A DNA stretch of 64,000 nucleotides, taken from positions 5,367 through 69,366 of the forward strand of contig JBFYLP010000002.1 in assembly GCA_041305345.1 (NCBI GenBank), read 5' to 3'. This DNA is from Candidatus Micrarchaeota archaeon. Its GTDB lineage: Archaea > Micrarchaeota > Micrarchaeia > Norongarragalinales > SBBD01. Each line of letters starts with the position of its first letter. Positions within the stretch are counted from its first letter, which is position 1. Below, piece by piece: positions 1-64,000 of the stretch. The notes under the pieces are model-generated. The model worked only from the letters and a program-made list of their open reading frames with translations. It had not been told where the DNA came from and did not search any database. The position numbers were made by a program, and so were the translations under genes.

Positions 1-289
1 CCTTGCCGCCAAACTCGCATATAAGCTTGTCGGGTATGCGTTTGAAAAGGATAAAAAAGGTTTTAAAAAGGAATAAAAATTGCGGGCTGCCCAAAAAAAT
101 CATTGCATAGCCATCAAACCCTGCGAAAAATAATTTCAAAAGGTTATTCCGATGCCCTTAGAAAAAAATTTGTCGCCAAAAAAATGCTTTTTTTTGCGGA
201 ATTTTCGCATCTGAAATTCTTCCGGGAAAAAAATGCCTAAATCTACGAGGGAAATTTTTTTTTATGAAAATTTCCGAAAACCAAACGAT

Positions 290-320
290 ATGTTTAAATA
301 TAAGGTTCTAGTATATTTTG
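290..320 (+). promoter_or_regulatory. Putative archaeal TATA-box region (tttaaatata, tatatttt) upstream of speH
   Basis: AT-rich TATA-like octamers in the non-coding leader upstream of the first gene. Spacing to the start codon is uncertain. Confidence 0.25.
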
Positions 321-376
321 TGTAATTTTTTTGGTTATGATTTTTTTTAGCCAAAAAAGTTTTTAACAAAAAATAG

Positions 377-790
377 GTGATCGGCTGTAAAATGCACGGG
401 CCACATTTGATGTTGGATTGCTACGGATGCGATAAAAAGGCATTGTTGGACATGAATCTCGTGTTCAGGTGCCTCGACGAGCTTCCAGACAAGATCAAAA
501 TGACGAAGATGACTCTGCCATATTGTGTTTATTGGCCGGGTGGCACGCCTAATGATGATGGCGGGATCAGCGGCTTCGTCTTGATCGCGGAATCGCACAT
601 TAGCATTCACACGTTCCCTGACATCGGCTACTTCACCTTCGACTTGTATTCCTGCAAGGAATTCGACAAGCGGAAGGTGATAGCATATCTGAACGAGCTT
701 TTCCAGCCAACGAGGATGGAGGAGCAGTACGCGCATCGGGGGGCGATGAATGTGCAGAAGGTTGCGGTTGCGCACGTCCAAAAAGCCTGA
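377..790 (+). CDS. speH: S-adenosylmethionine decarboxylase proenzyme, pyruvoyl-dependent, archaeal SpeH type
   Basis: Reads HGPHLMLDCYGC...ESHISIHTFPD, which includes the E-S self-cleavage site of pyruvoyl AdoMetDC. About 130 aa. An in-frame ATG at 392 (MHGPHL) is the likelier start. A pyruvoyl arginine decarboxylase paralog cannot be excluded. Confidence 0.8.
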   Translation: MIGCKMHGPHLMLDCYGCDKKALLDMNLVFRCLDELPDKIKMTKMTLPYCVYWPGGTPNDDGGISGFVLIAESHISIHTFPDIGYFTFDLYSCKEFDKRKVIAYLNELFQPTRMEEQYAHRGAMNVQKVAVAHVQKA

Positions 791-814
791 TTTTCTTTTT
801 TCCTTCTTTTTTTA
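791..814 (+). terminator. oligo-T tract after speH (archaeal terminator-like)
   Basis: ttttcttttttccttctttttttat lies immediately 3' of the stop codon. Confidence 0.3.
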
Positions 815-933
815 TCCGACCCAGCGGAGCTTTGGTTTTGCCCCTCATAGCGCGGTTTTTGCCTTGCCGTTTTGTCCATCTGCAAGGGCCACCTAAGGGA
901 AGGTTTTTTATATCCGAATAAAAAAGATATACG

Positions 934-1353
934 TTGAACGACAAGGGGGGGATGCTGGTGGGCAGGAAACGGATTGTTGCAAAGCCAAGGAAGGCTCCAA
1001 GGCACGTTAGCATTGGCGCGAAGCGAGCGATGCACGATGCGGAGATCGACCGCCTCAAGCAAGCCGTGCTGAAAAGGCACCACGAATGGCTTAGGCCCCC
1101 CGGGAAAACGCACTATTTCCTATATTTCATAACCATTCTTATGATTTTTTCCGGCATTTTCCTAATTTCCAGCAGGGCAATGGCCCTATCCCCCATTGCA
1201 ATTGCCATTACGTTTGTAATAACCGTCCTCCTGGCTGCATCGTTCATAATGCTTCTCCAATACAGGATGGGTGACCGCTCCCAGAAATCGCTTGAGGAGC
1301 GCATCGAGAACGAGATATTGGAATTCAAAATCGAGGGGCTTTCCAAGAGATGA
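934..1353 (+). CDS. hypothetical membrane protein (2 predicted TM helices)
   Basis: Basic N-terminus followed by two hydrophobic stretches (FLYFITILMIFSGIFLI, IAIAITFVITVLLAASFIML). Its stop overlaps the next start in an ATGA. Confidence 0.4.
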   Translation: MNDKGGMLVGRKRIVAKPRKAPRHVSIGAKRAMHDAEIDRLKQAVLKRHHEWLRPPGKTHYFLYFITILMIFSGIFLISSRAMALSPIAIAITFVITVLLAASFIMLLQYRMGDRSQKSLEERIENEILEFKIEGLSKR

Positions 1354-2927
1354 AGCATAACCTACTAGCCATAGGGTTGGCATTGCTGTACATCGCGCAT
1401 TTTTCTGCTGCAGCAACCCCTTCGATTCTAGGCACGCCAAATACCGTGGAAGTAACCTCCTCAACAGCCATCGTTTTTTGGCAAACCGACCTCTCCTCCT
1501 TCATCAATTTCGTCACCTACGGCCAATCCGAATCACTTGGCGCCAACTCTACTGTCAATGCCACCGATTCGACCGATCACTTCATCGATCTATCCCAACT
1601 CACCCCATCCCAGCAATATTACTTCACTGTAACCTCGTGCATTGGGGAGAATTGCACAAGCGCCGGCACCTTTTCCTTCACCACCCTTGAGGGTTCGCAA
1701 GATCTTCCTGCACCCCAAATCCAAAACGAATCGGTCAATGCAAATGCCGCCCACGACTCGGCTCAAATCAGCTGGACCACGGATATACCATCGAATTCTT
1801 TCGTTTATTATGGAATTTCTGCGGGCATGGGGAATTTTGGCTCTCTGGATGATAATGTCACTTCCCATATCGTTAGCATTTCCGGCCTCGTGCCCTCCAC
1901 CACTTACTATTACTTAGTGCAAAGCTGCAATTCTGGCAACTGCACAAACTCCTCCCAAAAGTCGTTTTCCACCCTGCCAAATCCAACAGCCACCCCGACC
2001 TTCACTCCCACCCCGACACCTACTACGCAATCAGGTGGCGTGCTTCCTCCTCCATCCATCTGCGTAGACAGCGACGGGGGGAAGGATTATTTTCAAAAGG
2101 GCAGGCTGATTTCGGGAAATGAGAACGGCGATGACACATGTGAGACAGGCGACATTCTTCGGGAATATGTATGCAATGACGAGGGGACTCTTGGCGGGAT
2201 GGTTAGGTACAAGTGCCCGCTTGGCTGCATCGATGGGACCTGCATCCAGGCCGGCGACCCGGAATCGCCCTCGCCCAGCCCGACACTAACCGGCTTCCTT
2301 AGCCGCAACAAAGAAAGCATCCTGGATGGGGGAACGAAAATCAGCGCGGTTTTTTATTCTGGAAAATCCATTTTTTCCATATCCCAATCGTTGGATTTTG
2401 AGTTTGTCGGCTTGCTGAAGCTCGACCTTCCATTTTCATTTGATGATTATTATTCCGGCAGGGTATCCCTCACGCCAAAACCCTCGATTTCCGGGGCGAA
2501 GCCGGATGGCAGCCTAACCGCCAGCTGGGAGATGAGCGGCCTTGAAGGCGGGTCATTCACAATCGAAATATCGGCCGATGCCGCATATGGGGAATCAACA
2601 TTGCAAGGATTCGTTCCCGCCATTCTTTTAAGGGAGGACGATGAATCCTTCGTGGAAGCTGATGTGGCGGCCCTTGTTCCGGCGGAAGCGCCGTCAGCTA
2701 AAGGGCATAAAGGAACTCCCAACCCCGCCACGGGTCTTGCTGCAGTAGGGCCTTCCGAGGCAGCTGAGGATAGGGGCTGGCCCATTGCAGCTGCACAGAT
2801 AATTTTGCTGATCTCGGGCATCCTGGCTATCAATTATTTCGAGAGGGATTTCCGCCCGTTGAATGCGGAGCAGACTTCAAGCGTGCTTGAGGGCTTGGAG
2901 GAGGAGGCATTGCGCAAGCGGCGCTGA
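1350..2927 (+). CDS. secreted, C-terminally anchored surface protein with two FN3/purple-acid-phosphatase-N-like domains, a PT-rich linker and a Cys-rich module
   Basis: N-terminal signal peptide MKHNLLAIGLALLYIAHFSAAA. Two repeats of the pattern TxxxAxISWxTDxxSxSxVxYGxS...YYYxVxSC. A TPTFTPTPTPTT linker is followed by a Cys-rich segment. C-terminal hydrophobic helix IAAAQIILLISGILAINYF is followed by a charged tail. Confidence 0.6.
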   Translation: MKHNLLAIGLALLYIAHFSAAATPSILGTPNTVEVTSSTAIVFWQTDLSSFINFVTYGQSESLGANSTVNATDSTDHFIDLSQLTPSQQYYFTVTSCIGENCTSAGTFSFTTLEGSQDLPAPQIQNESVNANAAHDSAQISWTTDIPSNSFVYYGISAGMGNFGSLDDNVTSHIVSISGLVPSTTYYYLVQSCNSGNCTNSSQKSFSTLPNPTATPTFTPTPTPTTQSGGVLPPPSICVDSDGGKDYFQKGRLISGNENGDDTCETGDILREYVCNDEGTLGGMVRYKCPLGCIDGTCIQAGDPESPSPSPTLTGFLSRNKESILDGGTKISAVFYSGKSIFSISQSLDFEFVGLLKLDLPFSFDDYYSGRVSLTPKPSISGAKPDGSLTASWEMSGLEGGSFTIEISADAAYGESTLQGFVPAILLREDDESFVEADVAALVPAEAPSAKGHKGTPNPATGLAAVGPSEAAEDRGWPIAAAQIILLISGILAINYFERDFRPLNAEQTSSVLEGLEEEALRKRR

Positions 2928-3024
2928 CAAAAAGCAGGCAATGATGAAACGTAGTCGTATTTGCTTGAGAAAAAATTTTTGATGATTCATGCAATAGTTT
3001 TTTTTCACATGCTGGGGGTACCCT

Positions 3025-3636
3025 ATGGTGGAACTCAAGGCTTCTGATGGGATGAGGATTTCCGGGACCTTTTATAAAAGTGCGTCTGAAACGCGGGATG
3101 CGATAATTCTTCTCCATATGCTTGGCCGCAACAGGAACGACTGGAACGATTTTGCACATAAGTTGCAGCAGAAATATTGCGCGATATCAATAGATTTCCG
3201 GGGACACGGAGAAAGCGCAGGGGAACTGGAATCGTTTTCCCCAACCGATTTTGGGAAATTCATCCTTGATGTGAAGGCAGCTGCGGATTTCCTGGATCGG
3301 CAGGGGAAAAAGGCATATGCGGCAATTGGCGGGAGCATCGGCGCGAACCTTGCGCTCCTTTACGCTTCCGAATACGATCTGGAACGCGTTGTTGCGCTCT
3401 CGCCGGGCCTTGATTACCGCGGAGTTCGGACCGAGGAAGCCGCAAGGAAATTTCTTGGCAAGGTGCTTTTTGTTGCCAGTGAGGACGATTCATATTCGGC
3501 GGCATCGGCAAGGAGGCTCTACGAGGCCACCCTCGCAAAAAAACAGCTCAAGATATACCAGAATGCCGGCCACGGTACCTCGATGTTTGCCTCAACCGAT
3601 CTTGATGAGCTCATACTGAACTGGCTGAAAGGCTAA
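3025..3636 (+). CDS. alpha/beta-fold hydrolase (dienelactone-hydrolase-like)
   Basis: GGSIGANLAL nucleophile elbow (GxSxG) with an HG oxyanion motif upstream and a GHG near the C-terminus. About 200 aa. Confidence 0.7.
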   Translation: MVELKASDGMRISGTFYKSASETRDAIILLHMLGRNRNDWNDFAHKLQQKYCAISIDFRGHGESAGELESFSPTDFGKFILDVKAAADFLDRQGKKAYAAIGGSIGANLALLYASEYDLERVVALSPGLDYRGVRTEEAARKFLGKVLFVASEDDSYSAASARRLYEATLAKKQLKIYQNAGHGTSMFASTDLDELILNWLKG

Positions 3637-3688
3637 TGCGCCTTATGCATCATGAACATCCTGTTAAAGCGGGGGTGCTTGGCCGTAA

Positions 3689-4594
3689 ATGACGTTAAAC
3701 ATCGATTTCAAGCGGAGGTACGCACTATTCGTCATTGCGGCAGCACTGCTATTTTTCCTAGTCATCCATTTCAGCAACCCTCCCTTAAAATTCCTTGTGG
3801 ATGCTTCCGGCCGTATCCATTACCCGCAGGACCGGGGAGAATTGATATTCAAAGAGGAAGCGGGGATGGAAACCGAATATTATCGCACAATCAATGTCAC
3901 TTTCAACTCAAATGGCACCGAAATTTATGCAAAAATCTGGCTTCCAAAAGGCAAGGAAAAACACGCCGCCTTGCTTTTCCTTCCGGGTGCGGGGGGAACC
4001 AAGGACGCGGGGAAGGATTATGCGGAAATTTTTAGGGAACGGAACATTGCCATTTTTGCATTGGACCAGCGGGGATTTGGGCAAACGAAATCATCGGCAA
4101 TGACATTCCAGCAGGAATTCGATGCCTTCAGTTCCGGAAGGGAATACCCTTCCGTGCTGATGGCTTATGATGCGCTTAGGGCTTTTGACTATCTTAGGCA
4201 GAGGGGCGATATCGATTCCTCTAATATAATCGTTCTGGGCGAGAGCTTAGGTGGCAGGAATGCGATAATCGCTGGCGCAATAGACCCACGTTTTAAGGCT
4301 GTAATTGGCATCTCTACAGGCGGCTGGGGTGTAACGGATGCGGCGGATCAGAATGTGACCAGGTTCCTGCGCTCCTTCGATCCTGACAATTACATTTCCC
4401 AAATATCGCCAAGGAAAACCGTCATATTCCATTCTGAGGCGGATTCAACGCAGCCATTTGAAATCGGCCTGCGCACATACAATTTCGCCAAGGAGCCAAA
4501 AGCCTTCTATCGCGAAAAATGCGCGACCCACGGCCTATGCGGCGAGATGGCCCCAAAAATCCAAGATGAAGTCTTGGCTCTTGTGGGGCAGTAA
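3689..4594 (+). CDS. membrane-anchored alpha/beta hydrolase (esterase/peptidase-like)
   Basis: N-terminal TM helix (LFVIAAALLFFLVIHF). GESLGGRNAI matches GxSxG. LFLPGAGG lies upstream. Confidence 0.7.
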   Translation: MTLNIDFKRRYALFVIAAALLFFLVIHFSNPPLKFLVDASGRIHYPQDRGELIFKEEAGMETEYYRTINVTFNSNGTEIYAKIWLPKGKEKHAALLFLPGAGGTKDAGKDYAEIFRERNIAIFALDQRGFGQTKSSAMTFQQEFDAFSSGREYPSVLMAYDALRAFDYLRQRGDIDSSNIIVLGESLGGRNAIIAGAIDPRFKAVIGISTGGWGVTDAADQNVTRFLRSFDPDNYISQISPRKTVIFHSEADSTQPFEIGLRTYNFAKEPKAFYREKCATHGLCGEMAPKIQDEVLALVGQ

Positions 4595-4662
4595 GCAGCC
4601 TTGCGTTTTTTATTCGTTGCCATCCGCTGGTTTAAAAAAAGCAGGCACACTATTACCAATTT

Positions 4663-5124
4663 ATGGATTTCTTTTCCCACCTAGCCTGGACTTACCTTCT
4701 ACTTTTCAGGGGGAGGCCCGACCTTTTACAGGCGCTGTTCTTTGGCGTATTCCCCGATGTGATATTCGTAGGCGCTGCCATAGTGTTCTCAATCAATTTA
4801 TTTGCGCGCACACGCCAGATCTCTAGGCAAAAACTCTTCCCTCTTGTGAAGAAGGCATACCAAATAGGGCATTCGCTAATCACGGTTGCGGTATTTGTAG
4901 TCATTGCTTCCTTTCTGAACGGTGCATTCTATTTTCCGGTCTTGGCGTGGGTTCTCCACATTCTGCTAGACCTGTATACCCACCGGGGTTCGCCAGCCGA
5001 GCCCCAGATGCCCCTTTATCCTCTCACAAAGCCCTCCATCAAGGGATTCATTTGGTGGAGAAACCCATATTTTATGGCTGCCAACTGGGCGTTGATCGCA
5101 ATAGTGTATTTTTTCACAAAATAA
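4663..5124 (+). CDS. hypothetical integral membrane protein (4 TM)
   Basis: Four hydrophobic segments. No motifs recognised. Confidence 0.4.
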   Translation: MDFFSHLAWTYLLLFRGRPDLLQALFFGVFPDVIFVGAAIVFSINLFARTRQISRQKLFPLVKKAYQIGHSLITVAVFVVIASFLNGAFYFPVLAWVLHILLDLYTHRGSPAEPQMPLYPLTKPSIKGFIWWRNPYFMAANWALIAIVYFFTK

Positions 5125-5226
5125 TCGACAAGGCACACCCCCTTTCCCTTGTCCCCTTTTCCCGCCCCAACCTCCAAAAACACATTTAAAATCGTTTCTT
5201 CCCTAATCATTGCGCTGATTCTCTAG

Positions 5227-5967
5227 ATGGAATTCGATGCTGAAACAATTGAGATCAAGGACTACCGGGATGAAGACGGGCTGACCCTTCGGGTGATGAA
5301 GCTTAGGCTGCCGCCTGCGGTTGACTTCCAATTCAAGGCGGGGCAGTTCGTGATGCTCGCAATGGAGGGCTTTATGCTAAAAAGCAACCCGGAACAATTG
5401 AAGTGGACTTCCTATAGCATTGCGTCCTCTCCTGGCCAGAAGGGAATAATCGAGCTTTGCATAAAATTGAAGGAAACGGGAGGCTTCACCCAATATTTGA
5501 AGGAGCATCAGCAATTAGGGACAAAACTGAAGGTCAAGGGCCCTTTCGGTAACCTTAGCTGCGATCCTGCCCAGAAAAAAATCCTTTTGATAGCTACTGG
5601 AGCTGGGATTTCGCCCATAATGAGCATGCTTCGGTGGCTCTTAAAGGAAAAAACCGTTAATGAAATTACGATGGTCTACGGCTTTCGCAATTCGAACCTT
5701 TTTGTTTACCGGGAGGAACTTGAGCAATATGCGAAGATGCAGCAAGGATTCGTGCTCGTACCTACGCAGAGCAGGCCGGATTCAAAATGGCAGGGAAGGA
5801 AGGGGTATGTGCAGGACGCCGTGAAGTCGCTTCGGATCGAAAAACCCGCTGAAACTTGCGCATTCATCTGCGGGAATCCGCTTATGGTATCAGAAAACAG
5901 GAAACTCCTACTTGAACTTGGCTTCCCAGCAAGCCAGATACACTCCGAGCAATGGGAGGGTGCCTGA
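5227..5967 (+). CDS. FAD/NAD(P)-binding oxidoreductase of the ferredoxin-NADP reductase (FNR) family
   Basis: YSIASSP resembles the RxYS FAD motif. GPFG and LIATGAGISPIMSML resemble the NAD(P) Rossmann motif. No Fe-S Cys cluster is present. Confidence 0.7.
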   Translation: MEFDAETIEIKDYRDEDGLTLRVMKLRLPPAVDFQFKAGQFVMLAMEGFMLKSNPEQLKWTSYSIASSPGQKGIIELCIKLKETGGFTQYLKEHQQLGTKLKVKGPFGNLSCDPAQKKILLIATGAGISPIMSMLRWLLKEKTVNEITMVYGFRNSNLFVYREELEQYAKMQQGFVLVPTQSRPDSKWQGRKGYVQDAVKSLRIEKPAETCAFICGNPLMVSENRKLLLELGFPASQIHSEQWEGA

Positions 5968-6242
5968 TTCGTACCTATTGCCGTAGCTAATTCGATTCAT
6001 TATTCACTCCGGCCTTTCCCCAGCTAAATTAGTATTTCTTCCTCCTGCTGGTTTTGCTTCCCTTAGTGTACTTGAGTTTTTTTAGCCGATGCGCAAGCCC
6101 AATCCTCCTTCGCCTTTCCTTGCTTTTCATGATCAACATCACCGCTTGATCGTTTTATTTGCGCTCCCAAGCTTAATAATGCTAAGGTAGGCGCCTCACC
6201 TTCCCGAATCCTTAATTAAATGGGGCGAGGGATAATTTCTAG

Positions 6243-7196
6243 GTGATTTGCATGGATGGGCGCTTCCTAATTGGATTGTTTTTACTATCCCTAATTCTCT
6301 TCTCCGGCTGCGTGGCCAGGTCAAGTCCGAGCCCTTTGCCAACATTCCAAGTCACCGTTGTTCCTACTGCTACCCCTTCGGTTACCATCCAACCAACGAT
6401 CGGTCCAATCATATCCCCATCACCTACTGTCAACCCGATTTTCATTCCAGCCAATTCGACATTTGAATGCGGCCCGCTTGAAAATGAAAGCGCATACGTC
6501 CAAATTCGTGGGCCGGCTGTTTTTTCCATCGGCGCAAAATTCCAAAGCACGTGCGCGGATTATGATGCGTATTGGAGCAGGGAAGGCCCTTACGTTTTGG
6601 CATTGGATTTCAAAACGAGGCCAGCAGCATCGCCAAAACCCTGCATCAAGTGCATAGGAATGGATGCCGTAAGCGCAACGCTGGACCTTACAATGCTGTC
6701 TTCCATTGTGAATTTGGAGAAACTGGTGGTAAGGAAGGATGGGAAGATGATCTTTGAGAAATATTTCGAGGGAACGTTCTGCGGCGGGATCGCGGCGTTC
6801 CCCTGTCCCACCGGCTATGAATGCATCCTTGACGGATCATTCCCTGATGCCGGGGGAAAGTGTACCTTAAGGCATACTGAATACGGCACCCTCCAGGGAA
6901 AGGTTACCATTGGCCCATTCTGCCCGGTCGAACGGCAAGATGAGCCCTGCCGCGTTCCTCCGGAAGCATATGCGAGCAGGAAGCTGACGGCAACAGGGCC
7001 AAACGGCCAGGAAAAACTAATGTTGATTGATATAGGTCCGGATGGCGCCTATTCTGTTTGGGTGGCGCCTGGCGTTTATATAATTGACTTGCAGCGCAGC
7101 GGCATGGATTCGAGCGCGGAATTGCCCAAAACAGTCAAGATCGAGGCCGGGAAGGCGGCTACACTCGACATATCGATTGATACGGGAATCAGATAA
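6243..7196 (+). CDS. secreted protein or lipoprotein with a Pro/Thr-rich N-terminal region and a Cys-rich C-terminal domain
   Basis: Signal peptide with lipobox-like FSGC. A PSPLPTFQVTVVPTATPS low-complexity stretch follows. There are 10 Cys in the C-terminal half. Confidence 0.5.
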   Translation: MICMDGRFLIGLFLLSLILFSGCVARSSPSPLPTFQVTVVPTATPSVTIQPTIGPIISPSPTVNPIFIPANSTFECGPLENESAYVQIRGPAVFSIGAKFQSTCADYDAYWSREGPYVLALDFKTRPAASPKPCIKCIGMDAVSATLDLTMLSSIVNLEKLVVRKDGKMIFEKYFEGTFCGGIAAFPCPTGYECILDGSFPDAGGKCTLRHTEYGTLQGKVTIGPFCPVERQDEPCRVPPEAYASRKLTATGPNGQEKLMLIDIGPDGAYSVWVAPGVYIIDLQRSGMDSSAELPKTVKIEAGKAATLDISIDTGIR

Positions 7197-7751
7197 TCAT
7201 TTGGGGCCCTTTTGCTGTCTCATCAACCCTTCCATAAGCAGGATTGCAGCCATGTGCGGCATCACCCTGATTTTTCCGCTTTTCACGGCCATAACCAGCT
7301 TCCCAAACGTCATCAGCCGAACCTCGATCTCCTCAGTCTCATCCAGGTGCTGCGTTTTCGTCAGCACCGCATCCTTTGCGAAAAAGAGGTAAATCCTGTT
7401 GGTCATATCCGAGGGCGAGGAAATGTATTTCCCAATGAGCCTAACTTTACTTGCGGTATAGCCGGTTTCCTCAGCCAGCTCCCTCATTGCCGCCTTTTTG
7501 GGTTCCTCCCCCCGCTCGATGAAGCCAATTGGCAATTGCAAAAGGAATTCGCCCGCGCCGTGCTTGTATTCGTTCACCAATATGACTTTCCCATTCTTGG
7601 TAAGCGCAAAAACCAGCGCTACGTCCTTCTTCTCGATTAGGTAGTAATTTTCCGCGATTTTGCCATTGAACATCCTGCAGCGCTGCTCGAGCACGTTCAT
7701 GTATTTGCTCTTGAAAATGCGCCGGCTCCCTAGCACTTTCCATTTCCTCAT
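7197..7751 (-). CDS. NUDIX hydrolase (ADP-ribose pyrophosphatase-like)
   Basis: Nudix box GFIERGEEPKKAAMRELAEETGY, matching Gx5Ex7REUxEExGU. Confidence 0.75.
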   Translation of the reverse strand: MRKWKVLGSRRIFKSKYMNVLEQRCRMFNGKIAENYYLIEKKDVALVFALTKNGKVILVNEYKHGAGEFLLQLPIGFIERGEEPKKAAMRELAEETGYTASKVRLIGKYISSPSDMTNRIYLFFAKDAVLTKTQHLDETEEIEVRLMTFGKLVMAVKSGKIRVMPHMAAILLMEGLMRQQKGPK

Positions 7752-7796
7752 ATGAAAACCACTGCCGATCTTAATTCTCGCGCCCTCTGCTAACGC

Positions 7797-8348
7797 TTAC
7801 CCTTCCCTTCCGGCCGAATAGATCTGCCACCTGACCTTGATTAGCGTTGCAATGAAGAGGGGGCCGAAAATCCCTCCCAGCACGAAATCATTCCTGGTGG
7901 CAATCCAAGCAAAGAAGAGGATAGCGGCAAATTTGATGTAGTTGTGCGAAGCTGTGCTGAAATAGTAGTCTATGGTGTAAAGGATCTTCCCCTTTGCCTT
8001 CCCAGGCATCAGTTCCATTTCGCGCATATGAGTAAGGTGCTCGAAATTGATCGCCAGGTATAGGAAAAGCGCGAATCCGGAGAAGAAATCGTACCACGAG
8101 GAGTATTTGTCCCAGGAGTATAGAGCGCTTAGGAGCAGCACAAGAAATGCGACAAAGGTGAAGTGCTTCCAGTCCTTGAATCCGTGCTCCGCATCCCTTT
8201 TCCAGTTCGGATTCGCCTCATAGCTCTCAAGCACCACGTATTTCCTCCCGAACCGCTTGTAGTTATTGTATGCCCAGACGGTAAGGTATGCATCCAGGAA
8301 CTTCAGGGCGATCAGCAGAGGAATTAGGTAAACCAGTTCAATGAACAC
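7797..8348 (-). CDS. hypothetical membrane protein
   Basis: Four or five hydrophobic segments, Trp/Tyr-rich. Confidence 0.4.
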   Translation of the reverse strand: MFIELVYLIPLLIALKFLDAYLTVWAYNNYKRFGRKYVVLESYEANPNWKRDAEHGFKDWKHFTFVAFLVLLLSALYSWDKYSSWYDFFSGFALFLYLAINFEHLTHMREMELMPGKAKGKILYTIDYYFSTASHNYIKFAAILFFAWIATRNDFVLGGIFGPLFIATLIKVRWQIYSAGREG

Positions 8349-8363
8349 ATTCCCACCCGCTTT

Positions 8364-8693
8364 TCATCTGCGTTTTTTCCTTTCCCGAAGCCTCATCGAC
8401 AGCACCTGCGCGCGCTGCGAGAGGTGGTGCCTGTATTTCCTATGGGCGCTGGCGGCATAATAGAATGCCAGGAAGCCAATTACGATTATTGCGGCAAGCG
8501 GTTTCCAGAGCGTCGAATAATATTCCTTCAAGTCAATCTTCGGCGTGCCGCCAAACAGGTTGTATACCCAGACGGCTGAAATGTAGCCGAAAACCAAAAT
8601 TACCGTCTTGATCGAAGCATCAAGGAGCTTGTTTTCATACCACGTCCCAAAGATCTTCTCCATAATTGACAACCACCTTCCACTATAATCCAA
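8364..8693 (-). CDS. small hypothetical membrane protein
   Basis: Two TM segments and a basic C-terminus. Confidence 0.35.
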   Translation of the reverse strand: MDYSGRWLSIMEKIFGTWYENKLLDASIKTVILVFGYISAVWVYNLFGGTPKIDLKEYYSTLWKPLAAIIVIGFLAFYYAASAHRKYRHHLSQRAQVLSMRLRERKKRR

Positions 8694-8708
8694 TCTTCAC
8701 TTATAAAG

Positions 8709-9434
8709 TTATTCCTCCTGGGAGGTGTCCCTCAGCTGCCTGTATGCGTTATAGATCAGGAGCAGGAATATTGCGATGCCTGCAAATATCATAAGTGTCG
8801 AATAGCTAATGCCTCCAAGAAGCGGCCCGCTTCCTTCGTCAAGTTCGCCGATCTTCTCAAGTTCGAACATGCGCAGGTCGGTTGCGCTCTTATCGAACCT
8901 GTCGATTTCAAGCACGCTGGATGGCGCGTAATCCACGTCAAGGCGCTTTGACGCGGCATAATTGCCAATTGCCCTGGTGCACTTGTTGTCGTTTGCAAAA
9001 TTAACCATCCTTACAAGCGTGGGCTCCTTGGTGAAGGAAATGCCGTATTTTTCCAATCCGATGACCATATCGAATCTCGAATTGATGCTGCCAAGCAATT
9101 CCTCTGCCTCATCCTGGGCTTCGAGGCACGGATCCACCAGAAGTTTGGATGGTGAGACGGCAACGAGGCACGACTTCCACTCCTCGTTTGGAATTTCCGA
9201 ATATGCGGAATAAATCGATGATGCGCGGTACTGGCTGATCTCGGGGCAATTATTGTAAACGGCCTGCTTGGAGCCCAATCCGGCGTAATGCAGCTGTATC
9301 ATCAGCACGGGATTCGTCATCAGGAGCGGGGTCCGCTTAACCTCTATGCCGTATGAGTAGAGGTCGTACATGAACACCATGCAAACGATGAGCAAAAGGA
9401 ATGCGATTTCAAGCCTCATAGTCCTCAAGAACAA
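8709..9434 (-). CDS. hypothetical protein with N- and C-terminal TM helices (bitopic or secreted, C-anchored)
   Basis: Hydrophobic N-terminus (AFLLLIVCMVF) and hydrophobic C-terminus (LMIFAGIAIFLLLIY). The start may be the internal ATG at 9416. Confidence 0.4.
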   Translation of the reverse strand: MFLRTMRLEIAFLLLIVCMVFMYDLYSYGIEVKRTPLLMTNPVLMIQLHYAGLGSKQAVYNNCPEISQYRASSIYSAYSEIPNEEWKSCLVAVSPSKLLVDPCLEAQDEAEELLGSINSRFDMVIGLEKYGISFTKEPTLVRMVNFANDNKCTRAIGNYAASKRLDVDYAPSSVLEIDRFDKSATDLRMFELEKIGELDEGSGPLLGGISYSTLMIFAGIAIFLLLIYNAYRQLRDTSQEE

Positions 9435-9482
9435 TACTCCGACCTAGTATAAATAACATCCGTTTCAATCGTTTTTTATTTC

Positions 9483-9767
9483 CTATTTTCGCTTCCCCTT
9501 CCTGCGGGGGGCGGCAGCCAACTTCCCCTGCATCGCGTGCAAGTGAGCCCCGAGGTCGTTTAGGGTATGCAGGTTCTGCTTGTGCTCCCGTATGTTCTTC
9601 GTCGTGAATTGCGAATTGCCAAGCCACGCCAAGACGGCATCGCCAAAACCATCGCCCATTTGCACTCCGGCCTCGGCACAATGCGCCTTGAACTTCCTAA
9701 ATGCGTCCGAATTCACCTTCCTGATTGTTATATCCATTGGATCCACCCATTTTCCAATAGCTTGCAT
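9483..9767 (-). CDS. small hypothetical protein, possible ribbon-helix-helix-like DNA binder
   Basis: From the internal start at 9737: MDITIRKVNSDAFRKFKAHCAEAGVQMGDGFGDAVLAWL, followed by a basic tail. Confidence 0.3.
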   Translation of the reverse strand: MQAIGKWVDPMDITIRKVNSDAFRKFKAHCAEAGVQMGDGFGDAVLAWLGNSQFTTKNIREHKQNLHTLNDLGAHLHAMQGKLAAAPRRKGKRK

Positions 9768-9926
9768 ACTTATAATACTTTACATTCTTAGATGCTTTGT
9801 ATAACAATGCAAACAAAGCAAACAATTGGAGGAAACACGCGCCAATTCTGATGCACGCTTAATAAATCTGCACCCCCTAAACAATGCCAAGGTTTTTTTG
9901 TTCTCTGCTTTTTGCTTGGTGATTCA

Positions 9927-10472
9927 ATGGCTAAGGAAATTGTTATGCCCGGTGAGCTTCTGGGCATCGAGGAGGAGTTTTTCGGCAATGAGAAGACATT
10001 TTCAGAGGAAGGAAACGTCTATTCGATGGTCCTTGGCGAGAAGCAAGTGCTAAATAAGCAGCTCCAGGTGGTAAGCCCCAAATTCTGCCGGAACCTTTCC
10101 CGGGGCGACCTTGTAATTGGCGTGGTGCAGGATCTGTACGATTCGGTCTCGCTAATAGAGGTCCAAAGTGCGGACGACTCCAAGGAGCGGAAGGCAATCG
10201 GGAAGACTTATTGCTACATGCGCATAACCGAGCTCAGCAGGGGAGGGCGGTACATCGAGAATTTTCGGCAATTCATCAAGATCGGCGACATACTGAAGGC
10301 GAGGGTGATTGAAGTTACGCCCCTAGGCACGTACCTGTCTATTGCAGATGAGGGCCTTGGCGTCCTGAAGGCGCATTGCTCAAATTGCCATTCCCAGCTA
10401 ACCCAGCACGGACGCCTCCTTTCGTGCGGCAATTGCGGGAACAAGGAAAACCGCAAGCTCGCAATGGGCTGA
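9927..10472 (+). CDS. csl4: exosome complex RNA-binding protein Csl4 (S1 domain plus C-terminal Zn-ribbon)
   Basis: S1-like core followed by CSNCHSQL...CGNCG zinc ribbon. About 180 aa. The TTG at 9912 in the ORF table was replaced by the ATG at 9927. Confidence 0.75.
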   Translation: MAKEIVMPGELLGIEEEFFGNEKTFSEEGNVYSMVLGEKQVLNKQLQVVSPKFCRNLSRGDLVIGVVQDLYDSVSLIEVQSADDSKERKAIGKTYCYMRITELSRGGRYIENFRQFIKIGDILKARVIEVTPLGTYLSIADEGLGVLKAHCSNCHSQLTQHGRLLSCGNCGNKENRKLAMG

Positions 10473-10513
10473 TCATTACGAATTATGATCTGAAAGGGAT
10501 GGTTTGCGGCTTG

Positions 10514-11125
10514 TCAGGAAACTCTGATTTTCAAGCTTCCCTGCCTTAGAATCTTAGGCTTCCTACCCGAAAAGTCAACAACCGTGGTTGGAAGAGTGGA
10601 TTTCAGGTTCCCGCCATCGATTATCAGGTCCACTTTACCCCCAAATGTGCGGACAATTTCCCTTATCGAATAGATTTCCCTTTTTCCGGACAAATTCGCG
10701 CTAGTTGCGGTAATGGGCTTCCTAAAATTATAGGTCAATGCGATGATGAATGGGTGCGAAGAGATCCGGATGCCAATCGTTTTGCCTTTTGAAACATTTT
10801 TTGCCATTTTTGATGCTTTCTTCCTAAGAATCAATGTCAGCGGGCCAGGAAGGTATTTTTTCATCAGACGTTTGGCAATATTCGCGATTTGCACATATTC
10901 TCCCGCCTCCTTTGCATCAAAGAAGAATACGGACAGCGCCTTAGTTCTTTCCCTCCCCTTTAACCTGAAAACATTTTCCACAGCTTTCCGGTTGGTCGCA
11001 TCGGCAAGCAACCCATAGCAGGTTTCTGTGGGTGCTATTATGATGCCTCCTTTTGCCAATATGTAGACGGCTGTGGATATTGCCGAGGGGTGGTTATTTT
11101 TAATGATTTTAGTGTTCATTGTCAA
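10514..11125 (-). CDS. tsaC: L-threonylcarbamoyladenylate synthase, YrdC/Sua5 family (tRNA t6A37)
   Basis: ILAKGGIIIAPTETCYGLLADATNRKAVENVFRLKGRERTKAL is a YrdC-domain signature. Confidence 0.8.
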   Translation of the reverse strand: MTMNTKIIKNNHPSAISTAVYILAKGGIIIAPTETCYGLLADATNRKAVENVFRLKGRERTKALSVFFFDAKEAGEYVQIANIAKRLMKKYLPGPLTLILRKKASKMAKNVSKGKTIGIRISSHPFIIALTYNFRKPITATSANLSGKREIYSIREIVRTFGGKVDLIIDGGNLKSTLPTTVVDFSGRKPKILRQGSLKIRVS

Positions 11126-11163
11126 TTAACACCACTGAATTATTGCCGCCTCAATCCTTCCCT

Positions 11164-11724
11164 CTAGAAGAAGTCCCTCACGACATCGTTGATGCTTTTC
11201 TTGATCCCCTCGTGCTTCTCCTCGTGCCATTTTATGAAGTCCTCGGCAAAAAGTATCGAGAATAGGACAATGGAATAAAAGAGCAAAGCGACCCCCTGCG
11301 AGGTGATGAAATCGTACCTTTCCATCGGGGTAGGCAGGTCGAGGTCCGCAAAAGAATAGCTCGCGTGCGAAAGGGGGTAAAACAGCTGCACCCGGTAATC
11401 CGCGGAATAGAACATGTCCGCAACAAGGTGCCCAACGAGCATTGCAATCACTACGAGGAAAAACTGCTGCATTTCGGTTGATTTGAACTTGTGGTTCCTT
11501 TCGGTTTTATATGCGGCATAAAAGAACAGCAATGGCACGCCGATCGTTACGAAAACGTTGTGGAAGGGCTTGGGGTTGAGCGCATCTATGTAAAGAAAAT
11601 GGTCGAAATCAATGAGCACGGCAAATGATGCAGCTGCAAGCACGAACCATAGCTTGTGCCTTTTGTGCAAGTCGAGAGCCAGCGCTGCGATTACCGAGAA
11701 AACGAAATGGAAAAGGGAGTCCAT
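11164..11724 (-). CDS. membrane-bound metal-dependent hydrolase, DUF457/YdjM-like
   Basis: N-terminal MDSLFHFVFSVIAALALDL...LIDFDHFLYID with conserved His/Asp. Four TM segments. Confidence 0.6.
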   Translation of the reverse strand: MDSLFHFVFSVIAALALDLHKRHKLWFVLAAASFAVLIDFDHFLYIDALNPKPFHNVFVTIGVPLLFFYAAYKTERNHKFKSTEMQQFFLVVIAMLVGHLVADMFYSADYRVQLFYPLSHASYSFADLDLPTPMERYDFITSQGVALLFYSIVLFSILFAEDFIKWHEEKHEGIKKSINDVVRDFF

Positions 11725-11829
11725 ATTACTAAGAATGGGGGGCCGTTTAAAACCATTTCCATCCCTCAGGCAAAATGAACATGAAAGTTAATCCGGCCGT
11801 TTAAAATCATTTCCATCCTATCTCTAATT

Positions 11830-12318
11830 ATGAAAACCGCATTGGTCATTGGCAGGTTCCAGCCCTTCCATAATGGGCATTTGGAAGCATTAAGGAAAAT
11901 CATTAGGGAAAATGGCGCGTTGCTATTGGTGATTGGGAGCGCCCAGGAAAGCAGGACCGAAAAGAATCCGTTTACCGTTGGGGAGCGGATCGAAATGATC
12001 TCAAATTGCCTTCGGAATGAGGGATTGCTTTCAATGACAAAATTGGTAACGCTAAATGATGAGAACGACCATTCACGATGGCTCAAACGCCTTCTTGAAA
12101 TCGCAAAAACCGCGGATGTTGCCTACTCCGGCAATTGGCTGGTGCAGCATTTGCTCAAAAACAGGTTAAAAGTGCAGAAGATGACCTCGAGCGTAAAAAT
12201 ATCCGCCACGGAGATAAGGAGGATGATCCGTTCCAAGGACCCGAAATGGAAACAATTCGTGCCTCCGGCAATAATTAGCTGCTTGGTCAAGGGACGTCTA
12301 TTGAGGCACGTAACCTGA
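11830..12318 (+). CDS. nadM: nicotinamide-nucleotide adenylyltransferase, archaeal type
   Basis: GRFQPFHNGH (HxGH) motif near the N-terminus. About 160 aa. Confidence 0.85.
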   Translation: MKTALVIGRFQPFHNGHLEALRKIIRENGALLLVIGSAQESRTEKNPFTVGERIEMISNCLRNEGLLSMTKLVTLNDENDHSRWLKRLLEIAKTADVAYSGNWLVQHLLKNRLKVQKMTSSVKISATEIRRMIRSKDPKWKQFVPPAIISCLVKGRLLRHVT

Positions 12319-12324
12319 ACGGTC

Positions 12325-12888
12325 CTATTTCCTAAGGAACCAGGCCGCAAACTTCCTAAGCGCCTTTGCACGGTGGGAAAATTCCGCCTTTTCCGCCTTA
12401 TCCATCCTGCTGATCCTCTTTGCCTTCCCCTCCGGGATAAAAAACGCCTCATACGGCAGTTTTTGGTTCCTGAATGCGGGGGAATCTGGAGCTTTTGTTA
12501 TGGTGCCCCTGCAAATCCCAACAAAGGTTTTAATGTTTTTTCCGTCGTGGTAGGCAACCACCGTCTTGAAATGGGCGCCACGATCCTTTCCCCTAAGCAA
12601 ACGCAGCAATCCCCCGTAACCCATTGCCTTGAAGATGAATGCAGGGAATACACCGGGGAAATTCACATACGCGTTGAAATATACGCCCGTATCCTCTGCG
12701 ATAACGGGTTTTTTTATGGCCAAGAACGCGGATTTGGCCTTTTCGATTGCAATCCTCTCCTGATCCTCAGATCTGATTTCATTTAGCTCCATTTCGGCAG
12801 GAATCACTTTTATTCGCACCCTTCCCAAAATCTGCCTTGCCTCCGCGATTTTTTCCGGGTTTGAGCTTGCAAAATGGATGGTTTTCAT
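12325..12888 (-). CDS. non-canonical purine NTP pyrophosphatase (Ham1/RdgB, ITPase)
   Basis: Motifs SSNPEKIAEARQIL, EDTGVYFNAYVNFPG and FSHRAKALRKF. Start taken at the internal ATG (MKTIHFASS) to avoid overlapping the ATPase 3' end. Confidence 0.8.
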   Translation of the reverse strand: MKTIHFASSNPEKIAEARQILGRVRIKVIPAEMELNEIRSEDQERIAIEKAKSAFLAIKKPVIAEDTGVYFNAYVNFPGVFPAFIFKAMGYGGLLRLLRGKDRGAHFKTVVAYHDGKNIKTFVGICRGTITKAPDSPAFRNQKLPYEAFFIPEGKAKRISRMDKAEKAEFSHRAKALRKFAAWFLRK

Positions 12889-12937
12889 CTTTACGACACC
12901 GGCATATCTCTCGATTCGGCTGCCATACGCGTGAATT

Positions 12938-15688
12938 TCAAGCAAGCCGCCCCGTCTTCCTGAAATGAGTGTAATGCTTTGCCACTTCCCCTAAGATGAA
13001 AATTGAGGATCCGACCATCAGGATCGCTAGCCAATCAGCTGCGGATAATGGCACCGTCTTGAACACTGCCTCGAGCACGCCCGTCTGGACTATTGCAACC
13101 TGCGCAACAAGGCCCAGGATCACTGCGGCAAAAAGGAACCTGTTTTTCAAGACGCCAACGGATACGAGCAATTCCCTGCCGGTATGCCAGCTCATTGCAA
13201 GGAAAAGCTGGAAGAAAATGATGGTGCTGAATGCAACCGTCCTCGCTTTTTCCAAGCCATCATTTAGGTTGACATACCAAAACAGCCCAAGAGTGCCAAT
13301 TGCCATCAATATGCCAATGAAGGCGAGCCTTTTTACCTCTGCATCAGAGATCAGCGGCTCGCCTGGATTCCTCGGCCTGCGGGCCATGATGTCCAAAGCC
13401 TTGGTATCCGCTGCGAGCGCAAGCGCAGGCAGGGCATCTGTTGCAAGGTTCATCCAAAGGATTTGTATGGGAATTAGGGGTGAATCCCAGCCAAGCAAAA
13501 TCGCAACGAGGATTACGAGTACCTCGCCGATGTTGCAGGAAAGCAGGTATTTTACTGCCTTCATAATGTTGTCGAATACTATCCTGCCCTCCTCGACCGC
13601 AGCCACGATGGATGCGAAATTGTCGTCCGTAATCACCATATCGGCGCTTTCCTTGGCAACGTCCGTCCCGGTAATCCCCATCGCAACCCCGATGTCGGAT
13701 TTTTTTATTGCAGGCGCATCATTGACGCCATCTCCCGTCATTGCCACTATCTCGCCCTTCTTTTGCAATGCGGCTACGATCCTAAGCTTGTGTTCCGGGG
13801 AGACCCTTGCGTAAACCGCAACGTTGCCAACGATTTTTTCGAATTCGGCATCCGTTAGCTCTTCCAGTTTCCTTCCTGTAAGTATCAGGTCCTTCCTTTC
13901 ATCATACATCCCAAGTTCCTTCGCTACCGCTCTTGCCGTCAAATCATTGTCGCCAGTAATCATGACTGCCTTTATTCCCGCCTTCTTGCAGATGGCAATT
14001 GCCTCCCTGGCCTCCTGCCTTGGCGAATCCATCATCGCCATCAAACCCACGAATACGAGCTCGTTTTCGATCTCGCCGATCTTGAATCCCTTAATCGACT
14101 TGTCCCTTATCATTTTGAACGCAAAACCCAGGACCCTAAGGCCCTCGGATGCGAAGGAGGCATTCTTTTTCAGAATGACTGCCTTCCCATCGCTGGTAAG
14201 CTTTTCGATTTTGCCATTTCTCATCGTGTAGCCGCATTTTTCAACAAGCATTTCGGGTGCTCCCTTGGTGTATGCGATCTTACCCGCCTCCTCCTCCTCG
14301 TAAATTACGGTCATCATCTTCCTACTCGAATCGAAGGGCAGTTCCTCAAGTTTCCTACGGCTCCTCCTTTCGAGCGAATAATCGATCCCCGCCTTTTTTG
14401 CTGCAACCAGCAGGCACGCTTCTGTGGGATCGCCAATGATGCTGCTGCTTTCTGCAAGTGCAGCATTATTGCAAAGGATTGCCGAGTTGAGGAGCTCGGT
14501 TAGGTTGGGTTCTTGCAACGGGCTTGGTATCCTCTTCCCCGTACTATCCAAAAATTCCCCGATGGCCTCGTAACCCTGCCCCGATATTCCAAAATCCCTC
14601 CTGTTCGTGAACACCTTCCTGACAGTCATCTCGTTTTTCGTGAGCGTTCCAGTCTTGTCCGAGCAGATTATGGTAGAAGAACCCAGCCCTTCGGCAGCAG
14701 GAAGCCTTCTGATGATCGAATTCCTCTTTGCCATCCTTTGCACGCCTATCGCAAGCGCAATGGTCACAACCGCCGGAAGCCCTTCCGGTATTGCTGCCAC
14801 GGCCAAGCTTACGGCAATGAGGAACATATCGACAATTATCTTTATGGTAACCCCCGCGCCCGCAACGCTCCTCCCAATTCCAACGATGAATACCAAAATT
14901 GTTGCAGCTATAGCTAACTTTCCAAGCTGCTTTCCAAGGGATTCCAATTTGACTTGCAAGGGCGTTTGTTCATCCTCAATTTCCTGCACAAGGTTTGCGA
15001 TCCTCCCTATTTCAGTGCTTTCGCCAGTGAAGCATACAACTGCCCTGGCAGAACCCGCAGTTACAAGGGTGCTCATGAACACCATGTTGTTACGGTCGTT
15101 GATCACCATCTTATACTCCACAATGGAAAGCGCATCCTTTTGTGCAGGCGCGCTTTCACCGGTAAGGCTCGCCTCTGAAACCTCCAGGTTGTGCGCCTCG
15201 ATAAGGCGGGCATCAGCTGGCACCTTGTCGCCCTCACTTAGCAGGATGATGTCCCCCGGAACAAGGTCGGATGTCGCTATCTCCCTCTCCTTCCCATCCC
15301 GGAGCACTTTCGCCTTGGGCTGGATTAATTTCCTTAGCGCTTCTATTGCCTTTCCCGCGTTATATTCCTGGTAGACGCCAATTACCGCATTGATGAATAC
15401 GATCGCAAGAATGGCAACAGAATCGATGTATTCGCCCTCATTCGTAAGGAATGTCGTTGCAGCTGAGATGATGGCTGCTGCTATCAGCAATAAAATGACA
15501 AAATCCTTGAACTCGCCAATGAACATGTCCAAAACGGTTCGTTTCTTCCGCTCCTTCAGCACGTTATTGCCATATTGCTTCAATCTTTCGGCTGCTTCCT
15601 TTGCATTCAACCCTTCGGTTCCCGAACCCAGCTTTTTCAAGGCTTCGGCTGCACTGATTGAGTAATAATTGGCCCCTGCGTTTGGCAT
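12938..15688 (-). CDS. P-type cation-transporting ATPase, type IIA (Ca2+/SERCA-like)
   Basis: Motifs CSDKTGTLTKNEM, MITGDN and GDGVNDAPAIKKSDIGVAMG. Ten TM segments. 916 aa. Confidence 0.9.
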   Translation of the reverse strand: MPNAGANYYSISAAEALKKLGSGTEGLNAKEAAERLKQYGNNVLKERKKRTVLDMFIGEFKDFVILLLIAAAIISAATTFLTNEGEYIDSVAILAIVFINAVIGVYQEYNAGKAIEALRKLIQPKAKVLRDGKEREIATSDLVPGDIILLSEGDKVPADARLIEAHNLEVSEASLTGESAPAQKDALSIVEYKMVINDRNNMVFMSTLVTAGSARAVVCFTGESTEIGRIANLVQEIEDEQTPLQVKLESLGKQLGKLAIAATILVFIVGIGRSVAGAGVTIKIIVDMFLIAVSLAVAAIPEGLPAVVTIALAIGVQRMAKRNSIIRRLPAAEGLGSSTIICSDKTGTLTKNEMTVRKVFTNRRDFGISGQGYEAIGEFLDSTGKRIPSPLQEPNLTELLNSAILCNNAALAESSSIIGDPTEACLLVAAKKAGIDYSLERRSRRKLEELPFDSSRKMMTVIYEEEEAGKIAYTKGAPEMLVEKCGYTMRNGKIEKLTSDGKAVILKKNASFASEGLRVLGFAFKMIRDKSIKGFKIGEIENELVFVGLMAMMDSPRQEAREAIAICKKAGIKAVMITGDNDLTARAVAKELGMYDERKDLILTGRKLEELTDAEFEKIVGNVAVYARVSPEHKLRIVAALQKKGEIVAMTGDGVNDAPAIKKSDIGVAMGITGTDVAKESADMVITDDNFASIVAAVEEGRIVFDNIMKAVKYLLSCNIGEVLVILVAILLGWDSPLIPIQILWMNLATDALPALALAADTKALDIMARRPRNPGEPLISDAEVKRLAFIGILMAIGTLGLFWYVNLNDGLEKARTVAFSTIIFFQLFLAMSWHTGRELLVSVGVLKNRFLFAAVILGLVAQVAIVQTGVLEAVFKTVPLSAADWLAILMVGSSIFILGEVAKHYTHFRKTGRLA

Positions 15689-15740
15689 TTGTAATCGCTA
15701 TTAGGTAAAATGCCCGATTTATAATAGTTTTCGGGCGGCA

Positions 15741-16556
15741 TCATCTAGGCTTACTTAGCAATTGGCCCAATTCCCCCCCCCGTGCAATAAACCATCGGCG
15801 GATTTTAGCCGCCGATTTTAGCTCGGACATGCTCAACCCGTATTTTGGCGAAATCCTTGCCTTCCTTATTATTTTGAACCCAAGACCGCGATAAAGGTCG
15901 ACCAAATCCGGCGTATGCCCTCCCCCCTGCGTGGAAAAGACGTTTCCCTCCCTCAAAAGCCTTCCAATTCTAAGGGCCTGGGAAGCATTACGCCGAATCT
16001 GCAAGACCTCCTTTTCAATCCTTGTTTTTGGGACATTAGCAAAAAGCTTCCTCACCAGCGGGTTATCCGTATACGCACTGGAGTAATGTTTATTGGCCCC
16101 AATGGCCTTCAAATAATCCCGGGCATCGTATTTGGTTGGGTCGGGAAGGTCGGCGGTTGTCGCTTTCATTCCCCGTTTCTCAAACCTCTTGAGGTAAATG
16201 GGCTGCAATCTCTGTTCGAGAGCAGCAATTGGGAATTCCTTCCCACTTATGCCCATCCTGTCCATTATCCTCTTCCAGGATGCGGTCCCCCTTGCTAACT
16301 GGAAGTCGTGGCTGTCCCCAAAAAAAGCTATCCTGCGGCGTTTACCCCCGAATATCCCTTCCATCACGAAAAAATTCGGTTCCCTTCTTGCAATTGTCCG
16401 CGCCGTGTCCAAGTTAAGCGCATCCATCCTGAATTTGTCACCGTTGGATGCCCGGACATCGTAGAAGTAGGCTTTCCGCTCGCCATCATACCCGAACTTG
16501 ACCCTTGTTGGCACCCCGGCTTCCAACAAATCCGGTTTCCTTGGCATCGTCATCAA
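15741..16556 (-). CDS. hypothetical protein (Arg-rich, no recognised motif)
   Basis: 271-aa ORF with coherent codon usage. Composition is R/G-rich against Lys-rich neighbours. Confidence 0.4.
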   Translation of the reverse strand: MMTMPRKPDLLEAGVPTRVKFGYDGERKAYFYDVRASNGDKFRMDALNLDTARTIARREPNFFVMEGIFGGKRRRIAFFGDSHDFQLARGTASWKRIMDRMGISGKEFPIAALEQRLQPIYLKRFEKRGMKATTADLPDPTKYDARDYLKAIGANKHYSSAYTDNPLVRKLFANVPKTRIEKEVLQIRRNASQALRIGRLLREGNVFSTQGGGHTPDLVDLYRGLGFKIIRKARISPKYGLSMSELKSAAKIRRWFIARGGELGQLLSKPR

Positions 16557-16612
16557 TAAAAGTACTGAACCACTCCATAATAAATGTGCATTAATGTTGA
16601 ATCGCAGCCTTT

Positions 16613-17542
16613 CTACCCTTCTCCTCCCTTGGCAATTTCATTCCTGCTCTTCCAAAAGAAATAGCCGATGATTGCTATGGTTGCAATGGGGGAGAACCAA
16701 TTTGGGATGTGGCCGCCGAATGCATCCCAAATCATCACTGAACCAAGAACAAGGATGGAGTACATCGCGCCGTTCTTCAGGTACTTGTATTTCTGCACGT
16801 TTTCGACATTCCGAATCGTAAACTCCCGCACAACGAAAGCCCCAATCCCATTTCCCAGCAGGATTAGGGGCACCGAAAGCGTGAATGCGAAAGCGCCAAT
16901 CACCCCATCTATGGAAAAGCTCGCATCGATCACCTCCAGGTAGAGGATTTTGCTCCAATCCGACATTTTGCTGCTTCCATCGAGCATTTCCTTCTCCTTT
17001 ACTTCGGCGTTTTGCCTAAAGCCGTGCACTATGAAGAAAGCTGTTGAGCCGACAACCGCGGAAAACGCCATCAGCGGGTTGATTTGTATCGCTTCCCAGG
17101 TGATTAATGCAAGAAGGACCGAAACAACCGCGTAGAACCAAACGCCCTGCTCCTGGAAGAATTTCTCCCCGCAGAGGCCGAAATTCTTGTGCTCCAGGAA
17201 GAGCCAGTGGAAGAACAGGAAAATGAGGAATACGCCTCCCCCAACAAGGAGAAGGGGCGCAGAGCTTTCAATCGCGGCTATTACCGCTGGGTCCGAACTG
17301 AAGGTCGCAGTCAAGGCGCCCATTGGGCCTAGTTGGGGATTTGAAAAATAAACTATGGCAAGCGGGAGCAATCCCCTAATTAGGAATACCGCTATTAGGA
17401 GCCCCCAGAAGAGGAACCATCTCCTTGCCCACGGCGACATCTTCCGAAGTATCTCCGCATTGATCACGGCATTGTCAAAGCTGCTGACGGATTCGAATAC
17501 GACAAGGCCAAGAATGGTTAGCAGTGCGAAAAAAATATCCAT
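16613..17542 (-). CDS. TerC/DUF475-family integral membrane protein
   Basis: N-terminal ESVSSFDNAVINAEIL (E..S.DNA motif) and seven or more TM segments. Confidence 0.5.
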   Translation of the reverse strand: MDIFFALLTILGLVVFESVSSFDNAVINAEILRKMSPWARRWFLFWGLLIAVFLIRGLLPLAIVYFSNPQLGPMGALTATFSSDPAVIAAIESSAPLLLVGGGVFLIFLFFHWLFLEHKNFGLCGEKFFQEQGVWFYAVVSVLLALITWEAIQINPLMAFSAVVGSTAFFIVHGFRQNAEVKEKEMLDGSSKMSDWSKILYLEVIDASFSIDGVIGAFAFTLSVPLILLGNGIGAFVVREFTIRNVENVQKYKYLKNGAMYSILVLGSVMIWDAFGGHIPNWFSPIATIAIIGYFFWKSRNEIAKGGEG

Positions 17543-17601
17543 AAGGAGAATTAGAAAGGCAATTTTAAAAATGGATCATGAAAAGGAATTCTGCGTTCAT
17601 C

Positions 17602-17988
17602 CTATTTCCTTCCCTTCGCATGAAGCTTGCGGTTGCCATCGTTCATAAGCTTCCTTCCCTTCACGACGTTGAAATTCATCCTTTCCAGCTGCGCATACTT
17701 CTTCCTTTCCTCGATGTCTTCCTTCATCTGCTTTTGCCTGTTTTTCCTTATGGCAACTGCTTCCTCAACGTCCTCCGGGGAGAGCGAGTAAACGAAATAA
17801 TTGGAGAAGGTGAGCGAGGAATGGCCCGTTTGCGCCTTGACGCTCTTCAAGTCCTCGGGGGAGGCGGTCTTTAGCACTACCGTTGAATTGCAGTCATTGC
17901 ACACCTTGTGCTTCTGGCTTGCATCCCAAACCTGCTTCGCGCTGCAGCTGCCGCACTTGACAACGAAAACCTTTATTGAGTCATTCAT
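17602..17988 (-). CDS. Zn-ribbon protein with Lys-rich C-terminal tail
   Basis: CGSC...x17...CNDC four-Cys ribbon, then a KKYAQLERMNF...KGRK basic tail. Confidence 0.4.
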   Translation of the reverse strand: MNDSIKVFVVKCGSCSAKQVWDASQKHKVCNDCNSTVVLKTASPEDLKSVKAQTGHSSLTFSNYFVYSLSPEDVEEAVAIRKNRQKQMKEDIEERKKYAQLERMNFNVVKGRKLMNDGNRKLHAKGRK

Positions 17989-18178
17989 TTTCCCACCTGA
18001 AGCTAATTAGAATAAAGGCAAATTAACCACTGACCAGCAGTATATTATTGTTGCTCCAATATATATACCTTGCGAATAACCCCCACCATAGTATAACGAA
18101 AAATGAGAACTACACCAATTATTGTGCTTCCTTGCTAAAATAGGTGTCGTTTAACTTAACCAATTCCTGCTTGCAGCC

Positions 18179-18667
18179 TTATTCGTCCTTCAACCTCAAT
18201 TTCAACCCCTGCCCTGCTTTTCCAATTGCATTCTTAAATGATGCTGCAGCCTCCTGCGGCAAGCGGCATCCGAAGCGTTCGCCATCCGATGTTAGCACGA
18301 TCACCTCAGTCATCCGGATGTCGTCAGTTGCAAGCGACACTTCAATTTCCTTGATTTCATTCCAAGGAGCGCTCCTGAAGGCAAGTTGGCCTGCCTGCGC
18401 TTCCAAGGCAGGCAATTGCATCCCTTCCTCCTTCACCAGCAATTCCTTATCGGGCTTAAGTATGCTTTTGACGAAGAATGCCAATACGAGCAAAGCGACA
18501 ATGCCCGCGAAGACAACTGCAAGCGCATAGAGCATCTCCAATCTTCCTGCAAGTAGGCGTTGGCTAAAGTCATATGCGCTATATGCGAGTACGGAGCTAA
18601 AGCAAATGAGCACGAATATGCTAAATGCGGGATTCCTCTCCCTCCACAAAATGCCTGTTTCCATCAT
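18179..18667 (-). CDS. hypothetical membrane protein (2 TM)
   Basis: Two N-terminal TM helices and a soluble C-terminal domain. Confidence 0.35.
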   Translation of the reverse strand: MMETGILWRERNPAFSIFVLICFSSVLAYSAYDFSQRLLAGRLEMLYALAVVFAGIVALLVLAFFVKSILKPDKELLVKEEGMQLPALEAQAGQLAFRSAPWNEIKEIEVSLATDDIRMTEVIVLTSDGERFGCRLPQEAAASFKNAIGKAGQGLKLRLKDE

Positions 18668-18785
18668 AATAAACCCTTTACTGAGGGGTTATTTTTTAAC
18701 ATTCCGGGCCGCTTTTCGTCCGTTTTCTTTGCATATGAACGCTCTTTATTAACCTTTTTTACATCAATTCTGGGAGGCGATTGGA

Positions 18786-19421
18786 ATGTTTAGGGAAATC
18801 TTCAACAAGCTTATCATTCTGATTTTGGTAGTGGTTGTGGTCTTTGGCGGCATCCTCATATTCAATTCCATCAAGCCGCAGGCGGAATACTCGCCTACGG
18901 CAAGCCTCCAGCCAACTATCACGGTCGGAATAGTAACCACGGGTGGGAAAATGGCAGTAGAGAAGGGGGATACGGTTTCAGTTAGGTACTTGGGCTCTCT
19001 TGAGGACGGAACGGTTTTCGATACCAATATCGTGGAGGAGGCGAAGAAAGCAAACCTTTTCCATTCGGACAATCCCTATTCCGGCCTGGATTTTAAGGCT
19101 GGTGCAGGCCAGATGATAAAGGGCTTCGATAATGCGGTAATCGGGATGAAGGAAGGCGAGACCAAGTCGATCAAGATCCCGCCTGCAGAGGCATATGGCG
19201 CATATGACCCAACGCTTGTAAAGGAATTCCCCAAAGCCGATTTGGAGCAGGCCGGGATAACCCCCTCGGTTGGCCTTAGGATTGGCACGCAATCCGGGCT
19301 TGCTGGAAACATCACAGCAATCAATGGCCCAAACGTCACCATTGATTTCAACCACTTCCTGGCCGGAAAGACGCTGAATTTCAAGATCACGGTCGAGAAG
19401 ATAACAAAGCCCGCAAAATAG
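18786..19421 (+). CDS. membrane-anchored FKBP-type peptidyl-prolyl cis-trans isomerase, SlyD-like with IF insert
   Basis: N-terminal TM. FKBP core GDTVSVRYLGSLEDGTVFDTN...GQMIKGFDNAVIGMKEGE plus an insert-in-flap-like segment. Confidence 0.8.
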   Translation: MFREIFNKLIILILVVVVVFGGILIFNSIKPQAEYSPTASLQPTITVGIVTTGGKMAVEKGDTVSVRYLGSLEDGTVFDTNIVEEAKKANLFHSDNPYSGLDFKAGAGQMIKGFDNAVIGMKEGETKSIKIPPAEAYGAYDPTLVKEFPKADLEQAGITPSVGLRIGTQSGLAGNITAINGPNVTIDFNHFLAGKTLNFKITVEKITKPAK

Positions 19422-19539
19422 CCTAAATTTGCCGCCCCCGCATCCCGCATTTACTTTCCCCTTTTTTGATTCCCGAGCCTAAGCCCGCAGGTATTTTAAC
19501 GCTGCGATTTTAGAATAATAAGTCCGACGGGTCGTTAGA

Positions 19540-20757
19540 ATGAGCCAGCACAGCAAGGAGATGTATGAATTCAAGAAGCAGCTAAAGGCGCTTAGGGATT
19601 TCCAGGGGAAGGGCACCGAGCTCATCTCCCTATACATCGGGCCCAATATGCAGATATCTGACTTCACGGCAAAACTACGGGATGAATTCGGCCAGGCATC
19701 AAACATCAAGAGCAAAACCACGCAGAAAAACGTACAGGGCGCAATTGAGCGGGTAATGCAGTATTTAAAGGTGCTAGGCCACAAGGCGCCTCCAAGCGGG
19801 ATTGCAATTTTCGCCGGCAACATCTCCGAACAGGAGGGGAAATCCGACATCCAGCTTTTTTCCATTTTCCCCCCCCAGCCATTGACCACCTCTTTCTACA
19901 GGTGCGAATCCTCCTTCCAAATAGTGCCATTGGAGGAGATGCTCGAACAAATTGGCTCCTATGGCCTTGTTGTGCTTGATGGGAAGGAAGCCACAGTTGC
20001 AATCCTGAAGGGCAAAAGTTACAAGGTAATCCGCACGCTCACCTCAACCGCCCACCAGAAGGTGATGAAGGGCGGCCAATCCGCAGCAAGGTTCCAGCGG
20101 ATCCACGAGGAGGTTGTCGAGGTCTACTATAAGCGTATCGGCGAGGCAATGGATGCATTCCTCGAGCAGAAGAATTTCAAGGGCGTCATTGTCGGAGGCC
20201 CGGGGCCCGCGAAGGAGGATTTCATGCGCTTAAAACCATTCAATTACCAGCTGAAAGTGCTGGGCGTTGTTGATACGGGCTACACCGACGAGTTTGGCAT
20301 AAGGGAAATCCTCGAGAAATCCGCCGACCTGATACACGAACAGGAAGCAATCAAGGAGAAGAAGCTGCTTGGCGATTTCATGCGCGCTGTTTCAACTGAT
20401 GGGCTAGCGACTTATGGTTATGCCGAGATAAAAGAAGCACTGGAGAAGAACCAGATTGCAAAACTTTTAGTAACCGAGGATATGGATCTCCACCTGCTTA
20501 AAATCAGCTGCCTGCAATGCGGCAACGAGGAGGAAAAAGTGTACGAAGGCAACATGCATACGGTTGATTCCGAGCTCAAATGCTCCAAATGCAATTCAAA
20601 ATGCCGCTTGCTTTCCGAAAAGGACCTTCTGACCGAGCTGCAGGACATTGCGGCTGCGAAGGGGGTCGAAATCGAGATGGTCTCGCAGGAAACAGTTGAA
20701 GGGGAGCAATTCTTCGCCACCTTCCACGGGCTGGGGGCGTTTCTTCGTTACAAATAG
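19540..20757 (+). CDS. prf1: peptide chain release factor aRF1
   Basis: NIKS stop-codon recognition motif and GGQSAARFQR (GGQ) motif. 405 aa. Confidence 0.9.
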   Translation: MSQHSKEMYEFKKQLKALRDFQGKGTELISLYIGPNMQISDFTAKLRDEFGQASNIKSKTTQKNVQGAIERVMQYLKVLGHKAPPSGIAIFAGNISEQEGKSDIQLFSIFPPQPLTTSFYRCESSFQIVPLEEMLEQIGSYGLVVLDGKEATVAILKGKSYKVIRTLTSTAHQKVMKGGQSAARFQRIHEEVVEVYYKRIGEAMDAFLEQKNFKGVIVGGPGPAKEDFMRLKPFNYQLKVLGVVDTGYTDEFGIREILEKSADLIHEQEAIKEKKLLGDFMRAVSTDGLATYGYAEIKEALEKNQIAKLLVTEDMDLHLLKISCLQCGNEEEKVYEGNMHTVDSELKCSKCNSKCRLLSEKDLLTELQDIAAAKGVEIEMVSQETVEGEQFFATFHGLGAFLRYK

Positions 20758-20759
20758 CA

Positions 20760-21950
20760 ATGGCATCAAGCCTGAATATCGTTTTAAATAGCCTGATTCC
20801 TAATTTCTCCATGGCAGAGCAGTTCCTCGTAAGCAGGGAAGCGCATTTCATCAAGCAAAGGTTTCGTGAGTACTATAAGCAAAATCTGAAGCCTCCAAGC
20901 AGCCTTAATATGCGCGAGTTCGGCTTTGGCTTCGAGAAGAAAATCGATTTTCGCCACAAGGCGTTCGGCTCCGGACTGGAGCTCAAGGCATTCATTGAGC
21001 GCGAATCGCCGTTATTCATGTCTTATTCTGCCGCATATTACCGCTACCCTGCAGCCCAGCCGATGGGGAAGAAGGAATTTTTAGGTGCGGACCTCATCTT
21101 CGATTTGGATGCCGCAACCGATCACGCCAACCACAACAAAATCCATTGCAGCTATTGCCTCGAAATGGTCAAGCGTGACACGATCAGATTGGTCGAGGAA
21201 TTCCTGACTAGGGATTTTGGCTTTTCCAAGGAAGAATTAGGCATCAATTTCTCCGGCCAGAAGGGCTACCACATCCACCTGGAGGGCAAAAAATTCCGCG
21301 AACTTACGCAGGAAGCGAGGAAACAGCTTCTAAATTATATCACCGCAACCGATCTCGACTTGGATTCCATCCTGGTAAAGCAGCAGTTGGGGCATGGCAG
21401 ATTCGTGCTCAAAGGCCCCGATGAAAAAAGCCTGGGCTGGGCTAAAAAGCTCTACGCCGCAGCAACGAATTTCATACGCGATGCGAAAGTGGATGATCTG
21501 AGGTATTTTGGCCTTAGGAAGACGGATGCCGAATCGGTTTTTGATAGGAAGGAGTTCATCCTCAAGAAGATGGCAGAAGGCAACTGGGATTTGCTAAAGG
21601 GTCTCGATAGGCTATGGGAAAACCTACTTCACCAGTCGGTTTCCCTGCAAAATGTGAATGTTGATAGGAATGTCACATTCGACCTGGCGCGTCTAATCAG
21701 GCTTCCGGATTCACTCCACGGGGATACCGGCTACATTGCCAAATCGCTATCACTATCCGATCTTGCCAATTTCAACCCCTCGAAAGATGCAATCGCTTTC
21801 ACCGGCAAGCCCCTCCTTATCCGGAATACGGATGCAATCGATTTCGAATTCGCCGGTGAGCAATATCATTTGATAGCGCACGAAGAACGTGAACTGCCCG
21901 AAGCGCTTGCGATGCTGCTGCTGTGCAAGAAGCAGGCGAAACTGGTTTAA
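20760..21950 (+). CDS. priS: DNA primase small (catalytic) subunit PriS
   Basis: DLIFDLDAATDH catalytic aspartates, a Zn-knuckle CSYC, and size typical of archaeal/eukaryotic p41-type primase. Confidence 0.8.
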   Translation: MASSLNIVLNSLIPNFSMAEQFLVSREAHFIKQRFREYYKQNLKPPSSLNMREFGFGFEKKIDFRHKAFGSGLELKAFIERESPLFMSYSAAYYRYPAAQPMGKKEFLGADLIFDLDAATDHANHNKIHCSYCLEMVKRDTIRLVEEFLTRDFGFSKEELGINFSGQKGYHIHLEGKKFRELTQEARKQLLNYITATDLDLDSILVKQQLGHGRFVLKGPDEKSLGWAKKLYAAATNFIRDAKVDDLRYFGLRKTDAESVFDRKEFILKKMAEGNWDLLKGLDRLWENLLHQSVSLQNVNVDRNVTFDLARLIRLPDSLHGDTGYIAKSLSLSDLANFNPSKDAIAFTGKPLLIRNTDAIDFEFAGEQYHLIAHEERELPEALAMLLLCKKQAKLV

Positions 21951-21977
21951 ATCCTGCTCTGAATAATTTAAACTGCT

Positions 21978-22586
21978 TTGGTTATGAAAATCGAAATCCC
22001 AAATGGCCTGGATCCGCAAATTATGGAAGAAGCCAAACGCAGGGCACGGGCACTGGAACCCAAATTCCTACCTGTCCACGAACTTAAGCGGCCCGTCACA
22101 CAAGCCGAATATGACCGTGAGTTGGGTTTTTACAAGGGCACATCATTGATATTGGGCCTTAAACACGGCATTCCGTTGAAGGTGAAGCGCCAAAAAATAT
22201 TCAGGTCGGTCATTTTTGCAATTATGAACGACCATATCCAGGAATCGGTTGGGAACATACTTGGCAACGATGCTGCAGCTCTCAAAACGTATGCGGATCG
22301 CGTTAAGTCCATATCCGCCATTTTCGGCTCAAATCACGAAACAGTCCGGGTCGGTGATCACAATAAGGCATTGATCCTTGCGGCGCTTAGTGCAAAGCAT
22401 ATGTCTTCCGGAGCGAAAACTCCCCCGACGCTGAAGGAATTATATGAAAAATTCAGTGAACAGCCGGTTATTAAAAGGCTGGGATTGGCAATCAACTTCT
22501 TCCCTTTTGAAAATCTAGTACGTACAAAGCTTTCGGGAATCATTCCCGTCATTTCTGGTGAACGCAAAAAAAAAGAATCAAAGTAG
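21978..22586 (+). CDS. hypothetical protein
   Basis: 202-aa ORF with no recognised motif. Confidence 0.4.
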   Translation: MVMKIEIPNGLDPQIMEEAKRRARALEPKFLPVHELKRPVTQAEYDRELGFYKGTSLILGLKHGIPLKVKRQKIFRSVIFAIMNDHIQESVGNILGNDAAALKTYADRVKSISAIFGSNHETVRVGDHNKALILAALSAKHMSSGAKTPPTLKELYEKFSEQPVIKRLGLAINFFPFENLVRTKLSGIIPVISGERKKKESK

Positions 22587-22591
22587 TCGAT

Positions 22592-23239
22592 ATGTGGATA
22601 GCGGAACTTAAGCTCAAGAGGGAAAAATCCGTAATCGTAGCTGGGAGCGCCGATTTTGACGTCACCATTGCATCCTATTACCTGAACGTCTTCAAGAAGG
22701 ATGGGAAGGCATTCGTGAACAAAGTAGTGCTGGTGCAAGGGCCTGGCAAGGAAAAATACCTAAAGAGCGTCATTTCCCATTTCGGGAAAAAGGTCAGGTG
22801 CGTTGAGGGAAACCAGGTGTTCTACCAGCACGAGAGCCTGGATGCGTTCAATGCTCAGGTGATGAATTCGGAGGTAATTTTCATCAAGCCGATCATCGGG
22901 AAGGGCGGCTACGAATACTGGACGATTGCGAGCTGGGACAAGAAGCACCTGAAAGATCTAGCTAAAAAGATATCAAAGGGCAAGGGTATTAAGGTGTGGG
23001 TGCTAGGGATCCGCAAGCAACTAGTTGATCTCTTCATCTCCAATGTTTTCGAGCATATGACCAGCAAGCAAGTCAATTCAATCAAAACCGCCGTAACAAA
23101 CGGTTATTTTGATTACCCCCGTAAAAATTCTCTCGAGGAAATAGCCAAAAAGGAGCACCTGCACGAAAGCACCTTCCGCGAACATCTCCGGAAGGCCGAA
23201 GGCACGATAATAAAAGCAGCCCTTCGAGACGAACTGTAA
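22592..23239 (+). CDS. transcriptional regulator with C-terminal Bat-type HTH (HTH_10) domain
   Basis: C-terminus MTSKQVNSIKTAVTNGYFDYPRKNSLEEIAKKEHLHESTFREHLRKAEGTII matches the bacterio-opsin-activator HTH pattern (GYFD.PR...L.E.A..L..S.ST..EHLRKAE). N-terminal sensor domain unknown. Confidence 0.55.
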   Translation: MWIAELKLKREKSVIVAGSADFDVTIASYYLNVFKKDGKAFVNKVVLVQGPGKEKYLKSVISHFGKKVRCVEGNQVFYQHESLDAFNAQVMNSEVIFIKPIIGKGGYEYWTIASWDKKHLKDLAKKISKGKGIKVWVLGIRKQLVDLFISNVFEHMTSKQVNSIKTAVTNGYFDYPRKNSLEEIAKKEHLHESTFREHLRKAEGTIIKAALRDEL

Positions 23240-23315
23240 AACCCCCTATATCGGGGGTAAATCTATTTAATAGCATTCAAGTACATTACTACTTGCAATA
23301 TTTGAGGGGTTTAAT

Positions 23316-24788
23316 GTGAACAAGTGGGTCAAGGTAGACATCCGTAACGACGCCAGCCTTTTCCCTGTGTTCCTGTTCGAATCCGGCTGCGGAAGGAACA
23401 GCAGAATGCAAAAGGCGCTTGGCGTGAGCTACAAGGGCTTGATGTATCAGTTCAAGGAAGGCACGTGGTGCTTTTATGAAATTCAGGGCGACAACAAGGA
23501 GGTCAGTTTGAAGCTGATGAAGAAGGTTCAGAAAAATCCGGAATTCATCGAATTTGCGATTAAAGAAACTTACCGGTTGGGAAACAAAATGCTCGATCTG
23601 ACGGAAGAAATAAGCGCCACCAATTTGATGCATAAATCCAATCGGCAATTGTGGGGCTATTATGACGCATACTGCAACCGCTGCAAGGAAATGCGCGGCT
23701 TTGCGTGGGTCGCGCCGGCGCTAGATTTGAGCAGCACGTTATCGGATGCATTGAAGGATATAATCAGAAATCACCTGCCCGATGCCTCCGAGCAAGAAGT
23801 CAGTATATTCTTCACAACTCTCACCAACCCCAAAAAGCGAACCCTCGGAAAGCAGCAGGATGCTGATTTATTGAAAATTGCATTGATGATCAAGAAAGCC
23901 GCCGACATCAAATCCCCAACCACCCGGAAATTGCTAAATTCCCACGTTAAAAAAAACGAATGGCTTCCCTGCAACTATGAAAACGAGCCCTGGGACAAAA
24001 AATATTTTGAATCAGTATTGTTGAGCATGTTCAAGCAAGGGATAAATGTCAAAACAGAGCTGGAACGGATCGAAAAGAAGGAGAAGGAGACCGAATTCCA
24101 GAGGGAAAAAACGATCTCGGAACTCAAGCTCTCGAAATCGGAAATCAAACTATTCGATATTGCAGCAGAGCTGATCTTCTTTAAGGCAAACCGGAAGGAC
24201 ATGCTTTTCAAGAGCTATTTCCAGATGAGGCTGTTGATAGCTGAGATTGCAAAGAGGTTGCATCTCTCTGTAAAGCAGGTGAGGTTCATGCTTCCAAATG
24301 AAGTAAAAGAGGGGTTATTTTCAGGTAAAACAGATTCTGCTCTTTACAGCCACCGTTACGTATTCTCCGTTGCAATCAGCGAAAATGATGAAACTAAAGT
24401 TTATGTGGGGAAGGAAGCAGAACGCATTATGAAAGAGGATGTAATTACTGAAAAAACCATAATTACCAATGAGCTTCGGGGCCAATGCGCCTGCCCGGGT
24501 TATGCAAAAGGAGCCGTAAAGCTCATCCTATCGCCCAAAGACATGTATAAAATGAATCAGGGCGACATTCTTGTCTCTCCGGCGACAAATCCGGATGTGG
24601 TGCCAGCAATGAAGAAGGCCGCAGCCATAATCACGAATACCGGCGGCCTCACCTGCCACGCGGCGATTGCGAGCCGGGAGCTGAACATCCCCTGCATTGT
24701 TGGCACTAAAAATGCGACGGATGTGCTTAAGGATGGGATGAACGTGGAAGTGAATGCAACAAAAGGCATTGCAAGGCTGGTGAAATGA
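23316..24788 (+). CDS. PEP-utilizing-enzyme swivel (phosphohistidine) domain protein with a PPDK_N-like N-terminal domain, paralog 1
   Basis: C-terminal 95 aa: GQCACPGYAKGAVKLI...GDILVSPATNPDVVPAMKKAAAIITNTGGLTCHAAIASRELNIPCIVGT, the canonical mobile-domain His motif. The region just upstream (DMLFKSYFQMRLLIAEIAKRLHLSVKQVRFMLPNEV) resembles the ERD...DIFFLTLDE end of PPDK_N/rifampin-phosphotransferase ATP-grasp domains. Confidence 0.6.
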   Translation: MNKWVKVDIRNDASLFPVFLFESGCGRNSRMQKALGVSYKGLMYQFKEGTWCFYEIQGDNKEVSLKLMKKVQKNPEFIEFAIKETYRLGNKMLDLTEEISATNLMHKSNRQLWGYYDAYCNRCKEMRGFAWVAPALDLSSTLSDALKDIIRNHLPDASEQEVSIFFTTLTNPKKRTLGKQQDADLLKIALMIKKAADIKSPTTRKLLNSHVKKNEWLPCNYENEPWDKKYFESVLLSMFKQGINVKTELERIEKKEKETEFQREKTISELKLSKSEIKLFDIAAELIFFKANRKDMLFKSYFQMRLLIAEIAKRLHLSVKQVRFMLPNEVKEGLFSGKTDSALYSHRYVFSVAISENDETKVYVGKEAERIMKEDVITEKTIITNELRGQCACPGYAKGAVKLILSPKDMYKMNQGDILVSPATNPDVVPAMKKAAAIITNTGGLTCHAAIASRELNIPCIVGTKNATDVLKDGMNVEVNATKGIARLVK

Positions 24789-26317
24789 GGGGTTTTTCCG
24801 TTTTCAAGGGAAGGAGGAATTACATCCAAGCTACCGAGGCGACTTTGCACCTGATATTCATTCCGGGATATGCCACCGTGAAATTGATGAAAAGCCGGCT
24901 AGGCTATGGGTACGATTCGATAATCGGCATCAACCGGAACGATTTCGTCCAATGGCTCTACGACCAGGAGGACCTGAAACGGATTACTGAAAGGCTTATC
25001 AATGAAATTGAAAAGGATCCCCATCACCTAGAAAAAATAATCGCACTATGGGGGAAGGACCTCGAAAAATACGTGGCAACCTGCAAATTCCTTGATGATG
25101 AAGACCTCTGGAAATTGACTGATGAGGAATTGATATTGGCGTATGATGAATTCCTGAATGCATACCTTGCCGAATGGAGCATTCCCATAATTGCAGATGC
25201 CATAAGCCTCCATTCCGAGGGCCTGGCAAGGCACGGTCTTATCCGCCTGCTAAAAAATCAAGGCGAGGAAAGGAATTTCCCAAAATACTTCCCTCTCCTG
25301 ACCTCGCCCGTGAACATATCCTTTGCAAACTCTGAAAAAAAGGACATGCTTCGGATGGCATTGGGATTTTCCAAGTCCGGCTATGGGAATAAGATTCAAA
25401 AGATGGGCATCAAGCAGGCAGCAGCCTTCCTGATTTCCACGCCTGGAATTTATAAACGGCTTTTAAAACATAGCAAAAAATACCATTGGATCAGGAACAG
25501 CTACCTTATATCGAGGGATCTCAAGCCAACTGATTTTGCGCTAGAATTGGCGGAATTCCTCAAGAAGGGCGATTTGGGCCTTTCAAACGAAATCCGTAGA
25601 ATGGATGCAAACTTCAGCAGACTTAAGCGTGAAAAGGCGCAACTTGCTAGGTCCCTTAAAATTAGCGGAGAATTGAAGCTCATATTCGGCATTATCGAAC
25701 GGTTTGGCTGGTGGCAGGATGAGCGGAAGAAGCAGAATTTGATCGGCGACCATTACGTTTGCCGCTTCCTCAACGAGTTTGCCAGAAGGCTGCATGCGAC
25801 ATATTTCGATTTAGCCTATACGACCCCGTTTGAACTGGTTGATTGCCTTAAAAGGAAAAAAATCGACGTTAAAATAATGAAAGACCGGAGAAAATACAGC
25901 ATAATGGTCATTGGAAAAGGCTGCGATGGCATCTTTGTCGGTAAGGAGGCAACTGGACTTGAAAAAATCCTTCTCGGAAAGGAAAAACCTGCATTTGATG
26001 ACGTGCGAGGCCAATGCGCTTCAATTGGGAGGGCCGAGGGATTTGTGAGGATCATAAACAATTCAAAGGACATTGCCAAGATGAAGCCCGGAGATATCCT
26101 GGTTAGCAGCATGACCCGGCCGGAGCTTGTGCCGGCAATGAAAAAAGCAGCGGCAGTTGTAACGGATGAAGGCGGAATTACCTCTCACGCGGCAATAGTC
26201 TCGCGTGAGCTTGGAATTCCCTGCATAATCGGAACAAAAGTTGCCACGAAAATGCTCAAGGACGGCGATTTCGTGGAAGTCAACGCCAATCACGGAGTCG
26301 TAAGGAAGGTGGAATGA
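24785..26317 (+). CDS. PEP-utilizing-enzyme swivel domain protein, paralog 2
   Basis: C-terminus RGQCASIGRAEGFVRII...GDILVSSMTRPELVPAMKKAAAVVTDEGGITSHAAIVSRELGIPCIIGT. Upstream region is homologous to paralog 1. The start overlaps the paralog 1 stop (ATGA). Confidence 0.6.
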   Translation: MRGFSVFKGRRNYIQATEATLHLIFIPGYATVKLMKSRLGYGYDSIIGINRNDFVQWLYDQEDLKRITERLINEIEKDPHHLEKIIALWGKDLEKYVATCKFLDDEDLWKLTDEELILAYDEFLNAYLAEWSIPIIADAISLHSEGLARHGLIRLLKNQGEERNFPKYFPLLTSPVNISFANSEKKDMLRMALGFSKSGYGNKIQKMGIKQAAAFLISTPGIYKRLLKHSKKYHWIRNSYLISRDLKPTDFALELAEFLKKGDLGLSNEIRRMDANFSRLKREKAQLARSLKISGELKLIFGIIERFGWWQDERKKQNLIGDHYVCRFLNEFARRLHATYFDLAYTTPFELVDCLKRKKIDVKIMKDRRKYSIMVIGKGCDGIFVGKEATGLEKILLGKEKPAFDDVRGQCASIGRAEGFVRIINNSKDIAKMKPGDILVSSMTRPELVPAMKKAAAVVTDEGGITSHAAIVSRELGIPCIIGTKVATKMLKDGDFVEVNANHGVVRKVE

Positions 26318-26476
26318 AGAAATTTAATGCGGATGCGCCGGATTTTTTTGCAGGCTGAAGTGATGGGCGGAATTGAGTGTTTTTTTCGAGTGAAAAAGGC
26401 CTGAAAGCAGCTGGCACTTGAAAATTGATGGAATCCTGGGGATTAGGCACGATTTGAAGCTCTAATGAATCCTAGT

Positions 26477-28147
26477 TCATTTGACAAACGGCTCCAGATC
26501 CATCTCGAATGCCGCAACCGGGACTTCCAGTTTCAGGTTTTCCAGCACCAGGGGGCTTATTTCGCCGATGACTGCAATTTGATGCATTGAACCCTCGATT
26601 TCCGCCATTATTGCCGCCTGCCTTCCCTTTATGAAAGTAGGGATGTCCGCTTTATTCAACTTATGAGGCACCCGGAGCCTTCTTAACAGTTCCATCAGCA
26701 CGCCGGTTATGTCGCTGATGTTGGCCTGGGCGCCGGCGATTGCCGCTGCAATGTGCAATTCGTTCGAAGCAGAAAACTCGGATCCTAGCTTTTCCCTTGC
26801 AATGAATCCCAATTCAAAGGCCTTTTGGGGGTAGGGGTTATGCATGTTCCTTGAGAGCGTTTCAAGCATTGGTGGCAGCAGCGAATTCCTGATGTTTTCA
26901 TACTCCTCGCTCACGGGGTTCTTGATGATTATCGGAAGCTCCTTCGAAAGCGCCCTCTTGAATATGTTGTCGTTGGTCAAAATGGGGTTGTTTATCTGAA
27001 GGTAACCCGCGCCTGCCATCAGGTCCGAAAGCGCATCCATAAGTTTGGTTCTGGAAGTAAGCCCGCCCTTCGTGAAAACGGACGGTGGCTTTGGCTCGAA
27101 ATTATTGTATCCGTAACCGAGTGCCACTTCCTCGATCAGATCTACGGGATGCAGGAAATCCGCCCGATACCGCGGAATGAGGCATTCCAGGGTTGTCGCA
27201 TCCTTAAGTTTTGCGGAAATGCGCTGTTTCTCCAAAGCAGTGATGATTTCCGTCCCTTTCAGGGTGGTGCCGAGCAATTTGTTTGCCTCGGCCACTTTCA
27301 GCTCCATTTTTTCGGGCGCCGTTTCAGGCGTGACAACAGTTTTGCCGCCCTCCCTGATTTCAACGGTTTTTACCTTCGCTCCCCGGTCAAAAAAATCCTG
27401 GCAGAGAATATTCAATGCGGTATTGCAGGCGTGGAAATCCGTCCCCGTAATATCTATGAAAATCGTTTTGGTGCTGGTTGTCATTTCCGTGAGAATCCCG
27501 TTGATGATGGGCGGGAAGGAAAGCACTTGGTTCCTCGAATCGAAAATGATGGGATACTTCGGCGAATCCTTAAGAATCCATCCATATTCGATCCCTTTCT
27601 CGTGCTTCTCGAGGATTTGCCTCAAATTCATCTTCTGGCTCTTCATAAGAGGCACGAACTCCACACCCTCAGGAGCAACCGCTTTGTAGTAGAACGGAGG
27701 CACCAGTGATGCCATGTCGTGCAGCCCTATCGCGACTTTTTTCCTCTTCCTTCCGTGAGTCAAAGTGAGCTTTTCTTGAATCTGAATGAGGTCCTTGAAA
27801 TCATCCTCGGAAATGCTCAGGTTCTCCACTACTGCCGCAACAATGAACTCCCTTACCTGCTTCACATTCTCATCAACATGCAAGACATAGCCTCCCCTCT
27901 CGAATTTCTCTTCGGGTATGCCCCGCTCAATCCCCAGATATCCCTTCAATGCGCGTGCGATCCCTTCCGCAGAAAGCAGGTCTGGCCGGTCGCCGGTTAC
28001 TTCAATTTGGAGCTCATCGCCCTCTACCGAATCAATCGGCGCCTTGATCTGATGAAGGGCGGTTTCCAGCTGCTGCTCACTAAGCTTCTTCCCTACCAGC
28101 TTTTGCAAATGACTTTTTCTCACAGCGGTTGTAACCATAGTTATCAT
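26477..28147 (-). CDS. pheT: phenylalanine--tRNA ligase beta subunit, archaeal type
   Basis: About 550 aa with B3/4- and B5-like regions. Located directly downstream of pheS with an ATGA overlap. Confidence 0.85.
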   Translation of the reverse strand: MITMVTTAVRKSHLQKLVGKKLSEQQLETALHQIKAPIDSVEGDELQIEVTGDRPDLLSAEGIARALKGYLGIERGIPEEKFERGGYVLHVDENVKQVREFIVAAVVENLSISEDDFKDLIQIQEKLTLTHGRKRKKVAIGLHDMASLVPPFYYKAVAPEGVEFVPLMKSQKMNLRQILEKHEKGIEYGWILKDSPKYPIIFDSRNQVLSFPPIINGILTEMTTSTKTIFIDITGTDFHACNTALNILCQDFFDRGAKVKTVEIREGGKTVVTPETAPEKMELKVAEANKLLGTTLKGTEIITALEKQRISAKLKDATTLECLIPRYRADFLHPVDLIEEVALGYGYNNFEPKPPSVFTKGGLTSRTKLMDALSDLMAGAGYLQINNPILTNDNIFKRALSKELPIIIKNPVSEEYENIRNSLLPPMLETLSRNMHNPYPQKAFELGFIAREKLGSEFSASNELHIAAAIAGAQANISDITGVLMELLRRLRVPHKLNKADIPTFIKGRQAAIMAEIEGSMHQIAVIGEISPLVLENLKLEVPVAAFEMDLEPFVK

Positions 28148-29610
28148 TTGTTTCTTAGGAACTGCAGATCCTGCGAGTGCAGGTCCCGGATGTCCTTTAC
28201 CTCCAGCCTGATCATCGCCAGCCTATCCAGCCCTAGGCCCCAAGCAAGCACCGGAGTTTCGCATCCCAGCGGAAGGGCCATTTCAGGCCTGAAAATGCCA
28301 GCTCCCCCAACCTCCGTCCATTTATCATTGATCTTTACCATCATCTCCACTGAAGGCTCGGTGAACGGGAAGTATGAGGGCGCAAACTGAACCTCGGAGG
28401 GTTTGGCACCGAAAATGTCAACTGCAAATGTTCTCAGGTAGCCCAGAAGTTCGCGGAAGCTCATATTCTCATCAACCACTATCCCTTCACATTGGTTGAA
28501 CTCAAGGAAATGCTTCCAATCGATGTCATCGGGCCGGAATACCTTGCCGATGCAAAACATCTTGATTGGGGGCATCACCCCTGCTGCAAGTGTGCGCGCA
28601 GAAACAGTGGTGGTTTGGGATCTAAGGACGATGCGCGAGGCCATCTTCTCATTCCACGAGTACCCCCAGCCTTTCGAGCCTGCGATGCCTTTCTCGTGGG
28701 CCAATTTGACTTTGGCAACCAGTTTTCCATTTGGCAATTTTCCGGGAGGCAATTCCAGCTGGAAAACATCGTGGATATCCCTTGCAGGATGGTCCTGGGG
28801 CATGAAGAGCGCATCCATGTTCCAGAATTCGAGCTCTGTAAAGGGCCCTTCCGCTTCCCGAAAACCCAAGGAAACGAGCTGTTCCTTCAATTCCCTAATG
28901 AATTGCAAATAGTAATGCTTCTTCCCCAAATAATCGCTCCTTTTTTGGAGCATCGTGTGGATGTCATATTCCCTGAACTGCTTGTCCTTCCACCTGCCTT
29001 CCTTTATCATTATGGTGGTTAGCTGCGAAATCTTCTCGACAACCGGCGCCGCGGCAGCCCTCCTTCCCTCCGCGGTGATCTTGGCCTCGAATTCCTTCTC
29101 ATCAACCAATGTAGCCAAATTCCTGCCCCTCAAATTCTCAAATGCCGGGTTTTTCTCGAATGCGATTTTTCGACCCTTCAATTTTCCAAGCAGTTTTTCC
29201 TCATCGGTTAGGCTTGGCTCCTTAACCAATGTAACCACGGTTTTTCCCACTTCCTTCATTATCGCAATCCAGCCATTCCTCCTCCCCCACTGGATTGCGA
29301 TCTGCGCCTCGGCGGGAGAGAGTTTTGCAACATCCGCAATGGAGCTAAGCTCGATTGCTGTTTTCTTCAAATGCTCCGCAAGCTTGCGTTCCGGAAGCCC
29401 GTTTTCAGCATATGCCTTGCCTTCGGGAGTCAATTCGGCAAAAGAGGCCTCCTTCCTGCTTAATTCGATCAGCTTCTCCCCTGCCAGCTTGTCAAGGACG
29501 CTCATTACCGATGCATATTCGATCTGGGAGATTTCGGATATTTGCCTTGCCCCCAAAGCGCCCTTATGCCCTTCAAGTGAGTGAAGCACCCTCAGGTCCA
29601 GTTCGTTCAT
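28144..29610 (-). CDS. pheS: phenylalanine--tRNA ligase alpha subunit, archaeal/eukaryotic type
   Basis: Class II motifs FRPDDIDWKHFLEFNQCEG and GAGIFRPEM...GLGLDRLAM. 488 aa. Confidence 0.9.
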   Translation of the reverse strand: MNELDLRVLHSLEGHKGALGARQISEISQIEYASVMSVLDKLAGEKLIELSRKEASFAELTPEGKAYAENGLPERKLAEHLKKTAIELSSIADVAKLSPAEAQIAIQWGRRNGWIAIMKEVGKTVVTLVKEPSLTDEEKLLGKLKGRKIAFEKNPAFENLRGRNLATLVDEKEFEAKITAEGRRAAAAPVVEKISQLTTIMIKEGRWKDKQFREYDIHTMLQKRSDYLGKKHYYLQFIRELKEQLVSLGFREAEGPFTELEFWNMDALFMPQDHPARDIHDVFQLELPPGKLPNGKLVAKVKLAHEKGIAGSKGWGYSWNEKMASRIVLRSQTTTVSARTLAAGVMPPIKMFCIGKVFRPDDIDWKHFLEFNQCEGIVVDENMSFRELLGYLRTFAVDIFGAKPSEVQFAPSYFPFTEPSVEMMVKINDKWTEVGGAGIFRPEMALPLGCETPVLAWGLGLDRLAMIRLEVKDIRDLHSQDLQFLRNK

Positions 29611-29709
29611 CCCTATCAGCAGGATTATGCTGTTCCGATTTATAAGCCATTTGGGAGAGGGCGGTCGAGGTGGAAAAAGGGCCGAATTTGGAATAATTTG
29701 CCTCCCTGC

Positions 29710-30915
29710 CTACCATTTATCCCTGGCCGCATTCCGCCTAACTTTCTTTGTAAGCATCCTCCGAAACACAATAGGCGCTATCAGGGTTGATGCCAGGGCC
29801 ATGAAAATCAATGCTGTAAATATCTCATCGGTAATCAGCTTATTTTGCAATGCAAGCGAGGCAACTGCAAGCTCGACATCCCCTTTTGCGGTAACTCCCC
29901 AGCCTACAAGAAGCCCCTCCTGCAGCGTGCCCTTGTCGTATAGGATGGCAAGTGTGGTTCCAATCACGGTTCCGCCAATTGCAATGATGCTAAGCGCAAT
30001 GCCAAGGAGGGGGTTGGAAAAGAAGGATGGGACATCCACATTCAGCCCCACCCACACAAAGAAAAGGGGTACGAGGAATCCGAACGAAACCGCGTGTATC
30101 GTGCTTGAGATCTCGTGCACTTCCCAGGGCCTTCGGTGCTTTTCCTGCAGGAGCGAGTGCCTAACAATCACGCCCGCAATTAGTGCGCCCGCAAGCGCCC
30201 CAAGGCCAAGGAAGTCGGAAATTGATGCCATTGAAAGCGTCAGGATGAGCGCTACCATGAAAAGAACCGATGGCGAATGCTCTTTCTGGACGACATTTAG
30301 CGCGAAAGGCACTAGGAGGAAGCGCATTATTGCTGCCACTCCGATGAATGCAAGCATCCCAATGACCACTTCCTGGATGTTCCCGCTTCCAAGGGAGATC
30401 TGGAGGTAGGATATGATGAGAGAGATGAAAATCAGCTCAAGCAGATCATCAACCGAGCCGGTTACGACTATTAGGTTCCCGATTTTGGTTTTAAGCAGGT
30501 TGAATTCCTCGAGGAAATCAAGCGAGATGGCTGTTGAGCTAACAGCAAGGCAGATTCCAACGATTATGGCAACCGATGGGTCGTAGCCAAGCAAATAGAT
30601 CAATGCCGTTCCAAGAATGAATGGAATGGCGGTGTTGAGCGCGGAAATCAGGATGGTTTTCTTGAAATGCCTCTGGAACTCCTTCAAATTCACCTCGAAA
30701 CCCGTGAAAAAGAAGAGCAGCACGATGCCAATATCCGCAAGGCCGGACATCACCTCGCTATTCGAGGTCGTCAGGAGCGCATCCCTTGCAAAAAAGCCAA
30801 TTAGTATTCCCGCTGATATCTGCCCAACGACCCTTGGAATGTGGTAGCGCCTGCATAGCTCTGAAAGGAAATACGCGAAGGTTAGGGCCGTAAGCAGGAG
30901 GAACACGAAATTCAT
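29710..30915 (-). CDS. monovalent cation:proton antiporter (CPA2/Kef-NapA type)
   Basis: About 11 TM segments and an N-terminal LSELCRRYHIPRVVGQISAGILIG typical of Kef-type exchangers. Confidence 0.75.
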   Translation of the reverse strand: MNFVFLLLTALTFAYFLSELCRRYHIPRVVGQISAGILIGFFARDALLTTSNSEVMSGLADIGIVLLFFFTGFEVNLKEFQRHFKKTILISALNTAIPFILGTALIYLLGYDPSVAIIVGICLAVSSTAISLDFLEEFNLLKTKIGNLIVVTGSVDDLLELIFISLIISYLQISLGSGNIQEVVIGMLAFIGVAAIMRFLLVPFALNVVQKEHSPSVLFMVALILTLSMASISDFLGLGALAGALIAGVIVRHSLLQEKHRRPWEVHEISSTIHAVSFGFLVPLFFVWVGLNVDVPSFFSNPLLGIALSIIAIGGTVIGTTLAILYDKGTLQEGLLVGWGVTAKGDVELAVASLALQNKLITDEIFTALIFMALASTLIAPIVFRRMLTKKVRRNAARDKW

Positions 30916-30999
30916 GGAAGAAGTAGGCGCCTACCGTATAAAATACTTGGCTTTGCTCTTGCTAAAGCTAAGGAAAAAAATAAAAAAAAGGGAAAAAAA

Positions 31000-33900
31000 T
31001 CAGAGTCCTTTGCGCCTTATTTGCCTTCTCTTGCCAATGACCACGAGGGCAACCAAGGCAGCGATGAAAGCGAGCCCGTATTCCCAAGGAAGTACGCTTG
31101 CTGCAAACAGCCCGGTTGCGGGATTCACTTCGGGCAATGCCGTCGCCTGCGGTAAAGGAACCGTTTCCGAAGTGGTCAGCCTTGGCATTTGCACTGGTTT
31201 TTCTGGTTCAACAGGCACGTACTGCTTGGGTTTTACCGCCTCGACATTCTGGGCTTTTGTTGCCGGTGTTGATTTGGTTTCCTCGCTTGCTGGCGCTTCA
31301 GGCACGCTTTGGGGCATATAATATGAGGAGCCTCCCGAGCTTCCGGATGAACCGGATGTGGTTGCTGGCGAAATGGGCGTTGGCGCAGTTGCGGATATGG
31401 ACGAGCCTTCATTCCCAACCGTATCTACTGCGGTTACTGCCCAGTTGCCCGTTTGCCCTGCTGTATCGTATGCATTTGAGCTTGTCGAATCAACAAGCAC
31501 CCCATCCAGATATACATTATAGTGATCCACACCGTTTGCATCGGTTGCTGCCGGCCACGAAAGGATGCCGTTGCTTATTGTCACGGCGCCCATTTCCGGA
31601 GCCCGAAGATCGATCTTGATTTCTATCTGCGGGTCGGAGCAATGCGCAGGGATTTCCGCCCCATCGGGCAAATCTCCCTCAAACAAATTGTCGCATGCGC
31701 GCGCCCTCATATAGTATGTCTTCCCATCCTCCAAGCCCTCGGCCGTTGTATTGAAGTCCTCTCCGTAGAGGTCATCAACCTTGTATGGAAGCACGCGCCA
31801 GCCCGAATCATATTTCTCAGGCCCGATTGGCACTCCAAACAGGCTTCCAAGGTCCTCGAAGATGCGGTATTGCACCGTGTCCTCCCTAATGCCTGATGCG
31901 TCCTGCGCCATCATCTCTATTGGGATGATCTGGCCGTACGTTTCACCGCTTTGGGGCGATGTAATTTCCTTTTCTGGCGGTGAATTGTCGACCATCATCG
32001 TGGCGCTTACATTTGCCTTGTTGTATTCCATATCCATTGCAAACAATGCAAGCGTATGTGAGCCATCGTTCAGACCAATAGGCGCATTCCCGAATACCTT
32101 GCAGTTGCTGTCATCAATTATCTGGCCAGCAAAGCTGAAGGTCTGCTCAATGCACTCGTCATCGTTGCACGTCTCCTGCGTGATTTCGCCCGAGCATTGG
32201 AATAGCGCCGAATCATGGTCTTCTGCCTTCAAGTATGCGGCAAAGTAATCGCCGGTGCTTAAGGGCTCATCAAGGCCTTCAGTGTGGTCGAGTTCAATGA
32301 ATGGAGCCTGATTGTCGATGTCCATCAGTATGACATCGCCCATAGTATCCCGCGCCAGATCGTAGTAGGTGTTGCAGCTCCGGTCATTTATCTCAATGAC
32401 AAGATATGCCTTGTCTGTCAAGCCCGATTCCTCCGGAATCTGGACGCTTCCCTTGCATACTCCGTCATCAAATGGCACGCTCCCCAGTGAAACCAGATGG
32501 TATCTTTCCGGCCCCAGATATTCGAGCAAGTTATCGAATAGGTAAGGCTTCCTCATCAGGAGCATCACTGCCTGCAGCTCTGTTTCTGTAAGTTCCTCGA
32601 AATGCACATCCATCGCATAGAACATGCAGCTCGTAAATCCGCTTGCAGGGTCTCCCTTGTCCATTGCTGGCGCATATACGGAGAACTTCTCACCATCGTG
32701 GTACCATCTTCCGGATGTTGGATTCAATACCCAGCCTTTTGGCGGCTGTTTGTCGAAGATGTCAATTTCCGACTGCATCCCTTCCTCGTTAAACAACTGG
32801 TCCTGGCTGTAGTATTCGATCTCATACTCGCCTTCGATGCTGAATGCGAACTCCATTCCGGGCTCATATTCGATCCAATCCGACCATCCTCCGCCATTTA
32901 TTTGGTAGCGGTAATAGGTAATGGTTCCATCAACGTGGCAGATGGGCCCCCCATCTAGGGCTGAAAAGCCAATTAAGGTATCCCTGCATACGTAATAGTC
33001 GCACTCTTCTTCGGGCCCGCAGGCGGTCTTATTGCCCATAATGATCTTCTCGGTTTCGGGCGGAGTTGTATCGACGCGGTCTATTTCAGTTGTCAGGTTT
33101 GCCCTGTTCCCAAGTGCATCCTCGCAATAGTATTCTATTGTATGCACGGAATCCTCCTTGAAGTTTATGGTTGCACTGGTGCCCTCAACAACGACCCACT
33201 CCTCCCATTGCCCTCCATCGACATTGTACCGGTACAAAATGCTTACCCGGTCAACGGGATGCGGGTATGGGTCCGTGCATTCCAACGTGATGTCCGTATT
33301 CTGCGTGATGAAGTAATGGCAATCATCCCTCCCAAGATCTTCGCACGATATTGACGGCTTTCCAACCACCTTGCTGATTACCGGAGGCTGCGTTTCCACT
33401 ATGTCAATTTCCATTTGGGTTCTTTCCTGGTTGCCAAGCGCATCTACTGAGTAATAATACAGCGTATGCCTCGAATCCTCCGGGAATGTGAATGGCCCAG
33501 TGTACTCCGTCTCGTTTGTGCACCAATAGTCGGTCACCAATTCGATTTGTTCATCCCCTGGCTCCTCGCCTACGCAGTACCAGTAATAGGTTCTTACGCG
33601 GTCAACCGGATGCGGTTCCGGATCAATGGCTGCAAGAGTGATTGTTGTTTGCTGGGTGATGTAGTAGTCGCATTGTTCATCTTGATCGCATTCCACCTTT
33701 GGATCGCCAACTGTCTTGGTCGTTACGGGCGGAACTGTCTCGATATAGTCGATTTCAGAATAGGTCGGTCCCTTGTTTCCAAGTGCATCCTCCGCATAAT
33801 ATTCAATAGTGTGCTTGGAGTCCTCAGCGAAGTAAAGGTCATTCTCAAAAAGCGCCCAGTTAGACCAATCGCCGTCATTCACGTTGTAGCGGTAATATAT

Positions 33901-36900
33901 TTTTACTGCATCAACCGGATGCGGGAGCGGATCTGTTGCCTCGAAGGAGATTGGCGTACTTTGCGTTATGTACCAGTCGCACCCCTCTCCTATTCCGCAC
34001 GCAACCTTCGGGTCGCCTACTGTTTTCGCAACGGTCGGCCCCTGATTGTCCACAATATCCAGTTCGGTTTGCGTTAGCGCGGTATTTCCAAGAATGTCCT
34101 TGCAATAATATTCGATCTCGTGCATCGAATCTTCCGGTAGGGTGAAAGTCACTTCGTCATCCTCAGTGACGACAAAATCCCCCCATTCTCCCCATTCGCT
34201 GTTCTCATCGAGCCTATATCTGATCCGATAGCTAATCGAAACGTGATTCGACGGATGCGGATTTGGATCAGTGCAATAGAGCGTTATTGGCGTTTGGGAT
34301 GTGACGTAGAAATCGCAGCCGTTCTTGTCCACGCAAGGCACTTTCGGTTCGCCCACCACTTTCCTTACGACTGGAGGCACGGTTTCGACGATATCGATTT
34401 CCGTGTGCTCTTCCTCCTCATTCCCGAGTGCATCAACGCAGTAATATTTCAGCGTGTGCATCGAATCTTCGGGGAAGGTGAATGGCCCTTCATAAAGCAT
34501 CAAGTCCGTCCATTCGCCATCGTCAACAAGGTATTTGTATAAAAGCTGTTCCCCTCCAACAGGATGCGGATCTTGATCAATGCAGCTCATTGTAATCGGT
34601 GTTTGCTGCGTTATGTACCAGTCGCATTCCTCTCCTGTTTCGCATTCGTGCTTTGGATCCCCGACCGTCTTTTGGGTTTCTGGGGGCTGGGAGTCGACGA
34701 CATCGATCTCAGTCATTATGTCCCCTTCATTTCCTAGCGCATCCGTGCAATAGTATTCGAGCGTGTGCATTGAATCTTCAGGGTAGGAGAACGGACCCTC
34801 GTATTCTGTCCATTCATCCGGGAAATCGCCATCATTTATTTTATAGCGGAAGAAGATTTGCTCTCCTGCAACAGGGTGCGGATAAGCATCCTCACATTCA
34901 AGGGTTATCTGGGTATCGGTGGTCATGTAATAATCGCATCCGAGCGAATCGTCCGGTTCGCATTTCACTTGCGGCTTTCCGACCATTTTCTCCACTAATG
35001 GTGGCTGAGAATCCACAAAGTCCGCCTCGAGCATATGCCTTCCCATATTCCCCACATAATCGACAGCGAAGTAGGTTAGCGTGTGGTATGAGTCCTCCTC
35101 ATAACTGAATGGCCCGGAGTACTCGATCCATCCGGTGCATGTTTCAGGATCGACCAGGTAATCCGGCCTTGAGCAAATCTTGTAGAATATTTTTATTGGC
35201 TTGTTTGCCGCGTGGCCGAAATCAGTTGCAGTGAGGGTGAATTCCGTATCCTGCGTTACGTAATAATCGCATTCGTAGATGCCTTCATCAAGCGGTTGGC
35301 ATTCGACTTTGGGATCGCCCACGGTTTTCTCAACAATTGGCGGCTGCGAATCGACCTTTTCAACTTCGGAATGGGTCTGTTCAACATTGCCAAGAGCATC
35401 CACGCAATACCATTCAAGCTCGTGCCGCGAATCTTCCTCGTATGTAAAAGTGCCCGAATAAGTAATCCAATCGGTGAACTCCTCATCATCCAGTTTGTAT
35501 CGGTATTTGATTGTTATCGCATCAGACGGGTGTGGTTCCTGGTCGTTGCAGGTTAGGGTGATTGGGGTTTGCTGCGTAATGAAGTAATCGCAGCCATCAC
35601 CAGCCTCACAAGGCGCCTTGGGCTCTCCAAGCGTCTTTTCACTCACAGGGGCTGCCGTATCCACGATGTCAATCTCAAACCAATGCCTCTCCTCGTTGTT
35701 GCAGAAATCGATGCTGTAATACTCGATTTCGTGTATGCTGTCTTCGGAGAATGAGAATGGCTGTGTGTAAAGAATCCATCCACTCCAGCTGCCCCATCCA
35801 TCTTCGAAATCTTCCTTCCAGCGGTGCCTATAGTACACTTTTTGCTGGTCCGAGAAGTAGCCATCGCCCGGATCTGGATCCACTGACGTAAACGATATTT
35901 CCGTATCCTGCGTCACATAATAGCAATTTGCCGCTTCCTGCTCCTCCCCAAGGTAATCACAAGCGATTCTGGGTTCTCCTATTGTTTTCGTTGTTTGCGG
36001 CGGAGTCCGATCGATCACAAAGCACACTTCCTGCTGGAAGCTCATTTTCCCCCAATTGCCCGCAAGGTCCTTTCCGTGTAGCTTTACGCAATGCCTCCCT
36101 TCTTCGTGGAGGCTTGAATTGAAAGTGGCGTTCACCCATTCGCAAAGCTCATCCCAGCCGCCGTCCATCGGCCCCATCTGGTATCCCTGGCCGTTTGGCC
36201 ACGAGTTCCAAGTGCCGTCAAGGAAATATTCCGCCTGCACAACCGGCGATTGCGAATCGCAAATCTCTGCTGTTAGCTGCGGATTGCCCGCACATACCCA
36301 ATATGGAATGGTGATATTCCTTACGACTTCCGGGGGAATCTGGTCAACCTCGAACGTATCATAATTGCATTCTCCCCATTCACCGTTCTCATTCTGTGCC
36401 CTTACGTAGACCGTGTGCCTTCCGTCACCAATGCCAAAATTCTGCAAAATCACATTCCTTGCTGCAATTATCTCCCAGAATTTGTCATTATTGAATTGGC
36501 CATCGTCAGTAGGATAGATGCCAGTTCCCGTGCCTGGCTCGTCGCAATAATCGAAATAGAATTCTGCATAATGGATAGGCGAACAATCCTCTGAGACATT
36601 CGCGTGGATGTTCAGCCTGAAATTAGCCGGGTCGGGTATCGCATTAACTGAAACCACTACCGGTCCAAGAGTGTCAATCGGGCCATCGGAAGGATCGCAG
36701 GTATCGTACATCACTCCGTCCCTGCAATAAATATTGGAATATTCCTCTCCGCAGCCATTCGGTGTGCACGCCTGTTCCCCATAATAGCAAAGTCCCTGGT
36801 AAATCGTGCCCGGAATAGGGCAATAAGCATCCATTTCATATTCGCACGAGCAAGAGTCGGTGTTGCAGCCTCCACCATAATAGCAGATATCCCCAACGAT

Positions 36901-37533
36901 CTTCTCGCCGCAGGCTTCCTGGTTTTCAGTTGAGCATTCGTCCGGTGGAACCGTGCATTGTGGGGTTGGGGATGGTGAAGGGATTATGCAGTTCGCATCA
37001 ACTTCGCATTCCCATTGCCCTTCGCCTTCAATTTGAATGCACTGCTGATCCCTGCAAACCATATGATATGGCGTAGGTGTAGGCGAAGAAATGACGCAAT
37101 CATCATTCGTTTCACAGGTTGACGGTTCATTCCCGGTTCCTTGAAGCTGGGCACACGTCAAATCAACACAAGTCCAGTAATAATACGGTTCCGGAGTCGG
37201 TGAGGTAATGATGCAATCCTCCGATGTACTGCAAGTTGACGGTTCATTCCCGGTTCCTTGAAGCTGGGCGCACGTAAGATCGACGCAGGCCATATAATAG
37301 TAGGGATCCGGAGATGCAGACGGGCTTGGGGAAATGCAAGGAGATGGGGTGCATTGGGTGGTCACCATCTGGGGGCCTTCATCGCCAGTTTCACCTAGGT
37401 TTTCACCACCGGTTTCGGCGGAGCTCACGCTAACTAGGAGCCCTGCAAGAAGGAGCAACAGGTATATGTGGTAAGATGCAAACACATTCTGCAATGCGCC
37501 CGAAAGACCCTTCCCGACATTCCTATTGCCCAT
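31000..37533 (-). CDS. giant (2177 aa) surface protein with signal peptide, triplicated Cys-rich module, about 12 tandem Ig-like repeats, a Ser/Thr/Pro stalk and a C-terminal TM anchor
   Basis: N-terminal hydrophobic signal (IYLLLLLAGLLVSVSS). Three repeats contain CVDLTCAQLQGTGNEPSTC. Repeats of 105-115 aa follow the pattern VDxxPPxxxKxVGxPKxxC...CDYYxTxxTxITLxCxDxxPHPV...YRY..DG.W..W..YxGPFxFxEDSxHTxEYYxVDALGN. C-terminal STP-rich region, TM helix LAFIAALVALVVIG and KRRQIRRKGL tail. Confidence 0.75.
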   Translation of the reverse strand: MGNRNVGKGLSGALQNVFASYHIYLLLLLAGLLVSVSSAETGGENLGETGDEGPQMVTTQCTPSPCISPSPSASPDPYYYMACVDLTCAQLQGTGNEPSTCSTSEDCIITSPTPEPYYYWTCVDLTCAQLQGTGNEPSTCETNDDCVISSPTPTPYHMVCRDQQCIQIEGEGQWECEVDANCIIPSPSPTPQCTVPPDECSTENQEACGEKIVGDICYYGGGCNTDSCSCEYEMDAYCPIPGTIYQGLCYYGEQACTPNGCGEEYSNIYCRDGVMYDTCDPSDGPIDTLGPVVVSVNAIPDPANFRLNIHANVSEDCSPIHYAEFYFDYCDEPGTGTGIYPTDDGQFNNDKFWEIIAARNVILQNFGIGDGRHTVYVRAQNENGEWGECNYDTFEVDQIPPEVVRNITIPYWVCAGNPQLTAEICDSQSPVVQAEYFLDGTWNSWPNGQGYQMGPMDGGWDELCEWVNATFNSSLHEEGRHCVKLHGKDLAGNWGKMSFQQEVCFVIDRTPPQTTKTIGEPRIACDYLGEEQEAANCYYVTQDTEISFTSVDPDPGDGYFSDQQKVYYRHRWKEDFEDGWGSWSGWILYTQPFSFSEDSIHEIEYYSIDFCNNEERHWFEIDIVDTAAPVSEKTLGEPKAPCEAGDGCDYFITQQTPITLTCNDQEPHPSDAITIKYRYKLDDEEFTDWITYSGTFTYEEDSRHELEWYCVDALGNVEQTHSEVEKVDSQPPIVEKTVGDPKVECQPLDEGIYECDYYVTQDTEFTLTATDFGHAANKPIKIFYKICSRPDYLVDPETCTGWIEYSGPFSYEEDSYHTLTYFAVDYVGNMGRHMLEADFVDSQPPLVEKMVGKPQVKCEPDDSLGCDYYMTTDTQITLECEDAYPHPVAGEQIFFRYKINDGDFPDEWTEYEGPFSYPEDSMHTLEYYCTDALGNEGDIMTEIDVVDSQPPETQKTVGDPKHECETGEECDWYITQQTPITMSCIDQDPHPVGGEQLLYKYLVDDGEWTDLMLYEGPFTFPEDSMHTLKYYCVDALGNEEEEHTEIDIVETVPPVVRKVVGEPKVPCVDKNGCDFYVTSQTPITLYCTDPNPHPSNHVSISYRIRYRLDENSEWGEWGDFVVTEDDEVTFTLPEDSMHEIEYYCKDILGNTALTQTELDIVDNQGPTVAKTVGDPKVACGIGEGCDWYITQSTPISFEATDPLPHPVDAVKIYYRYNVNDGDWSNWALFENDLYFAEDSKHTIEYYAEDALGNKGPTYSEIDYIETVPPVTTKTVGDPKVECDQDEQCDYYITQQTTITLAAIDPEPHPVDRVRTYYWYCVGEEPGDEQIELVTDYWCTNETEYTGPFTFPEDSRHTLYYYSVDALGNQERTQMEIDIVETQPPVISKVVGKPSISCEDLGRDDCHYFITQNTDITLECTDPYPHPVDRVSILYRYNVDGGQWEEWVVVEGTSATINFKEDSVHTIEYYCEDALGNRANLTTEIDRVDTTPPETEKIIMGNKTACGPEEECDYYVCRDTLIGFSALDGGPICHVDGTITYYRYQINGGGWSDWIEYEPGMEFAFSIEGEYEIEYYSQDQLFNEEGMQSEIDIFDKQPPKGWVLNPTSGRWYHDGEKFSVYAPAMDKGDPASGFTSCMFYAMDVHFEELTETELQAVMLLMRKPYLFDNLLEYLGPERYHLVSLGSVPFDDGVCKGSVQIPEESGLTDKAYLVIEINDRSCNTYYDLARDTMGDVILMDIDNQAPFIELDHTEGLDEPLSTGDYFAAYLKAEDHDSALFQCSGEITQETCNDDECIEQTFSFAGQIIDDSNCKVFGNAPIGLNDGSHTLALFAMDMEYNKANVSATMMVDNSPPEKEITSPQSGETYGQIIPIEMMAQDASGIREDTVQYRIFEDLGSLFGVPIGPEKYDSGWRVLPYKVDDLYGEDFNTTAEGLEDGKTYYMRARACDNLFEGDLPDGAEIPAHCSDPQIEIKIDLRAPEMGAVTISNGILSWPAATDANGVDHYNVYLDGVLVDSTSSNAYDTAGQTGNWAVTAVDTVGNEGSSISATAPTPISPATTSGSSGSSGGSSYYMPQSVPEAPASEETKSTPATKAQNVEAVKPKQYVPVEPEKPVQMPRLTTSETVPLPQATALPEVNPATGLFAASVLPWEYGLAFIAALVALVVIGKRRQIRRKGL
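33000..36100 (-). repeat. coding tandem-repeat array of about 12 Ig-like (CHB_HEX_C/OmpL47-like) modules of 105-115 aa inside the giant gene
   Basis: Periodic recurrence of PP..EK.VG.PK...C, CDYY.TQ.T.ITL, PHPV, YRY..DG.W, GPF.F.EDS.HT.EYY and D.LGN in the translation. Confidence 0.7.
37118..37290 (-). repeat. near-identical 50-nt direct repeat (period 117 nt) encoding the duplicated CVDLTCAQLQGTGNEPSTC module
   Basis: gttgacggttcattcccggttccttgaagctgggc occurs at 37118 and again at 37235, with about 4 mismatches over the next 15 nt. Confidence 0.8.
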
Positions 37534-37848
37534 ACTGACCCACCCCTAGGTGTTGAATATTTTTTTTTAAAAAAGCGGTTTTAGAATCAGATTTCTGGGA
37601 ATGCGAGATTTCTCTGGGCACATACTGTTTTACAGGGAAACACTTAGCGCCCCTAATATGCAAAAATTCCCACCCCCCAAAATACTTAAAGCTAGAAGTC
37701 ATCGGAAGGAAACTATAAAAAGGGAACGGTAACTATCGTTCAGTTACAAATTTTATTCTAAAAAATGATTTTTGATAATAAAGGCTTAGATTGACACTCG
37801 AAAATATCCGTTTGCCAATAAAAAAAGAAATGGAGTTTGCCAATTTTC

Positions 37849-38340
37849 CTATTCCTGCGGCTTCCTTTTCACTTTCCACGTCTCAACGATGGAAGTCCAC
37901 TCCCCTCCGATATGCTTTAATGCCTCGCCGAATTTGGTTGAAATGCGCAGCACCATCTCGTGCCTCTTGTCCTTGTCCGTCTGGCCCGTTGGGTTTTTTC
38001 TTTCTCGTGCCAGAAGTCCGGTGGCAATCATCCTAGGTATCACAAGATTGCGAAGGGTGGATGTTGGGATGGTATTCTTAACCGCCCATTCCGCAACATC
38101 ATCCCCGGTTGCCTCCTCCTTAGATGCAAGGTAAACAAGCAGCTTTCCGCCGATTTCGAATTGCGCCTTCTTGAACTGCGGGGGAAAGATCAGCTTCAGT
38201 ATGTCCTCGGTTTCCCATCTCGCCTGCAGTGACATGGGTAATTTATTGTAATGGAACCAAAGGCTTTCCTTTGAGGGAATGCCGCGCGATGCCGGCTCCC
38301 CTGTTTTTTTTATTTCTGAAACGGCTACTTCAGCGTCCAT
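37849..38340 (-). CDS. hypothetical protein, possible winged-helix DNA-binding protein
   Basis: Central AEWAVKNTIPTSTLRNLVIPRMIATGLLARER resembles a wHTH recognition helix plus wing. Confidence 0.35.
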   Translation of the reverse strand: MDAEVAVSEIKKTGEPASRGIPSKESLWFHYNKLPMSLQARWETEDILKLIFPPQFKKAQFEIGGKLLVYLASKEEATGDDVAEWAVKNTIPTSTLRNLVIPRMIATGLLARERKNPTGQTDKDKRHEMVLRISTKFGEALKHIGGEWTSIVETWKVKRKPQE

Positions 38341-38352
38341 TTTACCACCGGC

Positions 38353-38754
38353 TTACTTTTTTTCCAACTGGTCGAGGAACTCCTCGCAATCGGCAATCAC
38401 ATCCGCCCATGCCAAAAACCCTTCCTTATACAATTCAACGTATTCGGGGAAGACGGAATTATCCCCGAGCAATCCCTCATCTGCGGATGAGATCCTTCCA
38501 ACAGTTTGGAGCACAAACCTTTTAACCGTGACAATTGCCTCCGTCAATTCGGCCTTTCCGCTTACGGACTCCAGCAGGCGCATTTGCTCTATATCTCTGT
38601 CGGAATAATCCGAATAAACCCGCGTTATTGATTCCATCGACCTCTCAACTGAGTTATTGATCAAGTTGTTCAGGAGGAGTATGTGGGAGAATGATTTTTC
38701 ATAAGGCGTTCCTGCGCATCTGCGCATTAATTCCGTCCTGAATTTTGATGCCAT
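38353..38754 (-). CDS. hypothetical protein
   Basis: 133-aa acidic ORF with no motif. Confidence 0.3.
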   Translation of the reverse strand: MASKFRTELMRRCAGTPYEKSFSHILLLNNLINNSVERSMESITRVYSDYSDRDIEQMRLLESVSGKAELTEAIVTVKRFVLQTVGRISSADEGLLGDNSVFPEYVELYKEGFLAWADVIADCEEFLDQLEKK

Positions 38755-38832
38755 CCTGATCCTCTACCTTGGTATTACGTACGCAACCTATTAAATATAT
38801 TGCAACAATGGAACGGATTACTTCGGGAATGG

Positions 38833-39273
38833 TCAGCCTTCCTTTTTGAAGTTGAGTGGCATTACAAGAACGCTCGTGATGACATACCAATATATCAACG
38901 TTGCCAAAATGGGTAAGGGCTTTGGATTCTTGCTAAATTCCAATGAGGGAATGATCAGGTCCTCCTGCCCGCCCATCGTCTTTGCAAGGACGTCCCCGCC
39001 TCCTGCGTAGATGTAGGGGAACCAGAAGATCGGATTGAGGTGCATTGTCCTTTCGATTGTCTGCTGGAAATTCGATTCCCTGTTAGTCTGGAGATAATAG
39101 GTACTCTGTGCGTCCGTATGGTAAGTGCCAATGAAGGGGAAATTTGCTGCCAATGCGATTAGCAAGACGAAAAAGATTTTTTCCTTTGAGGGCAGTATCC
39201 TATCCAGCAATTTCATACTTAACACGGTGTCAGTGAGTTGAAAGCTTGAGGCTAAATACGTATTTTTTCGCAT
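38833..39273 (-). CDS. hypothetical membrane protein
   Basis: Three TM segments. Confidence 0.35.
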   Translation of the reverse strand: MRKNTYLASSFQLTDTVLSMKLLDRILPSKEKIFFVLLIALAANFPFIGTYHTDAQSTYYLQTNRESNFQQTIERTMHLNPIFWFPYIYAGGGDVLAKTMGGQEDLIIPSLEFSKNPKPLPILATLIYWYVITSVLVMPLNFKKEG

Positions 39274-39727
39274 TCATATCAAGGTACCTGAGCAATGTCA
39301 TTGTGAATTCCAGTGCTGCGATTGCAAGTACGACCTGCAACGCCCCATCGGGAAGACGCATGCTAATTAGGCTTGCGAATGCAGCTGCAAATTGCGAACC
39401 AAAAAGCAGCCCCGAACCGATTGATAACAACATTATTGGGTTCCTTGTGAGAACCGCCCTGAAATCCGATTCCTTCGAGGCGATGAAATCGAATGCGACC
39501 CACAGGCATCCAAAGCTTAGGAAGATCACTGACATCGCAAGGAACGCATCGCTAATGCTTATTAGGAAATTGCCAAAATCCGCCGTTCCTGCCTTTACCA
39601 TGTCCATCTGGTCGAAGAAGTTGGGAATCGCGGTTATGATGATCGGCTGGTAGAACCCGAAATTCTGGAGCATCCAAACTGCAAAAAGTATCATCACGGC
39701 TGCAACTGCCTTTTTCATCGATTTCAC
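39230..39727 (-). CDS. hypothetical membrane protein
   Basis: Four TM segments. Overlaps the downstream ORF by 44 nt, so one of the two starts may be wrong. Confidence 0.35.
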   Translation of the reverse strand: MKSMKKAVAAVMILFAVWMLQNFGFYQPIIITAIPNFFDQMDMVKAGTADFGNFLISISDAFLAMSVIFLSFGCLWVAFDFIASKESDFRAVLTRNPIMLLSIGSGLLFGSQFAAAFASLISMRLPDGALQVVLAIAALEFTMTLLRYLDMNAKKYVFSLKLSTH

Positions 39728-39972
39728 CTTTCAATCCGTAACGAAGCGGTGATATATAATAATTGCTGCCCTGCGCCCTTTTGCCCAAATATATAAACAT
39801 TGCCCGCGTAAACTTTCCCGTGATGACACTGTCCCAGACTGAGCGCAAGCGATGAAGATCGAGGTAGCTACTGACCATCATTCTTATTGGCAAAATAAGC
39901 CTAGATGGAAAACAAGGGGCCCTTTGAAGAAGAGGGCAGACTACCTTTTTTTTTCAATGGAGTTGAAATAAT

Positions 39973-41061
39973 ATGGCAAAAAATTCCATGAATAAGGATC
40001 CGGTCAGGGTCCTCGACATCGATCCAAAAAAAATTAGGCCCCCATTTGCATTTGATATCGGAAGGGCTGTGGTCGCGCCTTATTCTCAAAATGGTTCAAA
40101 GAGCCTTAATATGCATCTTGCCCCGAAGAAGGATTTTGAAGGTTCAAATTTTTTTGTTACTGCAATTGTTGATGAGACACATCCAGATAAGGCAAACCCA
40201 AAAGCAAAATTGATGGTTCAAGGAGGCACGCAATATGGCTGCTCGGTTCGGAATTGCCCCGGATGCGCCTTCACAAGAGTCAAATTCCGCAGGGATTTGT
40301 CGGTTAGGGAAATTGTGGACAAATTCAGGCTGGCATTGTATGCCCATTCGACAATAAACGAACATTCGAAGGATAAGCGCATCTTGGACATCAAATTTAC
40401 CGATAATGGCGAGCCCCTAGAAACGCCAAATGTGACGCGGGCTTTGACTAGCTTATTGAAGCTTTTTGGCAAGGAGGGCAAAATATTAAGGTTCAAAATC
40501 AGCACAATTTTGAAAAATACGCCAACTACTAGGGGGACTTTCAAAAAAATCCTGGATTGGCAAAGGAGGAATATCGGGAAGGCGTCCATTCACCTCCAAA
40601 TTTCAAGGACATCGAATGATTCGAGCTTGATTCCGGGGCAAGAAGTAGCAATGATGATTCGGGACTGGTCGAAAGCAAATCCGGGGGACAAGGTATGCGT
40701 GACGCCCCACCTGATGAAAGGGTTTAGGGATAATAATCTAGAAAAATTTTATGCATCGCTTCTTCCCGTAAAATCCAAATTATTCATGAGGCTGGCAGTA
40801 ATTAAGCCCTCAGACAACAGGAAAACCAGTAGGATTCTGGACGGAGGCGAACTGGGGGAAATAAATGCAAAATTGGCGGGGATGGGGTTTGAGGTGGCTC
40901 CCCTTCCAACGGAAAATGACCAAATTTATAAAATGCAAATGCAAAGCGCGGGCACTCTTGCCCACAGGCCGAATGGAAAATTATTCGATCCAAAGAAGTA
41001 TAAGGTGCTGGAATATGGCGGCGCGGAAATAAACGAGCCAATTGAAAGGCGAAGGAAATAA
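39973..41061 (+). CDS. radical-SAM-like protein with non-canonical CX4CX2C cluster and GEPL motif
   Basis: YGCSVRNCPGCAF is a three-Cys cluster. NGEPLETPNV lies about 45 aa later, resembling the radical-SAM GGEPL SAM-binding motif. Confidence 0.45.
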   Translation: MAKNSMNKDPVRVLDIDPKKIRPPFAFDIGRAVVAPYSQNGSKSLNMHLAPKKDFEGSNFFVTAIVDETHPDKANPKAKLMVQGGTQYGCSVRNCPGCAFTRVKFRRDLSVREIVDKFRLALYAHSTINEHSKDKRILDIKFTDNGEPLETPNVTRALTSLLKLFGKEGKILRFKISTILKNTPTTRGTFKKILDWQRRNIGKASIHLQISRTSNDSSLIPGQEVAMMIRDWSKANPGDKVCVTPHLMKGFRDNNLEKFYASLLPVKSKLFMRLAVIKPSDNRKTSRILDGGELGEINAKLAGMGFEVAPLPTENDQIYKMQMQSAGTLAHRPNGKLFDPKKYKVLEYGGAEINEPIERRRK

Positions 41062-41069
41062 ATTAGACC

Positions 41070-42188
41070 TTAGACGACAAACCCAAACGCATCCTCCAAA
41101 AAGCCAAATCCCTTGCCCCTATCCCTGCCTTTCACGGAAAAATCCACGGCCTCCGAAAGGAATTCGAGGTATTTGAATTCGCCAAAGCCCCTCATCGTGA
41201 AGGGATGCGAGGAATATGCCTTGGCGAATAGCGAGTAGTTCTTCCCGTATACGTGCCACCGTCCGCCATCCGGGGTCTTCTCGATTTTGAGGTCCTTGAA
41301 CCTCAATGTGCGGTTCGCCTTGAAATCGAAATAATGCGCATTCGAAAATAGCCGGAATTTCCCCGGAATCAGGGGGTAATAAAGGGCGAAGAACTCGAAT
41401 ATCCCGCCGTCGGCAAAATAGAACCTTCCCCAATTCCAAGGAAGGAACGGAGATGTGATGATCACTTTTTGCACGTAGCATTTTCCTGAAAAATCCCTTC
41501 CCAGCATCTTTCCCTTGAAATCGAAATAAATGTTCACCAGCCCGTAGCCTATCTTATTTGCGAGCAGGTTTTGCATTTCATACGGAATGCCTTTTTCGGG
41601 CTTTTCCAATTTCAGCCCTATGGAAACCCCATTACGATGTGCCTTTTTTTGGCCCCTTTCCGTGAATTCAAGGTCGTAATTCGGATATTTCCCGGAGATG
41701 GCAAATTCCGATTGCTTCCCCCTGAATGAGAGCTCATTCCCCCTAGCATCCTTGACCAGGGTGGTTTTGACTGCGGAGTTTAACAGCAGCTTCTTGCTGC
41801 CATCGTAAAGCCATATCACCGCAGCGCAATTTGCAGGGCTGCTGGAATTCCCCGATCCTTTTACCTTGACCCGGTTGATATCCATTGTCATATTGGCCCT
41901 TCCGAAAGTCACGATCAATTGGTTGCCGGACTTTGGGTCCGTGAAGTGGAGGAACCAGTATTCCTTCCCAAGCGGCGGCAGGTCGATGAAATTGAAGAAG
42001 AACTCATCCGCGGCCGTGAAATTCCTAAAACCAAGGAGCCTATTGAGGGTGGAAAAGTTTTTTGTGATCGTATCGAACGCCTGGTCCGAGGCAATCCTTT
42101 GAAGGTGCGTTAGCTGGGGCATTTTCTTATCATAGTGCCTAAGCCATTTCCTGGACGCCCAAACAGCCCTTTTGAGATTCTCCTCCAT
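41070..42188 (-). CDS. hypothetical aromatic-rich (likely beta-rich) protein
   Basis: Long ORF rich in F/Y/W/G. Start placed at the internal ATG (MEENLKRAV) to leave a divergent promoter gap. The table ORF extends to 42278. Confidence 0.4.
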   Translation of the reverse strand: MEENLKRAVWASRKWLRHYDKKMPQLTHLQRIASDQAFDTITKNFSTLNRLLGFRNFTAADEFFFNFIDLPPLGKEYWFLHFTDPKSGNQLIVTFGRANMTMDINRVKVKGSGNSSSPANCAAVIWLYDGSKKLLLNSAVKTTLVKDARGNELSFRGKQSEFAISGKYPNYDLEFTERGQKKAHRNGVSIGLKLEKPEKGIPYEMQNLLANKIGYGLVNIYFDFKGKMLGRDFSGKCYVQKVIITSPFLPWNWGRFYFADGGIFEFFALYYPLIPGKFRLFSNAHYFDFKANRTLRFKDLKIEKTPDGGRWHVYGKNYSLFAKAYSSHPFTMRGFGEFKYLEFLSEAVDFSVKGRDRGKGFGFLEDAFGFVV

Positions 42189-42298
42189 TTCCCTAAAGGA
42201 GGAGGGCAATATTCTCATACTCACCACAAACGCCAAACATTGAATATGGAGACGGCATTTAAATACGTAATCGCCCAAATATTGCCCGGTGGGAGTGA

Positions 42299-43249
42299 AT
42301 GCTTGGCATTACCATTGGCATATTTGGTGAGGATGCGCAGGAAAGGAAGGCAATTGCGGAAGCGCTGGCAAAAAAAAGCACCCCAGAGGACATCACGCTT
42401 TACCAGACCGTGTATTCCGGTAAAATAGTTACCGCAATCGACCCGACCAGATTCCCCGAAAAAATCGATCCCATAATTTTTACCGCCTACCTTTGCGACT
42501 ATTGCATCATCCAAGCAAGCAGCCTTAGCCCAAGATTGGGCGAAATGATAGTCACTTTGGATCTGCTTGGGAAAAATCAAGGCTGCATTATCTCGAACCT
42601 GGATCTAAAGCCTCTTGTGAAGGGCACTAGCCTTGAAAATTTCGAGTGCTTTGGCTCATTTTTAGAAGCGAGGGAAAAAATCCTATCTTTTGAGGCAAAT
42701 AGGGACCCTTCCAAACCGGTATTCGGCTCTATCGACCATTCATTCGAGGTGAAGGGCGTAGGAAGCATCCTGCTTGGGTTCCTGCACGCGGGCAAAATAC
42801 AAGTCCACGACAGGCTCAGGGTGCATCCATCCGGAAAGGAGATGGAAATCCGAAGCATCCAAATCCACGACGAGGATGTGCCTAAGGCAACCGCGGGCGA
42901 TAGGTTCGGGCTTTCCATAAAGCTACTTGCCAGCAGGGATGTTGGGCGGGGGAACATCATATCCGGTTTGCAAAACAACCTGTTGACCGAAAATGCTCCT
43001 GAATTCTCGGTTGAATTGAGCGGATTCTCCAAGATTCCCCTGAAGGATGGGGAGCAGGTCCACGCATTCCATTTCCTCGAGGATGCGCCATGCAGATGGG
43101 CCGGCGGTGAAATCGCCGGAGGGAAAACAGGAAGGGGAAAACTGATTTTTGATAAGCCGTTTAGCTTCAATCCCCTGCACCCCATCATTTTGGCAAGGCT
43201 GGATTCGAAGGGACTGCGGCCGATCGGGCGAGCCACGCCATCGCAATAA
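42299..43249 (+). CDS. EF-Tu/aIF2-gamma-like protein with degenerate G domain and intact beta-barrel domain II (pseudo-GTPase)
   Basis: Domain II-like VFGSIDHSFEVKGVGSILLGFLHAGKIQVHDRLRVHP...IRSIQIHDEDVPKATAGDRFGLSIK. The N-terminal GIFGEDAQERKAIAEAL sits where the P-loop should be. No GxxxxGK[ST], DxxG or NKxD motifs. Confidence 0.5.
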   Translation: MLGITIGIFGEDAQERKAIAEALAKKSTPEDITLYQTVYSGKIVTAIDPTRFPEKIDPIIFTAYLCDYCIIQASSLSPRLGEMIVTLDLLGKNQGCIISNLDLKPLVKGTSLENFECFGSFLEAREKILSFEANRDPSKPVFGSIDHSFEVKGVGSILLGFLHAGKIQVHDRLRVHPSGKEMEIRSIQIHDEDVPKATAGDRFGLSIKLLASRDVGRGNIISGLQNNLLTENAPEFSVELSGFSKIPLKDGEQVHAFHFLEDAPCRWAGGEIAGGKTGRGKLIFDKPFSFNPLHPIILARLDSKGLRPIGRATPSQ

Positions 43250-43277
43250 TTTATAAGGAGAATCGGATAAGGTTCGT

Positions 43278-44522
43278 ATGGCTACAGAGCACGTACTAAT
43301 AGGGTTAATTGGCCTTACGATTTTCGTTGGCTACCTTTCCTCCGTTTTTTTCGACAAGACAAAGATCCCTGACGTGCTTTTGCTGATCCTGATGGGGATG
43401 ATTCTTGGGCCCGTCACCAACATCATCAACGGCACGCTGCTAATTGAGCTTGCCCCATTGATTGGGACCATTGCCCTTATCATCATAGTATTCGATGGGA
43501 GCACGAAGCTGAACTTCTTCGAGGTGCTAGACGAGCTTCCGGAAAGCATGTGGTTCACATTGCTTGTCTGCATCCTAACCGCCGCCTCGGTTGCCATCGC
43601 CTACCTTCTGACCTGGGCAGATGCCACTTTGATCCAGGGGCTGCTCCTTGGAATTGTGGTTGCAGGCACGAGTTATGAGATAATCGTGCCCCTGGTTGCC
43701 AAACTCACCGTAAAGGACAAAGTGAAGACGCTGCTCAATCTCGAATCCGCCCTTAATGACGTCATAACGATAGTTGCGCTGGTCGTACTGCTCAGTTACA
43801 TTTCGCCCTCCATCCAAACAAAGGTCAATCCCATCCAATTCTTCATCAGCACGTTTTCAATAGCGATATTCCTTGGCATAATTTCCGGGATTTTCTGGGT
43901 CAAGGTGCTCCAGAACTACAAGGGCAAGCCCTTTGAATACCTGCTCACCCTTGCGTTCGTTTTCCTCCTGTTTTCCGTTACGCAGGCATTCGATGGAAAT
44001 GGGATTACCGCAGTTTTGGTTTTCGGGCTTCTGCTTGGCAATTCGGATGCGATAGCAAGGCTCCTTAAGATAAAGGAGGAGCTTGGGCTTGACCCTGCCA
44101 TCACAAGATTCAACGCAGAAATAAGCTTTTTCGTTAGGACAATGTTTTTCGTGTATATGGGTATTGTGTTCATCGTTGACCAAAACGACCTGCTTCCCCT
44201 GTTGATCGGCGCATTCGTGGTTTTCCTTGCAGTCCTCATTGCAAGGATCGTGGCGGTCAAGGTACTGGTTAGGATGAATCCTTCAATTGGCGATTCGGAA
44301 ATCATCATAATGGCCATGCTTCCGCGCGGTTTGGCAACTGCCGTGCTTGCATCGCTTCCCCTTACGTATAAGGTCGATTTCCCCGCCATTGTCCAGATAG
44401 TGCTCGTTTTTATGCTAATCACGAACATCTTTGCTACAATCGCAGCTTACTATTTTGAAACCCAGGTAGCGCACCCTTCAAAAACCCAGGTGCCTGCCCC
44501 AGCCAAGGAGAAGAAGGAATAG
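43278..44522 (+). CDS. Na+/H+ antiporter, CPA1 (NhaP-type)
   Basis: About 12 TM segments. IIVFDGS and ESALNDVITIV motifs are typical of NhaP exchangers. Confidence 0.8.
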   Translation: MATEHVLIGLIGLTIFVGYLSSVFFDKTKIPDVLLLILMGMILGPVTNIINGTLLIELAPLIGTIALIIIVFDGSTKLNFFEVLDELPESMWFTLLVCILTAASVAIAYLLTWADATLIQGLLLGIVVAGTSYEIIVPLVAKLTVKDKVKTLLNLESALNDVITIVALVVLLSYISPSIQTKVNPIQFFISTFSIAIFLGIISGIFWVKVLQNYKGKPFEYLLTLAFVFLLFSVTQAFDGNGITAVLVFGLLLGNSDAIARLLKIKEELGLDPAITRFNAEISFFVRTMFFVYMGIVFIVDQNDLLPLLIGAFVVFLAVLIARIVAVKVLVRMNPSIGDSEIIIMAMLPRGLATAVLASLPLTYKVDFPAIVQIVLVFMLITNIFATIAAYYFETQVAHPSKTQVPAPAKEKKE

Positions 44523-44544
44523 CAGGATACTAGCCATCAAGTTC

Positions 44545-44575
44545 CCCTTTTTGGGAGAAAAGGGAATAGGCGGAA
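44545..44575 (+). terminator. T5 tract within an imperfect hairpin downstream of the antiporter
   Basis: tcccctttttgggagaaaaggga. Confidence 0.25.
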
Positions 44576-44645
44576 TCGCGCTTCCATTTTCCCTTAATAA
44601 ATCCCAAATGCTTATATTCGTTAAATTCCGGTAGTTACCCCGCGA

Positions 44646-45446
44646 ATGATTATGAGAAACAGATCGGCCGACAATTTCGTGCTTGCGGGGATTTTAGCCC
44701 TTGGAATACTCATTGGGCTTTTCGGTTACTCCATCCTTTTCCCTCCAAGCATTGTTGAGAGGGTGTACTATGAGGGAGCCAACGGCACCGTAACCGTGAC
44801 CACAAGGCCCCTCTCCTTCACCGAGGTTTACAATTCCAAAATACCCGTCCTGGCCGTTAAGAGCGATGACAATTCCGGGATCATAAGCTATGCAAACATC
44901 GAATTACGGTCCGGCAGGGGCCGCGTGCTCATCAATACGAATCCGTTCGTTGAGCCCGACACGCAGTTTTCAGCTGAAACCGCAATCAATATTGCAGAAA
45001 AGGCAACCGGCGAGGATTTGGGGCAGAAGGACATCATACTTACTTTTGAGGCGAACACCACCCTCGTTGGCGGGCCTTCCGCAGGGGGCGCAATTACCAT
45101 CGCGACCATAGCTGCAATCCGGAATACGAGGCTTGATCCGTCAATTGCAATTACCGGAACAATCGAGGAGGATGGTTCGATTGGCCAGGTGGGCGGCGTG
45201 CTTGAGAAGGCGCAGGCAGCATCTGAGGGCGGAATTCGGCTTTTCCTCGTCCCAAAGGGCATGACTAACCTCGTGTACTACGAAAAGCAGGTAAGCGAAA
45301 GGCGGATGGGCCCGTTCTCCATCCAGGAGATAAGCTATGTGCCAAGGACCCTTAACCTCAAGGAATATGCGGCTGATAAGTGGGGTTTGGAGGTCCGGGA
45401 AGTGTCAGACATAGCGCAGGCAATGGCCGCATTTGGCCTTTCCTGA
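44646..45446 (+). CDS. membrane-anchored Lon-like S16 peptidase domain protein (no AAA+ module)
   Basis: N-terminal TM. GGPSAGGAITIATIAA gives the Lon catalytic Ser in GPSAG. GGVLEKAQAA supplies the catalytic Lys. Confidence 0.65.
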   Translation: MIMRNRSADNFVLAGILALGILIGLFGYSILFPPSIVERVYYEGANGTVTVTTRPLSFTEVYNSKIPVLAVKSDDNSGIISYANIELRSGRGRVLINTNPFVEPDTQFSAETAINIAEKATGEDLGQKDIILTFEANTTLVGGPSAGGAITIATIAAIRNTRLDPSIAITGTIEEDGSIGQVGGVLEKAQAASEGGIRLFLVPKGMTNLVYYEKQVSERRMGPFSIQEISYVPRTLNLKEYAADKWGLEVREVSDIAQAMAAFGLS

Positions 45447-45454
45447 ACCTTTCA

Positions 45455-45712
45455 TCAGATCAGTTTTTCCCCGGTTTCCTTGTTGGTTATGTGGATGACC
45501 TTCACGGGGCAGCCGTCCGCTGCCTGCTTCATCGCCTCAAAATCCGCCTCATCAATCTCCTTCTCGTAAATTTCCGAACTTCCCTGCTTCTTCCCTTCAA
45601 TGAGGTTGACCTTGCCGTCATCGGCCATCTTCCAATGCTTTGGGCAGACGGCATCGCAAACAGCGGCTCCGATGCATCCTTCCCTGTCAAATTCAATCTT
45701 GTATTTTCCCAT
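45455..45712 (-). CDS. single-cluster ferredoxin (Fer4_13-like)
   Basis: IEFDREGCIGAAVCDAVCP...ADGCPVKVI fits the CxxGxxxCxxxCP...CP pattern. Confidence 0.6.
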   Translation of the reverse strand: MGKYKIEFDREGCIGAAVCDAVCPKHWKMADDGKVNLIEGKKQGSSEIYEKEIDEADFEAMKQAADGCPVKVIHITNKETGEKLI

Positions 45713-45969
45713 AAGCTCTCACCCAATTCGCGTTTTTTGACGCTTGCAGTTTTATTAAGCTTTTCGGAAGTTCCTCAAGCGGGCAATCATGGGGCTGGAC
45801 GGGCGGCTTTGCGCATTTTTGGATTTGGCAAGCAATTCCTTGGAAAGAGGCATCGTTCATTCGCCGTAATAAAACTGCATTCCCATGTCCGTTCAACTGC
45901 CCTTTGTCAAGCCCCAAAGAATTTTAAATGATGGAAGCATAGTAATCGCTTGCGTATGGGTGGTAAATA

Positions 45970-47211
45970 ATGAAACTCCAAGTTCTAATCGGCATCGCAT
46001 TCGTTCTACTGGCAGGATGTGTCCAGATCGATTCGAATAAGGCGACTCCGACGCCGCAAGTGATATACGTGAATGCATCGCCACAAGTCATAGTGACCGT
46101 TGTCCCTTCGGCAGTACCCGTCGTGACCGAAAAAATCGTTTACCCCTCCGCTTCCAAAATCCCCTATGAGGAAAGGAAAGGCGGGCTGACCGACCTTGGC
46201 CTTCGGGAGGAATACGTTCCTTTTGACATCTCCAACGCCGCAAATGCCGATTACCACCACAATCCTTACCTGATCCTAAACACGATAGGGAAGAATTATT
46301 TCCCGGATTTGCAGGAGGGCAACCTCTATTGGGGTAAGGTGCCTTTCCACATCCTTGGCGATTACGACACTGCTAGGAAATGGAGCGTGCTAACTACTGC
46401 AAGCGAGGATTTCTATTCCGCTTCATTCCTGACCTCAAGAACGCGTATCACGGAAATTTATTTCCTCGTTTCGGGCTCCTTCAGGAAAGGAGACCGCCGC
46501 ATCCTTGGCGAGATCAAGCTCAACTACGGGGATGGCGACATACAGACAATCAACGTGGTATCGAACGAGAACGTATGGAATTACGAACCCGACGCGGAAT
46601 TCCCAATCCCTTTAGAGAAAATCGCCTGGCAGTACAACGGAACGAATGGAACGCAGACGCTAACGCTCATTGGGGAGAAACTAACGCGGCCCCTAACCCC
46701 AATAAGCGCCGTAACCATAAAGCGCACAGCTACCGGGGAGAATGGTTTCACGCTGTTTGCAGCAACCGGCGTCCAGAAGTTTAGGACCAAGCGGCTTTTA
46801 TTCACCCAAACCGAATTCCAAGAGGAAGGGTATAACCGGGTTTTTTCAACAACGCTGACAGCCGGCGCAATGATCAACTACGATGATTCGGGCGGTGTAC
46901 GAGTCTACCGCCCAGAGGGCGTGTTCGAATCGCCAGTCATAGACGGCGAGACCGAGCTTGTCAATTGGAAGAGGATTTCTTGGGACGCCGACCAATACCC
47001 TGGAACAACGGTCAAATTCCAATATAGGACGGGAAATACGGTCCAGATTGATGGCAGGTGGACCGAGTGGGAGGACGTACAGAACAATGCGGATATTCCA
47101 AAGGATGGGATGTTCCTCCAATGGAGGGCGCTGATGACGACCTCAGACAGCGCAAGGTCCCCGCTCCTGAAGGAACTAGTGCTCGAGTACGAGAACCCGC
47201 TCACAAGCTGA
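45970..47211 (+). CDS. secreted protein or lipoprotein (lipobox LAGC), beta-rich
   Basis: Signal MKLQVLIGIAFVLLAGC, a PT-rich linker, then a Tyr/Trp/Asn-rich domain. Confidence 0.5.
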   Translation: MKLQVLIGIAFVLLAGCVQIDSNKATPTPQVIYVNASPQVIVTVVPSAVPVVTEKIVYPSASKIPYEERKGGLTDLGLREEYVPFDISNAANADYHHNPYLILNTIGKNYFPDLQEGNLYWGKVPFHILGDYDTARKWSVLTTASEDFYSASFLTSRTRITEIYFLVSGSFRKGDRRILGEIKLNYGDGDIQTINVVSNENVWNYEPDAEFPIPLEKIAWQYNGTNGTQTLTLIGEKLTRPLTPISAVTIKRTATGENGFTLFAATGVQKFRTKRLLFTQTEFQEEGYNRVFSTTLTAGAMINYDDSGGVRVYRPEGVFESPVIDGETELVNWKRISWDADQYPGTTVKFQYRTGNTVQIDGRWTEWEDVQNNADIPKDGMFLQWRALMTTSDSARSPLLKELVLEYENPLTS

Positions 47212-47292
47212 CCCTGAGGTTTAGGTAAACCTAACATTTAAATACTTCCAGGCATCTAAATAATTCAACATTTAATTTAAGGGTGAAATGAA

Positions 47293-47961
47293 ATGAAATC
47301 CACGATGGTTGCAATAATTGGAAGCGATTCCGACTCTTCGGACATCCTATATCGCGGGTTGCGTGAATTTTCTTCAGACAAGGTGGTCCTGCTATCAGAA
47401 GCTTCCAATTTGGATGCTGTTGGCAAGATCAGGAAGGACCTGGAAAAATTGAAGGTCCCGGTCGTATCCGAAACCATTGAAAAGCGTACCTCGATGGAGG
47501 AGGTTTTTTCCAGATTGGCAAGGATTCGGGATAGGGAAGTTGGAAATAAGTTAATTGTCAATGTGGATACGGATTACCTCTCCTCGTGCATCGCGCTTTC
47601 CGCTGCTTTTGTGAACGGCGTGCAGGCAATAGGCGTTAATGATGAGAAGGTCATCGCATACCCCATAATGAAATTCTCCTATTATAGCGCGCTCTCGGAC
47701 AAGAAGATGATGCTCTTGCGTACGATTTCGAAACAGGGGCAGTTTGATTCGCTCGAAGCGCTCTCGCAGGAGGTTGGGATGAGCCTTCCGCTGATAACCT
47801 ACCACGTCAGGGGGGCAAGGGAAAAGCCCGGATTGGAGGAACTTGGCCTTATCGAAACCCGGCGGAATCGGGGGAAGATCATAACCACCCTCTCCCCTCT
47901 TGGCAAACTTATAGTGAATGGGATGGTGGAGGTCAAGCAAACCGACAAGAAGAAGAGATGA
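47293..47961 (+). CDS. Csa3-like transcriptional regulator (N-terminal CARF-like Rossmann domain plus C-terminal winged HTH)
   Basis: N-terminus MVAIIGSDSDSSDILYRGL...DKVVLLSE...LIVNVDTDYLSSCIALSAAFVNG. C-terminus MMLLRTISKQGQFDSLEALSQEVGMSLPLITYHVR...LEELGLIETRRNRGKI. Recalled layout and spacing match Sulfolobus Csa3. Confidence 0.5.
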   Translation: MKSTMVAIIGSDSDSSDILYRGLREFSSDKVVLLSEASNLDAVGKIRKDLEKLKVPVVSETIEKRTSMEEVFSRLARIRDREVGNKLIVNVDTDYLSSCIALSAAFVNGVQAIGVNDEKVIAYPIMKFSYYSALSDKKMMLLRTISKQGQFDSLEALSQEVGMSLPLITYHVRGAREKPGLEELGLIETRRNRGKIITTLSPLGKLIVNGMVEVKQTDKKKR

Positions 47962-47983
47962 TGAACCCTGTGATGAAGAACTC

Positions 47984-48790
47984 TCATGCATGAATTTGCC
48001 GTTTTTGAATGTTCCGATAATCCTCATTTAACCTTGGCTGGAATTTGTTCAAGACAGCAAGCAGCCTTTCCCTTTCGATCATTGGATACCTAGGGCTTTC
48101 GATCGCTTTCCGAAACACATCGAGCCTCCTGGAATACTTGCCCAGTGCTTTGAGCTGCTGCTTGATTGGGAGGTTTTTCAGCGTATCCCTGTTGTCTTCG
48201 ATGTCAAAAAGCTTGACAAAAAGGGTTCCTGCGGGCGCGGATAGGATGCGCCTTATGTAGGCCATCTCTTTCATAGCAGTTGATTCTTCATCCTTGCTGC
48301 CTGCCTCTTTGTGATAATCTGGATCCTCGGGCAGAACGATCTTTTTATTTACTACTTTGGGTTCCGATAGGAGGGCGACCTGCCGGGCCAATTCCGTGTC
48401 GGACAATACTTTCTCCAAATATTCGTGTGTCACGCGTTTCCTGCCCGACCTTTCAGGATATGCCCCTTCCTCGATAAGGTCGTGCAGGTAAGCCAGTTTT
48501 ATTTCCCCAAGGTTGCCACCATTCATGGCTGTAAGCATTGCCACCCTGTCGGGATGCCTCGCGTAAAGGGTCCGGTTGTCGCGCATTTGATTCCCGTGCA
48601 GATCGTAGCAATGCTTCCTATGCTCCAGTAGGATATGCACTTCCGCAATGGTTATTCCGTGGTTTTTCGAGAGGTGGAAGAGTGTTTTTTCCAAAAAGCG
48701 CGATTTGGGGAATTTGTTTATGCCAATGAACTGGCGTACCTCCATGATTTTATTGAATCTATATTTTTCAACGTTTTCCCCTCGATTCAT
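47984..48790 (-). CDS. HD-domain phosphohydrolase, RelA/SpoT-type (p)ppGpp-hydrolase-like (small alarmone hydrolase/Mesh1-like)
   Basis: HPDRVAMLTAMNGGNLGEIKLAYLHDLIEEG matches HP..VA.IL....D...I.AALLHDVIED. LFVKLFDIEDNRDTLKNL matches LIKLADRLHNMRTL. Confidence 0.55.
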   Translation of the reverse strand: MNRGENVEKYRFNKIMEVRQFIGINKFPKSRFLEKTLFHLSKNHGITIAEVHILLEHRKHCYDLHGNQMRDNRTLYARHPDRVAMLTAMNGGNLGEIKLAYLHDLIEEGAYPERSGRKRVTHEYLEKVLSDTELARQVALLSEPKVVNKKIVLPEDPDYHKEAGSKDEESTAMKEMAYIRRILSAPAGTLFVKLFDIEDNRDTLKNLPIKQQLKALGKYSRRLDVFRKAIESPRYPMIERERLLAVLNKFQPRLNEDYRNIQKRQIHA

Positions 48791-48965
48791 TTTTTAAACG
48801 ACCTTGTTTTCAGCTTCCAGATACCTTTTAATTCATTGCAAGTATTTAAATTTAGGCATTGGTTTACGTGTGATTGTGATCTGCAGAAAGGTCAAAGCTC
48901 GGAAAAAGTGCCACATTTCATTTGCGCATATTGGGGTTAAATACAATAAAAAGAGGGGGGGACGA

Positions 48966-50132
48966 ATGCAAATCGCAGACAGGATGAAGAATCTGGGGAC
49001 GGAAACCGCTTTCGAGGTGCTTGCAAAGGCAAAGGCACTTGAAGCGCAGGGGAAAAGCATTATTCATCTGGAAATCGGGGAGCCCGATTTCGATACTCCC
49101 TCGAACATAAAGGAAGCGGGCATCAAGGCGATCCAGAATAACCTCACCCACTACGGCCCCTCAGCCGGATTGCCAGATGCTAGGAAGGCCATTGCCGAAT
49201 ATTCGGGAAGGATCCGCGGAATTGACATTTCCCCCGATGAGGTTGTCGTGGTTCCTGGCGGGAAGCCCACGATGTTTTATGCGATCATAGCGATAATGAA
49301 CCCGGGCGATGAGGTCGTTTATCCCAATCCGGGTTTTCCGATCTACGAAAGCATGATCAATTTCATGGGCGGCAAGGCCGTGCCCTACCAGATCAAGGAG
49401 GAGAACGACTTCTCCTTCAACCTCGATGAGATGCGCAGGCTCGTCAACCCGAAAACGAAGATGATCATAATCAATACACCCGGCAACCCAACAGGCGGCG
49501 TCCTTTCCAAATCCGACATCGAGGGGATTGCCGAGCTCGCAAAAAAATACGACTTATGGGTCCTAAGCGACGAGATATACCAGCAGATCCTCTATGACGC
49601 CACCCATTACTCCATCGCAAGCCTTCCCGGAATGAAGGACCGGACAATCATCCTTGACGGCTACAGCAAGACCTATGCAATGACTGGCTGGAGGCTCGGA
49701 TATGGCATCATGAACAAGACCCTTGCACCGCTTGTAACGAAGCTGATGACGAATTCCAATTCCTGCACCGCAACATTCACGCAGATGGCGGGAATCGAGG
49801 CGCTTTTGGGCCCGCAGGATTCGGTTAGGAAAATGGTTGCAGAATTCCGCGCAAGGCGGGATCTGATCGTCTCCGGTTTGAACAAAATCCCGGGCATTTC
49901 GTGCAAAACCCCCAAGGGCGCATTCTACGTGTTCCCAAACATCAAGAAACTTGGAAAAACCTCAAAGGAAATGTCCGATTTCCTTCTTTACGAGGGAGGA
50001 GTTGCGTGCCTTCCCGGCACCTCTTTTGGGGCCTACGGAGAGGGCTACTTGCGGTTCTCCTATGCAAACTCGCAGCAAAAGATCAAGGAAGCATTGCGCA
50101 GGATTGAGGAAGCGGTCAAGAAACTGAAATGA
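48966..50132 (+). CDS. class I/II pyridoxal-phosphate aminotransferase (aspartate aminotransferase-like)
   Basis: PLP-Lys context GYSKTYAMTGWRLGYG, INTPGNPTG and the overall AAT pattern. Start moved to the ATG at 48966, which has a GGGGGGG run 7 nt upstream. Confidence 0.85.
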   Translation: MQIADRMKNLGTETAFEVLAKAKALEAQGKSIIHLEIGEPDFDTPSNIKEAGIKAIQNNLTHYGPSAGLPDARKAIAEYSGRIRGIDISPDEVVVVPGGKPTMFYAIIAIMNPGDEVVYPNPGFPIYESMINFMGGKAVPYQIKEENDFSFNLDEMRRLVNPKTKMIIINTPGNPTGGVLSKSDIEGIAELAKKYDLWVLSDEIYQQILYDATHYSIASLPGMKDRTIILDGYSKTYAMTGWRLGYGIMNKTLAPLVTKLMTNSNSCTATFTQMAGIEALLGPQDSVRKMVAEFRARRDLIVSGLNKIPGISCKTPKGAFYVFPNIKKLGKTSKEMSDFLLYEGGVACLPGTSFGAYGEGYLRFSYANSQQKIKEALRRIEEAVKKLK

Positions 50133-50209
50133 TTTGAATGTAAAGCAAAGCATCCCCTCACTTCACATATATTTTTATTCGGCTCAATCGTACTCTTAAT
50201 TGGATTGTT

Positions 50210-50977
50210 ATGCCACTCGTCTCAAAAATCGTCGCGGCAATCACGGCACTCGGCCACAGGAGGCCGGGCACCAGCAGGGAAACCTACATACTCGATCGGA
50301 GGAAGGGTTCCGTGGAGCTCCGGATGGACCCGCACCTGCTCATCAAATTGGAGATGTTCAAGCGCTTTACCGTGAAGAAAACCTGGGGATTTGAGCTTAC
50401 CCTTAGGAACCACGCCGAAAAGACCATTGACGAGCTCCTGATAGTATTCAATAAGAAATACTCGATCATCGTTGACAAGATAGGGCCGGATTCGATGAAG
50501 ATAAAGTCGCTCGAATTCAAGCCCGAAGAATTCGATTCGGACGAATTTTCCGTTGACCTAAGCGTTGTGATTTCCGAAGGCCGGAAGGCGCATTCAGAGG
50601 CGTATTCGGTTACGATTCCGATGAGGAGCATCATAACTGAGCTGAAGGATGCTGGAAGGATCACGCCAATACAGGAGGAAATCGAGACCTACAGGCCCGG
50701 AAGCATCGACAAGTCGGTGATGGAAAATTTCGTTGCGGAATCGATGAAGCAGGCAACCATCAGGCCGCGCGTGCCCGTCGAAAGCCCGGGAAAGCCGATA
50801 GTCAACAAGGAATCGCTCCAGCACAAGCTTGCGGAGCTGACTTCCCAGAAGACCGAAATTGAGAAGAGCTTCATGAAGCGGCAGATTGACTACAACACTT
50901 TCTCCCAATTGATGAACCCAATAGTGCAGGAGATGATTCTGATCCAGGCTCAGCTTGGGAAAATGGAAGATTCCTAA
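50210..50977 (+). CDS. hypothetical protein with C-terminal coiled coil
   Basis: 255-aa ORF with no motif. Confidence 0.4.
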   Translation: MPLVSKIVAAITALGHRRPGTSRETYILDRRKGSVELRMDPHLLIKLEMFKRFTVKKTWGFELTLRNHAEKTIDELLIVFNKKYSIIVDKIGPDSMKIKSLEFKPEEFDSDEFSVDLSVVISEGRKAHSEAYSVTIPMRSIITELKDAGRITPIQEEIETYRPGSIDKSVMENFVAESMKQATIRPRVPVESPGKPIVNKESLQHKLAELTSQKTEIEKSFMKRQIDYNTFSQLMNPIVQEMILIQAQLGKMEDS

Positions 50978-51035
50978 CATTTCCGGAAAACCAAATCGCC
51001 TGGCATAGGGGCGCTTCCCGTATGCTCGTGATTCA

Positions 51036-52553
51036 TCAACGATTAACATCCTTGATTAATTCAACAACCAGCCTCACGCCAAAGCCGGTTGCTCCCTTGC
51101 CCTGGTAGTGCTTGTCGTAATCGTTCCAAGCGGTCCCTGCGATGTCTATGTGCGCCCACGGGTAACTCACGAATTTTTTAAGGAACGCTGCCGCAGTGAT
51201 CGCGCCCGCGTCCCCGCTTCCAGAGCCGATGTTCTTCACATCGGCGATGTCGCTCTTTATCTTTTCGTCGTAATCCTTCCAAAGCGGCAGTTGCCAGCAC
51301 CTATCCCCGCTTTTTTCTCCGGCCCTACGGATTTTCTCCATCAATTTCTGATCGTTGCCCATAAGCCCCGCGCAAACATCTCCAAGTGCAACCACGCACG
51401 CACCCGTCAGGGTGGCAAAGTCGATCACCGCCCTAGGCTTGTACTTTGCAGCGTACGAAAGCGCATCAGCCAAAACAAGCCGGCCTTCCGCATCGGTATT
51501 TGCGATCTCGATTGATTTCCCATTCGAGGCAAAAACCACATCGCCGGGCTTCGAGGCACTTCCCGAAGGCAGGTTTTCGGTGAATGCCGCAAGCCCAATT
51601 AGCCTAACCGGCAGCTTCAATGACGCTGCCGCGGCCATTGCGCCGATAACAACGCAAGCACCGCACTTATCCCATTTCATTTTTTCCATATCCTTCGAGG
51701 GCTTGATTGAAATCCCCCCCGAATCGAAGGTGATGCCCTTCCCAACTAGCACAATTGCATCCTTTCCCGTTCCGCCATACTCCATGATGACGAATTTGGG
51801 CTCTTGCACACTGCCTTTTGCAACGCTTAGGAATGAGTGCATCTTAAGCGCTTCGATCTCCCTAAGCCCCAGCACCTTGCATTTAAATCCGTGCTTCTTT
51901 CCCGCCTCCTCGGCATATTTTGCCATTTGCGAAGGAGTGCCAACATTCCCCGGCTCGTTACCGATGTCCCTGGCAAAATTGACCGCTTCGCACACCCTCC
52001 GGGCGTTCTCAACGGACTTTCCGATGGATTTCAACTTGTTAACGTCCACATAGAGGGTTGCGCCTTCCAGCTGCTTCATATCCTGCCGGTCCTCCGTCCT
52101 GTATTTGAGGAACTGGTGAACGCCAAGCGCAATCCCTTCGACCACGCAAGCAGCAATGTCCTCCGGAGCTGCTGGGGAATCCAGGGGAGGAAGCACGCCA
52201 ACCTCCTTAAGCCCTAGGTTTCGCGCAACATTTGCGCCCCTTCCCGCGCTCCCCCTTACCTTCTCCAATGAAAATTCGGTCTTGCTTCCGATTCCGGAGA
52301 GGATGATGCGCTTTAGCCTCACCTTCTCGACATTCAGGCTAATCAGGTGGGTCTGGCCGAATTTGCCGGTGAACTCCTTCCGCCGGATCACATCGGTTAT
52401 CGCTCCCTTCAGCTTTTCATCCAGGTGCCTTGCAAGGCTAGAAAGCGCCTCGTCCTTGTATAGCAGCAGCACTGCCCCATCCTCGAAACCATCCTCAATC
52501 CGCCCAGCCAGAACGCGCCATTTCATCTCCCTACCACCCTTCGTAATCATCAA
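51036..52553 (-). CDS. pepA: leucyl aminopeptidase, M17 family
   Basis: NTDAEGRLVLADAL signature and metal-binding pattern. An alternative start is at 52526. Confidence 0.85.
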   Translation of the reverse strand: MMITKGGREMKWRVLAGRIEDGFEDGAVLLLYKDEALSSLARHLDEKLKGAITDVIRRKEFTGKFGQTHLISLNVEKVRLKRIILSGIGSKTEFSLEKVRGSAGRGANVARNLGLKEVGVLPPLDSPAAPEDIAACVVEGIALGVHQFLKYRTEDRQDMKQLEGATLYVDVNKLKSIGKSVENARRVCEAVNFARDIGNEPGNVGTPSQMAKYAEEAGKKHGFKCKVLGLREIEALKMHSFLSVAKGSVQEPKFVIMEYGGTGKDAIVLVGKGITFDSGGISIKPSKDMEKMKWDKCGACVVIGAMAAAASLKLPVRLIGLAAFTENLPSGSASKPGDVVFASNGKSIEIANTDAEGRLVLADALSYAAKYKPRAVIDFATLTGACVVALGDVCAGLMGNDQKLMEKIRRAGEKSGDRCWQLPLWKDYDEKIKSDIADVKNIGSGSGDAGAITAAAFLKKFVSYPWAHIDIAGTAWNDYDKHYQGKGATGFGVRLVVELIKDVNR

Positions 52554-52703
52554 CCGGTAATTATGCTAAAGTCGCATCGACCGTCTCAAACCTTAAGTTT
52601 CGGTCACTATTTAAACAGATACGGTTTCTTCCAAAAAAACCAAAGGCGGCCAACGCATAAGCGGTTAAACAATGCATATGCGCCGCGCCTATCCCCCTTT
52701 AAG

Positions 52704-52716
52704 CATATTTATAAGG
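52704..52716 (+). promoter_or_regulatory. putative TATA box (catatttataagg) for the L15-SecY cluster
   Basis: AT-rich TATA-like element in the 250-nt gap. Followed by a G10 tract 6 nt before the L15 ATG. Confidence 0.25.
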
Positions 52717-52804
52717 CTTTTTAGCTTAAACTTTTAACTCGGCCTGATGCTCGAAAGATTGCGGCATTAGCCTAGATTGGATGATCCAGGGGGGGGGGAA
52801 TAAA

Positions 52805-53254
52805 ATGGCACGAAGATTGAATTCAAGATCAAGGAAACATTACGGCAACCGGACTTTCGGAGCTGGCAACACGAAGAACCGCAGGGGCAAGGGAAGCCGC
52901 GGCGGCGTTGGCAGGGCGGGCTTCCACAAGCACAAGAGGCTGCACTACATTGTAACCGAGGGAAATTCCACAACTGCGCCGGGTTTCATCAATGTAACCC
53001 GGAGGAAAATCGAGGAGATCGGGCTCAATAAGCTGGTGAAAAGGATTGAGGCCGGAGAATTCAAAAAGGATGGGGATGCTTATTCGATCGACATAAGGAA
53101 GAAAGGAAAGACCGTAAAGCTCCTCGGGAATGGGGATTTTGGGTTCAAGGCAAACATCACTGCTGACCTCTTCTCAATGTCCGCAAAAGAAAAGGTTGAA
53201 AAAGCAGGCGGTAAGATAATAACAAAACAGGTTTTAGAAAAAAAACCACAGTAG
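52805..53254 (+). CDS. rpl15: 50S ribosomal protein L15 (uL15)
   Basis: RRGKGSRGGVGRAGFHKHK, the uL15 glycine-rich signature. A G10 SD-like tract ends 6 nt before the ATG. Confidence 0.85.
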   Translation: MARRLNSRSRKHYGNRTFGAGNTKNRRGKGSRGGVGRAGFHKHKRLHYIVTEGNSTTAPGFINVTRRKIEEIGLNKLVKRIEAGEFKKDGDAYSIDIRKKGKTVKLLGNGDFGFKANITADLFSMSAKEKVEKAGGKIITKQVLEKKPQ

Positions 53255-53258
53255 AGGA

Positions 53259-53279
53259 TTTTTTTATTATTTTTTTTCT
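53259..53279 (+). terminator. oligo-T tracts between L15 and secY (terminator or attenuator-like)
   Basis: tttttttattattttttttc. Confidence 0.3.
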
Positions 53280-53313
53280 GTGGGTTGCTTTACAGATTAT
53301 CGGATGATGCAAA

Positions 53314-54807
53314 ATGGCATTGGATGCATTCAAGCCCCTTTTGGAAATCCTTCCTGAAGTGAAGCCGCCTGCGCGCGCGCCCGGATTGAAGGAAAAGCTG
53401 ATGTGGACCGGCGGCGTGCTTCTTCTTTTCTACCTGATGGGCCAGATTTATCCCCTTGGCGCAGACCAAGCCGCAATACAGGGTTTCGAACGGTTTGAAA
53501 TCCTTCTTGGAAGCAAGACGGGCACTTTGATTACGACCGGTATCGGCCCCATTGTGCTCGCATCCATATTCCTCCAGCTAGCGGTCGGGGCAAAATTGCT
53601 CAATCTAGACCTTTCCCAGCAGGAGAACAAGAAAAAATTCCAGGGCTTCCAGAAATTGCTAGCAATCGTGCTCAGTTTGGTGGAAGGGTTCATATATTCC
53701 AAGGCAATCATAGTCGCAAAGGACGTGATCGACCCCACTACGGGCGCGCCCTCAGCTGCAATGTTTGCTGCAAATGCGATCCTTGGCGTGATCACTCCCC
53801 TGCAGCTAGGCATAATGCTTCAATTGGCGCTTGGCTCGATTTTCCTTCTATACCTGGATGAAGTGTGCCAGAAATACGGGATCGGCTCGGGGGTTTCGCT
53901 GTTCATTGCAGCCGGAGTTGCGCAGGCAATCTTCATCGGTTCTTTTGGCTATCTGGGGTTTGATTATCTCCTTGCACCCGAAGACATACGAACGGAACCC
54001 GTCGGTATAATCCCCTCCGCGCTCTTCAACCTCTTTGGCGGCAGGATCGATGTGGTGCTCTGGACCATTCTTCCCTTGGTGTTCACGGCAATCGTATTCC
54101 TGATCACGGTGTATGCCGAAGGCATGAAGATTGAATTGCCCCTCGCTTATGGGGGGGCAAGGGGGCTTGGCGCAAGGTACCCGATCAAATTCTTGTATGT
54201 GAGCAACATCCCAGTCATCCTGGCTTCAGCGCTTCTTCTCAACGTGCAGGTCATCGGGTTGTTCATGGCAAATGCGGGTTTGCCCCTGCTTGGCGAATTT
54301 GATAGGAGCAACAATCAGCCCTTTCCCGACCTAAGGGGCGGATTTGCATACCTAACTAGCGCTTTGCCCTCACCAATCCTATTGCCCGGCGGGTACTTCA
54401 CATATGCAACGCAATACCTGATGAACCCAACCGAAATACTCCACATACTCGTTTACGGCATCGTCCTTGTGATCCTTTGCGTAGTATTTGGATGGTTCTG
54501 GATTGAGAGCACCGGAATGGGAGCCGAGAAGGTCGCAGACCAGCTCAACAGGACGGGCCTCCAGATTCCGGGCTTCAGGCAGGATCCGCGCGTAACGGAG
54601 AAAATATTGCAGAAATACATACCGATTATTACCGTGCTTGGAAGCATTTTCGTGGGCATACTCGCGTGGTTCGCCGACATTACCGGCGCACTTGGGACGG
54701 GTACGGGCATTCTTCTAACAGTAGGCATATTGTACCGCTTCTACGAGGACCTTGCACAGCAGCAGATTTTCGAGATGTACCCGATACTGAAGAGGATTTC
54801 AAGATGA
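53314..54807 (+). CDS. secY: preprotein translocase subunit SecY
   Basis: Ten TM segments and a 497-aa SecY-like organisation and N-terminus. Confidence 0.95.
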   Translation: MALDAFKPLLEILPEVKPPARAPGLKEKLMWTGGVLLLFYLMGQIYPLGADQAAIQGFERFEILLGSKTGTLITTGIGPIVLASIFLQLAVGAKLLNLDLSQQENKKKFQGFQKLLAIVLSLVEGFIYSKAIIVAKDVIDPTTGAPSAAMFAANAILGVITPLQLGIMLQLALGSIFLLYLDEVCQKYGIGSGVSLFIAAGVAQAIFIGSFGYLGFDYLLAPEDIRTEPVGIIPSALFNLFGGRIDVVLWTILPLVFTAIVFLITVYAEGMKIELPLAYGGARGLGARYPIKFLYVSNIPVILASALLLNVQVIGLFMANAGLPLLGEFDRSNNQPFPDLRGGFAYLTSALPSPILLPGGYFTYATQYLMNPTEILHILVYGIVLVILCVVFGWFWIESTGMGAEKVADQLNRTGLQIPGFRQDPRVTEKILQKYIPIITVLGSIFVGILAWFADITGALGTGTGILLTVGILYRFYEDLAQQQIFEMYPILKRISR

Positions 54808-55301
54808 TAGCAATGAGCGTCCTTGGCCTGCCGGATGGAGCTATAATTTTCCTAAGCGCAGCATTCTTCTCAGTCATAACCTCATTCATAAGCAGGAAAA
54901 CGGGCATCAAGCAAAAGACCGATTCCATACAGAAAGCAATGAAGGACTACCAGAAGGAGATGAACGAAGCGGTGAAGCGCGACGACAAGAAGAGGCTCGA
55001 GGAGCTCAAGGCGCGCGAGCCGGAAGTGATGAAGATGATGAACGAGATGATGTTCCTCCCCTTCAAGAACATGATCTTCGTGATCCCCTTATTCCTCATC
55101 TTCATGGAAGTGGTTAATGGCACGTTTAGGGGTTTCCTTGTCGACCTTCCAATCGCACTGCACCTTAATGGGAATGAGCTGCTGGGTTTAAATATTTTCA
55201 AAAGTAGCGTCTACGGTCCCAGGGGCTTCTTCATACTATCCTCAATAGTTTCCGGGATGGTAATCGAGGGAGTCTGGGGCAGGATGCATAAGAAAACTTG
55301 A
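54804..55301 (+). CDS. DUF106/EMC3-YidC-like membrane protein (archaeal Oxa1-superfamily insertase candidate)
   Basis: Three TM segments flank a Lys/Glu-rich coiled coil. The ATG overlaps the secY TGA (ATGA). Confidence 0.55.
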   Translation: MIAMSVLGLPDGAIIFLSAAFFSVITSFISRKTGIKQKTDSIQKAMKDYQKEMNEAVKRDDKKRLEELKAREPEVMKMMNEMMFLPFKNMIFVIPLFLIFMEVVNGTFRGFLVDLPIALHLNGNELLGLNIFKSSVYGPRGFFILSSIVSGMVIEGVWGRMHKKT

Positions 55302-55649
55302 ATGGTGAATGAAATGGTTTCCCCAAGGCTAAGAAGCAGGAGCGTGAAAAGAAGGAGCGTCAAGACACCGGGCGGAAAATCCGTTTTCGTGTACAAGCCA
55401 AAGAAGGTCGGAAAGGCTATTTGTGCCATATGCAAAAGCAAGCTTGGCGCTGTGCCGAACCTTGGAAGGGCGCAGATACGCAAGCTTTCCAAGACGCAAA
55501 AAAGGCCGGAGAGGATGTTTGGCGGCGTGCTTTGCGCGAATTGCGTTAGGGAACTCATAAAGGAAAAGATCAGGCTCGAATCGGGCATACTCACAAGGGA
55601 TGAAATAACCCTAACGCACCTCAAGTACATAGATATGATGAAAAAGTGA
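55302..55649 (+). CDS. rpl34e: 50S ribosomal protein L34e (eL34)
   Basis: RLRSRSVKRRSVKTPGGKSVFVYKPKK...CAICKSKL...CANC. The start may be the ATG at 55314. Confidence 0.8.
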   Translation: MVNEMVSPRLRSRSVKRRSVKTPGGKSVFVYKPKKVGKAICAICKSKLGAVPNLGRAQIRKLSKTQKRPERMFGGVLCANCVRELIKEKIRLESGILTRDEITLTHLKYIDMMKK

Positions 55650-55694
55650 GCGTTCCGGGTTGTACCTTGCCAAACCGGCCCTGGTTTGATTCAA

Positions 55695-56288
55695 ATGAAA
55701 ATTGCGATATCCGGGCTTTCTGGCTCCGGCAACACAACTGCGTGCAAAAAGATCGCACGGTTCCTCCATCTCACGCCAATCAATTACACCTTGAGGGATC
55801 TTGCGGCGGAGCTTGGGATGGGTTTTTTGGAAATTCACGAAAAAAGGAAGATCGATCCTTCCTACGATTTCCTGCTTGATAGGAGGCTAATCGAGGCATT
55901 CGGGAAGGAAAGTAATGCGATTATAGGCAGCAGGCTTGCAATCTGGCTTGTCGATGCGAATTTGCGCGTCTGGCTCGATGCGCCCCTCGGGGTACGGGCG
56001 GGAAGGATAGCTGAGCGAGACGGGATAACCCGTGCCGAAGCTGTCAAAATAACCAGGAAGCGTGACGAGGAAAACCGTTCCCAGTATCGGAAGCTTTACT
56101 CGATCGACATTGCAAGGCACGCTTTTGCGGATATGGTTGTTGACAGCGAAAAGCTCGATGCAAATGAGGTCGCAAGGAGGATTGCACTTGAAGCAAAAAA
56201 GGCTAAATACGGTGCCTTGAGGAAAAGCATCCATTCTGAAGGAATCTGGAAAAAAATCGGGATGGGAATTGGAGCACATAGGTGCTAG
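55695..56288 (+). CDS. cmk: cytidylate kinase, archaeal type
   Basis: P-loop ISGLSGSGNTT and size consistent with archaeal Cmk. Confidence 0.8.
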   Translation: MKIAISGLSGSGNTTACKKIARFLHLTPINYTLRDLAAELGMGFLEIHEKRKIDPSYDFLLDRRLIEAFGKESNAIIGSRLAIWLVDANLRVWLDAPLGVRAGRIAERDGITRAEAVKITRKRDEENRSQYRKLYSIDIARHAFADMVVDSEKLDANEVARRIALEAKKAKYGALRKSIHSEGIWKKIGMGIGAHRC

Positions 56289-56347
56289 CCTTTTTTTTGG
56301 AAGGGCGGTAAAAGAATAACGATAATCAATCAATAAGGTGGTTAAGA

Positions 56348-56512
56348 ATGGCAGCAATTGAGGCAGGCAAAAAATACGTGAAAATTGCCGGCAGGAAAGC
56401 CGGAAAGGAGGTCGAGGTAGTTAGGATCATCGACCGCAACTATGCTGAAATAAAGGACGCAAAGGGCAAATCAAAGAAGTGCAACATAGCGCACCTCGAA
56501 CCTCTGCCATAA
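56348..56512 (+). CDS. rpl14e: 50S ribosomal protein L14e (eL14), short 54-aa form, KOW domain only
   Basis: MAAIEAGKKYVKIAGRKAGKEVEVVRIIDRNYAEI...NIAHLEPL, similar to L14e N-termini. Not in the ORF table because it is shorter than 60 aa. Confidence 0.55.
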   Translation: MAAIEAGKKYVKIAGRKAGKEVEVVRIIDRNYAEIKDAKGKSKKCNIAHLEPLP

Positions 56513-56523
56513 GCCTGAAGAAT

Positions 56524-57453
56524 ATGTACGAATTCCGACGTGACGAAGGCATACTTGGCACGAAGCCCAAGGAGCGCAGCATGGAAGAGCACCTCTCCTT
56601 TGGCATTGCTATAATTGACAAGCCTATTGGGCCATCATCGCACGAGGTTGCAGCGTTCGTTAGGAAAATCCTTGGCCTACGCGTTGTTGGCCATACCGGA
56701 ACGCTCGATTCGAACGTTTCCGGAGTTCTCGTGGTCCTTCTCGAGAATACTAGGAAATTGGCAAATTTCATCCCGAATTCTGACAAGGAATACGTTTGCC
56801 TGATGAGAATAAATGGGAAGAATGACCGGCAATCGCTTGAAGCCGCATTTTCAAATTTCCGCGGAAGGATTTACCAAAGGCCCCCATTGGAAAGCGCAGT
56901 TGCAAGGAGATTGCGCGTCAGGAGGGTGAATTCGCTCGAGATCCTGGAGATTGATGGGCAGCTGGTGCTTTTCAAGTGCAGCTGCGAGGCCGGTACGTAC
57001 ATCAGGAAGATCGTTTCCGACATTGGCGAGCTTATGTGCGCAAGGACCGAGATGGTCGAGCTGCGCAGGACACGCGCGGGCGATTTTTCCGAGAAGGACG
57101 CAATTTCCCTCCAGGCATTGACGGATTATCATTGGATATGGAAGGAGGGGAAGGACGAAAGCATTTTACGCAAGGCAATTAGGCCAATCGAGTCGGTTCA
57201 TTTCAAGCGGATGGTCGTTTGCGATTTTGCAGCAAAAAGCCTGCGCAGCGGAATAAAACCAAAAATTGGGGACCTGGAATCCGTGGATGAGGGCATCTTT
57301 GCATCCGACAATGTCGGGATTTATTCCTTGAAGGGCGAACTTCTTGCTGTTGGCGAGGCAGTGCATCCCTCCAAAGGATTGCAGACATTGCATTCCGAAG
57401 GAAAGGAGTTGGAAGTTGCTGCCAAGATAATTAGGGTCGTGCATCCCCAATGA
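56524..57453 (+). CDS. cbf5: tRNA/rRNA pseudouridine synthase Cbf5 (TruB family, with PUA domain)
   Basis: GHTGTLDSNVSGVLVVLL (catalytic Asp motif). About 310 aa. Confidence 0.85.
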   Translation: MYEFRRDEGILGTKPKERSMEEHLSFGIAIIDKPIGPSSHEVAAFVRKILGLRVVGHTGTLDSNVSGVLVVLLENTRKLANFIPNSDKEYVCLMRINGKNDRQSLEAAFSNFRGRIYQRPPLESAVARRLRVRRVNSLEILEIDGQLVLFKCSCEAGTYIRKIVSDIGELMCARTEMVELRRTRAGDFSEKDAISLQALTDYHWIWKEGKDESILRKAIRPIESVHFKRMVVCDFAAKSLRSGIKPKIGDLESVDEGIFASDNVGIYSLKGELLAVGEAVHPSKGLQTLHSEGKELEVAAKIIRVVHPQ

Positions 57454-57522
57454 ATCGTGATGCCGGTGGGAGTATTTTATAAATGAGGGTCTGCAAAGTA
57501 TGGTAGCATTTGAGGGGTTGTA

Positions 57523-58737
57523 ATGGCACAGGCGGAAGTAAACATAGGCACAGTTGGGCACGTGGATCACGGAAAGACCACGTTGGTTTCGATGTTAACC
57601 AAGAAATGGACGGACACGCACTCCGAGGAGGTAAAGCGGGGGATTACCATAAAGATGGGATACGCGGACGTCTCATTCCGTAAGTGCGGGAAATGCGAGG
57701 GCGCCGATGCATTCACAATTGATGAAAACTGCCCCAATTGCGGCTCTCTCACCAAAATTGAACGGAAGGTTTCCTTTGTGGATTCGCCCGGCCACGAAAC
57801 GCTGATGGCGACGGTGATTGCAGCAAGCAGCATCATGGATGGTGCGCTATTCGTGATTGCGGCAAATGAGAAATGCCCGCAGCCCCAAACCGCAGAGCAC
57901 CTTATGGTCCTTGAGGCAGCTGGCATCAAGCACATCGTAATCGCCCAAAACAAGATCGACCTCGTGACAAAACAAAGGGCGCTTGAAAATTACAATGAAA
58001 TACGGGAATTCCTGAAGGGCTCGGCATTCGAGAATTCGCCAATCATCCCAACGGCGGCGCTTTCAAGCAAGTCGCTTTCGGCGCTCATGCAGGCACTTGT
58101 GGAATCCATTCCCGTGCCAAGAAGGGATGTGGAAGCCGACCCATTGCTTTACGTTGCAAGGAGCTTTGATGTCAACAAGCCCGGCGCCAACATCAGCAAA
58201 ATTGTGGGATCCGTAATGGGAGGCTCCGTCATTAGGGGCAAATTCAAAATCGGCGACAAGATTGACATAGTGCCTGGCATAATGCTAAAGAGGAAGGATC
58301 GCGAGGTATATGAGCCCCTAAGGACAAGCATCTCGGGATTATTTGCGGAAAATGACAAGCTCGAGGATGCAGGCCCGGGAGGGCTTGTTGGCATTTCCAC
58401 CCTGCTAGACCCCTCACTTAGCAAGGGGGATGGCCTTGTTGGCAACCTTGTTGGCAAAATCGGCACCCTTCCCTCCCCAAAATTCGAAATCAAGGTTGAG
58501 ATAGAGGCATTGAAACGCGCTATAGAAAGCTTCCAGTCTTCGCCCGGAGTCAATGAACCCCTGGTCCTTGGAATTGGGACGAACACGACAGTGGGGTTCA
58601 TAACCGAAAGGAAGAAGAAAAGTTTCATCCTTAAGCTGAAAAAGCCAATCTGCGCAAAATCCTCCGAGAAGCTCGCAATAATGCGGCGGGCAAACAACCG
58701 CTGGCACCTGTACGGCGTGGCAACAATCGTCGAATAG
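57523..58737 (+). CDS. eif2g: translation initiation factor 2 subunit gamma (aIF2-gamma)
   Basis: G1 GHVDHGKTT, DSPGHE, QNKIDLV, and the zinc knuckle CGKCEG...CPNCG. Confidence 0.9.
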   Translation: MAQAEVNIGTVGHVDHGKTTLVSMLTKKWTDTHSEEVKRGITIKMGYADVSFRKCGKCEGADAFTIDENCPNCGSLTKIERKVSFVDSPGHETLMATVIAASSIMDGALFVIAANEKCPQPQTAEHLMVLEAAGIKHIVIAQNKIDLVTKQRALENYNEIREFLKGSAFENSPIIPTAALSSKSLSALMQALVESIPVPRRDVEADPLLYVARSFDVNKPGANISKIVGSVMGGSVIRGKFKIGDKIDIVPGIMLKRKDREVYEPLRTSISGLFAENDKLEDAGPGGLVGISTLLDPSLSKGDGLVGNLVGKIGTLPSPKFEIKVEIEALKRAIESFQSSPGVNEPLVLGIGTNTTVGFITERKKKSFILKLKKPICAKSSEKLAIMRRANNRWHLYGVATIVE

Positions 58738-58789
58738 GAATTGGAACGCGTGCCTCGATGCAAGGATGCCCAATCATCTTCAATAAGGG

Positions 58790-59440
58790 TTACGATTCCT
58801 CCCCTTCCTCCGCCTTTGAAAGCCTCTTTTTCGTAACCTTGAGCGAATAGAACGCCTCGCTTTCCAACCGGTTGAGGTGCGCTCCGATCTCCTTGATGAC
58901 TTCCTTCAATTCGGGCTGGATGTTGAACTCGAGCGCATTCACCTTCCTGTTCGTCTTCTCGATCTCCCTTAGCAGCCTCCTAAGTGCGGTTTCGAATTCC
59001 GCCAATTTGATTATCAGGTCGAGCGCCTTCTCGAAATGCTCGACAGCAGCATCGAATTTTGCAGATGACGCCCTAATGCTATAGCCCCTATCAATGAGGC
59101 TCTTGCGGACATCAATCCCCTCTATTTCGGCGATTTTCACGCCCATTATGTTCCTTGTTTTTACATTGATCTCGGGCACCTTCTTCGATGCAAACGCGGC
59201 TGTCTCGATGAATAGGTCGCCGTGGAACGCCTTTGCAATCGCAAGCGCCTTGAACGCAAATGCCATTTCCGAATCGGCCTCCTTCCTAAGGTCGCGGGCC
59301 TTTTTCACGAGCTTGAAGAACTCGGGCACCAGCGCATCCCTCTTCTGCTTCAGTATGTAATGCCCCTTGCTTGCAAGCTGCAATTTCTGCTTCGTGTTTA
59401 GCAATTCCATCCTCGTTGGCCTAATCGACTCCTTGCCCAT
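58790..59440 (-). CDS. atpD: V-type ATP synthase subunit D
   Basis: RPTRMELLNTKQKLQLASKGHYILKQKRDAL matches the subunit D N-terminus. 216 aa. Confidence 0.8.
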   Translation of the reverse strand: MGKESIRPTRMELLNTKQKLQLASKGHYILKQKRDALVPEFFKLVKKARDLRKEADSEMAFAFKALAIAKAFHGDLFIETAAFASKKVPEINVKTRNIMGVKIAEIEGIDVRKSLIDRGYSIRASSAKFDAAVEHFEKALDLIIKLAEFETALRRLLREIEKTNRKVNALEFNIQPELKEVIKEIGAHLNRLESEAFYSLKVTKKRLSKAEEGEES

Positions 59441-59553
59441 ATGAACTCACCAATAAGCATTGAAAACAGCAACATCCGCAATTATTTTTAAGGAATCAAG
59501 ATTTTTAAAAAGGTACATTTGCCATTTGGAACATAAAAAACGGGGGATTTTGC

Positions 59554-60330
59554 TCAAAACGTAATCTCGAAGAATTTAGATGCATTCGCCATTATCGCCA
59601 TCTGCACCTGCTCTTGGGGCATCCCCTTGATCCTTGCGATCCGCTCGTAAACCGATACTACGTTTGCGGGCTCGTTCCTGCCCTCGCTCCACAGATAAGG
59701 CGAATCCGTTTCCGCAAGAAGGCTGTTTAGCGGTGCATCCTTGATGATTTTATCCAAATCCTTGCTCTTCAAAGTGGCTATCGAGATCCAATATCCTCGC
59801 TTGAGAGCGTGCTCCAGCAGTTTTGGCTTGTTGAAGAAATGGAGCATTACTTTCTGTTGCGGGAAGTCTGCAAGGATCATCAATAGATCATCCCACGCCT
59901 CCCTGCAGTGGATTACCACTGGAAGCTGCAATTTCTCCGCCAGCATCAGCTGTTCGCGGAACACCTGCCTTTGCCTCTCCCTTATTTTTTCCTCGGGAAA
60001 ATAATGGTATTCGAGCCCTATCTCCCCGATTGCAAGTATGTCGTCCGCGTTCCTCTCGATCATCTCGAATTCTAAGGGCACATTGGCAACGTTAACAAAG
60101 TGCGGCGAGAGCCCAATCACTGAGTGGATGAATCCCTTATGCATATGCATAAGGCCAAGCGCACGTTCATTCTGCTCAATATTGCCGCCTGCCTCAACTA
60201 CTGCCTTGAGCGCCTTCCTTGCCCTCTCAATTACCGTGTGCCTATCCGCATCGAACTTCCCGTGCGTCAGGTGGCAATGTGCATCAATCATGACAATAAT
60301 TGAATTATGCGGTTTTTTTAATGCCTCCAT
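59554..60330 (-). CDS. TatD-family metal-dependent hydrolase/DNase
   Basis: MIDAHCHL near the N-terminus, and GEIGLEYHY, VVIHCRE, ETDSPYL motifs. The table ORF extends to 60480; 60330 (MEALKK) or 60291 is the likelier start. Confidence 0.75.
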   Translation of the reverse strand: MEALKKPHNSIIVMIDAHCHLTHGKFDADRHTVIERARKALKAVVEAGGNIEQNERALGLMHMHKGFIHSVIGLSPHFVNVANVPLEFEMIERNADDILAIGEIGLEYHYFPEEKIRERQRQVFREQLMLAEKLQLPVVIHCREAWDDLLMILADFPQQKVMLHFFNKPKLLEHALKRGYWISIATLKSKDLDKIIKDAPLNSLLAETDSPYLWSEGRNEPANVVSVYERIARIKGMPQEQVQMAIMANASKFFEITF

Positions 60331-60383
60331 TCTCCCTAAAATTAAACTCAACCAATAAATAGCACCAAATGAATAAGATTTCC

Positions 60384-60794
60384 ATGAAATCCAAATTTCC
60401 AAGGAATGAGGCCGGATGGAGAAAGGTGCTCTCGCAAGAGCAATTCCGAATCCTTCGGATGAAGGGAACGGAAATCGCATTCACCGGCAAATACTGGAAC
60501 CATCACGAGACGGGAGTGTACTGCTGCGCAGGCTGCGGCCAGCCGTTATTCTCCTCCGATTCAAAATTCGAATCGGGCACCGGCTGGCCTTCCTTTCTTG
60601 AGCCCATAAGCAAGGATGCGATTTCACTTGTGGAGGACAGAAGCCTATCAATGGTTAGGACGGAAATCCACTGCTCAAGATGCGGCGGCCATCTGGGGCA
60701 CCTCTTCAATGACGGCCCCGCCCCAAATAGGCTGCGGTACTGCTCCAATTCTCCAGCGCTTGCATTTCAAAAGCAAGGAAAGCAGAGGCGATGA
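60384..60794 (+). CDS. msrB: peptide-methionine (R)-S-oxide reductase MsrB
   Basis: CAGCGQPLFSSDSKFESGTGWPSF...RTEIHCSRCGGHLGHLFNDGP, with both Zn CxxC pairs and the catalytic Cys. Confidence 0.85.
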   Translation: MKSKFPRNEAGWRKVLSQEQFRILRMKGTEIAFTGKYWNHHETGVYCCAGCGQPLFSSDSKFESGTGWPSFLEPISKDAISLVEDRSLSMVRTEIHCSRCGGHLGHLFNDGPAPNRLRYCSNSPALAFQKQGKQRR

Positions 60795-61141
60795 TCTTGC
60801 GAGGTGGGGAAAAAATTATTAACTGCGCCCATTGTCAACCATATGAAACGTTTATGGCATCAACTGAGCTTACCCTCGAACAGAAACGCTCCCTCAACCT
60901 ATGCGCACACGATGTGGTGGGGAAGGAAATACTTGGTTTTTTTACGGAAAGGGGCCGCCAGGAGGTCGATGCAAACAATTCGGAATGGAAGCAAATGCTC
61001 GAGATTAGGGGAAATAGGGCATCAAGGCTGATTGACGAGTTCATCCTGCAGGGCATATTCAAAAAAAACGGCAATCGGATCGCAATCACCCTGCAAGCGC
61101 TCGAATATGCCAAAGGCATCCTAAATAGGCGCACCGCATAG
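60791..61141 (+). CDS. hypothetical protein, translationally coupled to msrB
   Basis: ATGA overlap with the msrB stop. No motifs recognised. Confidence 0.35.
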   Translation: MILRGGEKIINCAHCQPYETFMASTELTLEQKRSLNLCAHDVVGKEILGFFTERGRQEVDANNSEWKQMLEIRGNRASRLIDEFILQGIFKKNGNRIAITLQALEYAKGILNRRTA

Positions 61142-61322
61142 TGTCCGCATTTTTTTCCCAAGGCTGCCAGCAATGAATTTCTTCCTTCGAATATTCGAAG
61201 GCTTACAACAATGTATTTAAATCTTATTCACCTTTAAATCATCGCTTTCGATATCAATCCAATCTAATTTGGCAAGTGCAAAACGCTTAGGGCGTAAACC
61301 ATTCCAAATGAGTGAGACGAAT

Positions 61323-63059
61323 ATGGCAAACAACGGTGCTGTGCTTTCAAAAATCTCCGGGCCCGTGGTGCAGGCCGTGGGAATGACCGGGGCCCAGATG
61401 AACGAGATCGTCAAGGTGGGTGAAGAGGAGCTCCTGGGCGAAATCATCGCCTTGAAGTACGACCGCGCATCCATTCAGGTTTATGAGGAGACAACGGGCA
61501 TCAAGCCAGGTGAGAAGGTCGTAAGGACTGGTTTTCCGCTTTCGGTTGAGCTGGGGCCGGGCCTTCTTTCAAGCATCTTTGACGGAATCCAGCGGCCGCT
61601 CCCTTCAATAAAGGAAAAAGCCGGGAATTACATTACAAGGGGCATTTCAGTTCCTGCACTCGACCGGAAGAGGAAGTGGAAATTCGAGGCGAAGGCGAAA
61701 AAGGGCGATGTGGTGGAGCCTGGCGATGTGCTTGGGACCGTCCAGGAAATAGATTTCGAGCACAGGATACTAGTGCCGCACGGAATTTCCGGCAAAATCG
61801 AGGATATTTCTAGCGGCAGCTTCACGGTCGAAGACAAGATCGCCCAAATAGGGAAAAAGGACATCACAATGACCCAGAAATGGCCCGTGCGGGTGCCTAG
61901 GTTCTACAAGGAAAAAATCCCACTCACGCTTCCCCTTATCACGGGAAAGAGGATCGTTGATACGTTCTTCCCGATCGTAAAGGGCGGGACTGCCGCTATC
62001 CCTGGCCCTTTTGGTTCGGGCAAAACTGTTAATCAGCAGGACCTTGCAAAATATGCCGATGCCGACATCATCTTGTACGTGGGCTGCGGGGAGCGCGGGA
62101 ATGAAATGACCGATGTGCTTTCCGAATTCCCGGAATTGATCGACCCTCGGACTAAAAAACCGCTTATGAACAGGACAGTGCTTGTTGCAAACACCTCCAA
62201 TATGCCAGTTGCCGCAAGGGAGGCAAGCATTTACACCGGAATCACAATTGCGGAATACTACCGGGACATGGGATATGACGTTGCTATGATGGCCGACAGC
62301 ACTTCCAGATGGGCCGAAGCCATGAGGGAAATTTCGGGCAGGATGGAGGAGATGCCAGGCGAGGAGGGCTATCCCGCCTACCTTGCAAAAAAGCTTGCGG
62401 AATATTACGAGCGTGCGGGCAGGGTAAGGACGCTTGGAAGCAAGGAAAGGTTAGGGAGCGTTTCACTTGTCGGCGCGGTTTCGCCTCCCGGAGGCGACCT
62501 TTCGGAGCCCGTTTCCCAAGCAACTCTTCGCGTCACAAAGGTATTCTGGGCGCTTGATGCAAACCTCTCAAGAAGGAGGCACTACCCCGCAATAAACTGG
62601 CTTAAGAGCTATTCACTTTACCAAGAGGACCTGAAGGGCTGGCTTGGCGAGAATGTCGCAACCGATTTCTACGAAATACGGGGTAGGGCGATGCAGCTCC
62701 TGCAGAAGGAAGCTGAACTTCAGGCAATAGTGCAGCTGATTGGCTCTGATGCGCTGCCGGATAGGGAGCGCCTGGTGCTCGAAGCAACTAAAATGATCCG
62801 GGAAGATTTCCTGCAGCAGAACTCCTATGATGAAATTGACGTCTATTCGACATTCAAAAAGCAGTATGGGATGCTAAAAGCCATCCTCCATTTCTACGAC
62901 AAGGCGCTCATCGCCCTTTCATCAGACGTGCCCTTCGAGCGGATAACGCAGGCGAAGGAGAAGCAGGCGATTTCGCTCCTCAAGCGGATGAAGGATGAGG
63001 ATGCGCAGAAATCAATAAACGAGCTGATGAAGGGCATTGACAACACGTTCAAGAAATGA
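61323..63059 (+). CDS. atpA: V-type ATP synthase catalytic subunit A
   Basis: Walker [10 protein letters not shown] and Walker B region [13 protein letters not shown]. About 580 aa, so no intein. Confidence 0.9.
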
Positions 63060-63075
63060 CACGGAGGTCGTTACC

Positions 63076-64000
63076 ATGATTCGCGAATACCAGACAGTGA
63101 AGGAAGTTTTTGGCCCCATCGTATTCGTGGAGGGAGTCGAGGCCGCTGCATACAAGGAGATGGTCGAGATCATCCTCCCAAATGGGGAAAGGAAGAAGGG
63201 GCAGGTGCTTGAAACCTCGAAGGGAGTAGCCGCCGTGCAGATTTTTGGTACCACCCAGGGGCTTGACACAAAGGCAACAACCATCCGCTTCACCGGCGAC
63301 ATCCTGCGCTTCCCCGTATCGGATGAGATGTTTGGGAGGGTTTTCAACGGCTCGGGCGAACCAATCGACAAGGGCGCACCAATCATCTCGAGGGAGAAGG
63401 TCGACATAACGGGTAATGCGATCAACCCATACGCAAGGGACAAGCCCAATGCGTTCATCCAAACCGGAATTTCAACAATTGATGTCACAAACACGCTTGT
63501 TCGGGGGCAGAAGCTTCCCATTTTTTCCGCAGCAGGATTGCCCCACAACGACCTGGCCGTACAGATCGCAAGGCAGGCGACCGTTCTTGGCGAAAAGGAG
63601 GATTTCACGGTGATCTTCGCCGCAATGGGCATCACTTATTCGGAGGCCAACTTCTTCATGCAGGATTTCGAGAAAACGGGCGCGCTTGAGAAGGCGATCC
63701 TTTTCCTGAACCTTGCAAACGACCCTTCTGTTGAGAGGCTAATCACCCCGCGTCTCGCGCTTACAACCGCCGAGTACCTTGCATTCGAGAAGGATTACCA
63801 GGTGCTTGTCATCCTGACCGATATGACGATGTATTGCGATACTTTAAGGGAAATTTCAGCTGCCAGGCAGGAAGTCCCCGGCAGAAGGGGATACCCCGGC
63901 TATATGTACACCGACCTTTCATCCATTTACGAAAGGGCAGGCAGGATCAAGGGAAAGAAGGGCTCAATTACGCAGTTCCCAATCCTTTCAATGCCTGATG
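63076..64000 (+). CDS. atpB: V-type ATP synthase subunit B (partial, runs off the window end)
   Basis: [20 protein letters not shown]...FNGSGEPID...[19 protein letters not shown] 6 nt upstream. Confidence 0.9.

Follow-up and report, generated by a model that had tools for sequence, protein, structure and literature searches.

A giant Ig-like repeat protein from a DPANN archaeon related to Micrarchaeota: a probable membrane-tethered surface protein resembling fibrillar adhesins

The largest ORF of the 64,000-nucleotide stretch of DNA that was analysed (the window), from a DPANN archaeon related to Micrarchaeota, probably codes for a surface protein that is tethered to the membrane and resembles fibrillar adhesins. 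Judged from its sequence and from structural models, the protein would most likely serve attachment, either to surfaces or to other cells. The analysis established how the domains are arranged, how the repeats fold, where the family occurs and that the anchor is separable; an adhesive function and a ligand are what we infer. An earlier note on this DNA had described the 2177-aa frame as the largest in the window, with a Ser/Thr/Pro stalk and a TM anchor, and a layout of signal peptide, long ectodomain, Ser/Thr/Pro linker and TM anchor is borne out, i.e., there are only two hydrophobic segments (19-residue Kyte-Doolittle mean >1.6), one at each end (aa 16–43 and aa 2145–2172), and 39 of the 91 residues in aa 2050–2140 are Ser, Thr or Pro. 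The whole protein corresponds to about 16 Ig-like domains in series, and the gene and its flanks are arranged as follows.

37556 to 37574, minus strand: TATA-box-like A/T-rich run TTTTTTAAAAAAAAATATT, 23–41 nt 5' of the ATG (sequence reading).
37539 to 37546, minus strand: Shine-Dalgarno-like GGGGTGGG (sequence reading).
31000 to 37533, minus strand: whole coding sequence, ATG start, 2177 aa and TGA stop; 243 kDa, pI 4.1, 3.7% Cys.
37417 to 37533, minus strand: Sec-type signal-peptide-like N-terminus, aa 1–39 (hydropathy; kept in orthologs P0002–P0004).
36952 to 37296, minus strand: three tandem four-Cys modules of 37–39 aa with Pro/Ser/Thr linkers between them, aa 80–194, the putative distal tip.
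36679 to 36951, minus strand: Cys-rich segment with 17 Cys, aa 195–285 (family alignment).
36004 to 36678, minus strand: two divergent Ig-like domains, the head, aa 286–510 (AF2, Foldseek).
32743 to 36003, minus strand: stalk of ten tandem OmpL47-type repeats of 103–117 aa, aa 511–1597 (HMM, AF2).
31618 to 32742, minus strand: three further membrane-proximal domains, read as Ig-like, aa 1598–1972 (sequence and weak family matches only).
31369 to 31617, minus strand: FN3-like domain, start of the separable anchor module, aa 1973–2055 (weak CbhB FN3-region match).
31129 to 31368, minus strand: Ser/Thr/Pro/Ala-rich low-complexity linker of 80 aa, aa 2056–2135 (composition).
31003 to 31128, minus strand: anchor module, NPATGLF-x7-PWEYG followed by a TM helix and KRRQIRRKGL, aa 2136–2177 (hydropathy, tail profiles).
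30971 to 30999, minus strand: oligo-T runs immediately 3' of the stop codon, archaeal terminator-like (sequence reading).

A self-built repeat HMM found exactly ten strong tandem units in the stalk (i-E 3e-26 to 6e-52 each; bounds at aa 511, 628, 731, 844, 950, 1053, 1165, 1268, 1383, 1491, and 1598) and a weak echo at aa 410–508, and together with the two head domains this makes the "about 12" Ig-like repeats counted earlier a fair estimate. The NCBIfam model of the OmpL47-type domain (NF047446) scored 191 bits (cutoff 40, E 2e-57, nine stretches) and matches nine of the ten repeats, where it covers only model positions 22–63 of 68, i.e., the C-terminal half of each repeat. Pfam CHB_HEX_C_1 (chitobiase-C) gave no match at E ≤ 1; of the resemblance to chitobiase-C or OmpL47-type modules suggested by eye only the latter holds. 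Identity with the OmpL47 equivalog was rejected (NF047441, 79.9 bits where 250 are required). Structure prediction shows the stalk repeats to fold as Ig-like beta-sandwiches, as had been proposed: the AF2 model of the R4–R5 pair (pLDDT 96.6, pTM 0.85) consists of two in-line sandwiches, the nearest solved structure being the giant Ca-binding adhesin SiiE (TMq 0.57), followed by tandem FN3 pairs of adhesion molecules. SiiE is also the top-scoring Foldseek match to the whole N-terminal model, of which the two head domains are the confident part (10-residue block pLDDT mostly 74–92). Sequence identity to SiiE is only 15–16%. From the stalk and its model an extended rod shape is predicted. The membrane-proximal region of aa 1598–1972 is 62–87% identical to P0002 and P0015, and its best stretch for Big_7, at aa 1853–1888, lies beside a weak Big_13 match at aa 1809–1849. 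Big_7 is the sole Pfam match above threshold in the giant protein, in which no recognised adhesive or ligand-binding domain was found.

The closest named homolog comes from a MAG of Micrarchaeota, which are DPANN archaea; synteny with this MAG is kept on both sides of the gene and the PheRS subunits are 67–70% identical, in agreement with the archaeal source assumed previously. With its ortholog the giant protein shares 54% identity, as against 67–86% for the flanking genes. Metagenome assemblies are prone to collapse in repeat-rich genes, and the array could in principle be collapsed or chimeric, or the long ORF spurious. Such an artefact is however scarcely credible here. Collapse is unlikely because Tandem Repeats Finder reports no array at the DNA level, the repeats are 60–77% identical as DNA (30–62% pairwise as protein) and exact repeats within the coding sequence reach 35 nt at most; the ortholog is moreover colinear, with positional orthology repeat by repeat (56–77% identity), and the conserved synteny likewise argues against an artefact.

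The conserved head defines the family across DPANN archaea and was the query for finding related loci. Head-plus-repeat relatives are present in at least five DPANN lineages, i.e., Micrarchaeota, Pacearchaeota, Woesearchaeota, Nanoarchaeota, and Nanohaloarchaea, the MAG relative from the last (L010) being weak. Because relatives occur in five lineages the OmpL47-type domain is not unusual in DPANN, and the view in the earlier note that such modules would be unusual in an archaeal protein has to be given up; the giant gene exemplifies an already known kind of surface protein. The number of repeats in the family ranges from 4 to 16, and in some relatives an NHL-type beta-propeller or an integrin-beta-like VWA domain is inserted in the chain. 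Low ortholog identity, a variable tip and repeat number, and inserted domains are typical of surface-protein-like evolution.

Near the N-terminus of the protein the triplicated Cys module reported previously was recovered as three four-Cys modules, aa 80–118 (DNA 37180–37296), aa 119–157 (37063–37179), and aa 158–194 (36952–37062), which AF2 models as a beta-hairpin with a short helix (10-residue block pLDDT about 51–85). They are the least conserved folded part of the protein and their copy number varies between orthologs. A near-identical recent duplication had been claimed at 37118 and 37235, but only a core of 35 nt is exact and the 117-nt units are 73% identical overall. Several Cys of the following segment, aa 195–285, are invariant across the family alignment, and AF2 confidence is low there. 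In the repeats the Cys residues are paired. Of 109 repeats, taken from 15 proteins of the family, 61 have both Cys35 and Cys83, 45 have neither and 3 have only one of the two (Fisher p = 2e-27); for Cys15 and Cys21 the corresponding numbers are 61, 37 and 11, while cross pairs between the two pairs vary independently. Because each pair co-occurs within repeats disulfides are implied, and these in turn would place the protein outside the cell. The acidity is particular to the giant protein, its cytoplasmic neighbours having a pI of 6–9.

The protein is probably exported via Sec (a SecY gene is also present in the window) and would be retained by the one TM helix at its C-terminus, with the basic tail in the cytoplasm. 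By hydropathy the signal-peptide-like core is aa 22–36 and a candidate cleavage site follows VSSA; if uncleaved, the protein would be membrane-held at both ends. The 80-residue Ser/Thr/Pro linker, which may be O-glycosylated, and the FN3 domain would raise a rod off the membrane; the 9 N-X-S/T sequons in 2177 aa are close to the estimated chance level for the composition. This rod would comprise about 15 further beta-sandwich-type domains, ten of them OmpL47-type and each of these repeats stabilised by up to two disulfides, and would hold the variable, Cys-knotted tip about 50–70 nm from the cell, a length estimated from the typical 4 nm or so of an Ig domain. There the tip may bind its partner, be it the envelope of a host or neighbour cell or a matrix polymer.

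The anchor is separable from the rest of the protein. In L003, L005, L008, and L012 a small membrane-anchored gene lies directly 3' of the giant gene, whereas the two are fused in the window protein, and in Pacearchaeota and another DPANN lineage the FN3-linker-TM anchor is encoded separately, by a neighbouring gene that includes a signal peptide; the FN3-like domain is 36–38% identical to the stand-alone downstream genes of L003, L005, and L008. Its separate coding in relatives points to the anchor as a functional unit. The pairing of a giant with a small anchored gene recalls slaA/slaB, and it may be asked whether the protein is instead an S-layer or S-layer-anchoring envelope protein, a fused SlaA-like outer subunit and SlaB-like membrane stalk with a structural role. 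Euryarchaeal S-layer glycoproteins have a similar layout of signal peptide, beta-sandwich domains, Ser/Thr/Pro linker and C-terminal TM anchor, and in a study of Nanobdella a SlaB-like anchoring role is proposed for Ig-fold proteins whose C-terminus forms a TM helix. There are four reasons to regard this as unlikely. First, 3.7% Cys with paired covariation contrasts with the sulfur-poor residue content described for S-layer proteins. Second, the S-layer protein that has been demonstrated in Micrarchaeota is another one, of 101 kDa. Third, the varying repeat number and the adhesion-type domain insertions in relatives are poorly compatible with a fixed lattice. Fourth, an extended rod is predicted. 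Of "adhesin or S-layer-associated", the earlier formulation, an adhesin-type role is thus kept as the best inference and the S-layer is the less likely reading.

The tail of the protein, ending in GLAFIAALVALVVIGKRRQIRRKGL, could also be a true sorting signal, in which the conserved [NSE]P[AT]TG[LF][FV], the hydrophobic helix and the basic tail direct a sortase-like cut and covalent attachment to an envelope component in place of retention on the TM helix. The tripartite layout, with a low-complexity linker before it, is like that of proteins processed by sortases (LPXTG) or archaeosortases (PGF-CTERM etc.), the tail of P0003 exceeds the NCBIfam LPXTG_anchor cutoff (19.4 bits against 15.9), SPATG[LF]F with a TM helix and basic tail also ends small secreted proteins of L009 and L012 that are otherwise unrelated, and xITG/xVTG variants end small proteins of L003, L005, and L008. 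On the other hand the window protein carries NPATG rather than LPXTG or PGF, and its tail passes no sorting-domain model, the best being Rumino_NPXTG, which reaches 15.8 of the 23.5 bits required and covers the TM part only. No processing enzyme was identified in the window, where the 30 proteins scanned gave no sortase or exosortase Pfam match; the TLxTC sortase motif is absent from all loci examined, the tail profile, run against 1.84 billion representative proteins, finds members of the same giant family only, and a literature search found no paper tying sortases to DPANN archaea. Processing of this kind is accordingly quite improbable.

A protein tethered for the capture of nutrients, as a binder of polymers (e.g., polysaccharides) or as an enzyme scaffold, would have suited the chitobiase-type resemblance, for which CHB_HEX_C_1 gave no support. 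Glycoside hydrolases commonly carry FN3 and Big-type modules, the relative P0005 adjoins a cellulase-family gene and glycosyltransferases, and a neighbour protein in L009 with the same type of anchor appears dockerin-like by eye. The giant protein itself however has no catalytic or carbohydrate-binding module in Pfam or NCBIfam and is surrounded by housekeeping genes in the window, and a role in nutrient capture is highly doubtful.

Known systems resemble the proposed surface adhesin in part. The founder of the OmpL47-type domain, OmpL47 (LIC13050) of Leptospira interrogans, is a spirochaete outer-membrane protein with experimentally demonstrated surface exposure (PMC2698987), whereas the archaeal repeats have an additional N-terminal Cys-loop segment and are followed by a C-terminal TM anchor. 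With SiiE and other giant BIg-repeat, fibrillar bacterial adhesins the protein shares a long tandem beta-sandwich stalk, strong acidity and a variable repeat number, but its stalk is without Pfam BIg membership, SiiE is described as type-I-secreted (PMC6272769), whereas the window protein has a Sec-type signal and ends in a TM helix, and disulfides appear to be what stabilises the window protein. Among DPANN archaea, the giant membrane-anchored SPEARE proteins of Nanohaloarchaeota (e.g., SVXNc_0300) likewise combine a Sec signal, tandem Ig-like domains (tens of them), a TM segment and a pI of about 4, and a role in host attachment has been proposed for them (PMC10266531); they are however 8,900–9,400 aa long and continue beyond the TM helix into a VirB4/TraG-like ATPase domain in the cytoplasm, where the window protein has a 10-residue tail. 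Surface proteins of Nanobdella aerobiophila likewise carry Ig-like ectodomains on a TM helix at the C-terminus, and the genes for a large secreted and a small anchored subunit lie side by side in SlaA/SlaB pairs as in relatives of the giant gene; compared with both, the window protein is much longer and Cys-rich, and its sequence and models do not indicate a lattice. As to expression of the gene, the A/T-rich run upstream may be a promoter element and the oligo-T runs downstream may act as a terminator.

The giant gene is a single unbroken open reading frame (31000..37533, minus strand) with an ATG start and a TGA stop that encodes 2177 aa and, as the earlier note had it, is the largest gene in the window, being the longest open reading frame of the 64 kb. 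Two elements could be read from the sequence 5' of its ATG:

37556-37574, TATA-like A/T-rich run, 5' of the giant-gene ATG
37539-37546, GGGGTGGG, 5' of the giant-gene ATG

Because of the TATA-like run and GGGGTGGG upstream, together with oligo-T runs immediately 3' of the TGA, the giant gene would seem to be transcribed as an archaeal unit of its own. Scans of the window for tRNA genes and Rfam families gave no matches. In the encoded protein (243 kDa, pI 4.1) 385 Asp+Glu stand against 116 Lys+Arg, and 81 residues (3.7%) are Cys. Halophily was ruled out as the source of its acidity; the cytoplasmic proteins of the same window have a pI of 6-9, and the acidity is therefore specific to this protein and does not reflect a halophilic proteome.

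The order of domains can be followed directly along the protein:

aa 1-39, signal-peptide-like N-terminus ending ...VSVSSA (hydropathy)
aa 40-79, acidic Pro-rich lead-in (read from sequence)
aa 80-194, tip: three four-Cys modules of 37-39 aa each with PT linkers between them
aa 195-285, Cys-rich segment with 17 Cys
aa 286-510, head: two Ig-like domains (AlphaFold2 model)
aa 511-1597, stalk: ten tandem repeats of 103-117 aa each (HMM built from the protein's own repeats)
aa 1598-1972, three further putative Ig-like domains (read from sequence, with Pfam family matches)
aa 1973-2055, FN3-like domain
aa 2056-2135, Ser/Thr/Pro/Ala-rich linker
aa 2136-2177, tail NPATGLFAASVLPWEYG-LAFIAALVALVVIG-KRRQIRRKGL

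No segments other than aa 16-43 and aa 2145-2172 have the hydrophobicity needed for a membrane span, and hydropathy thus bears out the proposed layout of an N-terminal signal-like segment, a Ser/Thr/Pro-rich linker and a C-terminal TM helix with a basic tail. The hydrophobic N-terminal segment and the TM helix with its basic tail are also the export and anchoring signals by which a fibrillar adhesin is recognized, although the anchor here is a TM helix and differs from a bacterial cell-wall anchor. In aa 1598-1972 Pfam Big_7 scored above its cutoff (best stretch aa 1853-1888) and Big_13 matched weakly. The earlier count of about 12 Ig-like repeats is reasonable once the pair of divergent head domains is added, where the repeat HMM gives a weak echo (aa 410-508), but the clear tandem units number ten. 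Neither Pfam nor NCBIfam revealed a known adhesive or ligand-binding domain in the protein, and its distal tip consists of novel Cys modules. It could instead be a polymer-binding protein or an enzyme scaffold; catalytic and carbohydrate-binding modules were likewise not found in it, and we consider such a role decidedly unlikely.

Pairwise identity among the ten stalk repeats is 30-62% (mean 43%). Their assignment to the OmpL47 type holds, as the whole protein matched NCBIfam NF047446 with 191.3 bits (E 2.4e-57, nine stretches; curated cutoff 40 bits). In scans of individual repeats, nine out of ten matched this model at E<=0.01 (best 2e-8); one tabulated single-repeat match reached 31 bits, which is below the cutoff, and covered model positions 22-63 of 68, corresponding to the C-terminal half of the repeat. 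The likeness does not extend to full-length OmpL47, since NF047441 (Lepto_OmpL47) requires 250 bits and gave 79.9. In Leptospira, OmpL47 is surface-exposed as judged by proteinase K treatment, immunofluorescence and biotinylation (PMC2698987). The additional kinship with chitobiase-C suggested by eye is unsupported, because CHB_HEX_C_1 was undetected in a full-length Pfam scan even at E<=1.

The Ig-like beta-sandwich fold, also anticipated from the sequence, is what an AlphaFold2 model of repeats R4-R5 shows (input of 26 repeat pairs from the family; pLDDT 96.6, pTM 0.85): two predicted in-line sandwiches of seven strands each. The best Foldseek match of this model in the PDB was SiiE (E 5e-5, TMq 0.57), a giant Ca-binding adhesin of Salmonella, followed by tandem FN3 pairs from adhesion molecules and phage tail-fibre proteins. 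Ten repeats, sandwiches modelled in line and SiiE as the closest structure are together the marks of a fibrillar-adhesin stalk. SiiE was also the best structural match of an N-terminal model (aa 41-513, mean pLDDT 69), in which the prediction is confident for both head domains and moderately so for the Cys modules, modelled as a hairpin and a short helix, and aa 195-285 has no confident fold. By sequence, the full protein found no match in the PDB and the repeat profile a single chance match (E 0.76). The repeat alignment recovered nothing from a collection of 5.8 billion proteins, the window protein included, an outcome that we ascribe to the word index of that search and give no evidential weight.

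Concerted evolution of the repeats, which the earlier note had proposed to examine, was rejected. Each repeat is nearer to its positional counterpart in the orthologous giant protein P0002 (56-77% identity) than to any sister repeat (37-56%), and the array is therefore old and has not been homogenised. It is yet variable in length, with an additional repeat block between R3 and R4 in P0002 and 4-16 repeats per family protein. It could also be asked whether the array is an artefact of assembly. The ortholog is colinear, the stalk repeats are only 60-77% identical at the DNA level and Tandem Repeats Finder reported no array at the giant gene; the low DNA identity and the missing array make a collapse unlikely, and an artefact of any kind has a negligible chance of being the explanation. 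At the DNA level the Cys modules had been described as carrying a near-identical duplication, which is overstated, as the 117-nt units are 73% identical and the exact core (37118, 37235) is just 35 nt. This core (37118-37152 and 37235-37269) codes for AQLQGTGNEPST in Cys modules 1 and 2, and the codons that flank it differ at several synonymous sites between the two modules. It could be a short gene-conversion tract or the result of strong local constraint.

Cysteine positions, numbered within the repeat, were compared in 109 aligned repeats from 15 family proteins. Cys35 and Cys83 were both present in 61 repeats, both missing from 45 and found alone in three (Fisher p = 2e-27, which overstates independence because repeats share descent). 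For Cys15 and Cys21 the corresponding numbers were 61, 37 and 11, and the cross pairs 15/35 and 21/83 were independent. The pattern switches repeatedly inside single proteins, the window protein having five repeats with the pair and five without. Such paired presence is probably the signature of two disulfides per repeat, which would be consistent with folding outside the cell.

Closest to the window protein are hypothetical giants of 2131-3783 aa, the best named match among them being from a Candidatus Micrarchaeota MAG. The locus in this MAG is syntenic with the window: four small upstream genes are 38-86% identical, the giant gene 54%, and the downstream PheRS alpha and beta genes 70 and 67%, respectively. 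The window differs by an extra Na+/H+ exchanger gene ahead of PheRS (29710-30915, minus strand, between the giant gene and PheRS alpha), which is missing at that position in the MAG; a second exchanger gene is found at 43278-44522. The four small upstream genes were considered as functional partners and rejected, as they are syntenic only in this closest Micrarchaeota MAG and missing from every other locus. The one directly upstream of the giant gene (37849-38340, minus strand) encodes a 163-aa protein without a Pfam family that is 86% identical to its MAG counterpart, i.e., above PheRS (67-70%), and that is absent from the other DPANN loci.

A census with the conserved head region as query and one genome per GTDB species found the family in Micrarchaeota, Pacearchaeota (four MAGs), Nanoarchaeota, Woesearchaeota, Nanohaloarchaea and one unclassified archaeon, and outside archaea there was one weak Bacillota match. 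As the family is spread over several DPANN groups, the expectation that the repeat domain would be unusual in an archaeal protein does not hold for DPANN. Conservation is uneven along the protein; identity is 69-71% in the stalk and 42% in the linker, and of the folded parts the Cys modules of the tip are conserved least (49% identity to P0002), with three copies in the window protein, two in P0002 and no counterpart in the ortholog P0003. Several relatives carry whole domains nested in this framework. P0002 has a propeller with NHL/Reg_prop repeats (aa 1616-2080) within one stalk repeat, placed between the N-terminal KxxG.PK..C segment of the repeat and its Y[IV]T core. P0003 has a first insert (aa 851-1088) without a Pfam match and a second (aa about 2100-2440) that is an integrin-beta-like VWA domain within a membrane-proximal domain, and a third ortholog, P0004, has an insert at aa 1551-2333. 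Propellers and VWA domains are typical ligand-binding modules. The stalk could conceivably serve as a scaffold on which inserted domains are displayed. The window protein is a minimal version that is devoid of them.

In three Pacearchaeota loci (L003, L005, L008) and that of the unclassified archaeon (L012), the giant open reading frame ends without a TM helix, and 9-48 nt downstream lies a small gene of 228-306 aa that encodes, in order, its own signal peptide, FN3, a Gly/Ser linker and a short TG-ending motif, followed by a TM helix with a Lys/Arg tail. The anchor is thus directly seen to be separable:

L003, 14471-15262, stand-alone anchor gene
L005, 7647-8363, stand-alone anchor gene
L008, 9104-9790 and 3263-4003, stand-alone anchor genes, one after and one before the giant gene
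L012, 13606-14526, stand-alone anchor gene
Window, 31003-31617, fused anchor counterpart

Compared with aa 1971-2055 of the window protein, the stand-alone FN3 domains of the Pacearchaeota show 36-38% identity (E 1e-12 to 3e-7), and that of L012 is about 30% identical to aa 1988-2060; at two further loci (L004, L007) the giants likewise have Cys-module/anchor matches downstream of them. In the Micrarchaeota proteins and the homologous giant P0005 the module is fused to the C-terminus of the giant. The two arrangements reflect gene fission or fusion, which speaks for the FN3-linker-TM part being a genuine, working membrane anchor of the fibre. The split pair also resembles the slaA/slaB S-layer genes, which encode a large subunit and an anchored stalk, and this keeps alive the alternative that the protein is an S-layer protein or S-layer anchor, with which the domain layout would agree as well. 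Against this, its 3.7% Cys departs from the few sulfur-containing residues expected of S-layer proteins, Pfam and NCBIfam gave no S-layer family match for it, and the S-layer protein of Micrarchaeota is a separate 101-kDa protein. An S-layer role is therefore unlikely, although it retains some weight. A secretion conduit of the nanohaloarchaeal type is excluded by the lack of a cytoplasmic ATPase domain; SPEARE proteins have a VirB4/TraG-like ATPase after the TM, whereas the window protein has 10 residues after it and no ATPase family match.

The Micrarchaeota-type giants share a pre-TM motif, [NSE]P[AT]TG[LF][FV], with P replaced by W or L in two cases, followed about 7-8 residues later by PW.YG and then by the TM helix and basic tail. 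The tail of P0003 passes the NCBIfam model LPXTG_anchor (TIGR01167; 19.4 bits, cutoff 15.9), whereas that of the window protein does not match it at E<=10 and has a sub-threshold NPXTG-type match confined to the TM part. The archaeosortase models PGF-, PEF-, VPXXXP- and PIP-CTERM gave no match to the window tail at E<=10; the P0002 tail has a sub-threshold PEF-CTERM match (16.7 bits, cutoff 23). A SPATG[LF]F-TM-basic tail also ends two otherwise unrelated small secreted proteins, at loci L009 and L012. The former (12270-13178, 302 aa) has long Pro/Ser/Thr linkers before its SPATGFF-TM-basic tail, which is like that of the giants, and a segment that is dockerin-like by eye (DINGDGIASDVLDVVYL). 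The motif with its TM helix and basic tail could be taken as a previously undescribed LPXTG-like DPANN sorting signal, common to giants and neighbouring small secreted proteins and acted on by a sortase- or archaeosortase-like enzyme. The Pacearchaeota giant and anchor pair and the fused Micrarchaeota protein would then be two forms of one DPANN host-attachment fibre apparatus. However, the sortase-like TLxTC motif is absent from all loci examined (the 64-kb window and related loci), there is no sortase or exosortase Pfam family among the 30 window proteins scanned, and no paper connecting sortases with DPANN archaea turned up in our literature search. When a tail profile was run against 1.84 billion representative proteins, it recovered only the same giant family and two spurious repeat proteins, a result that neither supports nor excludes a wider signal. 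On these grounds a sorting signal is a minority possibility and rather improbable.

By analogy, the protein is best read functionally as an attachment factor, which would bind to a host or neighbour cell or else to a matrix. The protein would be exported through Sec (SecY is encoded at 53314-54807) and retained in the membrane by its C-terminal helix, with the ten-residue basic tail in the cytoplasm. A flexible linker, possibly O-glycosylated, would hold it off the membrane, and it would form a rod of about sixteen domains stiffened by disulfides. A typical Ig-like domain is 4 nm long, from which a rod of roughly 50-70 nm can be estimated. The partner would be contacted by the Cys-knotted tip, which is variable, and by the double-Ig head, which is conserved. 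An attachment role has been proposed for the giant Ig-repeat proteins of Nanohaloarchaeota (PMC10266531), and a similar role for Ig-fold surface proteins of Nanobdella.

The window protein is of a kind already known, a giant acidic Ig-repeat DPANN surface protein with a fibrillar-adhesin-like stalk, and how such proteins are understood to work is unchanged by our findings; our literature search found no paper describing this protein or its family. New here are the confirmed OmpL47-type domain, the confident fold prediction and the disulfide evidence from Cys pairs, as well as the DPANN distribution, the nested domains in relatives and the two states of the anchor module, fused and split. What is known of DPANN archaea comes mostly from genomes. 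Many of them are believed to spend their lives attached to other cells, but to our knowledge the mechanism of attachment is largely unknown. The protein is a concrete candidate for it, conserved across lineages and with a confidently predicted stalk fold. It offers an expressible variable tip, evidence of extracellular disulfides and a separable anchor, and may guide the choice of targets for antibodies, cryo-ET labelling and recombinant binding assays in Micrarchaeota co-cultures.

Other proteins of the window may also reach the cell surface. A likely secreted acidic protein (1350-2927, plus strand; 525 aa, pI 4.3) has a signal-like N-terminus and an FN3/purple-acid-phosphatase-N-type domain. 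Two proteins without a Pfam family (6243-7196 and 45970-47211, both plus strand) have lipobox-like N-termini (…LFSGCVA and …LLAGCVQ, respectively), the former with 3.8% Cys, and are possible surface lipoproteins.

Follow-up and report, generated by a model that had tools for sequence, protein, structure and literature searches.

Two convergent genes of a Micrarchaeota (DPANN) archaeon, ORF A, which encodes a CARF and winged-helix protein, and ORF B, which encodes a predicted stand-alone RelA/SpoT-type HD domain, are best explained, with a probability of roughly 0.6, as two separate and functional genes, a regulator and a hydrolase, that are neighbours by lineage-specific gene order and do not form a demonstrated signalling module. 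They lie in a 64-kb stretch of DNA (the window), in which the following features are considered first:

47293..47961, + strand: ORF A, 222 aa, ATG start; CARF and winged-helix protein of the DUF6293/HFX_2341 family
47293..47670, + strand: CARF-type domain (ORF A residues 1-126), six-stranded and Rossmann-like, with a beta5-beta6 hairpin
47680..47928, + strand: winged helix-turn-helix (wHTH) DNA-binding domain (ORF A residues 130-212), from the AF2 model and weak profile matches
47962..47983, no strand: 22-nt spacer between the convergent stop codons
47984..48790, - strand: ORF B, 268 aa, ATG start; predicted stand-alone RSH-type HD hydrolase domain, small-alarmone-hydrolase-like
48098..48649, - strand: HD_4 core (ORF B residues about 48-231), with H65, R70, H79, H103-D104, E107-E108, K193, D196 and N200

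The coordinates, strands, lengths, convergent orientation and 22-nt gap in the ORF list are those given in an earlier note on this DNA, and the peptides that it quoted (MVAIIGSDSD, LIVNVDTD, LAYLHDLIEEG and LFDIEDNRDTL) are found in the ORFs. Both ORFs are also annotated as proteins in an NCBI assembly, on a contig of 297,668 bp.

ORF A is a CARF and winged-helix protein of the archaeal DUF6293/HFX_2341 family

The AF2 model of ORF A (pLDDT 88) places the strands of the CARF domain at residues 3-9, 30-35, 57-61, 86-90, 111-116 and 119-123, and a wHTH with helices at residues 136-148, 154-161 and 165-173, followed by a beta wing (residues 187-192 and 195-200). When the PDB was searched with Foldseek, the best matches were the Csa3 structures 6wxq, 2wte and 6w11 (E 1.7e-9 to 4e-8), which aligned over the full length of the protein (227-234 columns), and the matches that remained after Csa3 were CARF proteins only. 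The CARF domains of Csa3, Can2, Cam1, Card1 and Csm6 matched ORF A with a probability of 1.00, that of Cam1 with an rmsd of 2.6-2.8 Å over about 118 columns. Seven PADLOC CARF3--CARF models also matched (E 1.6e-12 to 5e-3), the best of them over the full length, and the profile of the ORF A family matched the CARF domain of Can2 (8bao, E=2.9e-5) and Csm6' (E=0.026). The Csa3-like CARF-wHTH fold that had been proposed from the sequence is therefore one on which AF2/Foldseek, PADLOC CARF3--CARF and the profile match to 8bao agree. Matches in the wHTH region were weak (Pfam HVO_A0114 and PADLOC Csa3, the latter with E=0.018); in some homologues this region is HTH_5/HTH_24, and the names given by JGI are MarR/ArsR regulators.

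The search for relatives returned 89 homologues of ORF A, and all those with a named source are from DPANN archaea. Many of them carry PF19810, including the orthologues at 69-78% identity, which NCBI names 'DUF6293 family protein'; ORF A itself scores 22.6 bits against PF19810 (E=1.5e-4), which is below the gathering threshold of 30 bits. A family motif, ALS[AS]AFVNG, was detected by pattern and tblastn searches in 68 species genomes/loci, which span DPANN, Nitrososphaerota, Thermoplasmatota and Halobacteriales, and residues C99, S103, G109, Y130, K138, Y170 and H171 are invariant in the family alignment. By way of these homologues and the shared motif, we assign ORF A to the PF19810 family.

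The namesake of this family, HFX_2341 of Haloferax, is a chromosomal global repressor without linkage to CRISPR; it shows strong vertical inheritance and HHpred similarity to Csa3a, and it occurs in CRISPR-less species (PMC11434293). ORF A shares with the Haloferax mediterranei protein the N-terminal domain family (HFX_2341_N, formerly DUF6293) and a C-terminal winged helix, and it is likewise chromosomal, Csa3-like by profile and structure, free of adjoining CRISPR-cas genes and part of a family that is wide and vertical in archaea. It differs in its length (222 aa versus 308 aa), its sub-threshold PF19810 score, the indels of its DPANN subfamily and the loss of the CARF basic residue. With Csa3/Csa3a (Sso1445; PDB 2WTE, 6W11 and 6WXQ), its best full-length structural match, ORF A shares the two-domain order, but the identity is only 18-19%, the PADLOC Csa3 match is weak and covers the wHTH alone, and the 64 kb hold no cas genes or arrays. 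The analogy to HFX_2341 and Csa3 makes a dimer the most likely active form of ORF A.

The earlier note had presented ORF A as an orphan Csa3-like regulator, with no CRISPR-Cas in 64 kb. The second half of this statement was borne out within the limits of the tools: the repeat scan found no tandem or CRISPR-like repeat arrays in the window, and PADLOC found no Cas, Cas10, CD-NTase or other cyclase among the 52 window proteins, its only defence matches being CARF models, which hit ORF A, and look-alikes among housekeeping proteins, e.g., TatD/QatD. The search for cyclase, Cas10 or SMODS genes, when run within the 64-kb window, thus found none; Rfam matches were likewise absent from the 64 kb. 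As for the first half, an orphan of this kind is no surprise, since the HFX_2341 family is widespread and has already been published as Csa3-like and CRISPR-unlinked (PMC11434293).

The CARF pocket of ORF A is conserved and remodelled

CARF domains have a highly conserved basic residue right after strand 4, often as part of the signature [DN]x[ST]xxx[RK] (Makarova et al. 2014, PMC4012209). At this position ORF A reads N90-V-D-T-D-Y-L, so that the basic residue is missing. We compared the signature in 48 sequences, 36 from the DPANN subfamily of ORF A and 12 from a sister subfamily. The DPANN sequences mostly have Tyr at the basic position, in a loop that is one residue shorter, whereas the sister sequences mostly read NV[SAG][ST]G[DS][RK], with the signature mostly kept. 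In the DPANN subfamily three residues are inserted after strand 1 and one is deleted after strand 4, and the Gly of the post-strand-4 loop has also been lost. At the end of strand 1, where a polar S/T is expected, ORF A has S11, yet the column varies (E, D, P, G, S). Other pocket positions are strongly conserved (G10 in 47/48, D12 in 44/48, D14 in 42/48, N90 in 47/48, D94 in 43/48 and C99 in 48/48 sequences), and the pocket-forming CARF loops rank among the most conserved stretches of the protein.

Csa3 binds cA4 through two motifs, T-h-G-F-[ND]-E-x4-R and L-x2-G-h-R (PMC8699464). As judged from the sequence, only G10 and D12 are evident counterparts of the first motif, and the G-h-R of the second is absent. 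The stretch LYRGLR (residues 19-24), a literal match to motif 2, sits in helix 1, outside the pocket loop. Because the signature basic residue is lost and the pocket is rich in Asp, a cyclic oligoadenylate is probably not the ligand of ORF A, and the proposal that the protein is a cyclic-oligoadenylate sensor becomes doubtful for a subfamily that lacks the basic residue of the CARF signature as well as the motifs by which Csa3 binds cA4. The activity of ORF A would instead be modulated by some other ligand through this conserved, remodelled and Asp-rich pocket.

A different reading of the same changes is that the N-terminal domain no longer senses any ligand and does no more than provide the dimer interface of a winged-helix regulator that acts constitutively. 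The loss of the signature basic residue and of the post-strand-4 Gly in the DPANN subfamily, together with the lack of a candidate signal-producing enzyme nearby, would fit this reading; however, the high conservation of the pocket loops is hard to explain by dimerisation alone, and we consider a pure scaffold very unlikely.

A conserved palindrome abuts the predicted promoter of ORF A

Two elements lie upstream of ORF A:

47221..47234, no strand: palindrome TTAGGTAAACCTAA (TTAGG-N4-CCTAA), candidate operator upstream of ORF A
47237..47244, + strand: TATA-like box TTTAAATA, predicted ORF A promoter, 2 nt downstream of the palindrome

The orthologous loci carry TTTATATA or TATTTATA at the same distance to the ATG as TTTAAATA, and from its sequence and placement TTTAAATA is the likely promoter element. 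An exact TTAGG-N4-CCTAA match occurs once in the 64 kb (0.04 expected). In all the loci whose ORF A orthologue is at least 69% identical (8/8), the arms of the palindrome are invariant and its 4-nt centre is variable, with a nearly fixed offset to the ORF A start (-70 to -85). Across 720 kb of fetched loci, 8 of the 9 occurrences are at this upstream position, and no occurrence was found at the promoters of ORF B or the other HD genes, either in the window or in the fetched loci. A conserved palindrome that abuts a TATA box suggests, at the level of sequence, autoregulation of ORF A: the protein would bind TTAGG-N4-CCTAA by its own BRE/TATA, and it may act on other genes as well. In its place just upstream of the BRE/TATA, this palindromic candidate operator is reminiscent of the CAPPa element, which in the case of Csa3a is found 12 bp upstream of the BRE/TATA (PMC8699464).

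We also considered the palindrome as a terminator of the upstream 413-aa gene and set this role aside as the principal one. Its distance to the stop codon of that gene varies from 10 to about 42 nt and the distance to ORF A is nearly fixed; furthermore, the arms do not covary but are invariant, and a stem of 5 bp is weak.

ORF B is a predicted, highly divergent stand-alone RelA/SpoT-type HD domain

RSH-type HD domains are 3'-pyrophosphohydrolases. The AF2 model of ORF B (pLDDT 92.7, pTM 0.90) was compared with the PDB by Foldseek, and the top 42 matches were all RSH HD domains (Rel, SpoT, Mesh1, SAH or (p)ppApp hydrolase), with no ring nuclease among the top structural matches. In single-sequence scans ORF B fell below every Pfam threshold, reached 19.8 bits with TIGR00691 (cut-off 499 bits) and gave no PADLOC match. 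A broad HD profile (A4) holds Rel fragments and is circular for PDB matches, so that a profile built from syntenic orthologues only (A6, ORF B plus six orthologues) was relied upon; it matched Rel, SpoT and Mesh1 chains with E values of 1e-19 to 1e-5. Four of the seven A6 sequences match HD_4, and two of these four exceed the cut-off of 27.2 bits. The assignment of ORF B to the RSH proteins is therefore transitive, since its orthologues match HD_4 and the joint profile finds Rel at 1e-19. When the six-frame translation of the window was searched with the long-RSH HMM, only model positions 26-154 (the HD region) matched, on ORF B alone, and no alarmone synthetase was found in the 64 kb. As judged from sequence and model, then, ORF B consists of a lone RelA/SpoT-type HD domain and has no synthetase domain.

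The metal ligands H65, H103-D104 and D196 fall on conserved columns, as do R70, H79, K193 and N200, and conservation of the active-site positions in the ORF B family reaches 90% or more. In the catalytic ED pair, which comes two residues after HD, ORF B retains the Glu (E107) but has a second Glu (E108) in place of the Asp; the orthologues read EQ, EK, ER or EH at this pair. There are two further exceptions among the orthologues: one reads ND where HD is expected, and another has E for the last metal-binding Asp. With the metal ligands intact on the alignment, and with profile, AF2 and Foldseek in concurrence, the RelA/SpoT HD call of the earlier note withstands a check of the metal-binding His and Asp residues.

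The known proteins closest in layout are the small hydrolases SAH and Mesh1 (HD_4, PF13328; 3NR1, 5VXA, 6YVC, 7QOC and 7SMG), with which ORF B shares a single HD domain and its fold, the H...HD...D metal site, the Glu with which the ED pair begins and the Asn that follows the last Asp. It differs from them in being about 90 residues longer, with an N-terminal helical extension, a long C-terminal helix and two inserted beta-hairpins (at residues 110-119 and 145-152) in the AF2 model, in its EE for ED, in its archaeal host and in the lack of any curated model above threshold. The hydrolase domain of long Rel/SpoT enzymes (6S2U, 7OIW, 7QPR and 1VJ7) gives the best structural and profile matches, but ORF B is without their synthetase, TGS and ACT domains. 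Hence ORF B would be a predicted single-domain, Mn2+-type RSH HD phosphohydrolase, which most likely strips a 3'-(pyro)phosphate from a nucleotide, e.g., (p)ppGpp, (p)ppApp or, as MESH1, an NADPH-like substrate.

ORF B is the fastest-evolving gene of its block, at 22-41% identity versus 46-88% for nine neighbours; even its closest orthologue is only 41% identical, a divergence at which synonymous sites would be saturated. An exhaustive HMMER search detected only 16 relatives among 1.8 billion representative proteins, and a word-indexed search of 5.8 billion proteins returned ORF B itself only. As to a viral or mobile origin, no tblastn match was found in 50,697 phage records, and the matches in BFVD were ordinary phage SAH-like proteins. 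RSH proteins are rare in archaea (PMC3153485); other DPANN lineages have been reported with RelA/SpoT homologues, and Micrarchaeota is not among the phyla listed (PMC8407392).

Such divergence raises the question of whether ORF B is still an alarmone hydrolase, or whether its RSH HD domain has been catalytically impaired or put to another use, as a pseudo-enzyme or a nucleotide binder whose constraint is relaxed or shifting. In addition to its rate of change, its few detectable relatives and its scores below every Pfam threshold, the second residue of the ED pair points this way: in MESH1, E65A and D66K severely compromise the activity (bioRxiv 10.1101/325266), and the K variant of the orthologues is the D66K substitution. 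The ND and last-Asp variants of single orthologues are of the same kind. However, ORF B itself retains the four metal ligands, E107, R70, K193 and N200, its D-to-E change is conservative, the conservation of the active-site positions indicates purifying selection, and the AF2 model is well packed with a canonical RSH HD fold. Loss or change of function in ORF B is thus unlikely, and we favour a functional hydrolase.

The pairing of ORF A and ORF B is confined to one syntenic clade

An HD homologue adjoins the ORF A orthologue in 8 of 8 loci with at least 69% identity to ORF A, and in none of about 60 loci, from DPANN and other archaea, in which ORF A is at most 61% identical. The pair is always arranged tail-to-tail, the distance between the two genes ranging from +22 to -83 nt (+22 nt in the window; from +2 nt to an 83-nt overlap in the relatives), despite an ORF B identity of 22-41%. 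Other Micrarchaeota HD_4 genes lie elsewhere in the genome. Conservation of the pairing in related genomes, which the earlier note had put forward as a check, is therefore found within a narrow syntenic clade and fails in all more distant relatives. In the clade with the pairing the whole block is syntenic, and since the entire neighbourhood is retained wherever the pairing occurs, the adjacency is uninformative. Furthermore, the two genes are convergent and therefore not co-transcribed.

Two observations count against mere gene order as the cause of the pairing. The perfect tail-to-tail retention in the face of ORF B divergence could reflect selection for adjacency, and the HD gene has been duplicated in place in some relatives, which suggests that the locus itself matters.

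The earlier note had read the pair as a small nucleotide second-messenger module, in which ORF A, through its CARF domain, senses a nucleotide signal and the HD protein provides for the turnover of that signal, whether by ring-nuclease-like action or for alarmone control. It is true that a ligand-sensor fold adjoins a nucleotide phosphohydrolase fold, that this adjacency and its tail-to-tail order are kept in 8/8 related loci despite the extreme divergence of ORF B, and that the strong conservation of G10, D12, D14, N90, D94 and C99 implies some bound ligand. However, the pairing is absent from the about 60 more distant loci, the syntenic neighbourhood deprives the adjacency of its weight, and the convergent genes share neither a transcript nor the candidate operator, the palindrome of ORF A being absent from the HD promoters. 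In addition, the 64 kb contain neither a cyclase or Cas10 nor an alarmone synthetase; ORF A lacks the basic residue of the CARF signature and the cA4-binding motifs of Csa3, and its acidic pocket is unfavourable for polyanionic nucleotides; and ORF B belongs to the 3'-pyrophosphohydrolases, with no ring nuclease among its top structural matches. We thus regard an ORF A/ORF B signalling module as an unsupported speculation and as quite improbable. A bolder version would have the acid-pocket CARF-wHTH protein and a diversifying SpoT-like hydrolase form, in one Micrarchaeota clade, a CRISPR-independent signalling pair in which the hydrolase, which some genomes carry in duplicate and which varies at its catalytic pair, tunes or erases the signal, possibly in symbiont-host or virus conflict; to this conjecture we grant the lowest credence of all.

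Implications for the two families

If the ordinary reading is true, i.e., a regulator and a hydrolase that are neighbours by lineage-specific gene order, its value is mainly one of annotation, and no long-standing question is answered by these findings alone. A DPANN protein is placed in the HFX_2341/DUF6293 family of Csa3-like regulators, which reaches DPANN, Nitrososphaerota, Thermoplasmatota and haloarchaea without CRISPR linkage, and the palindrome provides a directly testable candidate operator. ORF B adds a very divergent predicted enzyme of the SpoT/Mesh1 type to Micrarchaeota, a phylum outside the earlier DPANN RelA/SpoT list (PMC8407392). Finally, the loss of the phosphate-binding basic residue in the DPANN subfamily suggests that CARF-wHTH proteins unconnected with CRISPR may read signals besides cyclic oligoadenylates.

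Two convergent genes in a housekeeping region

ORF A and ORF B occupy exactly the coordinates that the earlier note had assigned to them, and in the ORF list both begin with ATG:

47293..47961, + strand, ORF A, 222-aa CARF and winged-helix protein
47984..48790, - strand, ORF B, 268-aa RSH-type HD protein

The genes are convergent, with 22 nt between their stop codons, and both are called genes (P0001 and P0090, the database copies of ORF A and ORF B, respectively) on a 297,668-bp NCBI contig. The window, whose GC content is uniform (~0.49), encodes SecY, ribosomal protein L15, eIF2-gamma, Cbf5/TruB, A-type ATPase, PheRS, an M17 peptidase and an aminotransferase, and is a housekeeping part of a small archaeal chromosome; the nearest relatives of ORF A and ORF B alike come from Candidatus Micrarchaeota/Norongarragalinales MAGs. 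A 2177-aa ORF (31000-37533, - strand), whose sole domain match was a weak one to a bacterial Ig-like domain (Big_7) and which contains a 117-nt tandem duplication at 37063-37296, probably encodes a giant surface or adhesion protein, in keeping with an episymbiotic DPANN cell. Two Na+/H+ exchanger paralogues lie <14 kb apart (29710-30915, - strand, and 43278-44522, + strand). In addition, a 24-nt direct repeat, GGCCGTTTAAAA(C/T)CATTTCCATCC, has copies at 11741-11764 and 11795-11818 (spacing 54 nt), in the intergenic region between two divergent genes (11164-11724, - strand, and 11830-12318, + strand); since both copies contain a TATA-like TTTAAAA, this could be a promoter or operator element that has undergone duplication.

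The earlier statement that no CRISPR-Cas is present in 64 kb held within the window: Tandem Repeats Finder reported no repeats, a search for short-spaced direct repeats returned two unrelated two-copy repeats and nothing else, and PADLOC models run against 52 window proteins detected neither Cas proteins (Cas10 included) nor cyclases (CD-NTases included). What they did match was ORF A, by CARF models, and housekeeping proteins that resemble defence genes (e.g., TatD/QatD). Rfam gave no match in the window. In the six-frame translation, the sole match of a long-RSH HMM was to ORF B, in its HD region, so that no alarmone synthetase domain is present in the window.

ORF A is a member of a CRISPR-independent CARF family

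PF19810 (HFX_2341_N, formerly DUF6293) matched ORF A with E=1.5e-4 and 22.6 bits, under the 30-bit Pfam cut-off, and is present in the homologues that are 69-78% identical to ORF A, which carry the NCBI name 'DUF6293 family protein'. The homologues recovered (n=89) are, where named, all from DPANN archaea. The AlphaFold model, built from the 48-sequence family alignment A1 (mean pLDDT 88), has six strands, of which beta5 and beta6 form a hairpin, and then three helices and a wing of two strands. With Foldseek, Csa3 was on top of the PDB matches (6wxq, 2wte and 6w11; E 1.7e-9 to 4e-8; 227-234 columns), and the following ranks, up to 27, were occupied solely by CARF proteins (VC1899, Can2, Cam1, Card1, Csm6, Can1, Cdn1 and Cad1). 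The whole-chain TM-scores were low (about 0.43-0.46), the likeliest cause being a differing relative orientation of the two domains, and the CARF-only superposition was 2.6-2.8 Å. Independently of the model, PADLOC CARF3--CARF profiles spanned full-length ORF A (best E=1.6e-12) and the ORF A family profile matched the CARF domain of Can2 (E=2.9e-5). The proposed Csa3-like architecture, a CARF domain plus a winged HTH, is borne out.

The earlier note had described ORF A as an orphan Csa3-like regulator. The characterised member of the family, HFX_2341 of Haloferax mediterranei, reported in 2024, is Csa3a-like by HHpred, is chromosomal with the nearest array about 178 kb away, is inherited vertically and found also in species without CRISPR, and is a global repressor whose over-expression also reduces cas transcripts (PMC11434293). 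When one genome per species was searched for the family motif ALS[AS]AFVNG, 68 loci were recovered, ranging over Micrarchaeota, Woese-, Nano- and Aenigmatarchaeota, Nitrososphaerota, Thermoplasmatota and Halobacteriales. An 'orphan' Csa3-like protein is therefore the rule in the HFX_2341/DUF6293 family and no anomaly. ORF A is a new DPANN member of this known, published, CRISPR-independent family, with a modified pocket. One 44%-identity homologue lies on a contig (CAXPJQ010000048.1) of a MAG labelled Bdellovibrionales bacterium; since every other ORF A homologue is archaeal, the label is most likely a binning error.

In the CARF superfamily strand 1 ends in a polar residue and a highly conserved basic residue, frequently part of [DN]x[ST]xxx[RK], comes right after strand 4 (PMC4012209); Csa3 binds cA4 through the motifs T-h-G-F-[ND]-E-x4-R and L-x2-G-h-R (PMC8699464). 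The CARF signature after strand 4 is mostly kept in the 12 more distant A1 sequences, which mostly have NV[SAG][ST]G[DS][RK] after strand 4. ORF A and the 35 other DPANN-type sequences have NVDT-DY there, i.e., one residue is deleted, there is no Gly and Tyr replaces the basic residue; three extra residues are also inserted after strand 1. The pocket loops are among the most conserved parts of ORF A (G10 47/48, D12 44/48, D14 42/48, N90 47/48, D94 43/48 and C99 48/48 in A1). From the alignment and the predicted secondary structure, ORF A would thus keep a ligand site, and a cyclic oligoadenylate, the ligand suggested earlier, appears unlikely because such a molecule is polyanionic and the DPANN-type pocket is acidic.

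ORF B is a divergent RSH hydrolase domain protein

A single-sequence Pfam scan of ORF B gave no match, and the indexed protein search returned ORF B alone. It matched TIGR00691 (spoT_relA) with E=2e-4 and, by phmmer against the PDB, S. aureus Rel (7oiw) with E=1.8e-3; an exhaustive search of 1.84 billion representatives yielded 16 relatives at E<=1e-3, several with Pfam HD_4. A profile made solely from ORF B and its six syntenic orthologues (alignment A6) matched Rel/SpoT catalytic fragments (1e-19 to 1e-13), small alarmone hydrolases (1e-11 to 1e-10), MESH1 (1e-7) and a (p)ppApp hydrolase (1e-5) in the PDB. The best 42 PDB matches of the AlphaFold model (pLDDT 92.7, pTM 0.90) were all RSH hydrolase domains, and in BFVD phage SAH-like proteins were matched. 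Profile and model bear out the RelA/SpoT-type reading, and ORF B joins the RSH hydrolase domain family as a new and highly divergent member.

The conserved alignment columns hold H65, R70, Y76, H79, H103-D104, E107, K193, D196 and N200; the metal site H...HD...D (H65, H103-D104, D196) is thus intact, as is the catalytic Glu. The canonical ED pair is EE in ORF B and EQ, EK, ER or EH in its orthologues. Human MESH1 mutants E65A and D66K are severely compromised (bioRxiv 10.1101/325266); some orthologues thus bear a substitution that is inactivating elsewhere, whereas the D-to-E change of ORF B is conservative. Compared with Mesh1/SAH, ORF B is extended by helices at its N-terminus, ends in a long C-terminal helix and has two beta-hairpin insertions (110-119 and 145-152). 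The second insertion (PKxxGKxW/I...P..P.Y) recurs in larger HD_4 proteins (388-480 aa), among them one annotated Micrarchaeota. Archaeal RSH proteins are sporadic and ascribed to bacterial transfer (PMC3153485), (p)ppGpp was undetected in two model archaea (PMC8646023), and several DPANN phyla are reported to have RelA/SpoT homologues, a list from which Micrarchaeota are absent (PMC8407392).

A candidate operator precedes ORF A

The region upstream of ORF A contains a candidate operator that the earlier note did not mention:

47221-47234, palindrome TTAGGTAAACCTAA, 2 nt 5' of the TATA-like TTTAAATA and 72 nt before the ORF A ATG

TTAGG-N4-CCTAA has this single match in the window (0.04 expected). 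All eight related loci whose upstream region is intact carry identical arms, 70-85 nt ahead of the start of the ORF A orthologue, and 8 of the 9 occurrences in 720 kb of fetched loci were upstream of ORF A orthologues at the conserved position. The centres vary (TAAA, AGAA, GCCG, GCAA), the flanks diverge, and the palindrome lies 2 nt or 13 nt from the TATA-like box, two spacings that differ by roughly one turn of the helix. Since the arms do not vary and the centre does, a protein-binding site for a winged-helix dimer is a better fit than an RNA hairpin, and ORF A itself might bind it, which would amount to autoregulation. Neither in the window nor in relatives did the ORF B promoter region contain the motif.

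The pairing is confined to one syntenic clade

HD profiles were run with hmmsearch against all ORFs of 78 fetched loci. An adjoining convergent HD homologue was found in every locus with an ORF A >=69% identical (L001, L002/L003, L008, L011, L012, L013, L014 and L018), the tail-to-tail junction spanning +22 nt to an 83-nt overlap. The remote ORF B relatives proved to be the genes that face ORF A orthologues tail to tail (P0092, gene L002:6672-7577, - strand; P0093, gene L001:6593-7168, - strand). No adjoining HD homologue was found in those of the 78 loci with an ORF A <=61% identical, where DsbA/CTP synthase, cytochrome b5/CTP synthase, transketolase or SAM synthetase lie downstream; conservation of the pair thus holds in the close clade and fails beyond it. 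Other Micrarchaeota HD_4 genes have unrelated contexts. CTP synthase, one gene past the ORF A homologue in two Micrarchaeota genomes where that homologue is in the 59-61% identity range (L004:6666-8219 and L007:3950-5551), was the sole recurring ORF A neighbour seen beyond the close clade. Assembly JBDRLB01, a single MAG, has an ORF A-HD pair on each of two contigs (L001 and L018; ORF A 78% and 75% identical), which suggests that two related populations were binned as one or that the locus is duplicated.

In the close clade the whole block is kept, namely EF-Tu-D2 protein, Na+/H+ exchanger, Lon-C protein, ferredoxin, 413-aa protein, ORF A, HD gene, aminotransferase, 255-aa protein and M17 peptidase, so that the ORF A/HD adjacency is no more than shared ancestry predicts. 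We favor, with a probability of about 0.6, that ORF A and ORF B are independent neighbours. The sensor-hydrolase module proposed earlier draws only on adjacency within this one syntenic clade and is improbable: the genes are convergent and hence share no transcript, the pairing is gone in every more distant relative, no signal synthase was seen in the 64-kb window, the CARF pocket is acidic and no operator is common to both genes.

ORF B diverges faster than its neighbours

Identity of window proteins to those of close-clade relatives, gene by gene
Aminotransferase: 78-88%
ORF A: 69-78%
Ferredoxin: 67-80%
Lon-C protein: 69-73%
M17 peptidase: 66-74%
50210-50977, + strand, 255-aa protein: 54-63%
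45970-47211, + strand, 413-aa protein: 46-60%
ORF B: 22-39% over partial lengths

The best ORF B orthologue found was 41% identical over 191 residues. The 413-aa and 255-aa proteins, conserved hypotheticals in which Pfam detects no domain and which keep their synteny with ORF A in every close relative, rank after ORF B as the fastest-evolving of the block. A second HD_4 (SpoT-like) paralogue, divergently transcribed, adjoins the ORF B orthologue in some loci:

L002/L003:7662-8738, + strand, second HD_4 paralogue
L014:4854-5996, + strand, second HD_4 paralogue
L011:4151-5137, + strand, second HD_4 paralogue

It has an additional insertion before the HP motif and D, not N, after the last metal Asp; no such copy lies between ORF B and the aminotransferase in the window. 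Among the ORF B orthologues themselves, one has ND for HD and another has E for the last metal-binding Asp. The divergence of ORF B may reflect relaxed constraint, substrate switching or conflict-driven diversification.
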